From the NCBI GenBank assembly GCA_032718475.1, contig JAUCBJ010002204.1:1-50518 (forward strand): a stretch of DNA of 50,518 nucleotides, read 5' to 3'. The stretch is from Nemertoderma westbladi (taxonomy: Eukaryota; Animalia; Xenacoelomorpha). A model generated the notes under the pieces. That model saw only the letters and a list, made by a program, of their open reading frames with translations, was not told where the DNA came from and made no database searches. The position numbers were made by a program, and so were the translations under genes. Below are positions 1 through 50,518 of the stretch, piece by piece (the first letter of the stretch is position 1; the number at the start of each line of letters is the position of its first letter).

Positions 1-1047
1 TGCCATCAAATCTAAACACCAAAATGAAATTTGTTCAGGGGCTGCGCGCAGGGTTTTTGGGCACGCGGTCTAAAAATTCAACAGGTTTTTAAAAGTGGGT
101 TGGGGTTTATTTGAACCAAGATTCATGAACTCCATTGGGAAATCCCAAAATGGGTAGGAGATAGATAACCAATGGGAAAAGAAAAGGAGATATCAGTTAC
201 ATGAAAATAGCCGGAAAATTTGATATGTATTGTTCTTAAACTTAAAATGCATTTATCTTTGAATTGTATTTTTCACATTTAAAATACTACTACTCAGCCA
301 TTTCTTAACCAATTGTCGAAATTTTTTTTTGTTTCATTTGTTTTCGGCTTTTAATCAAAAATTATAATTTTGAATTGTGCCATATTCATTTCTTGAAATT
401 TGTTAATATGCTGTATAATAAATAATAATTAATATTAGTTAATAATATAAAAAAAAAAATAAAGATCCAAAAAAATGTAACTGATAAGTTTTCTGGAGCC
501 GATGATGCTGATTCAGAAAAACCAAATTTTGCAAATTTTCTCCCAAAATTGGGAGAAAAAAATTGTAGTGTTTTTAGTGAAATTAATAATTTCGCTGGTG
601 GCCGCTAGAGGGCGAGGCAAATTTAAACATTTTTTATTTGAACCCAATCTTTGGCTATATGTTGATCACCCTAAAGGTATAAAATATACAAAACTACCCG
701 CGAACACAAATTATAGCCATCTGGAAAAAGCTCCATAAGGGGGTATACCGTCACACCCCCCCCCCCCCCCCCCCCCCACCTTAGCCTTCAACTCACTCTC
801 CCGACCACGTATGTTCAGCATACTGGCAGCATATGGTATTCCTGAGGAAATTACTGCAGCTATCAGTTCACTGTAAAATGGTTCCACCTCATTTGTGTTT
901 ACTGCTGATGGTGACTCAGATCCATTCGAAGTGTTATAGGGAATCCTGGTATACAGACGTTTCGGCCTAGGACGTTTCGGTCCAGGACATTTCGGCCCGG
1001 AGATTTCGGCCCGGACGATTCGGCCCGGACGTTTCGGCCCATGACTG

Positions 1048-1790
1048 TCTATAACGGGCTATAACGATCTATAACGGGCTATAAATTCCGATAAACAAGC
1101 TATAACCACCTATAACGATCTATAATATGAAAATTTACATTAAAAAAACGCCCATAGGGTGTGTTTAACTTTTGGATTAGCACTGCGGTGTGAAAAATAC
1201 CGCAGGTTAAAAATTAGGGTAGGCCTATGCCTAATTGATAGGCCTACTGCAGTTAGTACTGGTTCGTTTTTTTATTGGCCTATATTGCTCGCTTATTCTA
1301 TATCGACTACAACACAATGCCTATATCAGCATATCGACGTACTGCACTACGAGTTTGGAGTTGGGAGAAACCCGGATCGGAGGAGAACGACAAGCAAACC
1401 AGTTATCAGCCTTACGTTGATGCGCGAATAAACCATGGGACGGGGACTAGACTATGAATTACAGTACTACTATCCCAAAGAATACTACAGCACTGGGGAG
1501 AGGGGGGGGGGGGGGGTACCTGACTAATGAATATATATGCTGACTAATGAAGTAATGACTGATTTCATGATACCAAAAAGATGAAAAGCAGTATGGACGA
1601 AAAAAACCAAATTGCTAATTTACCGACTAGGAAAATAAATCCATGCTAAAATATGTTTTTTTTATTGTAAATTTTCATATTATAGCTCGTTATAGGTGGT
1701 TATAGCTTGTTTATAGAAAATTATAGCCCGTTATAGATCATTATAGCCCGTTATAGATCGTTCTACCTTTTAGTACGTACCACCACAGAT
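1048..1790. mobile_element. Non-autonomous foldback-type element with CTATAAC repeat arms (reversed copy about 27015-27966)
   Basis: 1048-1139 is the reverse complement of about 1667-1757; the arms consist of CTATAACGGG/CTATAACGAT units. Confidence 0.65.
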
Positions 1791-2531
1791 ACCGTTACCG
1801 GTTTGTAATGCTGGTTCTGTAGTCTGACAGCCTGGGCTACATGGTGTACGGTGTAGGCCATGGTACGGTAGGCTGTCAGGCAGGGTCAGTACAGCAGTAC
1901 AATTCGTACTAACAGTTGACAGATAAAATATTCAGGTAAACCTAAAGATATACAGTACAGTAGTTAAAATGACGAGGCGGGAAAAGTTAATATAGAGCAC
2001 GATATACCATACAGTAGTAGAACTAAATAAAAGGACATGGCATATAAAATAAGTAGAACAAATAGGGCATGGTTAAAAGTAAATAAAGGCACGGCGTATT
2101 GGAATAAATTAATTTAAACTTGTGCAAAATCTTAAACTACAGTAGTTACGATAGGTTATTTTAAACATAAAATAAATTAAATTACCGGCACGCCACATTT
2201 TATTAGTTGACAATGAAAAATTAAAAAATTAAAAAAATTTTATTAATAACTTAACCATCTCCAAAGTAAACACAAGAGTACAGTAGATCAGATAGAGTGC
2301 GCACAAGGGATGGTTGTAACTCTTAACAATATAATATAGTTACACAGATAGATCATGGTAAAGAATAATAACTAAAGGGCACAAAATATTTCAAAGTTGA
2401 AAAATAAAAAATTGAAAAGTGAAAACAACGTCTCAAAACTACAGTAGATCCGATTGGGCATGGCAAGAAATAAATCAATAAATATACAAGTGGCCCGCCA
2501 TACTGAATTGCTCTCAATAAGAAATATAATC

Positions 2532-3041
2532 CTACGCGACGCCAGGTATGAGTTTGTTCAGGGGTGGGCGAAATTTACGAATGTAGACCGCCTCCCCATG
2601 TATTCTATCAACGTCTGAGTGGTATTGACGAAAAGCTGTTACACGCAGGTCACCCAACCCGCACTGCAGGAAGTGCTCTGCCAAAAGGATCTCTACGTTA
2701 CGCTGGGACTCGGGGTTGAGTTCCCGTCTGAAATTCCTGATCATCGATCTATGGCCATTCATCCTAAGGTGTAAGGGCTGCTCTGTCTGGCCAATATAGA
2801 AAAGGTTCTGATGGTTGCTACAAGTGATGAAATATAGGATGTTAGCAGATAGACACGAGAAGGATCCTCTAATCACCTCACCCCACGGGGTAGTTCTCAC
2901 ATCACACAAAATTGAACATGTGAGACACCTAGTTGACTCACAGCTTACATTACCTCTCCACGATGGAACTTCCCTCTTACGGACCAAGAGGTTCCCCAGG
3001 TTCGGGGTAGACTTATTTGCTACGATGCAATCAATTGACAT
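2532..3041 (-). CDS. Penelope-like GIY-YIG endonuclease (C-terminal part of a 5'-truncated PLE), 169 aa
   Basis: PNLGNLLV, C...RC.TC, FSC...NILYFITC, FYIGQT...L..RMNGH, LAEHF, E..YI..F.P.LN. An upstream frameshifted VFTYH resembles the PLE linker. Confidence 0.85.
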   Translation of the reverse strand: MSIDCIVANKSTPNLGNLLVRKREVPSWRGNVSCESTRCLTCSILCDVRTTPWGEVIRGSFSCLSANILYFITCSNHQNLFYIGQTEQPLHLRMNGHRSMIRNFRRELNPESQRNVEILLAEHFLQCGLGDLRVTAFRQYHSDVDRIHGEAVYIRKFRPPLNKLIPGVA

Positions 3042-3232
3042 CTCACTTAGTACGGGCTTGTGGTGCCGCAGGACTGGTGTAACAATAGAGTCAAAATACA
3101 GTACCGGGTTAATGATAGGTAAACACGGTTATTTAGTGTATTTCTGTAATTTTCTTACGTATTCAGCTATTCCATGTAGGCCTACTCCATTTGATTATTT
3201 AGTCTGTAATGTGATTTCATATTGTTAATTAT

Positions 3233-3272
3233 TTACTTGAGAATGGGCCTAGGAGCTCGAAATCGATCGTAA
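3233..3272 (+). ncRNA. Minimal type I hammerhead ribozyme variant (U3-A8), Penelope-associated
   Basis: TTAC-TTGAGAA-T-GGGC ctagga GCTC-GAAA-TCGA-TC-GTAA. Stem I TTAC/GTAA, stem II GGGC/GCTC, palindromic stem III ATCGAT. Confidence 0.65.
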
Positions 3273-3365
3273 CAAACTCTTTATTTTATAAGTTTATAGG
3301 GAATTTAGATCATAACCAAACTTGGTACACATGTGCTGCATGAACCCTTTCATGTTTTGTGTAGG

Positions 3366-3370
3366 GGCAT
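3366..3370. repeat. 5-bp target-site duplication GGCAT (partner at 21977-21981)
   Basis: GGCAT lies immediately outside both LTRs and occurs once in the empty-site paralogues. Confidence 0.95.
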
Positions 3371-4542
3371 TGTTCGCGCTTTTGAAGACCTTTAGCAGTT
3401 TAACCTGCCAAAATTTATATGTCTTTTAGTTAATTAACAGACCTTTAGCATACGACAATATTTTATGCTAATAAACAAAACATTAGCCGAAGCCAGCCCA
3501 TGCGCGACCATTCACCCGTTGGATATACCCGGGAGGCTGAATTCGGATGCTTAGATTTTATTATTGCAGTGTAAGATTGCAGTGTAAGCCTACTGTATTA
3601 TTCGATTGATCGCTAATATATAATTTCTGACAGATATTATTCACTTTCGGGAAATATTAACAGTTCCTTTAGGACGTGGCGCTCTATCTATTTAAACAGA
3701 TCTAGGACTTATACTAAACGCAACGATAAGGCTTATGATTAAAGTATAAGGCGCATTCTTTAGGAAATGCTTTGTTACCAGTCACAATCATGCACACTAT
3801 TCTGCCGACCGTCAGTAAATTTGATCACACATAAAGAGAACAGCAATTGACTCATGTAGTGTCTACTAAATAACATTAGATTCAATATACACCACATTGA
3901 TATAAATCGCAATTGTTATATGTAGCCTGTCTCTCTAACCTGTAGTGTATCAAGAAAATTGGGAAATTTGGGTGATTTATCAATATTCTCCAAAGGACAA
4001 TATTTCATCAACAAAATCGATACAATTAATAACTGACTGTAAATAGCAGTACAAACAATATGATTAGTAAGTAAAGTCCGCCGTAAGTTAAGACAAGGTA
4101 ACAGTTATACTTTCTATAATCTAAGCAGTCTGAAACATGAGTTCTTCCAAAAGCCGATGTTCTGGCAAAAAATGGGAACACAACAACAGAATCATGTGAC
4201 ATGACTCTATGCAAGGATACCAGCTACCCTTATTCCACAAAGCTCCCACCCAACACAGAGAATGAGCATAAAGATAGGAAAATTCAGTTCAGTAGACTTG
4301 TGATAGGTCGAAATCAAAACTAACTCAAATCCTATTGGCAGATACAGAGGCAGGGCTATGAGGCAACCTTCCTAAGCTGGTTGGCCGATCAAACGGAGCC
4401 CAGATCCCTTCGTACAGCAAATCAGCCAATCAGCCGGTAGCTTGCACGATTCGAGCTAGCAATCCCCTTTAGAGTATTCCAGCGCTTGGGGGGAACTTGT
4501 TAGCAAGGCAAACGAATCAGTTATCCCACAAAAGCTTTTACA
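3371..4542 (-). repeat. 3' LTR (1172 bp)
   Basis: TGTTCGCG...CTTTTACA. Matches 20805-21976 with two substitutions noticed by eye. Minus-strand AATAAA at 3557-3562. Confidence 0.97.
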
Positions 4543-4550
4543 CCGCTCCC
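4543..4550 (-). other. Polypurine tract
   Basis: Minus-strand GGGAGCGG directly precedes the TG of the 3' LTR. Confidence 0.75.
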
Positions 4551-4620
4551 AGAAAATGGGATTTAAGTCTATAAAATATACAAAATCACAGTTTCTAAAA
4601 TATAAAAATACTCTAAACAG

Positions 4621-7600
4621 TTAGTCTTTCTTGCGCGGACGGCGTTTACGCAGTTTTTTAAAGCTAGCAAGAGTCTTTTTCTCTTTGGGGCGAGCCACTT
4701 TGCAAGGAGGGCTATAACTCCTGGGTGAAGGGTGCAATATGATTGCATCAGAAGGTATGGGATTACGATCGGTATATCCGCCGGTCGAAGTGCCGGGTTG
4801 GTTGACTTCAACTTCGGTGGGGAGGGGTCTAATGACCTTTAGAGCGCGTTTTAAGACGGCCGCTCTTACGGGTCCTTTAAGAGTCGTCTGAACGAGAGCC
4901 GTGGGTGGACCATAGGCAGTCAGAAACTTCCTTGGTTTAATGGTTCTTTCCAACTCGCGTTCGCGGGCTTGGTACTCGTAAGGCCGTCGATATACTTCCT
5001 GTAACTCGGGGTGTGAGTTGACAAATAAGTCTCCATAGTCAGGGTCTTGATGGATAAAGTTTATTAAGTTGTAAGAATGGATGTCACTAGGATTAATGCT
5101 CCTGAGAAATTTGCGTACATATTTGGTTGAAATACATTCTCCGACGCGCTTCAGTAGTTCGTAACTTGATATGCGTGATTTCTGCTCGACGGAGGCAAAT
5201 AAATAAGGATGGAACGCATAAACTCCTTCGTAAGCGCGTCCAGGGTAATAGCGATGGCGTGAATCACAATGCAAATCAGCGTTCGCTTCCCAAGCTCTGA
5301 TATAACGTAGTACAATCATTTCATCTACGCTCTCTAAATCATGATTAAAGGGACAATCAAAGCTGGCGTGTCCTTTTAATTGACAATGGTGGCATTGAGT
5401 CATAAATTGGGGGCAGACAGCAAAAATGTGCAAATTATTAAGCCGGCAATATGCACAATAGATTTCCATCGACGGTTGCTCGTGGAAATAGGAACAGAGA
5501 TCGTTTGTGTCCATAGACGTAATATGGTCTCTCGATGCGCACAGCCGACAACGTTGTCGAGAAACATAATTGGCATGGCGATAATCATACGCAGTGAGAC
5601 ACTGTGGACCTTGATACCATTCCAAAATGTAGTCGCTGTCGCTACTCGGAGGCGTGGGAGGCTGAATCTCTTCGGATTCTAAGCATATTGGTTCGTCTTC
5701 TCCTTGTATAGTTGAGGTAGGCATGGCTGTCTCTTCAAGTGGACCTACCGTCTGAATTTCCACGACAGAATAACCTGTGGGGATTCGAGGTCTTTGGATA
5801 ACAGAGGAGTGCAGGTTTATTACACAAATGTCTTTGAAAATAGCAAATCCAGCGCTATCTAACTTCTCCGCAGCTGAGTCTCTTAAGCTGAGCTTGGTCA
5901 AAGCGCGGTCTTTGAATTGGCTATCCACATTGCGAAACGGGGTTAAAAATCGCCGGAAACATTCAAAGCGGATGAATTTATTATGTTCATCTAGCTTAGC
6001 GAGTTTGGTCCCAAGTATTAATGGATGGGCGCGTATAGTACGACTGCACACATCGGCTAGCCAACCGGAAAGTGCGGTGTTTTCAAAGATCGTGTAGATA
6101 GCTAAGGAGGGGCGGAGTGGAACACTCATGAAGCTATACACGGCGCCAGGTGCGGTCAACGGTCCGTCAAAGTATAATCGAGAATAATGGTCTCCGTATA
6201 CTTGTTGATAGTTGATGGGATTTCCGACCTTGAAATTCCATCCGTATTCCTGAAAAGCAAGATGTCCGATGGAAGTTCGTTGCACCTTTGTAATGTTGCT
6301 AGACGCATTAGCATACATGGTGCGAAAGAAACCTCGGCCTTCGGCCCAAGGAGCTATCAGCTGAGTATCCACGAAAGGATAGGGGATATTTTCCATATTC
6401 GGAAAGTCGTTTTGGAGATCTCCATAAACAGCTGAGCCGATTTTAATGATTCTTTCGTTGAACAACATCTCGAGAACGGGCTGGGGTAACATCGATCCAT
6501 CGATACCCATGGCCGGTTTGCGTTCGGTGTCAATGACGTAACGCTGAGCGAGCTCGAATTGTCCATGTCGGAGATTCTTTTGCGTTTCGGTGAGAGTTTC
6601 AAAGGAATAATCGATCACGTCGGAACACGCTCGCGTAAACACGTGGGTGGAACCAGCTAATCCGCGTATGTGTATCATGCGCGTAGTTCCTAATTCTCCG
6701 ATCGGAACACTACCTTCGTTATCGTAAGTAACATCTCCATACATCTCAATGACATTAAGAGTTTCATTCCACTCTTTGGTGGCGTTCTCGAGGGTCATCC
6801 CTACTGGATGCCACAATGTGGCGCATTGATTAGCGTCAGGGAGATCACTATACTTCATGTATCGAGTGGTATACGTCTCCACATTTCCATATCTTTGTAT
6901 TTTCTCCTCCTCGAATAATACGTCTAGATTCCAATGGACTAATCGAGTTTTAATAAATCCATCAAGATTATAAGGAGGTTCTGTATCCTTCTCTATTCGA
7001 GAAACGTTATATGGTTTTCGGAATGAGTTTACCTTTACTAACTGATCCAGATGTTTTTGCAATTGTTCGAGTTCGACAATGTCTAGAGGATTTATTAGTG
7101 GTAGAAACTTTAAATTATGCGTCGGGTCTTCTGGTTTTACCATATAATATTGAGTCAGATTAACGTAATAAGGGTGGTCTTTAATTCCATAAAAAGAGTT
7201 CTGTAAAGGTCTAGCGCGTATGTTGACATCGTGTACCATACGACGGACAAGATCCGCTCGATTGTCCGGAGGTTCAACGAGTATACCGTCAACGCGAGCG
7301 GCCTCGATTGGCGGACGCTGTAACATAGGAGCGTCAGCAATAAGATTTTGCGATCTTATGCTAATATCAACCGGTTGGGGTTGTATCTTTGCGAAGAGTT
7401 TGTCTCCGAAATGCGGAACCATCGAGGGATGACGGACGGTTTTAGAGTAGAGATCGGTTATGAGTATCTGAGCTTCGGGTTGGGCTAAAGCGGCTTCTTC
7501 TCTCTCATCCATTTCCGTATGTTTCTCCTCGAGTTGATTTTCCTCCGCTTGTTTCTGTAAGCGTTCTTCTAGAAACTCCTGTAGAGAATACGTACGTCCA

Positions 7601-8043
7601 AGCTCGATGTCCTCCTCGAGGTTTTGGATTTCTCTATCAAACTGCGGCAAGGCTAACTCTTTCACCGATTGGACTTGCTGCTGTAATTTACATTTCTCTA
7701 GACAATCCTGTGTTCCCTTTCCGATTTTCTGTCGGATGGCATCTAAAGCATTTCTTATAACGCTCTCCTCGACTTCCGTGGCAGGTTGTATCGGGGTTAA
7801 TCCTGGCCGATTGTAAGGATTAAATGGCGATGTTAGATGCCCGCGTCCCAATCCGGCTAAATAGGATGGTCGAATATCTAACGAACCCACTGCTGGAGCA
7901 CCACCGATTAACTGCTCGGGTAACACCAAATCTTTGAACAGTGAATATAGCTCGGGAGGATCAGTGATACTGTTAGGATCAAGAGTTTGAGGTCTCACTG
8001 AGGAATGAGGAGGCCTGACCGAGTATTCCGGAACTCTGATCAT
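4621..8043 (-). CDS. Accessory ORF4 (1140 aa): coiled coil + DnaQ-like 3'-5' exonuclease domain + zinc-knuckle cluster + basic tail
   Basis: ExoI-like VTYDNEG (D441/E443); ExoII-like LP..VLEMLFNERIIKIGSAVYGDL (D542) then FVD; ExoIII-like LAIYTIFEN (Y650/E654). CRLC, CAYC and CHHCQLKGHASFDC knuckles at aa 832-897. C-terminal KKLRKRRPRKKD. Confidence 0.8.
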   Translation of the reverse strand: MIRVPEYSVRPPHSSVRPQTLDPNSITDPPELYSLFKDLVLPEQLIGGAPAVGSLDIRPSYLAGLGRGHLTSPFNPYNRPGLTPIQPATEVEESVIRNALDAIRQKIGKGTQDCLEKCKLQQQVQSVKELALPQFDREIQNLEEDIELGRTYSLQEFLEERLQKQAEENQLEEKHTEMDEREEAALAQPEAQILITDLYSKTVRHPSMVPHFGDKLFAKIQPQPVDISIRSQNLIADAPMLQRPPIEAARVDGILVEPPDNRADLVRRMVHDVNIRARPLQNSFYGIKDHPYYVNLTQYYMVKPEDPTHNLKFLPLINPLDIVELEQLQKHLDQLVKVNSFRKPYNVSRIEKDTEPPYNLDGFIKTRLVHWNLDVLFEEEKIQRYGNVETYTTRYMKYSDLPDANQCATLWHPVGMTLENATKEWNETLNVIEMYGDVTYDNEGSVPIGELGTTRMIHIRGLAGSTHVFTRACSDVIDYSFETLTETQKNLRHGQFELAQRYVIDTERKPAMGIDGSMLPQPVLEMLFNERIIKIGSAVYGDLQNDFPNMENIPYPFVDTQLIAPWAEGRGFFRTMYANASSNITKVQRTSIGHLAFQEYGWNFKVGNPINYQQVYGDHYSRLYFDGPLTAPGAVYSFMSVPLRPSLAIYTIFENTALSGWLADVCSRTIRAHPLILGTKLAKLDEHNKFIRFECFRRFLTPFRNVDSQFKDRALTKLSLRDSAAEKLDSAGFAIFKDICVINLHSSVIQRPRIPTGYSVVEIQTVGPLEETAMPTSTIQGEDEPICLESEEIQPPTPPSSDSDYILEWYQGPQCLTAYDYRHANYVSRQRCRLCASRDHITSMDTNDLCSYFHEQPSMEIYCAYCRLNNLHIFAVCPQFMTQCHHCQLKGHASFDCPFNHDLESVDEMIVLRYIRAWEANADLHCDSRHRYYPGRAYEGVYAFHPYLFASVEQKSRISSYELLKRVGECISTKYVRKFLRSINPSDIHSYNLINFIHQDPDYGDLFVNSHPELQEVYRRPYEYQARERELERTIKPRKFLTAYGPPTALVQTTLKGPVRAAVLKRALKVIRPLPTEVEVNQPGTSTGGYTDRNPIPSDAIILHPSPRSYSPPCKVARPKEKKTLASFKKLRKRRPRKKD

Positions 8044-8058
8044 GGGTTTATTTAGCGA

Positions 8059-8874
8059 TCATTTGAGACGGGCGATCGTAGGTGATACGTCGAACAGGTT
8101 TCGCTCGAAACTCCCGTAAGTATAACGCGTAAAACTGTGTTTAGCACAACGTCTCCGCGGATGTTTATGTCTTTCCGTTTGCTGGTTAGGTCTAGGGCAT
8201 GCGTCACAATAATACCAAAGACGTACGTCCTGTAGAGGAAACGCGGGTGATCGTTCTCCAGTTTTGCAATACTCTTCCATTTGTTCAAAGCTGTCCGGGA
8301 CAACAGGCAGTGGACGATCTGCGGTAAGATACATCATGGTGAAATAAAGTCGTTTGAGTTCTACCATGGGATCATGATGTATACCTTGAGGATATCTAGT
8401 CTCTAGGTTCTGTTGACTGGCAATATTGAGATAGGTTTCTCTCAAAAATTCCAAGTAGTCGTTGAAGTTGATGCGCTTATCGGGTTCTTCAACGTTCTCT
8501 CTGTCGAGTAGGTTGCGAATAGAGTTCTCGTGTTCTATTCTCGGTTTATCATTACGATTCCGCTGGGCATGATATTTAAATAAAACCATTTCCCTTTCGG
8601 TGTCTACATCGTCCGTATCATGTAAATCGGTAGGATGGCCAGTAGTTAAGAAGTCCATATACGTACCATTACGATTCGTATAGCGAGCGGTGAATTTTCT
8701 ATAGTCCAATTCACGCGTAAGTTGTTCCTGGGACATAGGCGGTTCGATATAACGACCATCGTCCTCCGTAATAGTCGGATCGGCTTCACCGCGTATCAAG
8801 CTATCCACAAACGCTTGTAAAGGTAAGGTATATCTCTCTCTAATACCAAGGTCATCTTCTATTAATTCCGTCAT
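8059..8874 (-). CDS. Accessory ORF3 (271 aa), function unknown; C-terminal Cys/His cluster
   Basis: Open frame inside the element in sense orientation, after a 1.6-kb AT-rich spacer. YYCDAC...HKH....CAKH is a possible Zn site. In frame with ORF4. Confidence 0.75.
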   Translation of the reverse strand: MTELIEDDLGIRERYTLPLQAFVDSLIRGEADPTITEDDGRYIEPPMSQEQLTRELDYRKFTARYTNRNGTYMDFLTTGHPTDLHDTDDVDTEREMVLFKYHAQRNRNDKPRIEHENSIRNLLDRENVEEPDKRINFNDYLEFLRETYLNIASQQNLETRYPQGIHHDPMVELKRLYFTMMYLTADRPLPVVPDSFEQMEEYCKTGERSPAFPLQDVRLWYYCDACPRPNQQTERHKHPRRRCAKHSFTRYTYGSFERNLFDVSPTIARLK

Positions 8875-8916
8875 ATCTGCTATCTGAGTTTATTAATATT
8901 AGTATGAGTCAATATT

Positions 8917-9067
8917 TAGGCAAGCGGGCGTCGCTGCCTACTAGTCTTTGCCCCCGGACAGTGGGTTTCTCAGCGCCGATGTACCGTTGTCGCGGTGTTT
9001 ACGCCAACATGTAGCAACAGCACGACAACGATAATCGGCACAAGTCCCACCACTGTCCGTCCCAAAG
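8917..9067 (-). promoter_or_regulatory. Structured RNA element: long imperfect hairpin plus short hairpin upstream of ORF3
   Basis: Nested inverted pairs CTTTG/CAAAG, CGGACAGTGG/CCACTGTCCG, GCCGAT/ATCGGC and CGTTGTCG/CGACAACG (8946-9067). A second hairpin TAGGCA..TGCCTA spans 8917-8940. Confidence 0.7.
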
Positions 9068-9679
9068 GCTTGAATCCACTTGAGGTTATCTCGGTAGAGT
9101 TAGGGCTACTTTACAATTGCGATTAGCTACTGTAAACACACTTTAGTAGTAACATTCACCTATAAACGCACAAATTCCATACAATCATTACTTACTGCAC
9201 ACATGCAGGCCATTTGTCCGTTAGTCAGTATCTTCCAGAATGTCACGTTATTACTATGTATCCTTGGATACTAATAGTGCGCTATGTATCCTCTTATGCT
9301 ACGCAATGGGGCAAGCCTTTTATTGTTCTTTTAACTTGCTTCTAATTCTAGCGTGGTGTTGCTATGGTGACATTATGGAAAACTAGCGGTAGAATTAGGG
9401 TAATTCTCATGCATACAGATCTGGGATGCTATTTAATAGTAATTCTTTAATTGCCAATATCCTCTTTATGCATGATTTTATTAATTTTATCGGCTATTGA
9501 CTATATGTTGGAGATTCTCGCACTCTGACACATTCAATGGGATAAATCTCCACTCCCGTGATCTATTAATTAATGGAATTTTGGGAATGTTAAAAATTGC
9601 ATAAAATGACAATTTATTAAATTCATTTAAAATATGAATTTCAATTTATTCCCGTGAATTTTATTATTTGGTGGTAAAT

Positions 9680-9970
9680 TTTATTCCAGAACAAGTCTGG
9701 GGACATAGGATCCTTAATTCTATGAAAATTGTCTTTTAAGAGTATCGGTAAGTGCTACGATATCTTAATCGACTAGAATATTTTAAAGGATCTAAGTTTT
9801 ACAGATTTTAATAAATATTAAATTAATACTTAAGATGGGCACCGATTTATTCCAGAGCTTGTCTGGGGACGTTAACCACTGATTCTAGAATTTGTCTTTC
9901 AAGTATATCGGTGGGTGCCACGATATCTTAATCGACTAGAATTACAGATGGTCAAAAGATTTAACAGATT
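9680..9970. repeat. Two diverged ~125-bp direct repeats in the pol-ORF3 spacer
   Basis: TTTATTCCAGA..GTCTGGGGAC...TATCGGT...ACGATATCTTAATCGACTAGAAT at about 9680 and 9846. Confidence 0.8.
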
Positions 9971-10487
9971 TATTTGCGTTTTACGCTACTGTTAGAGGGA
10001 CATCACGCTACTATATGTATTATTTGTTATAAGGTAGAAGAGCAATATCGCACGAAGCAATGTCAGTGTGAAGAGGCAAGTCGTTTCCAAGGTCTACCCA
10101 GAGCTTGGTTTAGCCGAGACACGAGGATCTGAACTTTGCATTCCTAATACTCTGCCTACCAATAATACTTGAATATAGTAGTGGCTTTATTGTACTTTAA
10201 TAAGTACTGACATGTCATCTTACTATAGTCTCGCATTTATAATATAATACGGACAGTAAGGAAAGAGAAAAATAATTATTTCTTGCCGTCGCACTAAATA
10301 TATATTATAAGTAATTAAGTACGTAATAAACACTAATATATTGCACTAATTTACTAAATATTCTAAAATAACATTTTACTAAATAAAATTAAATAAAAAC
10401 GATTATAATAAAGTACATAATAACATTTACATATAAAATGTAATAAAATAGATATAATAATATAGACATACACCCACTCCAGACGTA

Positions 10488-13400
10488 CTACGTTGAGGAG
10501 CCCCTAGATGTTTGAGGAATTAGGGAGGTGGTCGTGGGAAGAGTTTCTTGCCTTCCATAGTTTCCGGAGAGTTCCCGGTCTCTTTCCAGCAAACATAAAC
10601 GACCAACTGGGCGATTGAGTTGTTGCGTCTCAAAGATTATGCCGGGTTTCTTGAAGTTACGCCGCATGACAACGAGTTCTACTGAGCGCACTAAACCATC
10701 CTCCGAGATGTGCGTCTTGATGATACGACCTGTCTGCCACCGTCTACGTGGAAGGTCCGGATCTACAATAAGCACCATGTCTCCGGCGCTGACATTTTCC
10801 TGCTGTGCAAACCACTTAGTTCGAAGTTGTAGTGTGGGCAGATAATGTTTCTCAAAATGGTCAGCGAAACGACGGGATAGCAACTGCATAAGCTGCCAAG
10901 TTCGACGGCAGTATTCATCCCCGTCGGCAATCTCGGATTGTGGGAGCATGGCTACAGGTTTCTTAAGTAGGAAGTGCGCGGGTGTTAGCGCTTCCAGGGA
11001 ATCGGGACTCGATGAGACTGGCATAAGCGGTCTCTTGTTAAGATAGGCAGCGATTTCCTCCATTAACGTCCGCAGAAGTTCGTCGGTGAGATATGCGCGG
11101 CACGGCACTATAAAGTGAAATGCGGTCTTGACACTTCGAATTAATCTCTCCCAACTTCCTCCCCACCAAGGGGCGTCGGCGGCGTTAAAGGTCCAGCTAG
11201 ACGCTGTTATCCGTAGCTGGTCGTCCACCTGTCTTTGATTCCAGTCCTTTACGTATGCCTGAATTTCGTTGTTGGCACCAATGAAGTTCGTTCCCTTATC
11301 AGATCTCATCGTGTTGCTAGTTCCGAAACGAGCGATCTGTCGTCGTAAACATAAGACGAAGCTATTAGTAGATAGATCGTTCACCATATCGAGATGGATA
11401 GCTCTACAAGTCATGCAGACAAAGATGACACACCATCTCTTGACTATAGTCCTAGCACGATACACTTCAATAGGGCCAAATAAATCCACACCAGTATTAG
11501 TAAAGGGTGGTTCATAAAAGCTTACTCGTTCCCTAGGTAATTCTGCCTCTCGCTGGGTTAAAGGCCTACTGAATGCTTTCCTACAAGGTATGCAGTTCCT
11601 AAGAACTTGGTTCAGAGCTCTACGTGGTTTATAAAAATAATAGCGAGTTCGAATTTCGCTAAGAACTCGTTCTCTACCAGCATGATACAGTTTACTGTGA
11701 ACATCTACAATCATCTTGATTTGTACTTCAAGATTTCTAATGAGTATAGGGAATTTAGTGTCAAAGGATAATGGGGCGTTGGTAAGCCTTCCTCCAACAC
11801 GTATTAACCCATCTATCATTGTGCTAGAGAAGCGATCCCTTAAGCGCATCTGCGGATTTCTCAACAACAGGAAATACTTATCGGAATCCTCATAGCATTG
11901 CAGGAGTCTCAGTATCTGCTTATTAGTTTCTTCATGCTCCTGGTGGCTGATCTTCTCCTTTAGAAACCGGTCTGATATCTTGTACTTAGGTAGATCTTTA
12001 ATAACATGAACTTGCGCAGATGTCACTGGAGCAGTATCACTAGTGGTCTGCGTCCTGGAGTAGTGATGGTGAAAACATTTCTTTAAGTATGTGACGGCTT
12101 TACAGAGCCGATTCCAGGAACTGTAATGATGCAGTGCTCTCTGCAGCAGGGGTGAGATTCCTTGCGAGACGTCTGGTATCCCAGATTTCCAATCTCTGTC
12201 TCTAATTTCCACAACAGACTTATTTGTGGCGAGGGATTGTGGATCCGAAGTATCGTTTTCGGAAGTATGTAATACAGATAGATCGATTGTCGGTTTAAAT
12301 AACTTCGATTTACTTGTCCGAGTTTTGGGCTTGACTTTCTCCACTCCCTTGGCTTGTCTAATCTCAGCCGTAGTAAGGTGAGGAGGCCATTCATCCTCTT
12401 CCTTGCTCAGGAAGTCGGGTCCACCCAACCAGTCAGGAGTATATATCAGTTCCTGTGGAGTTGCTCCCCTGGAGGCGATGTCAGCTGGGTTAATCGTACC
12501 AGGGCAATGTCTCCATTGATCTATCGTTGTGCGACTAAGAATAATGGCCACTCTGTTAGTAACAAAGACGCTGAACTGACAGACTTCATTCATTATATAC
12601 TCCAACACAAGTAAAGCGTCGGTCCAATAAACAGTTTTCTCCAGTGGATAATCGATCTGTTCTGTTACATTCCGGCCGATAGCTGTAGCATATAAAGCTG
12701 CTTTTAACTCCGCCCGAGGAACCTTCAGCTTGTTGTTAATCAATGCCTTAGAGGTAACCAAGGCAACTTTGATTCCATCCGGAGTTTCGACTCGCAGGTA
12801 TGCTACTATACCTATTCCCATATCGCTGGCATCTCCGAATACATGGAGTTGATAGGAATACGTAGGGAGAACATGACCAAAATATGAACGGGAAATTATA
12901 AAGTTCTCGATGGCAGGTAGCGAGTCCTCCCATTTCATCCATTTCTTTAATAGTTCTCCCTTGTGTGGATCGTCCCACGAGTGGTTTTCAAGCCACATTT
13001 GTTGTACTAAACTCCGAGCAATCAATATAACTGGGCTAATAAATCCCAAGGGATCGAAATAAGTGCTCAGAATACTTAAACAAATCCGTTTGGTCCGAAC
13101 TGGATTATCTCGCTGTTTTAGCTGAAAAAACAGGATATCTCTTTCTGTGTCCCACTTCAAGCCAAGCGTCTTGGTTTCCGGAAGATCGTCGTGTATTAAG
13201 TCGAGGTCTTTTGATCCCCGGTCTTCTACAGATATTGCTTCCAGAAACTCACGGGAGTTGCTGGTGAACTTCGTCAATCGAAATCCACCTCTTTTCAAAC
13301 ACTCAACCGTTCCTTTCGCGACATCAATGGCTTCTTTTACTGATGGAAGGGACTTTAAATTGTCGTCCATGTATATGTCTCGTTTGATGTTATCTATCAC

Positions 13401-13880
13401 CTCTTTTGAGAAGGCGTCCCGGTTGTCATCCGCAGTGGTCCGCACCACTGAGCAGGCGTTTGAAGGGCTTGATATAATCCCAAAAGCCTGGATGGTCATC
13501 CAGTACTCTACCGGTTTCTGGTTGAGATCTCCTTCAGGCCACCACAGGAATCTTAGGCTGTCTCTATCACGATCCAACGCCTTGACTTGTGAGAACATTC
13601 CTTCTATATCGGAGGCGAACGCGATGGAATATTGTCTTAATCTTAAAAGTATTCCCAACAAAGATTGGAGCAAGTTGGGTCCTGGTAACAACTCGGAATT
13701 GAGGGATTGGCCCATATATAGGGCTGAGCCATCAAATACGACCCGTACTTCATGGGGTTTACCGGGTTTGGGAACATAATGATGTGTTAGATAATAAGTT
13801 CTTTCAGTTATTGGAGTTCCTTCCGGTACTCGCTCCGCATATCCCTTTGTGATAAATTTCTTCAACTGAGTTTGGTACAT
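10488..13880 (-). CDS. pol: Bel/Pao Pol (RT, RNase H, integrase), 1130 aa; the frame stays open up to 13910
   Basis: RVVFDGS, LLPGPNL, DIEGMF, YMDD (RT); FGDAS, PRAEL, WTDA, NPADIASRG (Pao RNase H); H..H..C..C, GVDLFGP, SDKGTNF, GGSWER (integrase). Confidence 0.96.
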   Translation of the reverse strand: MYQTQLKKFITKGYAERVPEGTPITERTYYLTHHYVPKPGKPHEVRVVFDGSALYMGQSLNSELLPGPNLLQSLLGILLRLRQYSIAFASDIEGMFSQVKALDRDRDSLRFLWWPEGDLNQKPVEYWMTIQAFGIISSPSNACSVVRTTADDNRDAFSKEVIDNIKRDIYMDDNLKSLPSVKEAIDVAKGTVECLKRGGFRLTKFTSNSREFLEAISVEDRGSKDLDLIHDDLPETKTLGLKWDTERDILFFQLKQRDNPVRTKRICLSILSTYFDPLGFISPVILIARSLVQQMWLENHSWDDPHKGELLKKWMKWEDSLPAIENFIISRSYFGHVLPTYSYQLHVFGDASDMGIGIVAYLRVETPDGIKVALVTSKALINNKLKVPRAELKAALYATAIGRNVTEQIDYPLEKTVYWTDALLVLEYIMNEVCQFSVFVTNRVAIILSRTTIDQWRHCPGTINPADIASRGATPQELIYTPDWLGGPDFLSKEEDEWPPHLTTAEIRQAKGVEKVKPKTRTSKSKLFKPTIDLSVLHTSENDTSDPQSLATNKSVVEIRDRDWKSGIPDVSQGISPLLQRALHHYSSWNRLCKAVTYLKKCFHHHYSRTQTTSDTAPVTSAQVHVIKDLPKYKISDRFLKEKISHQEHEETNKQILRLLQCYEDSDKYFLLLRNPQMRLRDRFSSTMIDGLIRVGGRLTNAPLSFDTKFPILIRNLEVQIKMIVDVHSKLYHAGRERVLSEIRTRYYFYKPRRALNQVLRNCIPCRKAFSRPLTQREAELPRERVSFYEPPFTNTGVDLFGPIEVYRARTIVKRWCVIFVCMTCRAIHLDMVNDLSTNSFVLCLRRQIARFGTSNTMRSDKGTNFIGANNEIQAYVKDWNQRQVDDQLRITASSWTFNAADAPWWGGSWERLIRSVKTAFHFIVPCRAYLTDELLRTLMEEIAAYLNKRPLMPVSSSPDSLEALTPAHFLLKKPVAMLPQSEIADGDEYCRRTWQLMQLLSRRFADHFEKHYLPTLQLRTKWFAQQENVSAGDMVLIVDPDLPRRRWQTGRIIKTHISEDGLVRSVELVVMRRNFKKPGIIFETQQLNRPVGRLCLLERDRELSGNYGRQETLPTTTSLIPQTSRGSST

Positions 13881-13910
13881 TTCCTTAGCTGAAGCATTTG
13901 CCGTAAGACG

Positions 13911-16900
13911 TCAATGTAATTGATTGATTCTTTTCTCAGCTAAGGGTCTGTTATTTATAAATCTAGGTTCCCGTTTTCGAAATGGTAGTCCGATTTCATA
14001 TCTACCTTGATCTTTTAAAAAACGTGTGGTTGTTTCCTGGATTTGCTTGGCTCTTTCTTCTTCTATCGACAGGGCTTTGTCGTATGAATTGGGTTCTACC
14101 AATTCTTGGGTAAAGAATCGTACGGCGAGTTCGTCCCGAGTTCTAGCGTTGTAGCGCTCTACCTCGTCATTAAGTTCGTCATTATAAACAATGGATTCCG
14201 TTGGGCGAATCAGTTGACATAGGTTCGCTTGGTTTTTCCAAGTTTGATTCTCTGTAAGTAGGTCAATTGCGTTCTCTTCTTCGAAGAGTTGGTAGATGTC
14301 GTCGTTATCTGAGGAGTATGGTGTTCCCTCAGTTAGTTCGTCCACTTCACTGCTCTCCACTTCCAAACCATTTATCTGGCATATTCTTTCTGGTGGTAGT
14401 CTCTCTTCGAGAGTTCTGCGGGAAGGGCCAGTAAAGTACCAACCTACTCTAGTTCTTACCGCATAGGTTTGTAGTGGCTGCGGTTGAGCAGGTCGTTTCT
14501 CCAATGTCTCGAGCGCCTCGTGAGCGTTTTGGCCGATAAGTATTTGCACTCCAGGATAATCTGTCTGGAATCGAGGTATTTTAAGTTGTTGGATGCTCTC
14601 GTCCTCGTCCCAGTTATAAGGCTCTACTTGGGTATTAGCGAAGTTCTTTATAGCTACCATTTTTACTGACCTTATACTTTGTTCTCCTAATTTATCCTGG
14701 GGAGTAGACAATGCACCAACATAGTAATCGGCCGTGATGGTAGATTTCCAAACTTGCATAATTCTGGACATATTCAACTTAGTGCGGAATTTGGGTTGTC
14801 CAGCAAAGATGTCTACGGCTAATTCTTGATCGATGAATGTTCCTGTGCTGCCTGAATCGAGTAGGGCGTTCACTATGTAACTTTTGTTGAGACCATGAAC
14901 TCTTACTTGCACTACAGGAAATTCTCTTATTCCTATGTTGGAAGTTGGAACTTTCCAAGATGGTTGTTTGTCAAAGGTAGTTGGAGTAAACTCGTCAGTG
15001 TCTTTTTCATACGTAAGTGCTCGATAAACTGTGGTATTTATTAGATAACAGGATTCGTTGGCATCGGAGAATTCGTCTGTATAGAATCCTTCCCACTCAG
15101 AACCTTGGTCAGTGTCGTTCACATCACTGAACTGGACATGTAATTCGGGCTCACTTACCTGACTCGGGTGGTTTCGTTCGAATTCGCTATGTAACAAGAC
15201 GTGATGTTTCGTACCGCACTTTGCACACTTTATGTCGGAGTAACAGGTTCGCCGTTGGTGTCCTGGTCTGAGGCAATTATAGCATAACCGCTTATCCCAC
15301 ACGACTTCTCGTCTGGCTACTAGGGATTTCTTTAGGAATTCAGCACACGCACTCAAACGGTGGGGCCCGTCGCACAGCACACAGTTTGGTTTAATGTTAC
15401 TCACTTTACCTTGGGTAACGTTATGCACTCTCGTTCTTTCTTCGGGCTTTCTTCCGTGTACTCTGTTAGGAGACTGAGGAGGAGTCTTAGCAACCTGTTC
15501 TCTCCTGTCATGGGTTCGAGCTTTAGATTTACTTACGTCCTTTGAGGTCTTGTTAATATAGTAAAATTTCTCGGTGTCTTTCCCTCTGTCTTCTTCTTGA
15601 GAAGCTTGGCTTTCGCCGTCATCAGTATAACACACAGGTGTTACTCTTCTCCTAGAAACGGGTTTCTCACTCACCTTATTTTCCGATGTTTTCTCTCTGG
15701 ACTGCTTGATGAGTTGTAGCTTTACTTCACCATCTAAGAAGGACATGAGATCAGCCATGGTGGGGCTTCGTCGTTGCTGCTCATTCATATACAATACCTT
15801 CTTATCCCAGTGAGTACATACTCCACCCTTTGGCAAAGTAGAGACTATGGCTCCAATAACCATAGAACTCTGATATTCATGAGACTTACCTAACCAATCC
15901 AATTGTCGGCAGATCTCTTGAATCTCATCGGAAAACTCTATAATCTCGTTACTGAGGAACTTTCGGGGGGCTACTAGTTTTGCATAGAAATACTTAGCTA
16001 TGTTATCCTTATTACCATACCTGGTGTTTAATGTATCCCAAACTTGTCTTAATCCATTCGGATGTCCAATAAACTTCAACGCCATTAACTTGGGAGGTCC
16101 TTCCAAACATTTGATGAGGAATCTCAGTTTCTCTCCGCTAGATAGTACAGAGTTCTGTATGCTATCTTCGTAATATTCATTAAACGGTAACCATTTCATC
16201 TCATCTCCATTGAATTTGACGATTTCTCCCACTTTAACCGCCTGGCGGGCTTCTGTTCTAGCCATCTGACGCGTAAAGCTTTCTTGGGCCATCGTATTAT
16301 TTAATATCGAATTATCGGTATATGAACTTCTCGGATTATTATCAGGTCTATAGGGAATATCATTAACAACAGGTTTATAATCACCATTAATAGGGTTTGC
16401 TATAGGAGTTTCTACTTCACTAGCAGTATAGATGCGTGTAGGCTCCACACCTTGCGCATGTAATACTTCAGACCTAACAGGCTGACACACTGTTACAGGG
16501 GTTATTGGTATTCCCTTTTGTATGTTGACTAATTTGTCGCGTTCCAACGCGATACTTTGCTGCACTTCTTGCAGTTCTATCCTACTTTCCCTTACTGTTC
16601 CCTTAAGTTGGTGGACAGTCCCTTCTAAATCTCGGATCTGCTGTGAGGAACATTCTCTGTGTTCTCTCAGCTGCCCGAGCAAGAGACCCTTCTCCCGCCG
16701 TCCCTCATCAACCCACTCGACCGCCGAAGCGGGAGTCGCCAACATAGTAGCGGGCCGACACGAAACGACGGGAGACAAATCTTGGATTTCTCTCTCGGCC
16801 TCAAGAACTGGGGCATTCTCATGGACTGTTCTACCGGGTACAGGCAGTGTAGTACTGTGTAAAGGGAATTTAGAGCTAGGCTCTGGAAGTACAGGGGTCT

Positions 16901-18650
16901 CTAGCACAGGAGTGGCTTTGGGAACGACAGGCCTAATTATTTCAGGCTCATCAACTATTGTAGGGAGTCTTTTGACCTTAATAATTTGGTCTGTGGGTTC
17001 TGTACTACCTACAGCTGTACTAGTTAATTGTCTTCTAACAGCAGGGGGCAAATCGGGCAATTTATGACGGTGAGATGTCTTTCTACGCCTACTGAGACGA
17101 TATCTATTTCCTCCGCCTTCAGGATCGGTGGTATCTCCCTCCTCCGATGATGTATAACCTTGGCGTTTGGAATTAGATTGATTCATCATCTGCATTCGAT
17201 TGTCAGTCAACTGTTTATTTATGTGATCTTGACTTTCCTGAATATTTTCCAATGCTAGCTGGGCGATCTCGTCAGACGCTCTCCTTTCTGCTTCTGCCAA
17301 TTTTCTTTCTGCCTCTGCTGCTGCAGCCTTTCTTTCTGCCTCTGCCGCTGCAGCCTTTCTTTCTGCCTCTGCCTCTGCCGCTGCAGCCTTTCTTTCTGCC
17401 TCTGCCGCTGCAGCCTTTCTTTCTGCCTCTGCCTCTGCTGCCTTTCTTTCTGCTTCTGCCGCTGCCACTGCTGCTGCTTTTCGATCCTCTATCTGTTTTT
17501 TCTTGACTTGTTCTTCCTGGGCTCTGGCGATGCGGAGTTGTTCATCAAATTTAGCTTGGTTTGCAGCTAACATTTCAGTATCGATTGCGTCCAACACATG
17601 CTTGGTTCCTTCACTATTAGGGGAAAGTCCAACCAGTCGTCTCCTCAACTCTTCATCACCCAAGAAACGTTGATAGTCTGACAGATAGATGTCGATGGCG
17701 TCTCTCTTTCGCGGTCTTTCTGCTGTCGCTTCGCCTTCCGTTTGAGAAAAGATGGCATCGGTTGATTCGTCATAGGTTGGTCGCTCAGCCAGCTGGGATT
17801 TCCACTGGGCTGTTTCTTGAACTTTAAGACCTACCCGTTGGAGCCATGTCTTGACAGCAACTTGCAGCGACGTGTCCTGTCTTCTTTTAGAAGTTTCCTC
17901 AAAGGCTGATAGGATTAGTCTAATGCGCAGTGTTCTTTCGCGTACTTGATAAAGCAGCTCTTCCTGCTCTTGAGGTCCTTTGGGTTGTCGAAACAGTTGT
18001 TCTTCTAATCGTTCTAAGGAGCCGAAGAACCCCTGCACATATCCTGCTGCCGACCTCTTCCAAACAGCTGGATCCATTGTATCTTTAGTCACTCCTATCC
18101 TGTGTATGTCTTCCCAAGTAGCTTCGGACAAATCTAACGGGAGTCCGGGTCCGGGAAAGTTCCATTGGGACTCGACAATAGACATCAATTCTTCCCTGGC
18201 GTATCCCGCATAACTATCTTGGGTCGCTTGCTTATTTCTCGCCCAATCAACTTGGTGTTCCTCCACCGCAATAAATATAGTTGTTAATACCGCGGCAGGA
18301 AGGGTGAGAAGGGGATCTGAGTAGGCTGTAGCCGCCATCTGTACTCCGCGTTCGGGGTTCAGCTCTACAGTATCCGAACTACTGGAGCTATCGGGTCGCT
18401 GGGAACAAGTTTCTTGACTAGGATCTTGCTGCTGTTGGACAGCTGCTTCTTGGTTCCGTTTGACCTGGGCCCGAGTGCCTATGACAGACCTATGGTGGAT
18501 TAGCCTAGGGTCTGATACTACTGGAGGAGTGACCTTTCTTTTAGTAGGAGGTGAACTGAACTCTTTTCTTACTTGTTCCACACTCCTATCCTTGTCACAG
18601 ATGGTTGTATCGATTAAACTGTCTGACAGGTTTTGCTTTGTGTCAGACAT
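13911..18650 (-). CDS. gag: Bel/Pao Gag-protease part of the polyprotein (1579 aa), ending at an in-frame TGA
   Basis: KFNGDEMKWLPF...EKLRFL..CL.G capsid-like region; triple knuckle CVLCDGPH..C / CYNCLRPGH...C / CAKCGTKHHVLLH; aspartic protease ALLDSGST; GRYEIGLPF linker. Confidence 0.93.
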   Translation of the reverse strand: MSDTKQNLSDSLIDTTICDKDRSVEQVRKEFSSPPTKRKVTPPVVSDPRLIHHRSVIGTRAQVKRNQEAAVQQQQDPSQETCSQRPDSSSSSDTVELNPERGVQMAATAYSDPLLTLPAAVLTTIFIAVEEHQVDWARNKQATQDSYAGYAREELMSIVESQWNFPGPGLPLDLSEATWEDIHRIGVTKDTMDPAVWKRSAAGYVQGFFGSLERLEEQLFRQPKGPQEQEELLYQVRERTLRIRLILSAFEETSKRRQDTSLQVAVKTWLQRVGLKVQETAQWKSQLAERPTYDESTDAIFSQTEGEATAERPRKRDAIDIYLSDYQRFLGDEELRRRLVGLSPNSEGTKHVLDAIDTEMLAANQAKFDEQLRIARAQEEQVKKKQIEDRKAAAVAAAEAERKAAEAEAERKAAAAEAERKAAAAEAEAERKAAAAEAERKAAAAEAERKLAEAERRASDEIAQLALENIQESQDHINKQLTDNRMQMMNQSNSKRQGYTSSEEGDTTDPEGGGNRYRLSRRRKTSHRHKLPDLPPAVRRQLTSTAVGSTEPTDQIIKVKRLPTIVDEPEIIRPVVPKATPVLETPVLPEPSSKFPLHSTTLPVPGRTVHENAPVLEAEREIQDLSPVVSCRPATMLATPASAVEWVDEGRREKGLLLGQLREHRECSSQQIRDLEGTVHQLKGTVRESRIELQEVQQSIALERDKLVNIQKGIPITPVTVCQPVRSEVLHAQGVEPTRIYTASEVETPIANPINGDYKPVVNDIPYRPDNNPRSSYTDNSILNNTMAQESFTRQMARTEARQAVKVGEIVKFNGDEMKWLPFNEYYEDSIQNSVLSSGEKLRFLIKCLEGPPKLMALKFIGHPNGLRQVWDTLNTRYGNKDNIAKYFYAKLVAPRKFLSNEIIEFSDEIQEICRQLDWLGKSHEYQSSMVIGAIVSTLPKGGVCTHWDKKVLYMNEQQRRSPTMADLMSFLDGEVKLQLIKQSREKTSENKVSEKPVSRRRVTPVCYTDDGESQASQEEDRGKDTEKFYYINKTSKDVSKSKARTHDRREQVAKTPPQSPNRVHGRKPEERTRVHNVTQGKVSNIKPNCVLCDGPHRLSACAEFLKKSLVARREVVWDKRLCYNCLRPGHQRRTCYSDIKCAKCGTKHHVLLHSEFERNHPSQVSEPELHVQFSDVNDTDQGSEWEGFYTDEFSDANESCYLINTTVYRALTYEKDTDEFTPTTFDKQPSWKVPTSNIGIREFPVVQVRVHGLNKSYIVNALLDSGSTGTFIDQELAVDIFAGQPKFRTKLNMSRIMQVWKSTITADYYVGALSTPQDKLGEQSIRSVKMVAIKNFANTQVEPYNWDEDESIQQLKIPRFQTDYPGVQILIGQNAHEALETLEKRPAQPQPLQTYAVRTRVGWYFTGPSRRTLEERLPPERICQINGLEVESSEVDELTEGTPYSSDNDDIYQLFEEENAIDLLTENQTWKNQANLCQLIRPTESIVYNDELNDEVERYNARTRDELAVRFFTQELVEPNSYDKALSIEEERAKQIQETTTRFLKDQGRYEIGLPFRKREPRFINNRPLAEKRINQLH
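17280..17480 (-). repeat. Coding tandem repeat (AEAERKAAA)n in the Gag N-terminal extension
   Basis: Repeated TCTGCCGCTGCAGCCTTTCTTTCTGCC units of 24-30 bp that keep the frame. Confidence 0.9.
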
Positions 18651-18762
18651 ACTTAGCTACCTGGTATACAGTTGAATGCTTACTGCTATAGTTACAGTTA
18701 AAGCAAGTGTAGTAATTCAGTATAACCGTTGCCTAGTACCGGTAATTTATTATAGTATATTA

Positions 18763-19010
18763 GAATACCGGTATACACTTATAATATATATAAGTATTGT
18801 GGACTAGGTTTGTCTCAGAATACCGGTATATAATTTTAGTACAAATATATAAATATATAATAAGCCTATTGTGAATACCGGTATGCAGCTTACACTTATA
18901 GTATATATATAAGTATAATTATGAACTAAAATTAATTACAGAATACCGGTATGATTTCAGCCCAAATTTATAGAAATAAAGATAATAGGCCTATCGTAAA
19001 TACCGGTATA
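18763..19010. repeat. Degenerate tandem repeat with AATACCGGTAT cores in the 5' leader
   Basis: Five AATACCGGTAT cores spaced 53-69 bp apart, with a higher-order unit of about 110-125 bp. Confidence 0.75.
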
Positions 19011-20006
19011 TCAATTATTTAATAATTGAATTTCTGAAATTATAGGGTTACTTAGTTACTTTAGCTTACTTTATTACCGTTATTTAAGCAGTAGTCCAAC
19101 TGATATTGAGGCCTAGTTGTTGTAAGGCAGGCCTACTATTTATAAATCTTTGAGTTGATTTATAATATATATATACCCGTTTAAATGGGTTTTGTCAATG
19201 TTTGAAATAAATGTTATTATTTCTGGGGGAGTCACTACACAGAAGCTGGGCGCTCTCAGTGAAGTGCTACTTATTGGACACTAAAACAGATAATTCTACT
19301 TCCTAAGTTACTTATCACTACTAATTACTTACGATACGGGGTGAGATTAATTCTCTAATTAAACACAACAAAATATTACGTACGAAATTTTAGGGTAATT
19401 TTACAGGGAAACTATAAACCAGTCTAACAAAGGGTTAGAACTTGTGGTTATTACAGCAGACAGGATACTACGGTATTTGAAAACAATAAGTAGTAGTAAA
19501 TATATTGCGCTGTCCAGATAGGAAAATACCACCGCCTGACGACCTATAGCCGTATCGCTATAGGTACTACGTTATGTATCACGGAGTGTTCCTACCTAGA
19601 AGTTAACAGAGCTAACGAATGTGCCTATCAACCACTTTACAACACAAAATAATGCCTACACTAATTACTCTCGGAAAGCACTGTACACTAAACCCTAAAT
19701 TAGGTACAAGTACTTATTTAAGACAGATAACTAGCAGTTAAATATACTTGAACAGTTAAAAGAACCACGGCATCTGCTGGAGTGACTGGAGCACAAAATC
19801 ACCAGTCTTTACCTACGCCAAGCAGCCCGTGTAGTACTGGGGTTAATTTAACTATAACGGTATGTGTAACAAGCACAATTACTGTAGGAATAAACTTGGG
19901 GACATGAATGTTGCGAATAATCGCATAAACTCTGAATAATAAATATTACGCTACCCGTACAGAATACTCAAACAGAATACAAACCAAACGCTGTCAGACC
20001 ACTACT

Positions 20007-20500
20007 AAGCCTAAATAAACTACAGTATGTGCAGATTCTGAAACTGTTAGTTAGTATGCGTGCTAATACGGTAGTACGACTTATTCTTTAAGAGGGGATT
20101 GACCTTACAGCTATGGCTGCCCCAACTTACTAACTGGCACCTTATCAGACTTACTCTACACACGCAGCAATCTCTTCAGACCCAATAATAGCTAGACAAC
20201 AATCCAGCCTACAAAATATCTGAGTAATAACTATTACGGTACCTGAACAGACTACACAAACAAACACAGGCCAAAAGCTGGCAGAATACTGTCAAGCCTA
20301 AATAAATTACAGTATGTGCAGATTCCAAAACGGTTAGTTAGTATGCGTGCTAATACGGTAGTACGACTTATTCTTTAAGAGGGGATTGACCTTATAGCTA
20401 TGGCTGCCCCAACTTACTAACTGGCACTTTATCAGACAAACTCTACACACTCCGTAATCTCTCCAGACTCAACAACAGTCCGACAACAGTCTGACCTACC
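20007..20500. repeat. ~205-bp direct repeat (period 287 bp) in the 5' leader
   Basis: AAGCCTAAATAAA..ACAGTATGTGCAGATTC...GCTGCCCCAACTTACTAACTGGCAC at 20007 and 20294. Confidence 0.9.
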
Positions 20501-20804
20501 AATTGTCTGTATAGACTGAGCAAGCTTACACGCCTTCTGCTCAATACTGGCCTACAAATAAATAAAACTGACAGAAATAAGTAAGCTCCAAAAGAAACAA
20601 GGGGTGTACAGTCCCTAATCTCTTAAACAGCCTACCGGTATGCAATAATCAAAATCGAATAATACTAAATGTACTTGTACAGCAGTACCGGTACCGGTTA
20701 TGACAGTTGGGCCTACTGACCTACAGAAGTACCGGTTCAGGTTTACCGGTCGACCGGTACTTTGCAACCTTATTGCTTACTGCAATAAGATCGTTAACTG
20801 TTAC

Positions 20805-21976
20805 TGTTCGCGCTTTTGAAGACCTTTAGCAGTTTAACCTGCCAAAATTTATATGTCTTTTAGTTAATTAACAGACCTTTAGCATACGACAATATTTTAT
20901 GCTAATAAACAAAACATTAGCCGAAGCCAGCCCATGCGCGACCATTCACCCGTTGGATATACCCGGGAGGCTGAATTCGGATGCTTAGATTTTATTATTG
21001 CAGTGTAAGATTGCAGTGTAAGCCTACTGTATTATTCGATTGATCGCTAATATATAATTTCTGACAGATATTATTCACTTTCGGGAAATATTAACAGTTC
21101 CTTTAGGACGTGGCGCTCTATCTATTTAAACAGATCTAGGACTTATACTAAACGCAACGATAAGGCTTATGATTAAAGTATAAGGCGCATTCTTTAGGAA
21201 ATGCTTTGTTACCAGTCACAATCATGCACACTATTCTGCCGACCGTCAGTAAATTTGATCACACATAAAGAGAACAGCAATTGACTCATGTAGTGTCTAC
21301 TAAATAACATTAGATTCAATATACACCACATTGATATAAATCGCAATTGTTATATGTAGCCTGTCTCTCTAACCTGTAGTGTATCAAGAAAATTGGGAAA
21401 TTTGGGTGATTTATCAATATTCTCCAAAGGACAATATTTCATCAACAAAATCGATACAATTAATAACTGACTGTAAATAGCAGTACAAACAATATGATTA
21501 GTAAGTTAAGTCCGCCGTAAGTTAAGACAAGGTAACAGTTATACTTTCTATAATCTAAGCAGTCTGAAACATGAGTTCTTCCAAAAGCCGATGTTCTGGC
21601 AAAAAATGGGAACACAACAACAGAATCATGTGACATGACTCCATGCAAGGATACCAGCTACCCTTATTCCACAAAGCTCCCACCCAACACAGAGAATGAG
21701 CATAAAGATAGGAAAATTCAGTTCAGTAGACTTGTGATAGGTCGAAATCAAAACTAACTCAAATCCTATTGGCAGATACAGAGGCAGGGCTATGAGGCAA
21801 CCTTCCTAAGCTGGTTGGCCGATCAAACGGAGCCCAGATCCCTTCGTACAGCAAATCAGCCAATCAGCCGGTAGCTTGCACGATTCGAGCTAGCAATCCC
21901 CTTTAGAGTATTCCAGCGCTTGGGGGGAACTTGTTAGCAAGGCAAACGAATCAGTTATCCCACAAAAGCTTTTACA
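20805..21976 (-). repeat. 5' LTR (1172 bp)
   Basis: Direct repeat of 3371-4542, upstream of gag on the minus strand. CCAAT-like boxes lie in the presumed U3 part (about 21765-21865). Confidence 0.97.
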
Positions 21977-22761
21977 GGCATCTCATTATGATCAAAAGGC
22001 TTTCCGAGCTGCACGATAAATTAATGTGCTGTGTGAAGAGGAAGTGGTACGTGAAACCTTCACGTACTGTGCGAAGGTTTCACGTGCTGCGCAAAGCTTA
22101 ATGTTCTGTGTAAAGGCTTATTGAAAAAATATATGGAAATTGTTATATAATTTTGAAATTTTGTTGAAGGTTGTATCATTATACCATGACTACTTATTAA
22201 GAAATGGCGAAATGGTATGCCATCAAATCTAAACACCAAAATGAAATTTGTTCACGGGCTGCGCGCAGGGTTTTTGGGCACGCGGTCTAAAAATTCAACA
22301 GGTTTTTAAAAGTGGGTTGGGGTTTATTTGAACCAAGATTCATGAACTCCATTGGAAAATCACAAAATGGGTAGGAGATAGATAAACAATGGGAAAAGAA
22401 AAGGAGATATCAGTTACATGAAAATAGCCGGAAAATTTGATATGTATTGTTCTTAAACTTAAAATGCATTTATCTTTGAATTGTATTTTTCACATTTAAA
22501 ATACTACTACTCAGCCATTTCTTAACCAATTGTCGAAATTTTTTTTTGTTTCATTTGTTTTCGGCTTTAATCATTTCTTGAAATTTGTTAATACCGGTAT
22601 ACTGTATAATAAATAATAAATAATATTAGTTAATAATATTAAAAAAAAATAAAGATCCAAAAAAATGTAACTGATAAGTTTTGTGGAGCCAATGATGCTG
22701 ATTCAGAAAAACCAAATATCGAAAATTTTCTCCCAAAATTGGGAGAAAAAAATTGTAGTGT

Positions 22762-23817
22762 CATAACATACAAACACATAATGAAATATCTTTCATGAAA
22801 TGGCTATTTAATTTATTTCAAAATAAAATAAACATTATGCATGTGGTGCTCTGCCACATTATGTTTTGCGGCCGAAAAAATGCAAGTCAGAACAATACTT
22901 TTGGTACCGAGTACCACATTGCTAATATACTACTAAAGCGAATCAATTTCACGAACCATTTAGGGCTTAAATCTCGTCGGATCGATATATTTTGGAGATA
23001 CTTCATTAATTTTAAACATTACTCAATTGATAATTGTTGTACCTGGACAATGTGTTGCAGCTATGTCTTAATGATCTGTTGAAACAATAACTCTCATCTC
23101 TATGATAGATGATTTATACCCTTAGATAACGATGTACAGTATAATGCTTTTATTAATACATATTTTATTTCACTTCACATCCACTCTGGTCCTTTTAATA
23201 CGCATTTCCTCTAAATTTAAATTTAATACGCATATATTTCATCTAAATTTAAATTTAAATATATTTTATCTCATTCCATATGACATCCAGTCTGTCTCAT
23301 AATTATTAGCAATGCCCCTTTAATGGAATATTTATCTTTTGTACTTTATTTATTGACTCACATTTTAAAATACGTATATTTTTAACTATTACTTTACCTT
23401 TATTACTTTACCTATTACCTTTACTGTTACTTACTTTTAACTATCTAACTGAACTGTATTAACTAATGTTAATTTGTCAGCATATGTTATCTTTGTTCTA
23501 AGTTACAGTATGGTGTAAATTTATATTAATAAATAATAATAATAATATTACATTAGTTATTATTTATAAATATAATGTAGAACTTCGATCTTGACGACTT
23601 TCAAAGAAGTGTCGGAGCTGTTCCTACTGACAACTCCTCTTGTAACGAATGTAACAACTATACAAATCAAATATATTGAAAAACTTATTATTAATAGCTT
23701 ATTTAAGGGAGTAAAGTGAATATATGGGCCAAAACGTCCGACAAGCAAATCTTGTATTTCATTTATTGGGCCGAAACGTCCTAGGCCAAAACGTCTTAGA
23801 CCGAAACGTCTGTTACC
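22762..23817. mobile_element. Right-hand part of the same Mutator-like TIR element
   Basis: Matches 35967-36918 and retains the right repeat array and TIR. Confidence 0.7.
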
Positions 23818-24252
23818 CGGAATCCTCCACAGGGAGACAGACTTGCCCATTCTTGTTCATAATTGTGGTTGACTATTTTCTACCCATGTCCTTAGACCAT
23901 CTTAATAAAGATGGGGTGATGGTAACAGCACCTACTGGCACAAGAAGTAGAGGAAATCCAGCAAAGTACCTTACTGATCTAGACTTTGCTGAGACTTAGG
24001 GGTAATGTCAGAATCACTAGAGGGAGCCCAAAGGCTCCTCTACTCATTGGATCAGGTTGTTTCTAGTGTTGTTTGTAAACTCCAAGAAAACCAAAATCAT
24101 GAGGGTGAACCTAGACAGCCCTCAACAAATTTCGGATCGTAAGGGCATAAGCTCTAGCTACGGCTTGCTTGAGTACGTGGATAACTTCTGCTACTTGGGA
24201 TCATTGATCCGAAAGTCAGGTGAAGACATTCGGATGCGTAAGGGGAAAGCAT

Positions 24253-25457
24253 ATCTGGACATATCTGACAAGACTATCTGGAATGGCCAACAGTATCGGC
24301 AAACAGATAAACGATGAGATTGATCGTCATTTAATGCAATCACCAAGAGTTGAGGATCAACAAGGAGAATCAGCCAGCCACAATGAAGATCGAACAAACA
24401 ATCTTCTATCCCCCAAGGAACGGAAATTTCTTGTCAATTCAATTAAGACCCTAATCGACTACGAAATTAACCAAATGCTTGATAAACTCCAACTATTATC
24501 ACAAAATCTAAAGGAAGCTAAGGTTTTGTTGAAAGATATTCAACTTGAACAAGATAGGATTGAACAGTTCTCACGCACTATAATTGTTTACTCCTGCACG
24601 GAATCCCTAATGAACGAAAATCTGAGTAAAACGAAGACGACACTGTTCATGATGTCCTCAAATTCATCAATGACGACATGGAGGTTCCGATTTCTAAGGA
24701 AGATATTGATCGCTGCCACCGGTTAGCTGTTGATACATGCCAAGATTCGAATCCAGCTATATTTATAAAATTTGTGCGATACCAGTGTCGGTCTACCCAT
24801 GGAATACTAAATATAGATCTATATTTAGATCTAGATCTAGATATTTAGATCTTTATTCCATGGTCTACGGTATTGCGCTCTGCATTTAAGCTGCATTCTA
24901 CTGGGAAGTTCATAACCGAGTCGCTCACCAAACGCCGCTACGACGCGCTGAAGAAAATAAGAGATAAAGGGGTTGGTTGGTCGAGGGCTGGCCGTCTATT
25001 TGCTATCGGTCTTTCTCGATACGCAACACCAATCGATGATATCAACGATCTGAGGCTAGTCAAAGACATCAGTACAGAGGAGACGATGATGTGATGTGGC
25101 GAGAATATATTTCTCGGATTCAAATAAATACAAAAGTTAATTTTTGAAATATTTATCTCTTAGGTTAGAATTATACAAATGCTAGTTAAATATTATACTA
25201 CAGTAGGATAGGAAAGATTGGACTATATTAAGCTTCTACTTCCGCTTAAAACTGCATCCTATATAGTTAGCTACGCCATACTATATCGCAGAAGACCTAC
25301 GTAGTGATATAAATATATCTGTGAGGGTCAGATGAAGGGGATAGACTGACAATTGTGTGAGGATTGGGTTCATGGGGTATTTATAGGTCGCGGCGGCTAG
25401 ATCATTAGGATTTAGTCTAATAGCTTACGTATAAAATAAACTTATTTAGGTAGTAAG
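24253..25457 (+). pseudogene. Duplicated 5' part (ORF1) of the CR1/L2-group LINE
   Basis: Near-identical to 37352-38519. Confidence 0.85.
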
Positions 25458-25543
25458 TATACATGAAAGGGTTCATGCAGCACATGTGTACCAAGTTTGG
25501 TTATGATCTAAATTCCCTATAAACTTATAAAATAAAGAGTTTG

Positions 25544-25572
25544 TTACGATCGATTTCGATTTTCTCAAGTAA
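25544..25572 (-). pseudogene. Stem II-deleted copy of the hammerhead at 3233-3272
   Basis: Minus strand reads TTACTTGAGAAAATCGAAATCGATCGTAA; the GGGC..GCTC hairpin is missing. Confidence 0.6.
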
Positions 25573-25763
25573 ATAATTAACAATATGAAATCACATTACA
25601 GACTAAATAATCAAATGGAGTAGGCCTACATGGAATAGCTGAATACGTAAGAAAATTACAGAAATACACTAAATAACCGTGTTTACCTATCATTAACCCG
25701 GTACTGTATTTTGACTCTATTGTTACACCAGTCCTGCGGCACCACAAGCCCGCACTAAGTGAG

Positions 25764-26273
25764 ATGTCAATTGATTGCATCGTAGCAAATAAGTCTACCC
25801 CGAACCTGGGGAACCTCTTGGTCCGTAAGAGGGAAGTTCCATCGTGGAGAGGTAATGTAAGCTGTGAGTCAACTAGGTGTCTCACATGTTCAATTTTGTG
25901 TGATGTGAGAACTACCCCGTGGGGTGAGGTGATTAGAGGATCCTTCTCGTGTCTATCTGCTAACATCCTGTATTTCATCACTTGTAGCAACCATCAGAAC
26001 CTTTTCTATATTGGCCAGACAGAGCAGCCCTTACACCTTAGGATGAATGGCCATAGATCGATGATCAGGAATTTCAGACGGGAACTCAACCCCGAGTCCC
26101 AGCGTAACGTAGAGATCCTTTTGGCAGAGCACTTCCTGCAGTGCGGGTTGGGTGACCTGCGTGTAACAGCTTTTCGTCAATACCACTCAGACGTTGATAG
26201 AATACATGGGGAGGCGGTCTACATTCGTAAATTTCGCCCACCCCTGAACAAACTCATACCTGGCGTCGCGTAG
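25764..26273 (+). CDS. Second, protein-identical copy of the Penelope-like GIY-YIG ORF
   Basis: Translation identical to 2532-3041; lies in the inverted duplication arm. Confidence 0.85.
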   Translation: MSIDCIVANKSTPNLGNLLVRKREVPSWRGNVSCESTRCLTCSILCDVRTTPWGEVIRGSFSCLSANILYFITCSNHQNLFYIGQTEQPLHLRMNGHRSMIRNFRRELNPESQRNVEILLAEHFLQCGLGDLRVTAFRQYHSDVDRIHGEAVYIRKFRPPLNKLIPGVA

Positions 26274-29200
26274 GATTATATTTCTTATTGAGAGCAATTC
26301 AGTATGGCGGGCCACTTGTTTATTTATTGATTTATTTCTTGCCATGCCCAATCGGATCTACTGTAGTTTTGAGACGTTGTTTTCACTTTTCAATTTTTTA
26401 TTTTTCAACTTTGAAATATTTTGTGCCCTTTAGTTATTATTCTTTACCATGATCTATCTGTGTAACTATATTATATTGTTAAGAGTTACAACCATCCCTT
26501 GTGCGCACTCTATCTGATCTACTGTACTCTTGTGTTTACTTTGGAGATGGTTAAGTTATTAATAAAATTTTTTTAATTTTTTAATTTTTCATTGTCAACT
26601 AATAAAATGTGGCGTGCCGGTAATTTAATTTATTTTATGTTTAAAATAACCTATCGTAACTACTGTAGTTTAAGATTTTGCACAAGTTTAAATTAATTTA
26701 TTCCAATACGCCGTGCCTTTATTTACTTTTAACCATGCCCTATTTGTTCTACTTATTTTATATGCCATGTCCTTTTATTTAGTTCTACTATGGTATATCG
26801 TGCTCTATATTAACTTTTCCCGCCTCGTCATTTTAACTACTGTACTGTATATCTTTAGGTTTACCTGAATATTTTATCTGTCAACTGTTAGTACGAATTG
26901 TACTGCTGTACTGACCCTGCCTGACAGCCTACCGTACCATGGCCTACACCGTACACCATGTAGCCCAGGCTGTCAGACTACAGAACCAGCATTACAAACC
27001 GGTAACAACGGTATCTGTGGTGGTACGTACTAAAAGGTAGAACGATCTATAACGGGCTATAATGATCTATAACGGGCTATAATTTTCTATAAACAAGCTA
27101 TAACCACCTATAACGAGCTATAATATGAAAATTTACAATAAAAAAAACATATTTTAGCATGGATTTATTTTCCTAGTCGGTAAATTAATTAAGCAATTTG
27201 GTTTTTTTAGTCCATACTGCTTTTCATCTTTTTGGTATCATGAAATCAGTCATTACTTCATTAGTCAGCATATATATTCATTAGTCAGGTACCCCCCCCC
27301 CCCCCCTCCCCCCAGTGCTGTAGTATTCTTTGGGATAGTAGTACTGTAATTCATAGTCTAGTCCCCGTCCCATGGCTGCATGGTTTATTCGCGCATCAAC
27401 GTAAGGCTGATAACTGGTTTGCTTGTCGTTCTCCTCCGATCCTGGTTTCTCCCAACTCCAAACTCGTCACCACACTATAAGAACATCTCGAATATAACCA
27501 ACAAATATTGAAATTTTACCGGTGGAGATGTGACGACGGCGTGGTTCCGGCTCCGAGATGCCGGGAAAATCTGCAATAAGATATGATATATATTCTGTTA
27601 TTGTTACTGTGAGAGTATTAGCCTGACACGGAACGACGGAAGCGGTAAGCAGTAGGCCTAAGTAGTAGTGTAGTACGTCGATATGCTGATATAGGCATTG
27701 TGTTGTAGTCGATATAGAATAAGCGAGCAATATAGGCCAATAAAAAAACGAACCAGTACTAACTGCAGTAGGCCTATCAATTAGGCATAGGCCTACCCTA
27801 ATTTTTAACCTGCGGTATTTTTCACACCGCAGTGCTAATCCAAAAGTTAAACACACCCTATGGGCGTTTTTTTAATGTAAATTTTCATATTATAGATCGT
27901 TATAGGTGGTTATAGCTTGTTTATCGGAATTTATAGCCCGTCATAGATCGTTATAGCCCGTTATAGACAGTCATGGGCCGAAACGTCCGGGCCGAATCGT
28001 CCGGGCCGAAATCTCCGGGGCGAAATGTCCTGGACCGAAACGTCCTAGGCCGAAACGTCTGTATACCAGGATTCCCTATAACACTTCGAATGGATCTGAG
28101 TCACCATCAGCAGTAAACACAAATGAGGTGGAACCATTTTACAGTGAACTGATAGCTGCAGTAATTTCCTCAGGAATACCATATGCTGCCAGTATGCTGA
28201 ACATACGTGGTCGGGAGAGTGAGTTGAAGGCTAAGGTGGGGGGGGGGGGGGGGGGGTGTGACGGTATACCCCCTTATGGAGCTTTTTCCAGATGGCTATA
28301 ATTTGTGTTCGCGGGTAGTTTTGTATATTTTATACCTTTAGGGTGATCAACATATAGCCAAAGATTGGGTTCAAATAAAAAATGTTTAAATTTGCCTCGC
28401 CCTCTAGCGGCCACCAGCGAAATTATTAATTTCACTAAAAACACTACAATTTTTTTCTCCCAATTTTGGGAGAAAATTTGCAAAATTTGGTTTTTCTGAA
28501 TCAGCATCATCGGCTCCAGAAAACTTACCAGTTACATTTTTTTGGATCTTTATTTTTTTTTTAATATTATTAACTAATATTAATTATTATTTATTATACA
28601 GCATATTAACAAATTTCAAGAAATGAATATGGCACAATTCAAAATTATAATTTTTGATTAAAAGCCGAAAACAAATGAAACAAAAAAAAATTTCGACAAT
28701 TGGTTAAGAAATGGCTGAGTAGTAGTATTTTAAATGTGAAAAATACAATTCAAAGATAAATGCATTTTAAGTTTAAGAACAATACATATCAAATTTTCCG
28801 GCTATTTTCATGTAACTGATATCTCCTTTTCTTTTCCCATTGGTTATCTATCTCCTACCCATTTTGGGATTTCCCAATGGAGTTCATGAATCTTGGTTCA
28901 AATAAACCCCAACCCACTTTTAAAAACCTGTTGAATTTTTAGACCGCGTGCCCAAAAACCCTGCGCGCAGCCCCTGAACAAATTTCATTTTGGTGTTTAG
29001 ATTTGATGGCATACCATTTCGCCATTTCTTAATAAGTAGTCATGGTATAATGACAGAACCTTCAACAAAATTTCAAAATTATATATATAACCATATATTT
29101 TACAAAACCATATATTTTTTGAATAAGCCTTTACACAGAACATTAAGCTTTGCGCAGCACGTGAAACCTTCGCACAGTACGTGAAGGTTTCACGTACCAC

Positions 29201-30978
29201 TTCCTCTTCACACAGCACATTAATTTATCGTGCAGCTCGGAAAGCCTTTTGATCATAATGAGATGCCCCTACACAAAACATGAAAGGGTTCATGCAGCAC
29301 ATGTGTACCAAGTTTGGTTATATTTCATCAAGGATTGATCGAGTTGTTAACGTATAAAAACACGGATCTACAGAACGACAGATCTACAGACACACCGATT
29401 GAGTTATTTGTACCCGTACCGTATGCTAAGTTCGCTTACATTCGTGGCTTGCCCCACAGGTTGATTAATGGTACCACTATGCTAAGGCTCACTCACTTCG
29501 TGGCTCGCCCCACAGACACACCGATTGAGTTAGTGGTACCTGTATGCTAAGCTCGCTTACTTTCGTCGCTCGCCCCACACGGATCTACAGGACGACAGCT
29601 CTACAGACACACCGATTGAGTTATATGTACCCGTACCGTATGCTAAGCTCGCTTACATTCGTTTTTCTAACCAAAACAATAAATGTTGTTTTTACCTACC
29701 AATTTTACCTACGTTCCCACATTCCCATCTTCCCACATTCCCGTATTCCTCATTCTCATTCCCTGTATATTTCTGTGCTGAGATCTCTGGTGCCTGTTAG
29801 ATTACTAAAATAGATCCTACATTTAATAATCCTCGTAATATTTTTCTATAATATGTATTAATGGTATTCAATGGTATTTAAATCAGTTTGGCCGAGGTTA
29901 CCAATCATGAACTTTACTTTGTGTAAGATTGATGGTAGTGCTGTTGCTTTCCATGCCACTGCTACTATATCTACGTTATACCATCAAGTGGTCCAGCCGC
30001 TTTTTAGAAATGCTTGAGATGTTGCTCCTAATATTTGTATAATTATTGAGTGGGTTTTCTTATGTACATTTGTCAGATTGAAAGGAACGTTATTGATGGA
30101 GATGAAGGTATCAGTTTACCATTAATATTTAGGAACATAGGTTCTTAAGATTTAGTAAACATTCCCTCAATTGGTAACAATATCGTTTATTGTTTTGGTT
30201 AGAAAAGTCCCCCACTGCAACCTGTTCCTTTCCCTCCTTAGGTAATAAAATCGTTTATTGTTTTGGTTAGAAAACTCGCCTTCCTTTTATACATCCTCCC
30301 CCCAGTCAAAATATGCGGGGGTGGGGGGACATTTTTGCCTGTCACAAAAGAATTGTAGACCCTGGTTTGGCTTATGGGTTGGGCGCGGATCTCCCGTAAT
30401 AAATAAAATCCAACAACGAAATTGTCAAAAACGTAATTCTCATCCGCGGGTCGACGACAAGGTAATTTATTCGTCATAAATTCACCGAAAATACTTCCAA
30501 TAGATGGATATTACGTTGTTAAAACGATGGTCGTTGGGGACCATCGTAACTAAAATACATAGATAATTGGCGCCAACTAATCTAGCGAGGTATTGTTAAA
30601 CAACCTCTGTTACGATTTTCTACAGTGACAAGGCCGCAAAATTTTCATTGTAAAGTTCCAGTATTCCCCGAATCAAACTCGCAGAGTTACCCATCGATGT
30701 TGGACGGGATAGAGGCCCATGTTGTTAGTAGCTACCGGTGCTTCTGTTACATCTATTGTATTTGGATCTAATTTAGGTACCCAATTATATTCCTACGTTC
30801 ATTTCTAAGGCGCTCCACTCCCCTAAGCACTGTAGCTGCTGCATTCGGTATTACAGTCAGCCAAACCCAGAAAGTATTAAAGGCCTCAACTGCTGAGGTT
30901 TGTGTCATTAAATTGAATTATATTGGTAATATTTAGACTGTCACATTTATACTTCAGTTAGTCCGAATTCTATTAAAT

Positions 30979-32190
30979 ATGTCTTCGAATACTTTCAGTG
31001 ATGCTGCTTGGGACTTATTGGATCGTATCATGGCAGATGAAAGTGATTCTCAGTCCGGTGATGAGGAACAAGAGAAATGCGTCACGCCACCAACTGTTAA
31101 TAACGAAATCGGCAACACAAACAGCGGTATAAACGTTATCAGTTTTAAATCAGAATCGGAATCTATTTGCGGTACTTCTGAAGATAAATCTCAAAAGATC
31201 AAACAAGAGTTCTGTACAGATGAACAATATTCTAATAATCAAATCGACCACACCAACAGCGGTATAAACGTTATCAGTTTTAAATCAGAAGCGGGAGCTA
31301 TTTGCGGTACTTCTGAAGATAAATCTCGAGTTGTAAGACAAGATTTCTGTATTGGGAAACCATCTCCTTGTGAAGTTATTGATAAGTCCGTTCTCAAGTG
31401 TAAGCGAATTAATCGCAAAGTAAATTTAAAGAATCGTAAACAATCATTGCATAAAGGTATCAAGTGTGAATGCGGTTATTGTCACAAACAATTTAGTGAC
31501 AAACAGAGTCTGAAGAAACACATGGAATCAGTACATAAAGGCATCAAGTATAATTGTGGTTCTTGTGACAAACAATTCACTTACCAAGGATATCTGAAGA
31601 AACACATGGAATCAGTACATAAAAGTATCAAGTCTAAATGCGTTTATTGTGACAAACAATTCACGTACAATGGAAATCTAAAGAGACACATAGAATCAGT
31701 ACATAAAGGTATCAAGTATAATTGCGGTTCTTGTGACAAACAATTTAGTTACAAAGGAGTTCTAAAGAAACACATGGAATCAGTACATAAAGGCATCAAG
31801 TATAATTGCGGTTCTTGTGACAAAAAATTTAGTGACAAACAGAGTCTGAAGAAACACATGGAATCAGTACATAAAGGTATCAAGTATAATTGTGGTTCTT
31901 GTGACAAACAATTTAGTGACAAAGGACATCTGAAGAGACACATGGAATCAGTACATAAAGGTATCAAGTATAATTGCGGTTCCTGTGACAAACAATTTAG
32001 TTACAAAGGAGTTCTAAAGAAACACATGGAATGGGAATTTGGGAAAATGGGAAGGTGGATGGGAATGTGGGAAGGTAGATGGGAATGTAGGAAGATGGGA
32101 ATGTGGGAAGGTGGATTGGAATATGGGAAGGTGGATGGGAATGTGGGAAGGTGTGTGGGAATGTTGGAAGATGGGAATGTGGGAAGATAG
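30979..32190 (+). CDS. C2H2 zinc-finger gene copy 1 (6 complete fingers; truncated by satellite fusion at about 32030)
   Basis: 28-aa repeats CxxC-x12-H-x4-H with an HKGIKYN linker. The frame runs into GGGAAT repeats. The N-terminal segment is duplicated (135-bp period). Confidence 0.85.
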   Translation: MSSNTFSDAAWDLLDRIMADESDSQSGDEEQEKCVTPPTVNNEIGNTNSGINVISFKSESESICGTSEDKSQKIKQEFCTDEQYSNNQIDHTNSGINVISFKSEAGAICGTSEDKSRVVRQDFCIGKPSPCEVIDKSVLKCKRINRKVNLKNRKQSLHKGIKCECGYCHKQFSDKQSLKKHMESVHKGIKYNCGSCDKQFTYQGYLKKHMESVHKSIKSKCVYCDKQFTYNGNLKRHIESVHKGIKYNCGSCDKQFSYKGVLKKHMESVHKGIKYNCGSCDKKFSDKQSLKKHMESVHKGIKYNCGSCDKQFSDKGHLKRHMESVHKGIKYNCGSCDKQFSYKGVLKKHMEWEFGKMGRWMGMWEGRWECRKMGMWEGGLEYGKVDGNVGRCVGMLEDGNVGR

Positions 32191-33030
32191 GAATATGGGA
32201 AGATGGAAATATGGGAAGGTGGATGGGAATGTAGGAAGATGGGAATGTGGGAAGGTGGGTGGGAAGGTGGGAACGAATGAGACTACGGGAATGTGGGAAG
32301 ATGGGAATGAGGACTAAGGGAATGTGGAAAGATGAGAATGGGGGAAGATGGGATTGTGAGAATATGGGAATGTGGGAAGTTGGGTGGCAATGAGGAATAC
32401 GGGAATGTGGGAAGATGGGAATGTGGGAAGGTGGATGGAAATGTAGGAAGATGGGAATGTGGAAGGTGAATGGGAATATGGGAAGGTGGATGGGAATGTG
32501 TGAAGGTGGGAATGTAGCAAAATGGGAAGGTAGGAAGATGGGAATGTGGGAAGATGGCAATGTGGGAAGGTGGATGGGAATGTGGGAAGTTGGGGGGGGA
32601 ATGAGGAATACGGGAATGTGAATGTGGGAAGATGGGAATGTGGGAAGGTGGATGGGAATGTGGGAAGGTGGGTGGTAATGTGGGAATGTGGGTGGGAATA
32701 TGGGAAGGTGGGAATGTAGGAAGACGGGAATGTAGGAAGATGGGAATGTGGGAATATATGAATATGGGAAGATGGAAATGTGGGAAGGTGGATGGGAATG
32801 TAGGAAGATGGGAATGTGGGAAGGAGGGTGGGAATGTGGGAAGGTGGGTGGGAATGAGGAATACGGGAATGTGGGAATATGGGATTGTGGAAAGATGGGA
32901 ATGTGGAAAGGTGGGAGTGTGGGAAGTTGGGTGGGAATGAGGAATACGAGATTTTATGAAGATGGGAATGTGGGAAGGTGTTTGGGAATGTAGGAAGATG
33001 GGAATGTAGGAAGATGGGAATGTGGGAACG
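32028..33030 (+). repeat. Purine-rich GGGAATGTGGGAAGAT-type satellite (inverted short arrays at 33133-33250 and 29714-29763)
   Basis: About 1 kb of degenerate 8/16-bp units. Confidence 0.95.
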
Positions 33031-33715
33031 TAGGTAAAATTGGCAGGTAAAAACAACATTTATTGTTTTGGTTAGAAAATCCTGCCTCTGTGACCTGTTC
33101 TTTTCTTTTATTAGTAGGTAAAAATAACGTCATTTCCATCTTCCTACATTCCCACCCATCTTCCCACATTCCCACCCACCTTCCCACATTCCCATCCTCC
33201 CACATTCCCATCCATCTCCCACATTCCCATCTTCCGACATTCCCATCTTCAAAACAACAAACAATATTGTTACCTAAGGAGGGAAAGGAACAGGTTGCAC
33301 TGGGGGACTTTTCTAACCAAAACAATAAACGATATTGTTACCTAAGGAGGAAAAGGAACAGGTTGCAGTGGGGGACTTTTCTAACCATAACAATAAACGA
33401 TATTGTTAACAATTGAGGGAATGTTTACTAAATCGTAAGAACCTATGTTCCTAAATATTAATGTTCAACTGATACCTTCATCTCCATCAATAACGTTCCT
33501 TTCAATCGGACAAATGGACATAAGAAAACCCACTCAATAATTATACAAATATTAGCAGCAACATCTCAAGCATTTCTAAAAAGCGGCTGGACCACTTGAT
33601 GGTATAACGTGGATATAGTAGCAGTGGCATTGAAAGCAGCAGCACTACCATCGCAAAAACACTACCATCGATCTTACACAAAGTAAAGTTCATGAACTTG
33701 GCCAAACTGATTTAA

Positions 33716-33979
33716 GGGGGATTTTCGGACAACTCTTCGATTTATCACTCTCAGCGTTTCAAAATTGTTTGGTTTTGGCTAAAATTTGGAATATAGGTGC
33801 ATAAGATGTTATTCTACATGACAGGTCAGAAATTTTTTTTTTCACTATTTCATATTAGTTAATACAATAAAATAGGACATGGGGTCTTCCCTCAGATACT
33901 ACCTAGCGACAAAAAAATTTCTCATATTTTGTACCAAAATGGTGTTTGGTCTTCCCAACCATCCCCCCCCCCCCCTCCC
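33716..33979. mobile_element. 264-bp insertion at a TTAA site (Kolobok/piggyBac-type target)
   Basis: TTAA-GGGGGAT...ATCCCC..CCC-TTAA. Absent from the paralogous inverted arm at about 29870-29890. Confidence 0.6.
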
Positions 33980-34395
33980 TTAATACCATATTATATAAAA
34001 ATATTTCGCGGATTATTAAATGTCGGATCATATTAGTAATTTCATTTTACATAATCTAACAGGCACCAGAGATCTCAACACAGAAATATATAGGGACATT
34101 ATGGTCACTGTTATCTTTTATGAGAACAGTAGATTGTCCTAATACTACACGTTGCAACGGGGCTGTGAGGTTGAGACTAATCTGGAATCATCAACTTAAA
34201 AATGTTAGTATGTCCTATATAGGGCTTGGTACTGTATTACATACACCAAGGCATGGAACTCATTTCCTAGACCGCGACTGAATTCAAAGCTGGAGCACAA
34301 TTATAGCAAAAACTCATTCCTGGGTCAACTAAATCCGCGATAAAAACACCAACGTGCAATCGACAGTTTTTTCATTTCATTTGAAATAGTATTAT

Positions 34396-35616
34396 TGTAG
34401 GGCGAGCCAGGAAAGTAAGCGAGCTTAGCATACGGTACGGGTACAAATAACTCAATCGGTGTGTCTGTAGATCTGTCGTTCTGTAGATCCGTGTTTTTAT
34501 ACGTTAACAACTCGATCAATCCTCGATAAAATATAACCAAACTTGGTACACATGTGCTGCGTGAATCCTTTCATGTTTTGTGTAGGGGCATCTCATTATG
34601 ATCAAAAGGCTTTCCGAGCTGCACGATAAATTAATGTGCTGTGTGAAGAGGAAGTGGTACGTGAAACCTTCACGTACTGTGCGAAGGTTTCACGTGCTGC
34701 GCATAGCTTAATGTTCTGTGTAAAGGCTTATTGAAAAAATATATGGAAATTGTTATATAATTTTGAAATTTTGTTGAAGGTTGTATCATTATACCATGAC
34801 TACTTATTAAGAAATGGCGAAATGGTATGCCATCAAATCTAAACACCAAAATGAAATTTGTTCACGGGCTGCGCGCAGGGTTTTTGGGCACGCGGTCTAA
34901 AAATTCAACAGGTTTTTAAAAGTGGGTTGGGGTTTATTTGAACCAAGATTCATGAACTCCATTGGGAAATCACAAAATGGGTAGGAGATAGATAACCAAT
35001 GGGAAAAGAAAAGGAGATATCAGTTACATGAAAATAGCCGGAAAATTTGATATGTATTGTTCTTAAACTTAAAAAATGCATTTATCTTTGAATTGTATTT
35101 TTCACATTTAAAATACTACTACTCAGCCATTTCTTAACCAATTGTCGACATTTTTTTTGTTTCATTTGTTTTCGGCTTTTAATCAAAAATTATAATTTTG
35201 AATTGTGCCATATTCATTTCTTGAAATTTGTTAATATGCTGTATAATAAATAATAATTAATATTAGTTAATAATATTAAAAAAAAAATAAAGATCCAAAA
35301 AATGTAACTGATTAGTTTTGTGGAGCCAATGGTGCTGATTCAGAAAAACCTAATATCGAAAATTTTCTCCCAAAATTGGGAGAAAAAAATTGTAGTGTTT
35401 TTAGTGAAATTAATAATTTCGCTGGTGGCCGCTAGAGGGCGACGCAAATTTAAAAATGTTTTATTTGAACCCAATCTTTGGCTATATGTTGATCACCCTA
35501 AAGGTATAAAATATATAAAACTACCCGCGAACACAAATTATAGCCATCTGGAAAAAGCTCCATAAGGGGGTATACCGTCACACCCGGGGGGGGGGGGGGG
35601 GGGGGGGGTGACCACC
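34396..35616 (+). mobile_element. Non-coding interspersed repeat 'module A', DINE-1/Helentron-associated-like (other copies: 1-780; 3312-3370 + 21977-22760; 28235-29660 reversed)
   Basis: Four copies in the window. 5' GGCGAGC..GCGAGC motif, GTCT-rich tract, AAACTTGGTACACATG core and a 3' GTCAC..GTGAC hairpin before TT. The family assignment is inferred. Confidence 0.5.
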
Positions 35617-35783
35617 TTAGCCTTCAACTCACTCTCCCGACCACGTATGTTCAGCATACTGGCAGCATATGGTATTCCTGAGGAAATTACTGCAGCGATC
35701 AGTTCACTGTAAGATGGTTCCACCACATTTGTGTTTAATGCTGATGGTGACTCAGATCCATTCGAAGTGTTATAGAGAATCCT

Positions 35784-36921
35784 GGTATACAGACGTTTCG
35801 GCCTAGGACGTTTCGGTCCAAGACATTTCGGCCCGGACATTTCGGCCCGGACGATTCGGCCCGGACGTTTCGGCCCATGACTGTAACCGAATGAAAAGGC
35901 CAACTTGTTTGATATGATAATAAAAAAAATTAAATTATTATTCATTAAAATTATAATTATTTCACAATAACATACAAACACATAATGAAATATCTTTCAT
36001 GAAATGGCTATTTAATTTATTTCAAAATAAAATAAACATTATGCATGTGGTGCTCTGCCACATTATGTTTTGCGGCCGAAAAAATGCAAGTCAGAACAAT
36101 ACTTTTGGTACCAAGTACCACATTGCTAATATACTACAGTACTAAAGCGAATCAATTTCACGAACCATGTAGGGCTTAAATCTCGTCGGATCGATATATT
36201 TTGGAGATACTTCATTAATTGTAAACATTACTCAATTGATAATTGTTGTAGCTGGACAGTGTGTTGCAGCTACAGTATGTCTTAATGATCTGTGGAAACA
36301 ATAACTCTCATCTTCGATGGTAGATGATTTATACCCTTAGATAACGACGTATAATGCTTTTATTAATACATATTTTATTTCACTTCACATCCACTCTGGT
36401 CCTTTTAATACGCATTTCCTCTAAATTTAAATTTAATACGCATATATTTCATCTAAATTTAAATTTAATACGCATATATTTTATCTCATTCCATATGACA
36501 TCCAGTCTGTCTCATAATTATTAGCAATGCCCCTTTAATGGAATATTTCTTATCTATTGTACTTTATTTATTGACTCACATTTTAAAATACATATGTCTT
36601 TAACTATTACTTTACCTTTATTATATTACCTATTACCTTTACTGTTACTTACTTTTAACTATCTAACTTAACTGTATTAACTAATGTTAATTTGTCAGCA
36701 TATGTTATCTTTGTTCTAAGTTACAGTATGGTGTAAATTTATATTAATAAATAATAATAATAATATTACATTAGTTATTATTTATAAATATAATGTAGAA
36801 CTTCGATCTTGACGACTTTCAAACAAGTGTCGGAGCTGTTCCTACTGACAACTCCTCTTGTAACGAATGTAACAACTATACAAAACAAATATATTGAAAA
36901 ACTAATTATTAATAGCTTACC
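35784..36921. mobile_element. Non-autonomous TIR element (Mutator-like) with GACGTTTCGGCC subterminal arrays, inserted in an RTE-like RT
   Basis: Left end GGTATACAGACGTTTCGG (also at 948 and, reversed, 28067). Right end CCGAAACGTCTGTTACC is intact in the copy at 22762-23817. Flanks GGGAATCCT (939-947) and CGGAATCCT (23818-23826) form an 8-9-bp TSD. Confidence 0.7.
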
Positions 36922-37351
36922 CGGTATCCTCCACAGGGAGACAGACTTGCGCCATTCTTGTTCATAATTGTGGATTTTCTACGCATGTCCTTAGACCATC
37001 TTAACAAAGATGGGGTGATGGTAACAGCACCTACTGGCACAAGAAGTAGGTAAAATCCAGCAAAGTACCTTACTGATCTAGACTTTTCTGAGACTTAGGG
37101 GTAATGTCAGAATCACTAGAGGGAGCCCAAAGGCTCCTCTACTCATTGGATCAGGTTGTTTCTAGTGTTGTTTGTAAACTCCAAGAAGACCAAAATCATG
37201 AGGGTGAACCTAGACAGCCCTCAATAAATTTCGGATCGTAAGAGCATAAGCTCTAGCTACGGCTTGCTTGAGCACGTGGATAACTTCTGCTACTTGGGAT
37301 CATTGATCCGAAAGTCAGGTGAAGACATTCGGATACGTAAGCGGAAGGCAT

Positions 37352-40300
37352 ATCCGACAAGACTATCTGGAATGGCCAACAGTATCGGCAAACAGATAAA
37401 CGATGAAATTGATCGTCATTTAATGCAATCACCAAGCGTAGAAGTAGAGGATCAACAAGGAGAATCAGCCAGCCACAATGAAGATCGAACAAACAATCTT
37501 CTATCTTCCAAGGAACGGAAATCTCTTGTCAATTCAATTAAGACCCTAATCGACTACGAAATTAACCAAATGCATGACAAACTTCAACTATTATCACAAA
37601 ATCTAAAGGAAGCTAAGGTTTTGTTGAAAGATCTTCAACTTGAACAAGATAGGATCGAACAGTTCTCACGCACTAATTGTTTACTCCTACACGGAATCCC
37701 TAATGAACGAAAATCTGAGTAAAACGAAGACGACACTGTTCATGATGTCCTCAAATTCATCAATGACGACATGGAGGTTCCGATTTCGGAGGAAGATATT
37801 GATCGCTGCCACCGGTTACCTGTTGATACATGCCAAGATTCGAATCCAGCTATATTTATAAAATTTGTGCGATACCGGTGTCGGTCTACCCATGGAATAC
37901 TAAACATAGATCTATATTTAGTATTCCATGGTCTACGGTATTGCGCTCTGCATTTAAGCTGCATTCTACTGGGAAGTTCATAACCGAGTCGCTCACCAAA
38001 CGCCGCTACGACGCGCTGAAGAAAATAAGAGAGAAAGGGGTTGGTTGGTCGATGGATGGCCGTCTATTTGCTAACTGTCTTTCTGGATACGCAACACCAA
38101 TCGATGATATCAACGATCTGAGGCTAGTCAAAGACATCAGTACAGAGGAGAAGATGATGTGAAGTGGCAAGAATACATTTCTCGGATTCAAATAAATACA
38201 AAAGTTAATTTTTAAAATATTTATCTCTTAGGTTAGAATTATACAAATGCTAGTTAAATATTATACTACAGTAGGATAGGAAAGATTAGACTACATTAAG
38301 TTTCTGCTTCCGTTTAAAACTGCATCCTATATACAGTAGTTAGCTACGCCATACTATATCACATAAGACCTACGTAGTGATATCTGTGAGGGTCAGATGA
38401 AAGGGATAGACTGACAATTGGGTGAGGATTGGGTTCATGGGGTATTTATAGGTCGCGGCTAGATCATTAGGATTTAGTCTAATAGCTTAGGTATAAAATA
38501 AACTTATTTAGGTAGTAAGCTAATTTTATTTTTAACTATAAGTCCAACTCTGCTACTTTTAAATTTCTTTATATGACCAGAAAAAAATGTTCCTTCTGTT
38601 ATAGAATAATTAACAAAAATGTTGCTGATATACAGTGTGCATCTTGCTCACACATACAGTATGTCACATAAAATGTTTACCGGGTATGGAACGAAAAGAC
38701 TATAACTATTTTAGGAACTTAGACCATTGGTTATGTCTTAGTTGTATAGAGAATTCCCTGCCATTCCAAAAAATCAAAAATTACGAAGAATATATTTTAA
38801 CTTTATTTAACTTCCGTTTACCATCTGTGGTGAATCTTGATCTCTTAGATAATACATTTTTTGGACGATGATTTAATGAACCTATGGATTTGATCCTGAT
38901 GCAAAATTTTTCAATAACTTCAATCCAAAATGTAAATATTACAAAAATCCATCCGAAGTTGGTTGTATTGTAAGGCGGAGCAATCATTTGCTATAATGCA
39001 GGCTAAGTTCAGAAGATTAAATAAAAATTTAGAAGAACTTGAACAATTATTGCTATGTTTAAATAATCAACCAGCGGTTATAGGACTGAGTGAAACATGG
39101 CAAACCGAACAAAATCACGACTTGTTTCCTTCGAAAAACTATAATTTTTTCTACAATTCTCGAAAAGATACTGTAGGTGGGGGTGCTGGAATATACGTCC
39201 GTGACGACCTTGAGTGTGATAGGCGACACGACTTAAGATCTTTTAAGAGCGGTTTATATGAGACAATTTTTGTTTAATGGAGTAGAGGAAACAATAAAAA
39301 TGTAATTTTTGGAAACATATATAGTCCCCCCAATACATATATCCAGGCATTTCTGGAGCTGCTAAAAATAGACCTTGAAAAAATATAAATAATGAAAGGA
39401 AGATATGATATTTAAGTGGAAATTTTAACATTAATATTCTACACGCAAATGATTGCTCAGTGCCGCAAAATTTCATTGAGTTATTAAATCAAACATTTTT
39501 CGATCTACTAGTTAACAAACCAACACGAATTACGGAGCACACTGCAACCTCATTTGATAATATTTTAACTAATAACTACACTACCATTATACTGGAATCT
39601 TGTTAGCCAATATTTCAGATCATCTACCTATCATAACGTTTTGTATATGATACTTGAAAGTACCAACAAACTGACTAATGGGGCTTGGTGGGCAAAAAAA
39701 TTATACTTTAGTGATGAACTGTTAGAAAAATTAAAGGGTAATTTAAAAGGGTAAATTAGTAAAAGTTGGGGTGTAATAAAGTCGCTAATGCCCTCCCATA
39801 AAAGAAAATCACAATACACCTCATCGTTCCTTGTAATAAATAGATTTGTGGAAGATGGCACTGAGATTGCAAACGGATTCAATGAGCACTACTCGTCATT
39901 TGGGCAACAACTAGCAGCAAAAATACCTTCAACCAATGAATCGATTTACAAATACCTACAAGGTGGGCAATGCACATCAATGTTTCTCTCAAAAATTTCA
40001 AAAGATGAACTCAAAAATATAGTTTCCTCCTTAGCTAATAAACAAGCAATTGGACCTGATCTAATAAATCCATCTATAATAAAATATGTATTTAATCATA
40101 TTACTGACCCTTTGCTACACATAATTAACTCCTTTGGAAACTGGAATTGTTCCTAGAGCTATGAAAATAGCAAAAATTACTCCTATTTGCAAATCAACTT
40201 CCTTGGCTCAATTTAAATGCAGATGTAAACGAATCGTCATCGACTCTTACAACTCAGAATAAATATATAATTAAAATAGATATATAATAATATCATTATA

Positions 40301-40636
40301 AGTCAACAACTCGTGTCATAACAGTCATTAATTTCTATGTTTATGTCTTTTACCTGTTCGTATTTTTATAATATAATGAAAGCAACATAAATTATATTAC
40401 ATATTTTCTCCAAAATATTTGATCTTGGGATCCTCCCATGCGCACAAGCGATGCTTTGTATGTGTGGATTACCAGGCGGAGTTGATTTACAGAAGGGTAG
40501 AGTAGATGTTCCATTAATAGGTAGGTGGGGGGGGGGGGGGGGGGGGGGCTGATATTTGCATGGTGAGGTTTTACTTAGTAGTCTATATTATTAAGCAAAT
40601 ACACGAGCTTTCACGACCTCAACAATCAATCAATCA
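37352..40636 (+). mobile_element. Degenerate CR1/L2-group LINE (ORF1, PHD-like, APE endonuclease; most of RT deleted) inserted in the RTE relic
   Basis: ORF1 EQFSR.NCL..HGIP, IDRCHRL, AIFIKF, FITESLT. H.KC...WLC.SC. APE motifs IGLSETW, GGG.GIYV, GNFNIN, PTRIT, SDHLP. (CAAT)n tail and AAGGCAT/AATGCAT flanks. Confidence 0.82.
37891..37930. mobile_element. 40-bp palindromic CATGG..CCATG mini-element with a 7-bp TSD-like flank (expanded copy at 24798-24862)
   Basis: CATGGAATACTAAACATAGATCTATATTTAGTATTCCATG between GTCTACC and GTCTACG. Removing it restores LINE ORF1 (..FVRYRCRSTVLRSAFKL..). Confidence 0.75.
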
Positions 40637-42638
40637 AATGCATGGGCAGCGTTAAATAGTCTGTCAAAGATTTGGAAGTCCCATAGAATAAAACGGAACC
40701 TTAAGGTTCGATTATTTTTGGCTGCAGTAGGCCTACCAGTACTCCTATATGGTAGTCCATGCTGGGCTCTAACTGCCGAGGACACCAAATTTCTGGATGG
40801 CATTGCACTTTCACAAGAATGCTGCGCCGGGTTCACTGTCTCAACTACAATGAACACATCTCCAATCAGTCTCTATACAACATAGCAGGTGTTCCATTAG
40901 TCTCCCCTGCTTGATACTATAACAAAGCCCCCTCCGCTTTGTAGGACATTGCTTTGGCTGTGAGAACCAGCCAGTGCATATGAGAACCAGCCAGTGCATA
41001 ATCTTGTGCTTCGGCAGCCTCGAGTAGTGAATAAGCATGGTGGACGCCCATGACTTTCTGAGACTCATCCTAAAGGACACTGGCCTTGTAGATGCGGATG
41101 ATCTAGAAAATGTCATGGGTGATAGAGAGTCGTGGCGGCGCAATTTCGTGGACAATCCGGCACAGCATTCTTAATATATATGTAATGTATATATATATAT
41201 ATATAGCAGCTGCAATGCAGCATGCCGATCGTAGTAGTATTTATGGTGACTGTCTGGCCGTAGGCCCGGTGAATAAGAGTCTATAATGTTTAGCTACTGT
41301 ATACTGCTATACAGTATGATTTACATATATTGCGCTGACCAGTAACCTTCCGTGACAACCGTTAGACCATGAGGTACAAAACGATGCACACTGTATGGAT
41401 GTAAAGTGCCAACTGCAGCCCTTTGCAGGGTTCGGCCTACAGTAGCTAGCAATCACCTGACTCAACTGTGAATTTGTAAACGGAAAAACGAATGAGATGA
41501 ATCGGCTTGCTGCAAGAGAACTAATGAGTTCCCTTAGTAGCCGGTGTTTGTTCTGGCTAATATTGGTAAATTGGCTCCCCTCCCACTCTGTGATAGGAGC
41601 GCATAACGGGAGGCATCCGATAACACAGCTTTTAATGAATACGCAAGCTCGAATAATGCGCAAGCTCATGTTTACAGTACGGCGCGCAGCCACACAACCC
41701 CGTTACCGTAACATTGACCGATTTGACATACGCGTAACGTATGCATATGCGTAGGTGAATACTGTTTACTGATTGGTCCAGATGAGATAGGAGATTATTG
41801 TCATGCTAAATACTTAGGCCTCAGTATTTGAAACTGTAAGAAACTATTACTGTTTCAAACTTTATGCAATCTCATTAACATTAGAAGAAAAATTTTGGGG
41901 GGGGGGGGAGTATGGCCTACCTACCTGAATAACGACACTACTGTATGTGTATGTAACCGGCCTTAGACATAAATGTTAAAAGTTTGCACATAAATTTGCA
42001 CTACTTATTTTTTTCGTTTCCCAGGGGGCACATTTCCAATTACCTTTGTTTTGTATTACCCTCGTGAACTGTTTTTATAGCTGTCAATTTGGGTTAAATG
42101 TTAATATTACGATTTTATCATAGTCATTCACTACTGCATATGGAAGGCCAAATAGTCTTAATACAAAGATTATAAAATTAATCGCCTTCCCTTAGCGGCA
42201 GACGGCGGAATAAAAATTTCACTATAAACATTACTACTCCCTCAATCTTATTCCGAATTTCACGGAAACATTTTTTGTATTCAGTGCAATCGAATCCACA
42301 AAAGTTATCGCCATTTTAATTTTAATTAATTTAATAACTTTTTATTTAAAATAGGTAAATTACAAAATTACACAATATTAATTTGAAAATGAAAATTGGT
42401 ATTCCAAGAAAATTGACTTTGCAAAATATCTGCATGTGGTCTGATTGATTAATAACTATTGCACGACCAATGGTGAAAATAATCATATAATATACTGTCA
42501 GTTTAAGATAACAAAGTGCACGCATATATAGTTTGTAAGTAAAGGGATGAACAGACCGACAGACGAGGTACCGCAGTTTATTTTTGTTGATAAAACGGGA
42601 TTGATGTCGGTATTTTAAAGATTCCACCACCAGGAGCC

Positions 42639-44672
42639 TTAATTGGTATCTTTGTGAACTGAGTGTTTGTGTTTCTTTAGATTCCCTTTGTCACTAAATA
42701 GTTTTTCACAAGAACCGCAATTATACTTGATATCTTTATGTACTGATTCTATGTGTCTCTTCATATTTATTTTGCTAGTAAATTGTTTGTCACAGGAATC
42801 GCAAGTATACTTGATACCATTATGTACTGATTCTATGTGTTTCTTCAGATATCCTTTGTCAGTAAATTGTTTGTCACAAGATTCACAATAATACTTGATA
42901 TCTCTATGAACAGATTCTATATGTCTCTTCAGAATTATTTTGCTAATAAATTGTTTGTCACAGGAATTGCACTTATACTTGATACCTTTATGTACTGATT
43001 CTATGTGTTTCTTCTGATTTCCTTTGTCAGTAAATTGTTTGTCACAAGATTCACAATAATACTTGATATCTCTATGAACAGATTCTATATGACTCTTCAG
43101 ATTTCTTTTGCTAGTAAATTGTTTGTCACAGGAATTGCAATTATACTTGATACCTTTATGTATTGATTCTATGTGTTTCTTAAGATTCTGTTTGACACTA
43201 AATTGTTTGTCACAAGAACCGCAATTATACTTGATACCTTTATGTACTGATTCCATGTGTCTCTTCAGATTTCCTTTGTCAGTAAATTGTTTGTCACAAG
43301 ATTCACAATAATACTTGATATCTCTATGAACAGATTCTATATGACTCTTCAGATTTCTTTTGCTAGTAAATTGTTTGTCACAGGAATTGCAATTATACTT
43401 GATACCTTTATGTATTGATTCTATGTGTTTCTTAAGATTCTGTTTGACGCTAAATTGTTTGTCACAAGAACCGCAATTATACTTGACACCTCTATGAACT
43501 GATTCCATGTGTTTCTTTATAACTCCTTTGTCACTAAATTGTTTGTCACAATAAACGCATTTATACTTGATGCCTTTATGTACTGATTCTAGGTGTTTCT
43601 TTAGATTTCCTTTGTCAGTAAATTGTTTGTCACAAGATTCACAATAATACTTGATATCTCTATGAACAGATTCTATATGACTCTTCAGATTTCTTTTGCT
43701 AGTAAATTGTTTGTCACAGGAATTGCAATTATACTTGATACCTTCATGTACTGATTCTATGTGTTTCTTCTGATTTCCTTTGTCAGTAAATTGTTTGTCA
43801 CAAGATTCACAATAATACTTGATATCTCTATGAACAGATTCTATATGACTCTTCAGATTTCTTTTGCTAGTAAATTGTTTGTCACAGGAATTGCAATTAT
43901 ACTTGATACCTTTATGTATTGATTCTATGTGTTTCTTAAGATTCTGTTTGACGCTAAATAGTTTGTCACAAGAACCGCAATTATACTTGACATCTCTATG
44001 AACTGATTCCATGTGTTTCTTTATAACTCCTTTGTCACTAAATTGTTTGTCACAATAAACGCATTTATACTTGATGCCTTTATGTACTGATTCTATGTGT
44101 TTCTTTAGATTTCCTTTCTGTGTGAACAATTTATCGCCTTAAACGCATTTATACTTGATACCATTATGTACTGATTTTATGTGTATCTTCAGATATCCTT
44201 TTTGAGTAAATTGTTTGTCACAAAACCCACAATTATACTTGATACCTTTATGTACTGATTCCATGTGTTTCTTTAGATGACTCTTAACACTAAATTGCTT
44301 TTCACAAGAACCGCATTCACACTTGATACCTTTATGCAATGATTGTTTACGATTCTTTAAATTTACTTTGCGATTAATTTGCTTACACTTGAGAACGGAT
44401 TTAGCAATAACTTCACAAGGAGATGGTTTCCCAATACAGAAATCTTGTCTTATAACTCGAGGTTTATCTTCAGAAGTACCACAAATAGCTCCCGCTTCTG
44501 ATTTAAAACTGATAACGTTTAAACCGCTGTTTGTGTTGCCGATTTCGTTATTAACAGGTGGTGGAGTGACGCATTTCTCTTATTCCTCCTCACCGGACTG
44601 AGAATCACTTTCATCTGCCATGATACGATCCAGTAAATCCCAGGCAGCGTCACTCAAAGTATTCGAAGACAT
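42639..44672 (-). pseudogene. C2H2 zinc-finger gene copy 2 (about 20 fingers; two in-frame TAA stops)
   Basis: ATG at 44672 is homologous to the other copies. Q31 changed to TAA at 44580-44582, with a second TAA at 44139-44141. Long finger ORF 42639-44129. Confidence 0.85.
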
Positions 44673-45025
44673 ATTTAATAGAATTCGGACTAATTGACGT
44701 ATAAATGTGACAGTCTAAATATTACCAATATAATTCAATTTAATGACACAAACCTCACCAGTTGTGGCGTTTAATACTCTCTGGGTTTGGCTGACTGTAA
44801 CTGATTCCGTGTGAGTCTTTAGATGTCCTTTGTCATTAAATTGTTTTTCACAAGAACCGCAATTATACTTGATGCCTTTATGTACTGATTCCGTGTGTTT
44901 CTTCAGAATCTGTTTCCCAATGAATTGTCTGTCACAAGAACCGCAATTATACTTGATACCTTTTATGTACTGATTCTATGTGGATCTTCAGACTCTGTTG
45001 GTCACTAAATTGTTTGTCACAAGTA

Positions 45026-46735
45026 CTAACAGCAATTATACTTGATACCTCTATGAACTGATTCCATGTGTCTCTTTAGATTACTCTTAACACTAAATTG
45101 CTTTTCACAAGAACCGCAATTATACTTGATGCCTTTATGTACTGATTCCGTGTGAGTCTTTAGATATCCTTTGTCACTAAATTGTTTTTCACAAGAACTG
45201 CAATTATACTTGATACCTTTATGTACTGATTCCATGTGTTTCTTCAGAATCTGTTTCCCAATGAATTGTCTGTCACAAGAACCGCAATTATACTTGATAC
45301 CTTTATGTACTGATTCCATGTGTTTCTTTAGATAACCTTTGTCACTAAATTGTTTTTCACAAGAACCGCAATTATACTTGATGCCTTTATGTACTGATTC
45401 CATGTGTTTCTTCAGAATCTGTTTCCCAATGAATTGTTTGTCACAAGAACCGCAATTATACTTGATACCTTTATGTACTGATTCCATGTGTATCTTTAGA
45501 TATCCTTTGTCACTAAATTGTTTGTCACAAGAACCGCAATTATACTTGATGCCTTTATGTACTGATTCCGTGTGAGTCTTTAGATGTCCTTTGTCATTAA
45601 ATTTTTTTTCACAAGAACCGCAATTATACTTGATGCCTTTATGTACTGATTCTATGTGTCTCTCTAGACTCTGTTTCCCAATGAATTGTTTGTCACAAGA
45701 ACCGCAATTATACTTGATACCTTTATGTACTGATTCCATGTGTTTCTTTAGATATCCTTTGTCACTAAATTGTTTTTCACAAGAACCGCAATTATACTTG
45801 ATGCCTTTATGTACTGATTCTATGTGTCTTTCTAGACTCTGTTTCCCAATGAATTGTTTGTCACATGAACCGCAATTATACTTGATACCTTTATGTACTG
45901 ATTCCATGTGTTTCTTTAGATTTCCTTTGCTAGTAAATTGTTTGTCACAGAAACCGCAATTATACTTGATGCATTTATGAACTGATTCCGTGTGTATCTT
46001 TAGATATCCATGGCCACTAAAGTGTTTGTCACAATAAACACATTTAGACTTGATGCCTTTATGTACTGATTCTATGTGTCTCTCTAGACTCTGTTTCCCA
46101 ATGAATTGTTCGTCACAAGAACCGCAATTATACTTGATACCTTTATGTACTGATTCCATGTGTTTCTTTAGATTTCCTTTGCTAGTAAATTGTTTGTCAC
46201 AAGAACCGCAATTATACTTGATGCCTTTATGTACTGATTCTATGTGTTTCTTTAGATTTCCTTCCAGTGTGAACAATTTATCGCAATAAACGCATTTATA
46301 CTTGATACATTTGTGAATTGATTCCACGTGTCTCTTTATAATCCGTTTGTTTCTAAATGGTATATCACATGACCCACAATTATACTTGATACCTTTATGC
46401 AATGATTGTTTACGATTATTCAAATTTACTTTGCGATTAATTCGCTTACCCTTGAGAACGGACTTATCAATAACTTCGCAAGGAGATGGTTTCCGAATAC
46501 AGAAATCGTGTCTTACAACTAGAGAAATATCTTCAGAAGTACCGCAAATAGCTCCCGCTTCTGATTTAAAACTGATAACGTTTATACCGCTGTTTGTGTT
46601 GCTGATTTCGTTATTAACAGTTGGTGGAGTGACGCATTTCTCTTGTTCCTCCTCACCGGACTGAGAATCACTTTCATCTGCCATGATACGATCCAGTAAA
46701 TCCCAGGCAGCGTCACTCAAAGTATTCGAAGACAT
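45026..46735 (-). CDS. C2H2 zinc-finger gene copy 3 (569 aa, about 16 fingers), with degenerate fingers continuing to 44801
   Basis: Open ORF with the MSSNTLSDAAWDLLDRIMADESD N-terminus and 84-bp finger repeats. The upstream region 46736-47430 is homologous to 30300-30978. Confidence 0.9.
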   Translation of the reverse strand: MSSNTLSDAAWDLLDRIMADESDSQSGEEEQEKCVTPPTVNNEISNTNSGINVISFKSEAGAICGTSEDISLVVRHDFCIRKPSPCEVIDKSVLKGKRINRKVNLNNRKQSLHKGIKYNCGSCDIPFRNKRIIKRHVESIHKCIKYKCVYCDKLFTLEGNLKKHIESVHKGIKYNCGSCDKQFTSKGNLKKHMESVHKGIKYNCGSCDEQFIGKQSLERHIESVHKGIKSKCVYCDKHFSGHGYLKIHTESVHKCIKYNCGFCDKQFTSKGNLKKHMESVHKGIKYNCGSCDKQFIGKQSLERHIESVHKGIKYNCGSCEKQFSDKGYLKKHMESVHKGIKYNCGSCDKQFIGKQSLERHIESVHKGIKYNCGSCEKKFNDKGHLKTHTESVHKGIKYNCGSCDKQFSDKGYLKIHMESVHKGIKYNCGSCDKQFIGKQILKKHMESVHKGIKYNCGSCEKQFSDKGYLKKHMESVHKGIKYNCGSCDRQFIGKQILKKHMESVHKGIKYNCSSCEKQFSDKGYLKTHTESVHKGIKYNCGSCEKQFSVKSNLKRHMESVHRGIKYNCC

Positions 46736-47596
46736 ATTTAATAGAATTCGGACTAACTGACGTATAAATGTGACAGTCTAAATATTACCAATATAATTCA
46801 ATTTAATGACACAAACCTCACCAGTCGTGGCGTTTAATACTCTCTGGGTTTGGCTGACTGTAATACCGAATGCTGCAGCAGCTACAGTGCTTAGGGGAGT
46901 GGAGCGCCTTAGGAGTGAACGTAGGAATATAATTGGGTACCTAAATTAGATCCAAATACAATAGATGTAACAGATGCACCGGTAGCTACTAAGAACATTT
47001 GGGCCTCTATCCCTACCAACATCGATGGGTAACTCTGCCAGTTTGATTCGGGGAATACTGGAACTTTACAATGAAAGGTTTGCGGCCTCGTCACTGTAGA
47101 AAATCGTAACAGAGGTTGTTTAACAATACCTCGCTAGATTAGTTGGCGCCAATTTATCTATCATGGAACCAATTATCTATGTATTGTAGTTACGACCCAA
47201 CGGCCATCGTTTTAACAACGTAATATCCATCTATTGGAAGTATTTTCGGTGAATTTATGACGAATAAATTACCTAGTCGTCGACCCGCGGATGAGAATTA
47301 CGTTTTTGACAATTCCGTTGTTGGATTTTATTTATTACGGGAGATCCGCGCCCAACCCATAAGCCAAACCAGGGTCTACAATTCTTTTGTGACAGGCGAA
47401 AATGTCCCACCACCCCCGCATATTTTGACCGGGAGGGGGGGGGGGGGGGGGGGGCAAAATCCAACATAATTGCATAACATTTTGACCCCCAACGACCAAA
47501 TCTCCTAGCAGATATTGTCATTTCGCACAGATTTTATCCATCTTGAATCTAATGGAACTACTAAAAGGATCGGCATACTACGTTGCAGATACATTT

Positions 47597-48256
47597 TTAA
47601 GAATGCTGTGCCCGCTTGTCGACAAAATCGCGCCGCCACAACTCCCTATCACCCATGACATTGGCTACATCATCCGCATCTTTAAAGCCAGTGTCCTTTA
47701 AGATGCGTCTCAAGAAAGTCATGGGCTCTCCACCATGCTTATTTACTCTATGAGGCTGCTAAAGTACAAGATTGTGCACTGGCTGGTCCTCACGGCGAAA
47801 GCAATGTCCTGCAAAGCGGAGGCGACTTTGTTCTAGTGTCAAGCTTTTGGGAACCAATGAGACACCTCCAATGTTATATAGTGTCTGGTTGGAGATGTGT
47901 GCATTGTACTTGACACAATGAACCCGGCGTAGCATTCTTGTGAATGTGCCATCCAGAAATTTGGTGTCCTCAGCAGTTAGAGCCCAGCATGGACTCCCAT
48001 AGAGGAGTATTGGAACTACTGCTGCTCTAAATAATCGGACCTTAAGTTTCCAATTAATTCTCGGTGACTTCCAAATCCTGGCAAGCGTATTCAAGGCTGG
48101 CCATGCCTTTCCCTTACGTATACGAAGGTCCTCACCTGACTTCCGGATCCATGATCGCAGGTAACAGAAGTCGTCCACATGCTCAAGCATACCATCCCTT
48201 GAGCTTATGCTCATCCGGTCAGAGACTTGCTGAGGACTTTCAAAGTTAACTGTCAA
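47597..48256 (-). pseudogene. 3' fragment of a related RTE-like LINE
   Basis: ORF 47759-48256 has KAWPAL..L.RIWK...LKVRLFRA.V.PILLYGS..W.LT...LDG..TRMLR. It shares the 3' end CACAGCATTCTTAA with 41161-41174. Confidence 0.8.
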
Positions 48257-49484
48257 AATTTTGGGCCTACCATTTGTCTGTTAAATGTTGGTTTAGATTT
48301 TATGATGATGGATGGGCGATATGGCCGCATGGGGAGGACGAACTGGTGCTATTTTTAGAATATTTGAATAGTATGCCACGCCCACCATTAAATATACACT
48401 AGAAAAGTCCTACTCTAGCCTTCCGTTTCTGGATGTCCTTACAAGTGTTAATAGCCAGGGTTCTATTGATTTTGAATTATACATTAAACCCACTAATGCT
48501 TAACTATAATAGTAGCCACCCACGTACCATTATTACAGCCACCGCACGTTCCGCAGTTAAACGAGCTATACGAAATAGCTCTACAGTAGAAGTCAAAGGG
48601 CGCAGTTTGGATAAAATATACAATATGCTCAGTAACGACTACCCCCCACATATAATTAAAGCACTTATACGTAATGAAGAAATGGGTAGAGTACATAATA
48701 ACCGGAATACCACTTCTAGAACCCTGGAAAATAAAGTTCCATTAGTTTTACCATTTTATAACGTAAAGGATTGAAAAGGGGTGTGGAACGCGCCATTAAG
48801 AACTCCCCAATAGGAAGCTCGGCAAGGTTGGTATGTACACCTGGCACTAAACTCCTCCAGCTTTCAGATCCAGCCTTCAACCCGAGAGGTGTCCGTCTAC
48901 TGCCGGAACTATCTGTTACACGTGTAACCACGGTGTAACAAAGTGTACAGTGAGGAACGCTGTCTATGAGATTAGGTGCACGGTTTGCACCCAACACGTA
49001 GATAATTATATTGGAGAAACGGTAGGGCCCCTCCGCGAAAGGATTAACAGACATAAGAACTCCGTGAGGCAAGGGAATAGAAAGGAAGCTATAGAGGAGC
49101 ACTACTTAGATAAACACCCGGGGAATACTAATTACACCAACCCATTTACAGTACAAATTAAACGCATATGTAAAGACTGGACAGAACGTAAATTAGCGGA
49201 GAAATTCTATATTACAAGAGACAGACCGACACTCAACACCCAATACCTAAAAGAACACGATGCGGGGTGGTGAGAATTAACTTTTATACAGTAGTTCCAG
49301 TTCCAATGTTTGGGGGGGGGGGGGGGGGGGGGGGGTAGTTGCAACCTAGATACCTACCGGTAGCAGTATTTTTGTCATTGGTGCAGTAGTTGTCAGTAGT
49401 ATAATAGTATCCTTACCGGTTAGACGCATAGTTAATTACTGCTTGATAAAGGCCTGTTGGCTGAAATATAGCATTATTATTATT
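48257..49484 (+). mobile_element. 5'-truncated, frameshifted Penelope-like element (RT C-half, thumb, GIY-YIG, 3' pLTR)
   Basis: WFRFYDDGWAIW at 48289-48324; LPFLDV; NYNSSHP; L..NDYP..II; VPLVLPF; NAVYEIRC..C...NYIGET...RINRH (ORF 48950-49273). Confidence 0.88.
49437..49476 (+). ncRNA. Minimal hammerhead ribozyme variant (U3-A8) in the PLE 3' region
   Basis: TACTGC-TTGATAA-A-GGCC tgtt GGCT-GAAA-TATA-GCATTA, downstream of the GIY-YIG stop codon. Confidence 0.65.
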
Positions 49485-49707
49485 TGAATTTGGTAGGGAA
49501 ATAGCTGAGAATATGGGCATTCGAATGTTGCATGTTTTTGCTTCCCATGCAGGGCCATTTTATTCTATTTAATAAATACACAATGTTCTAGAACATTTTG
49601 TTTATTCCATACGTAGCCGGGCAACAATGCAATACCTCTTTAATTATACTATTACGTAGCTATTCATAAATAAACAAAATGTTCTAGAATATGGTAGGCC
49701 CCCTAGT

Positions 49708-50060
49708 GCTTTTGCTTTCCATGCCACTGCTACTATATCCACGTTATGCCATCGAGTGGTCCAGCCGCTTTTTAGAAATGCTTGAGATGTTGCTGCTAAT
49801 ATTTGTATAATTATTGAGTGGGATTTCTTATGTCCATTTGTCCGATTGAAAGGAACGTTATTAATGGAGATGAAGGTATCAGTTGACCATTAATATTTAG
49901 GAACATAGGTTCTTACGATTTAGTAAACATTCTCTCAATTGGTAACAATATCGTTTATTGTTATGGTTAGAAAAGTCCCCCACTGCAACCTGTTCCTTTA
50001 CCTCCTTAGGTAACAATAACTTTTATTGTTTTGGTTAGAAAACCCGCCTACCTTTTGTAC
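49708..50060 (+). repeat. Third copy of a ~350-bp non-coding repeat (29940-30290 direct; 33270-33650 inverted)
   Basis: TTGCTTTCCATGCCACTGCTACTATATC...AAAAGTCCCCCACTGCAACCTGTTCC is shared by all three. Confidence 0.85.
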
Positions 50061-50395
50061 ATATAATCCTAACATTTTTATTAACTGCTGTAAATCCTTC
50101 CGAGACTGATAGTTTAACCTACTGAATTGGTCAGCATTATATTATGCCGATGATAGATTCTCTAATATAGCTTCCAAATCTCATAGACAATTCGTGAAGG
50201 AAGACTGATTTATTCATCAACCTAGTTATTCTGTTTGCATTCATCTGACAGGCAGTTTCCATTATGAGTCTATACTGCCAGATATTCCCTTTGGCGATAT
50301 CTCCTTTGCAGAAGTGAAGGCTGCTGCAAAGAGCATTATAGTAAAGTAAGTTGAATGTGGTCTATGTCACGTAATCGGTATATTATATACTGTAT

Positions 50396-50518
50396 AATAA
50401 TAATAATGCTATATTTCAGCCAACAGGCCTTTATCAAGCAGTAATTAACTATGCGTCTAACCGGTAAGGATACTATTATACTACTGACAACTACTGCACC
50501 AATGACAAAAATACTGCT
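50396..50518 (-). repeat. Inverted copy of the PLE 3' end/pLTR including the hammerhead (50404-50443); runs off the window
   Basis: Reverse complement of 49362-49484. Confidence 0.9.

Follow-up and report, generated by a model that had tools for sequence, protein, structure and literature searches.

A DEDDy ORF3 in the env position has been published for the bdelloid rotifer LTR retrotransposons Juno and Vesta and for Athena/Terminon elements, without a clear link to copy number (Rodriguez 2017; PMC5408684). These are separate, non-env ORFs between pol and the 3' LTR that lack a membrane segment and encode a DnaQ-like DEDDy domain in which one Asp has become Glu (PMC5408684). A transposon-borne DEDDy 3'-5' exonuclease is also found in Dada DNA transposons, where the available part of the source places it inside the DDE transposase with all four acidic residues canonical (PMC3706591). 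Among cellular proteins, the trypanosome RNase D-family enzyme TbRND (PDB 7c42/7c45) is described, in the part of the report available, as a mitochondrial enzyme in which a 3'-5' exonuclease domain is followed, after a linker of about 28 aa, by tandem CCHC knuckles (four fingers) (PMC7797062). Belpaoviridae are 4.2 to 10 kb long and have an 18-nt tRNA primer site (PMC8742986).

The stretch of Nemertoderma westbladi DNA analyzed here (contig JAUCBJ010002204.1, 50,518 nucleotides; the window) carries on its minus strand an LTR retrotransposon of the Bel/Pao type (positions 3371 to 21976; 18,606 bp) with an ORF3 that shares the listed features of the bdelloid ORF3s. An earlier note on this DNA implied too high a novelty, given those of Juno and Vesta. 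The differences are nevertheless several: the rotifer hosts belong to gypsy-like clades rather than Bel/Pao; the rotifer motif set, compared by description, is DEED, whereas it is DEDE here (the third acidic residue being Asp, D542); and the present ORF3 has three CCHC knuckles, is 1140 aa long, and is preceded by a second accessory ORF (PMC5408684). No report of a Bel/Pao element with a DEDDy ORF was found in the literature searched, which did not cover Repbase. ORF3 resembles TbRND in layout, but its three knuckles lie about 170 aa downstream of the domain and it has long extra termini and is borne by a retrotransposon. Sequence searches with ORF3 and its profile gave no match to TbRND, and orthology is not claimed.

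Element anatomy, insertion, and priming

The element is classed as Bel/Pao-type, in agreement with the earlier note, on the basis of its LTR features and Pao-type domains. TG...CA LTR ends, a target-site duplication, and a polypurine tract are all present (Table 1), Pao-type gag and pol domains occur in the order PR-RT-RH-IN, and DUF1759, Peptidase_A17 (E = 2.6e-35), Integrase_H2C2, and DUF5641 exceeded their Pfam cutoffs. The element's proteins had no RT match in Pfam, and the RT was recognized solely by its YMDD motif. The 1.2-kb LTRs, polypurine tract, gag-PR-RT-RH-IN order, and Pao-type Pfam domains are those of Belpaoviridae, but the element is 18.6 kb long, has no 18-nt tRNA primer site, and carries accessory genes that are non-env (PMC8742986). 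It was inserted recently. The LTRs mismatch at only 2 of 1172 nt, and GGCAT is present once at empty paralogous sites at 29238-29292 and 34562-34616.

TABLE 1 Features of the element, in window coordinates
Feature	Positions	Strand	Details
Target-site duplication, 5 bp	3366..3370	.	GGCAT on +
3' LTR	3371..4542	-	2 mismatches vs 5' LTR
Polypurine tract	4543..4550	-	Adjoins 3' LTR
ORF3	4621..8043	-	1140 aa; sense to element; ATG at 8043, stop ends 4621; zero internal stops
Basic tail of ORF3	4624..4731	-	K/R, 15 of last 36 residues
Motif downstream of knuckles	5206..5298	-	About aa 916-946; common to both homologues
Three CCHC-type zinc knuckles	5353..5550	-	aa 832-897; Cx2Cx4Hx9C, Cx2Cx5Hx4C, Cx2Cx4Hx4C
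DEDDy-like 3'-5' exonuclease domain	6064..6756	-	About aa 430-660; D441, E443, D542, probable Y650/E654
ORF-X	8059..8874	-	271 aa from own ATG; C-terminal Cys/His cluster
Spacer, 1.6 kb	8890..10487	-	AT-rich, noncoding; longest stop-free stretch ≤68 codons
pol frame	10488..13910	-	RT (YMDD), Peptidase_A17, integrase zinc finger, DUF5641
gag-protease ORF	13911..18650	-	DUF1759, three Cys/His motifs, DSG protease motif; in-frame stop ends ORF before RT
Primer-binding position	20795..20804	-	10 nt; exact reverse complement of LTR site
5' LTR	20805..21976	-	1172 nt; TG...CA ends; AATAAA at 20996-20991
Candidate self-primer LTR site	21532..21541	-	LTR nt 436-445; 4107-4098 in 3' LTR
Target-site duplication, 5 bp	21977..21981	.	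GGCAT on +

ORF3 does not directly follow pol; the spacer and ORF-X, which the earlier note overlooked, intervene. ORF-X lies in the same frame as ORF3, with one stop and five codons between them; it matched no Pfam family, and a PDB search gave no match under an E of 0.1. Acquisition of ORF3 through nested insertion of another element was rejected, because neither a second pair of LTRs nor flanking repeats turned up. No Rfam match was obtained over 3300 to 22100 at an E of ≤1, and the window contained no tRNA genes.

New here is that the element has no tRNA-type primer site and has instead 10 nt complementary to its LTR. The first 40 nt past the 5' LTR contain no TGG, and there is no 18-nt tRNA primer site. 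Exact 10-nt complementarity to the LTR arose in 31 of 20,000 simulated LTRs (160 of 20,000 with offsets of 0 to 3) and at 30 of 16,212 other internal positions, for an overall chance of about 0.002 to 0.008. Predicted pairing reaches 0.98 when the RNA begins at the LTR site but is ≤0.08 when it starts ≥35 nt upstream, and no TATA-like box lies ∼30 nt upstream of the site. The arrangement suggests Tf1-like self-priming: Tf1/sushi-type elements likewise lack a tRNA primer site and have a primer-binding position complementary to a site in the 5' LTR, although the available parts of the sources describe them in Ty3/gypsy chromoviruses and some plant copia lineages and not in Bel/Pao elements (PMC4600332, PMC6317226). 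The LTR site here is about 730 nt upstream of the primer-binding position.

ORF3 and its exonuclease-like domain

ORF3 is uninterrupted and ends 78 nt from the 3' LTR (at 4542), both as the earlier note described. The other five frames across it contain 55 to 71 stops, and the longest open run in base shuffles (n = 300) was 237 codons; on these two grounds, a chance ORF or antisense shadow was rejected. Hydropathy in a 19-residue window peaks at 1.36, so there is no apparent membrane segment, and an env-like protein, expected to have a signal peptide and membrane anchor, was rejected. The absence of a transmembrane segment, the basic tail, and the three Cys/His knuckles had all been recognized in the earlier note and are borne out. 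Its N-terminal coiled coil fared less well: aa 95 to 190 are indeed acidic and nearly without Pro, but a coiled coil is not established by what was a crude heptad count. Codon-usage correlations were uninformative.

The domain is very probably homologous to RNase D/PolI-type (DEDDy-type) exonucleases, judging from profile comparison. An hhalign profile of ORF3 aa 405 to 690 and two homologues (three sequences) aligned with 14 RNase D/PolI exonucleases with a probability of 95.6 (E = 1.3e-8; 175 columns; score, 60.75). None of 100 column shuffles attained this score (best, 20.3), and among 25 single-sequence windows across the element's four proteins, scores of >19 were obtained solely in the two covering the domain. 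As a single sequence, ORF3 falls below curated family cutoffs (TIGR01388 RNase D, E = 0.0058), and a Pfam search gave no exonuclease match. By ESM Atlas features, 25 of its 30 matches were in the PF01612 set (0.91), with 157 features in common, where true family members typically have 170. Egalitarian (E = 0.074, the best) and EXD2 (E = 1.4) were two of the three matches in a PDB profile search; ORF3 alone gave a single PDB match (E = 1.4). AlphaFold models from one-sequence and three-sequence input had pLDDTs of 30.6 and 29.9, too low to support an RNase H-like fold or any other, and the lack of a Foldseek match at an E of ≤0.001 for the second model carries no information. The DnaQ-like DEDDy assignment of the earlier note is thus supported as to homology; the closest host subfamily may be either WRN/Mut-7/EXD or RNase D.

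By alignment, three of the four metal ligands are present, and all residues named in the earlier note (D441, E443, D542, Y650, and E654) lie where it placed them. D441 and E443 (ExoI) align with D28 and E30 of Escherichia coli RNase D by hhalign and E-INS-i but not by L-INS-i, one of the two MAFFT modes; D542 (ExoII) aligns with D85 in both. ExoIII lacks the canonical YxxxD, and the domain is therefore filed as DEDDy-like rather than as a canonical active member. It reads YxxxE at 650/654, the register given in the earlier note and favored here, or YxxxS at 636/640, where de novo alignments place it and which has no metal ligand. The former register is better against one homologue (P0005) and 10 of the 14 references and worse against the other (P0006) and 3 of the 14.

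These two distant proteins, known here as proteins alone, were the only homologues found among 1.84 billion proteins. Both keep the layout of exonuclease region, three knuckles, and downstream motif at 21 to 27% identity. The earlier note had made its reading depend on conservation of the acidic residues in homologues and on recurrence of ORF3 in other family copies, and both were found. D441, E443, and D542 are unchanged in both lineages; P0006 carries the canonical YxxxD and P0005 reads YxxxE as here, which makes the Glu a common trait and not a lesion of this copy. The cluster nearest to P0006 by ESM Atlas features is a euglenozoan set with PF01612 and zf-CCHC (0.92; 194 of 256). The knuckles of ORF3 match retroviral nucleocapsids (E = 0.002 to 0.004); blastp did not relate them to the gag knuckles of the element itself. 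Word-index protein searches gave no match and are weak evidence, because one missed P0005 and P0006 in a collection containing both. No relative came to light when viral, metagenome, and prokaryote contigs were scanned, tblastn of P0005 against plasmids gave a single match (E = 6), and none of the three members matched PHROGs. No close cellular parent was found among the 1.84 billion representatives, so ORF3 has diverged far while staying open.

ORF3 belongs to the element family and is present in other copies: contigs from other samples covered all ORF3 bins in 4 of 4 runs (3 studies). Among the pieces listed inside ORF3, 11 of 12 were gap-free despite 419 differing letters and divergence of up to 20%, and none of the 12 indels listed fell inside any ORF. 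The six ORF3 differences listed were divided equally between third and second codon positions, with no hint of selection in so short a list. Summed contig depth was lower across ORF3 bins than across pol bins. In 3 of 4 runs, a deletion of 2734 nt ran through ORF3.

Possible roles of ORF3

That ORF3 binds RNA, with some trimming activity, is somewhat probable. Our best explanation, put forward tentatively, is that it is a likely DEDDy-type exonuclease with knuckles, encoded as one of two non-env accessory ORFs of the recently inserted element, that trims the 3' ends of RNA, most likely small RNAs of host silencing or the transcripts from which they derive. A subgenomic RNA of its own would supply ORF3, which could act in trans; the knuckles would hold single-stranded RNA while cleavage at a two-metal site proceeds from the 3' end, as in TbRND, and the ExoIII Glu may be tolerated or tune activity. 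We count the layout of TbRND, which binds and trims RNA according to the available part of its report (PMC7797062), in favor of this explanation. Were silencing RNAs the substrate, which is a guess, silencing would be blunted.

ORF3 might instead be a noncutting RNA-binding scaffold, like EXD1, Maelstrom, and Egalitarian, and bind silencing or RNA transport factors or serve as a decoy for them. We consider this unlikely, though worth serious attention: the ExoIII Asp is replaced or misplaced, Egalitarian is the best PDB profile match, and inactive DEDD derivatives exist in the piRNA pathway (PMC5408684), but three lineages that are about 25% identical all keep D441, E443, and D542, and the Glu is not peculiar to this copy. 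Deletion derivatives and lower depth are what a captured or exchanged gene of no benefit to the element might leave, and in bdelloids ORF3 seemed to vary neutrally within the genome, as tested there for env- and GDSL-like ORFs (PMC5408684). Such neutral cargo is nonetheless improbable for a frame of 1140 codons that has stayed open although the gag-pol frame of the same copy has a stop, that is gap-free at such divergence, and that has no close cellular parent.

Two further possibilities concern replication. If the element self-primes like Tf1, ORF3 could be the enzyme that trims the element's RNA primer at the 3' end, or trims RNA ends of other kinds, with the nucleocapsid-like knuckles as annealing chaperones. 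The LTR complementarity and the pairing from the LTR site agree with this, but the pairing is lost with upstream starts, and a half-tRNA primer is an alternative. Self-priming in Tf1 reportedly needs the RNase H domain, so an extra nuclease is not required there, and we regard a priming role as rather unlikely. Polymerase proofreading domains and WRN are among the DEDDy enzymes, and an element about double the length usual for Bel/Pao might call for DNA proofreading or cDNA end trimming; the DEDDy domain of Dada has been proposed, in the part of the source available, to process DNA ends (PMC3706591). ORF3 is not fused to pol, however, and its CCHC knuckles and RNase D/TbRND-like neighbors indicate RNA, which makes a DNA role very improbable; no result favors proofreading, one of the functions put forward in the earlier note. 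The boldest reading, of a giant Bel/Pao lineage without tRNA priming that self-primes by RNA fold-back and uses a TbRND-like exonuclease-knuckle protein, from an undescribed mobile family, to mature the primer or strip host piRNAs, is a long shot.

Retrotransposon-borne DEDDy genes have so far been a rotifer curiosity with no function assigned. The Bel/Pao-type family described here, which is young, present in many copies, and equipped with an intact exonuclease-knuckle gene, takes DEDDy ORFs into another LTR superfamily, in an element that departs from two textbook Bel/Pao traits, size and tRNA priming. ORF3 is well suited to the question of whether enzymes directed against piRNA/siRNA silencing are encoded by animal transposons.

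Anatomy of the element

The element carrying ORF3, a reading frame with an exonuclease-like domain, spans 18,606 bp and is bounded by LTRs of 1,172 nt each, which start with TG, end with CA, and differ from one another at two positions. It is flanked by a 5-bp duplication. The window also contains the target repeat in two uninterrupted copies, each of which has the 5-bp sequence a single time; this fixes the element boundaries exactly and marks the insertion as recent. Pfam assigns DUF1759 to gag, while pol contains Peptidase_A17, DUF5641, and a zinc finger of the integrase; this combination is the Bel/Pao-type set, as the Pfam names also suggest. The element is assigned to this type from its domains rather than from a reverse transcriptase (RT) tree. 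An in-frame stop parts gag-protease from RT. Contigs in all four aligned runs differ from the window copy within this codon, so that the window copy is likely pol defective with ORF3 intact, and the stop probably arose as a lesion here, programmed read-through being the less likely reading.

Bel/Pao elements are described as 4.2 to 10 kb long with an 18-nt tRNA primer site (PMC8742986), whereas this element is twice the usual size and has no TGG within 40 nt after the 5′ LTR. The first 10 internal nt, adjoining the 5′ LTR, are perfectly complementary to LTR nt 436 to 445, the pattern of Tf1 self-priming (available text of PMC4600332 and PMC6317226). This match was spotted by eye before testing, and its chance figures are uncorrected: 31 of 20,000 simulated LTRs (160 with offsets of 0 to 3) and 30 of 16,212 other internal positions showed equal complementarity. 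Duplex pairing is predicted at 0.98 for an RNA that begins at the LTR site and at ≤0.08 for other starts. The element possibly carries a self-primer; a half-tRNA primer also stands as an alternative.

Features of the window (nucleotide positions)
Feature	Position	Strand	Remarks
LTR retrotransposon	3371-21976	minus	nested in another repeat
Uninterrupted repeat copies	~29240-29290; ~34560-34615		
Leader	18651-20804		2.15 kb
Leader duplication	19931-20509		290 nt
Leader short repeats	18762-19026		contain ACCGGT
gag repeat	17260-17487		Ala/Glu-rich, 27 nt
gag-protease/RT stop	13913-13911	minus	
Purine tract, then TGT	10480-10470	minus	seven bases past pol stop
ORF-X	8874-8059	minus	271 aa
ORF-X/ORF3 gap	8061-8044	minus	single stop, one frame; AATAAA and overlapping out-of-frame ATG
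ORF3	8043-4621	minus	1140 aa
Deletion joint	4783-7518		2734 nt
GIY-YIG ORF	2532-3128; 25677-26273		within 2-kb inverted duplicate
C2H2 zinc-finger array	30937-32190		84-nt repeats, 6 fingers (pattern count)
C2H2 zinc-finger array	42639-44138		84-nt repeats, 17 fingers (pattern count)
C2H2 zinc-finger array	45026-46777		84-nt repeats, 16 fingers (pattern count)

The purine tract behind pol resembles the true polypurine tract/LTR junction. No LTR similarity was found downstream of it, and it may mark an older 3′ end that was later extended by the accessory cassette; alternatively, it may be a central tract. Elsewhere in the window, the GIY-YIG copies are presumably Penelope-like fragments, and the three zinc-finger arrays are paralogous to one another.

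ORF3 and its exonuclease-like domain

The earlier note had read an uninterrupted ORF3 from the sequence, and the reading held: its stop-free codons compare with a maximum of 237 in sequence shuffles, 78 nt separate its end from the 3′ LTR, the named residues and three Cys/His knuckles are in place, the tail is basic, and there is no hydrophobic segment. What that description had missed was a 1.6-kb spacer followed by ORF-X, directly upstream of ORF3 in the same frame and without a match in Pfam and PDB searches. The pair may represent a split gene, or ORF3 may be translated by read-through or re-initiation.

Single-sequence evidence for the exonuclease identity of ORF3 is weak: Pfam gave no exonuclease match, RNase D matched over aa 521 to 566 (E = 0.0058), and ESM Atlas features matched PF01612 at 0.91 (157 features in common). 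When 1.84 billion representatives were searched in full with HMMER, only two proteins matched, P0005 (E = 2.7e-8) and P0006 (E = 3.8e-4), both with the layout of ORF3 (exonuclease-like region, low-complexity linker, three knuckles, common downstream motif). The acidic residues whose conservation in homologues the earlier note had put at stake, D441 and E443 (ExoI) and D542 (ExoII), are invariant across all three. A profile of the three sequences against 14 RNase D/PolI-type domains from annotated records, including 12 of 30 listed plasmid matches picked for diversity, gave a probability of 95.6 (E = 1.3e-8, 175 columns), and none of 100 column shuffles came near its score. A PDB profile search gave three weak matches, Egalitarian and EXD2 among them; P0006 is nearest to a PF01612 plus zf-CCHC cluster, mostly of Euglenozoa; and two AlphaFold models gave no usable fold for the domain.

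ExoIII is the weak point of the DEDDy assignment. MAFFT places it at Y636/S640, and blastp with P0005 favors Y650/E654; in ungapped scoring, 10 of the 14 references favor Y650/E654, P0006 and three references favor Y636/S640, and one is tied. The acidic residue is Glu in P0005 and Asp in P0006, and the caution already voiced over a Glu in ExoIII applies to Y650/E654. The proposed DnaQ-like DEDDy reading stands as homology; the closest host subfamily may be WRN/Mut-7/EXD or RNase D, and ExoIII is not canonical. From these alignments the domain is very probably DEDDy-like; its nuclease activity is uncertain.

P0005 and P0006-P0010, encoded on short contigs in ENA of at most 11.5 kb, are proteins of 575 to 648 aa that share the exonuclease, knuckle, and downstream motif of ORF3, apparently an undescribed family.

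ORF3 in other copies

ORF3 words were present in six runs from four studies, and all 30 bins were covered in each of four runs aligned at 80% likeness, so other family copies carry the ORF; the run with the best match may be the window's own sample. Among 32 pieces listed of ∼172,700, 12 lay inside ORF3 and 11 of these were gap-free (419 other letters in all), and none of the 12 indels listed of 219 fell in any ORF. Since these lists are tool selected, support for a kept reading frame is modest. Counting against it are the six listed ORF3 differences (three at third and three at second positions), a summed depth of about a third to two thirds that of pol (not a copy number), and, in three of four runs, a deletion joint that removes most of ORF3, likely a deleted subfamily.

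Possible roles and relation to known elements

The nearest worked example of an exonuclease with tandem CCHC fingers is TbRND, whose fingers bind RNA while a two-cation site trims its 3′ end (available text of PMC7797062). ORF3 has a similar layout, exonuclease and then tandem CCHC knuckles, and by analogy its knuckles would hold RNA and a two-cation site would trim the 3′ end. Animal LTR elements are kept in check chiefly by small-RNA silencing. ORF3 lies outside the polyprotein as a gene of its own, and its RNA-binding knuckles and basic tail would fit a trans-acting factor on host RNA; together with the pressure from silencing, this makes counter-silencing the lead reading, a tentative one: ORF3 would act in trans on host RNA, the candidate substrate being RNA of the host small-RNA pathway. 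None of the results separates one candidate substrate from another. An RNA scaffold that does not cut is rather less probable than counter-silencing, and trimming of the element's own primer is somewhat less probable again; neutral cargo is improbable, and a DNA proofreading aid slightly more so.

DEDDy ORF3s after pol are reported from bdelloid Juno and Vesta and are common to Terminons, with the motif DEED (available text of PMC5408684, echoed in that of PMC6431247 and PMC6338049); Dada DNA transposons likewise carry a DEDDy domain (available text of PMC3706591). Extra Bel/Pao genes are env-like in the published accounts consulted (PMC8742986; available text of PMC13524379 and PMC3118150), as the earlier note had said. 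Literature searches, with Repbase, subscription journals, and supplements outside their scope, turned up neither an exonuclease ORF nor self-priming in any Bel/Pao element (available text of PMC3601003 included); an unpublished or database record is therefore possible. The exonuclease ORF3, a known theme of bdelloid LTR elements, is a real feature here; what is new is its Bel/Pao-type host element, of double the usual size, and its TbRND-like layout, together with a second orphan gene, ORF-X, and a possible self-primer.

Follow-up and report, generated by a model that had tools for sequence, protein, structure and literature searches.

What a long, GC-rich hairpin does in the non-coding part of a retrotransposon is the question raised by positions 8917–9067 of a 50,518-nucleotide stretch of the Nemertoderma westbladi genome (contig JAUCBJ010002204.1 of assembly GCA_032718475.1), referred to below as the window. 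The initial annotation had described a strand-specific RNA hairpin at this place, just upstream of accessory ORFs, and had considered a signal for the expression of these ORFs, a packaging signal and a Dicer substrate or decoy. It had located the structure correctly: the ORF3 ATG (8874) is 43 nt downstream of 8917 and 193 nt downstream of 9067.

The hairpin is part of an LTR retrotransposon on the minus strand, 18,606 bp in total (3371–21976), with two LTRs of 1172 nt that begin with TG, end with CA and show 2 differences (5' LTR 20805–21976, 3' LTR 3371–4542, both minus). A target-site duplication, GGCAT, stands at 3366–3370 and again at 21977–21981, and an uninterrupted empty-site paralog with a single GGCAT is found at about 29230–29300. 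The gag-pro ORF (13911–18650, minus) contains DUF1759, knuckles and a weak match to aspartyl protease and ends with one TGA, and pol (10488–13910, minus) encodes a reverse transcriptase with YMDD, a Pao Peptidase_A17 region, an integrase (zinc domain, Integrase_H2C2) and DUF5641, so that the order gag-PR-RT-RH-IN is present together with Pao-specific domains. The element is assigned to Bel/Pao because of DUF1759 in gag-pro and Peptidase_A17, the integrase zinc domain and DUF5641 in pol. Downstream of pol follow, in this order, a spacer of 1613 nt, ORF3 (271 aa) and ORF4 (1140 aa). The hairpin stretch or part of it was found in six of the seven sequencing runs listed. The family is young and abundant, its abundance following from the contigs of four runs, all of which span 30 of 30 bins of 8500–9500, two of them with thousands of variant contigs.

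Fold, strand preference and variation of the hairpin

On the sense (minus) strand the region is predicted to form a rod of 122 nt (8946–9067) with 48 pairs in helices of 5, 10, 1, 3, 8, 13, 4 and 4 bp and with two purine-rich internal loops, and a small hairpin (8917–8940) with 6+3 bp, whose 24 nt agree with the initial annotation; the perfect helices of 10, 6 and 8 bp that it also named appear as Watson-Crick helices in the plus-strand fold. Predicted bulges on the 3' strand of the rod comprise single bases at 8972 and 8981 and a 3-nt bulge at 9000–9002. The GC content is 58% in the hairpin region against 32% in the remaining spacer, which bears out the description of a GC-rich stem in AT-rich surroundings. 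Folding of both strands against dinucleotide-shuffled controls, a comparison proposed with the annotation, gave the lower energy for the sense strand (−77.4 kcal/mol, z −6.75, versus −63.6 kcal/mol, z −5.39, for the plus strand), and none of 200 shuffles folded as well on either strand; the rod alone reaches −64.5 kcal/mol on the sense and −51.4 kcal/mol on the plus strand. Among 236 segments of 150 nt over 3371–21200, 8917–9067 has the lowest energy on both strands, and by z-score it ranks first on the plus and third on the sense strand in a noisy ranking with 12 shuffles per segment. In contexts of 400–1000 nt, 42–43 of the 57 pairs keep a pair probability above 0.9.

The annotation had also raised the possibility of a dispersed MITE with its own target-site duplication. 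The hairpin is not a MITE, because there is no such duplication (at four candidate boundaries, direct repeats above 4 nt are absent within a distance of 6 nt), because it occurs once in the window and because the contigs of four runs show no sign of dispersed copies: the share of them that continues into unlike sequence is 0, 0, 0.05 and 0.09, and depth does not peak at the hairpin. Hammerhead ribozymes have the core CUGAnGA and SECIS elements a RUGA quartet; both identities were rejected, as neither motif occurs in the sense strand of 8900–9100 and the whole element gave no Rfam match at E ≤ 1. As modelled, the hairpin is real, well folded and intrinsic to the element.

Several parts of the predicted rod invite functional readings. 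The word TGGGAC occurs twice (9064–9059 and 9049–9044, minus), each time setting a GGA in an internal loop in which it faces purines (GGGG, AAA), and on this fold the two loops are candidate protein-binding sites. Primary microRNAs have a stem of about 33 bp with single-stranded basal flanks, and the upper stem of the rod, with 33 nearly continuous pairs (9044–9012), is of about that length. That the rod serves as a Drosha/Dicer substrate, or as a decoy for dsRNA-binding defence proteins, is nevertheless very unlikely, since 16 more pairs close the stem in place of single-stranded flanks, cutting would destroy the genomic RNA and no Rfam microRNA matches. Over the apical loop lies the 6-nt palindrome ACATGT (9007–9012), which together with a predicted homodimer of −140.2 against 2 × −65.6 kcal/mol (about 9 kcal/mol lower, in a calculation without a matched control) would suit a kissing-loop dimerisation or packaging signal. 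A palindrome of this kind has a chance of about 3–7%, however, the tip varies among copies, and the 5' leader, the usual place of such signals according to excerpts on Ty1, already has 12–14-nt palindromes and a strongly folded region (20696–20845), all of which makes a dimerisation or packaging signal at the rod quite unlikely.

The preference for the sense strand is only suggestive. The initial annotation had pointed to plus-strand C·A mismatches that become G·U pairs on the sense strand and had seen in them a sign of selection on the RNA. The asymmetry itself was recovered, with five G·U pairs in the sense fold (probabilities 0.77–1.0) and one in the plus fold (0.5), and with G·U pairs left out the two folds are about equally stable (sense −61.8, plus −63.5). 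Selection, by contrast, is suggested only (P 0.035–0.11): the 5:1 asymmetry has a binomial P of 0.11, simulated inverted repeats with 8–16 random changes (300 trials each) reach the observed strand difference in 6–9%, the advantage of the sense strand taken alone falls short of significance (P 0.06–0.11), and with family variants included the asymmetry has a P of 0.035 (7:1) or 0.09 (7:2). The plus strand also folds strongly (z −5.39), and the 24-nt hairpin favours neither strand (−11.6 on each).

Variation among family copies was followed in the contigs of the four runs over 8500–9500, where 40, 12 and 24 of the 298 substitutions, 66 indels and 281 loose ends were listed, along with 6 joints. 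The counts rest on these lists, which give no linkage between changes, and the depth of contigs does not measure copy number. A compensatory replacement of both partners of a pair does not appear among the listed changes. Three of the listed substitutions are located in the hairpins: those at 8988 and 9035 turn an A-U pair into a sense-strand G·U, which is a mismatch on the plus strand, and the one at 8922 disrupts a slippery sense-strand pair (probability 0.5) next to a bulged U. With 3 of the 24 listed non-coding substitutions, the hairpins are hit more thinly than the rest, not significantly so (P 0.13), and with 7 of the 12 listed indels they are enriched in these (P 0.0007). None of the seven lies inside the 10-, 8- or 13-bp helices; four are in loops or at helix edges, two in the basal 5-bp helix and one at a pair of probability 0.47, and they make up 1–4% of depth in the two deep runs and, in one run, as much as about 45% at the tip. 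Loose ends of diverged copies, among those listed, cluster just outside the structure (8915, 9071, 9087) and at the tip (9008). Depth dips on both hairpin flanks in all four runs, a weak signal in contig depth, and the rod is removed in none of the six listed joints.

These data bear on whether the hairpin is a neutral fold-back relic, left by a template switch or a captured fragment and carried along by a successful high-copy family. Such a relic would be expected to fold strongly on both strands, as is the case, and decaying inverted repeats match the strand difference in the simulated 6–9%; the substitution depletion falls short of significance, the region is rich in indels and a palindrome lies near its axis. 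On the other hand, the rod arms, compared as reverse complements, are 71% alike over 70 columns, yet on the sense strand they pair nearly throughout, the 58% GC has been retained in a spacer of 32%, and the listed variants avoid the core helices. A neutral relic thus appears rather unlikely, and although the data only suggest selection, selection of the hairpin on the sense RNA is in our own estimate quite probable.

Access to the accessory ORFs and what they encode

The AT-rich spacer between pol and ORF3 (8875–10487, minus) is non-coding and contains 24 ATGs that open ORFs of 1–26 codons only, which makes it unlikely that the accessory ORFs are reached by scanning or by reinitiation from pol. 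ORF3 (8059–8874, minus), which has no recognised family and ends in a Cys/His and basic stretch, is under purifying selection as judged from the copies compared, in which 11 of the 16 listed differences are synonymous (P 0.005 against an expected share of 0.34). Therefore ORF3 needs a route to expression.

Internal initiation would provide one, with the rod and the 42-nt AU-rich linker together forming a signal, IRES-like or of the shunt type, by which translation would begin at the ATG of ORF3. The position 43–193 nt before this ATG, the 24% GC of the linker and the upstream ATGs, which require a bypass, are in keeping with it, whereas a Rfam search of 8000–10600 at E ≤ 5 returned nothing but a chance-level bacterial leader inside ORF3, no pyrimidine tract precedes the ORF3 ATG or the candidate acceptor discussed below (longest run 3 nt), and a rod of −64 kcal/mol in a leader would block scanning. 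In the shunt of CaMV a short ORF ends 5–10 nt before the stem; here 55 nt separate the stem from the end of the closest short ORF upstream, and a CaMV-type shunt was rejected. Translation by an IRES or shunt is accordingly rather doubtful.

Splicing would provide another route, and ORF3s of LTR retrotransposons are described in an excerpted account as "typically" expressed from spliced messages (PMC5408684). A candidate 3' splice site for an accessory mRNA is found at 8884–8904 (minus), with a branch-point-like TACTAAT (8904–8898) that begins 13 nt after the end of the small hairpin (8917) and a CAG (8886–8884); three AGs (8884, 8880, 8877) stand in the gap that follows the small hairpin and precedes the start of ORF3. 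In 42 nt of this composition the strict word has a chance of 0.013, and a looser pattern of a branch point plus YAG one of 0.037. Position 8903 within TACTAAT differs in 26–70% of depth. An intron with the GTAAGT (9195) as donor and the CAG (8884) as acceptor was rejected: the donor word, the sole GTAAGT of the spacer, occurs at chance level and is variable among copies, its +3 position differing in 78% of one run's depth. A spliced-form joint is represented by none of the six listed joints within 8500–9500, a range outside which a donor would not show.

Given such an acceptor, the hairpins might act as an intronic regulator of how much accessory mRNA is made relative to genomic RNA. The 13-nt distance and the low chance of the acceptor-like motifs speak for a regulatory role of this kind, against which stand the lack of predicted pairing between the rod and the acceptor region, the lack of any 11-nt complementarity between the hairpins and the remainder of the element, and the putative status of splicing itself; we regard it as unlikely.

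Two further features of the spacer were observed. At 9680–9953 it holds a tandem duplicate with a period of about 163 nt, each copy of which contains AAGACA (9898, 9735) and is predicted to fold into a stem, with a z of about −3.2 to −3.3 on the sense strand. At 10208–10241 (minus) a TATAAA (10241) stands 31 nt before a TCAGT (10210) in AT-rich DNA, a possible internal promoter by sequence.

ORF4 (4621–8043, minus) shares its frame with ORF3, from which one TGA divides it, and has a 3'-5' exonuclease-like region at about aa 470–670 and two CCHC knuckles (aa 863 and 884). The exonuclease-like assignment is a weak one drawn from sequence matches. Among 1.84 billion representatives a single relative, P0001, was found (E 2e-7, 31% over aa 498–672), which shares with ORF4 the exonuclease-like region and the CCHC knuckles and itself matches PF01612 at E 0.2. 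For aa 330–780 of ORF4, 25 of 30 Atlas matches are 3'-5' exonucleases (PF01612), with scores up to 0.91, and in NCBIfam the same segment matches RNase D (TIGR01388) at E 0.024. AlphaFold models of parts of ORF4 gave no confident fold (pLDDT 29 and 28), and in a PDB sequence search the ORF4 region found no nuclease and P0001 only nucleocapsid knuckles. Protein searches among proteins of near length gave no match for ORF3 and for aa 300–960 of ORF4, and the Atlas matches of ORF3 are unnamed or mixed, with low recognition. D-x-E is the first catalytic motif of DEDDy 3'-5' exonucleases. In ORF4, where VIDYSFE (aa 476) aligns with ILSIDVE of P0001, the D-x-E is missing from this motif, and ORF4 is probably not catalytic; a role in RNA binding rather than catalysis is plausible for this reason. 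Malik et al. are said to have mentioned an exonuclease among the accessory genes of nematode Bel/Pao elements in 2000, which bears on the newness of ORF4.

P0001 has 648 aa, an intact-looking exonuclease motif and nucleocapsid-like knuckles, and is encoded on a contig of 9449 nt that may mark a related element. A protein search with P0001 finds only itself. The ORF4/P0001 alignment gave 564 pattern matches in metagenome contigs, none of them confirmed, and pol gave 21 in metagenome contigs, likewise none confirmed, and none in viral contigs.

A possible handle on unspliced genomic RNA

The reading that we favour, tentatively and as somewhat short of probable, is that the rod is a cis-acting, CTE/RRE-like handle on the full-length, unspliced genomic RNA, which would serve its export and its routing to packaging. 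The accessory ORFs would be made from a spliced mRNA using the TACTAAT…CAG acceptor 3' of the hairpins; splicing of the accessory message is likely because scanning is blocked by the 24 ATGs upstream. Should this acceptor be in use, the hairpins are intronic for the accessory mRNA, so that splicing would cut both out of it and leave the rod on genomic RNA only, a placement that, from retroviral biology as described in parts of two accounts, would be expected of an export or packaging handle (PMC7551171; PMC10309623). The rod would then be bound at its two GGA internal loops or its bulged helices by a protein, perhaps one of the host's export or transport factors, perhaps ORF4 of the element itself.

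A handle is favoured by the top stability among the 236 segments, the GC contrast, the 5:1 G·U asymmetry and the acceptor-like motifs, as well as by two of the three listed substitutions, which create sense-strand G·U pairs, by the listed indels, which spare the 10-, 8- and 13-bp helices, by the alignment breaks and, weakly, the depth dips at the edges of the structure, by the listed joints, none of the six removing the rod, and by the purifying selection on ORF3, which calls for a route to its expression. It is disfavoured by the P of 0.06–0.11 for the asymmetry, the P of 0.13 for substitution depletion and the enrichment of indels (P 0.0007), by the absence of AAGACA from the rod and of a pyrimidine tract from the acceptor, by the variability of 8903 and of the donor at 9195, and by the weak matches and the lack of a confident model behind the nuclease-like assignment of ORF4.

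Cis-acting signals formed by RNA structure are familiar from retroviruses and from a few retrotransposons. The CTE adjoins the 3' LTR, whereas the rod lies upstream of the accessory ORFs. Like the Mason-Pfizer monkey virus/SRV CTE as excerpted accounts present it, the rod is a long stem-loop with two internal loops in the non-coding RNA of an LTR element, and it measures 122 nt, or 151 nt with the small hairpin, against 150–175 nt for the CTE (PMC7551171; PMC11379458). AAGACA, the NXF1-binding motif of the CTE, is absent from 8917–9067, where TGGGAC is the repeated word, and occurs in the spacer only in the two tandem copies. By analogy the rod would at best work like a CTE or RRE, its membership in the CTE class having failed for want of AAGACA. 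The MTE of MusD is likewise described, in the portion of text available, as a structured cis element of an LTR retrotransposon that serves RNA export (PMC5767303), with a length given in another excerpt as 412 bp (PMC11379458).

The logic proposed here, in which an accessory protein serves the export of unspliced genomic RNA, is that of HIV Rev/RRE and of the C. elegans Cer1 CERV, and the accessory export protein of Cer1 is made from a spliced mRNA, as set out in part of the Cer1 study (PMC10309623). That ORF4, with a degenerate exonuclease fold and knuckles, binds the rod on the unspliced genome in the manner of Egalitarian or Rev is suggested by analogy and is in our judgement unlikely. Cer1 belongs to an LTR lineage other than that of this Bel/Pao element. 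The 3'-5' exonuclease homology domain of Egalitarian is reported, in the excerpts of the study, to enclose bulged stem-loops including the localisation signal of the I-factor, and the signals concerned to be A-form helices in which bulges on the 3' strand cause a bend and U-A pairs occupy fixed positions (PMC13186709). Like the I-factor signal as characterised there, the rod is a retrotransposon stem-loop with (predicted) 3'-strand bulges (PMC13186709). The I-factor case, however, involves a host protein and a non-LTR element, while here an exonuclease-like ORF is on the element itself; moreover, no LOTUS-like domain was detected in ORF4, and the rod is longer and GC-rich compared with the I-factor signal (PMC13186709, in part).

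An exonuclease-like accessory ORF downstream of pol is also reported for the LTR retrotransposons Juno and Vesta of bdelloid rotifers and for Terminons, in contrast to whose DEDDy-type ORF3 (Juno/Vesta) the ORF found here belongs to a Bel/Pao element, is much longer, carries CCHC knuckles and has no D-x-E (PMC5408684; PMC6431247, both in part). The role of the DEDDy-type ORFs of rotifer LTR elements is left open in the excerpted text, and a handle bound by ORF4 would point to a possible purpose for such ORFs (PMC5408684). It would also mean that a Bel/Pao element encodes an export or transport system of its own, whose components have no relation to Rev. According to ICTV, the replication of Bel/Pao elements is poorly understood (PMC8742986). 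Among the titles listed by full-text searches (subscription journals lying outside this scope), no paper on a structured cis-acting RNA signal in a Bel/Pao element appeared, and a 120-nt candidate in a young and abundant family offers a direct test of downstream-gene expression and genomic-RNA movement in this group.

The giant element and its surroundings

The giant Bel/Pao element and its accessory gene matter as much as the hairpin, and should the hairpin be neutral, the element would be the more interesting object. At 18.6 kb it is nearly double the usual upper limit of Belpaoviridae, for which ICTV gives 4.2–10 kb (PMC8742986). LTRs, domain order and Pao-specific Pfam families are common to this element and Bel/Pao elements as described (PMC8742986; PMC3118150, the latter in part), whereas its accessory ORFs are not env-like by Pfam, unlike the usual Bel/Pao plan. 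The element also has a 5' leader of 2.1 kb, a gag-pro of 1579 aa and an exonuclease-like/zinc-knuckle ORF of 3.4 kb. Gag-pro and pol share one frame, split by a single TGA at 13911–13913, and ORF3 and ORF4 likewise share one frame, split by a single TGA at 8059–8061; the two TGAs are either recoding signals or breaks in this copy.

Self-priming of reverse transcription is known from Tf1, and, by analogy, a similar mode is possible in this element and would be unusual for Bel/Pao: the first 10 nt after the 5' LTR (20795–20804, minus) are exactly complementary to LTR positions 436–445 (21532–21541), a complementarity seen in 0.1% of 5000 shuffled LTRs. Belpaoviridae have a primer-binding site of 18 nt for tRNA-Arg or tRNA-Gly (PMC8742986), whereas no TGG-type primer-binding site follows the 5' LTR here. 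A 12-bp hairpin stands directly after the 5' LTR, and the leader at 18743–20760, with twelve ACCGGT words, a 14-nt palindrome (20758–20745) and a 247-nt duplication (19976–20509), is by sequence a candidate packaging or dimer region.

The element is inserted in a repeat (1–3370 and 21977–29321) that recurs in inverted form at 25461–29321 with 99–100% identity and includes a Penelope-like GIY-YIG ORF (2532–3041, 25764–26273). Neighbouring arrays of 84-nt C2H2 zinc-finger repeats occur on both strands (30979–32190 and 42549–46735), and the GC skew reaches 0.93 at 32001–33000.
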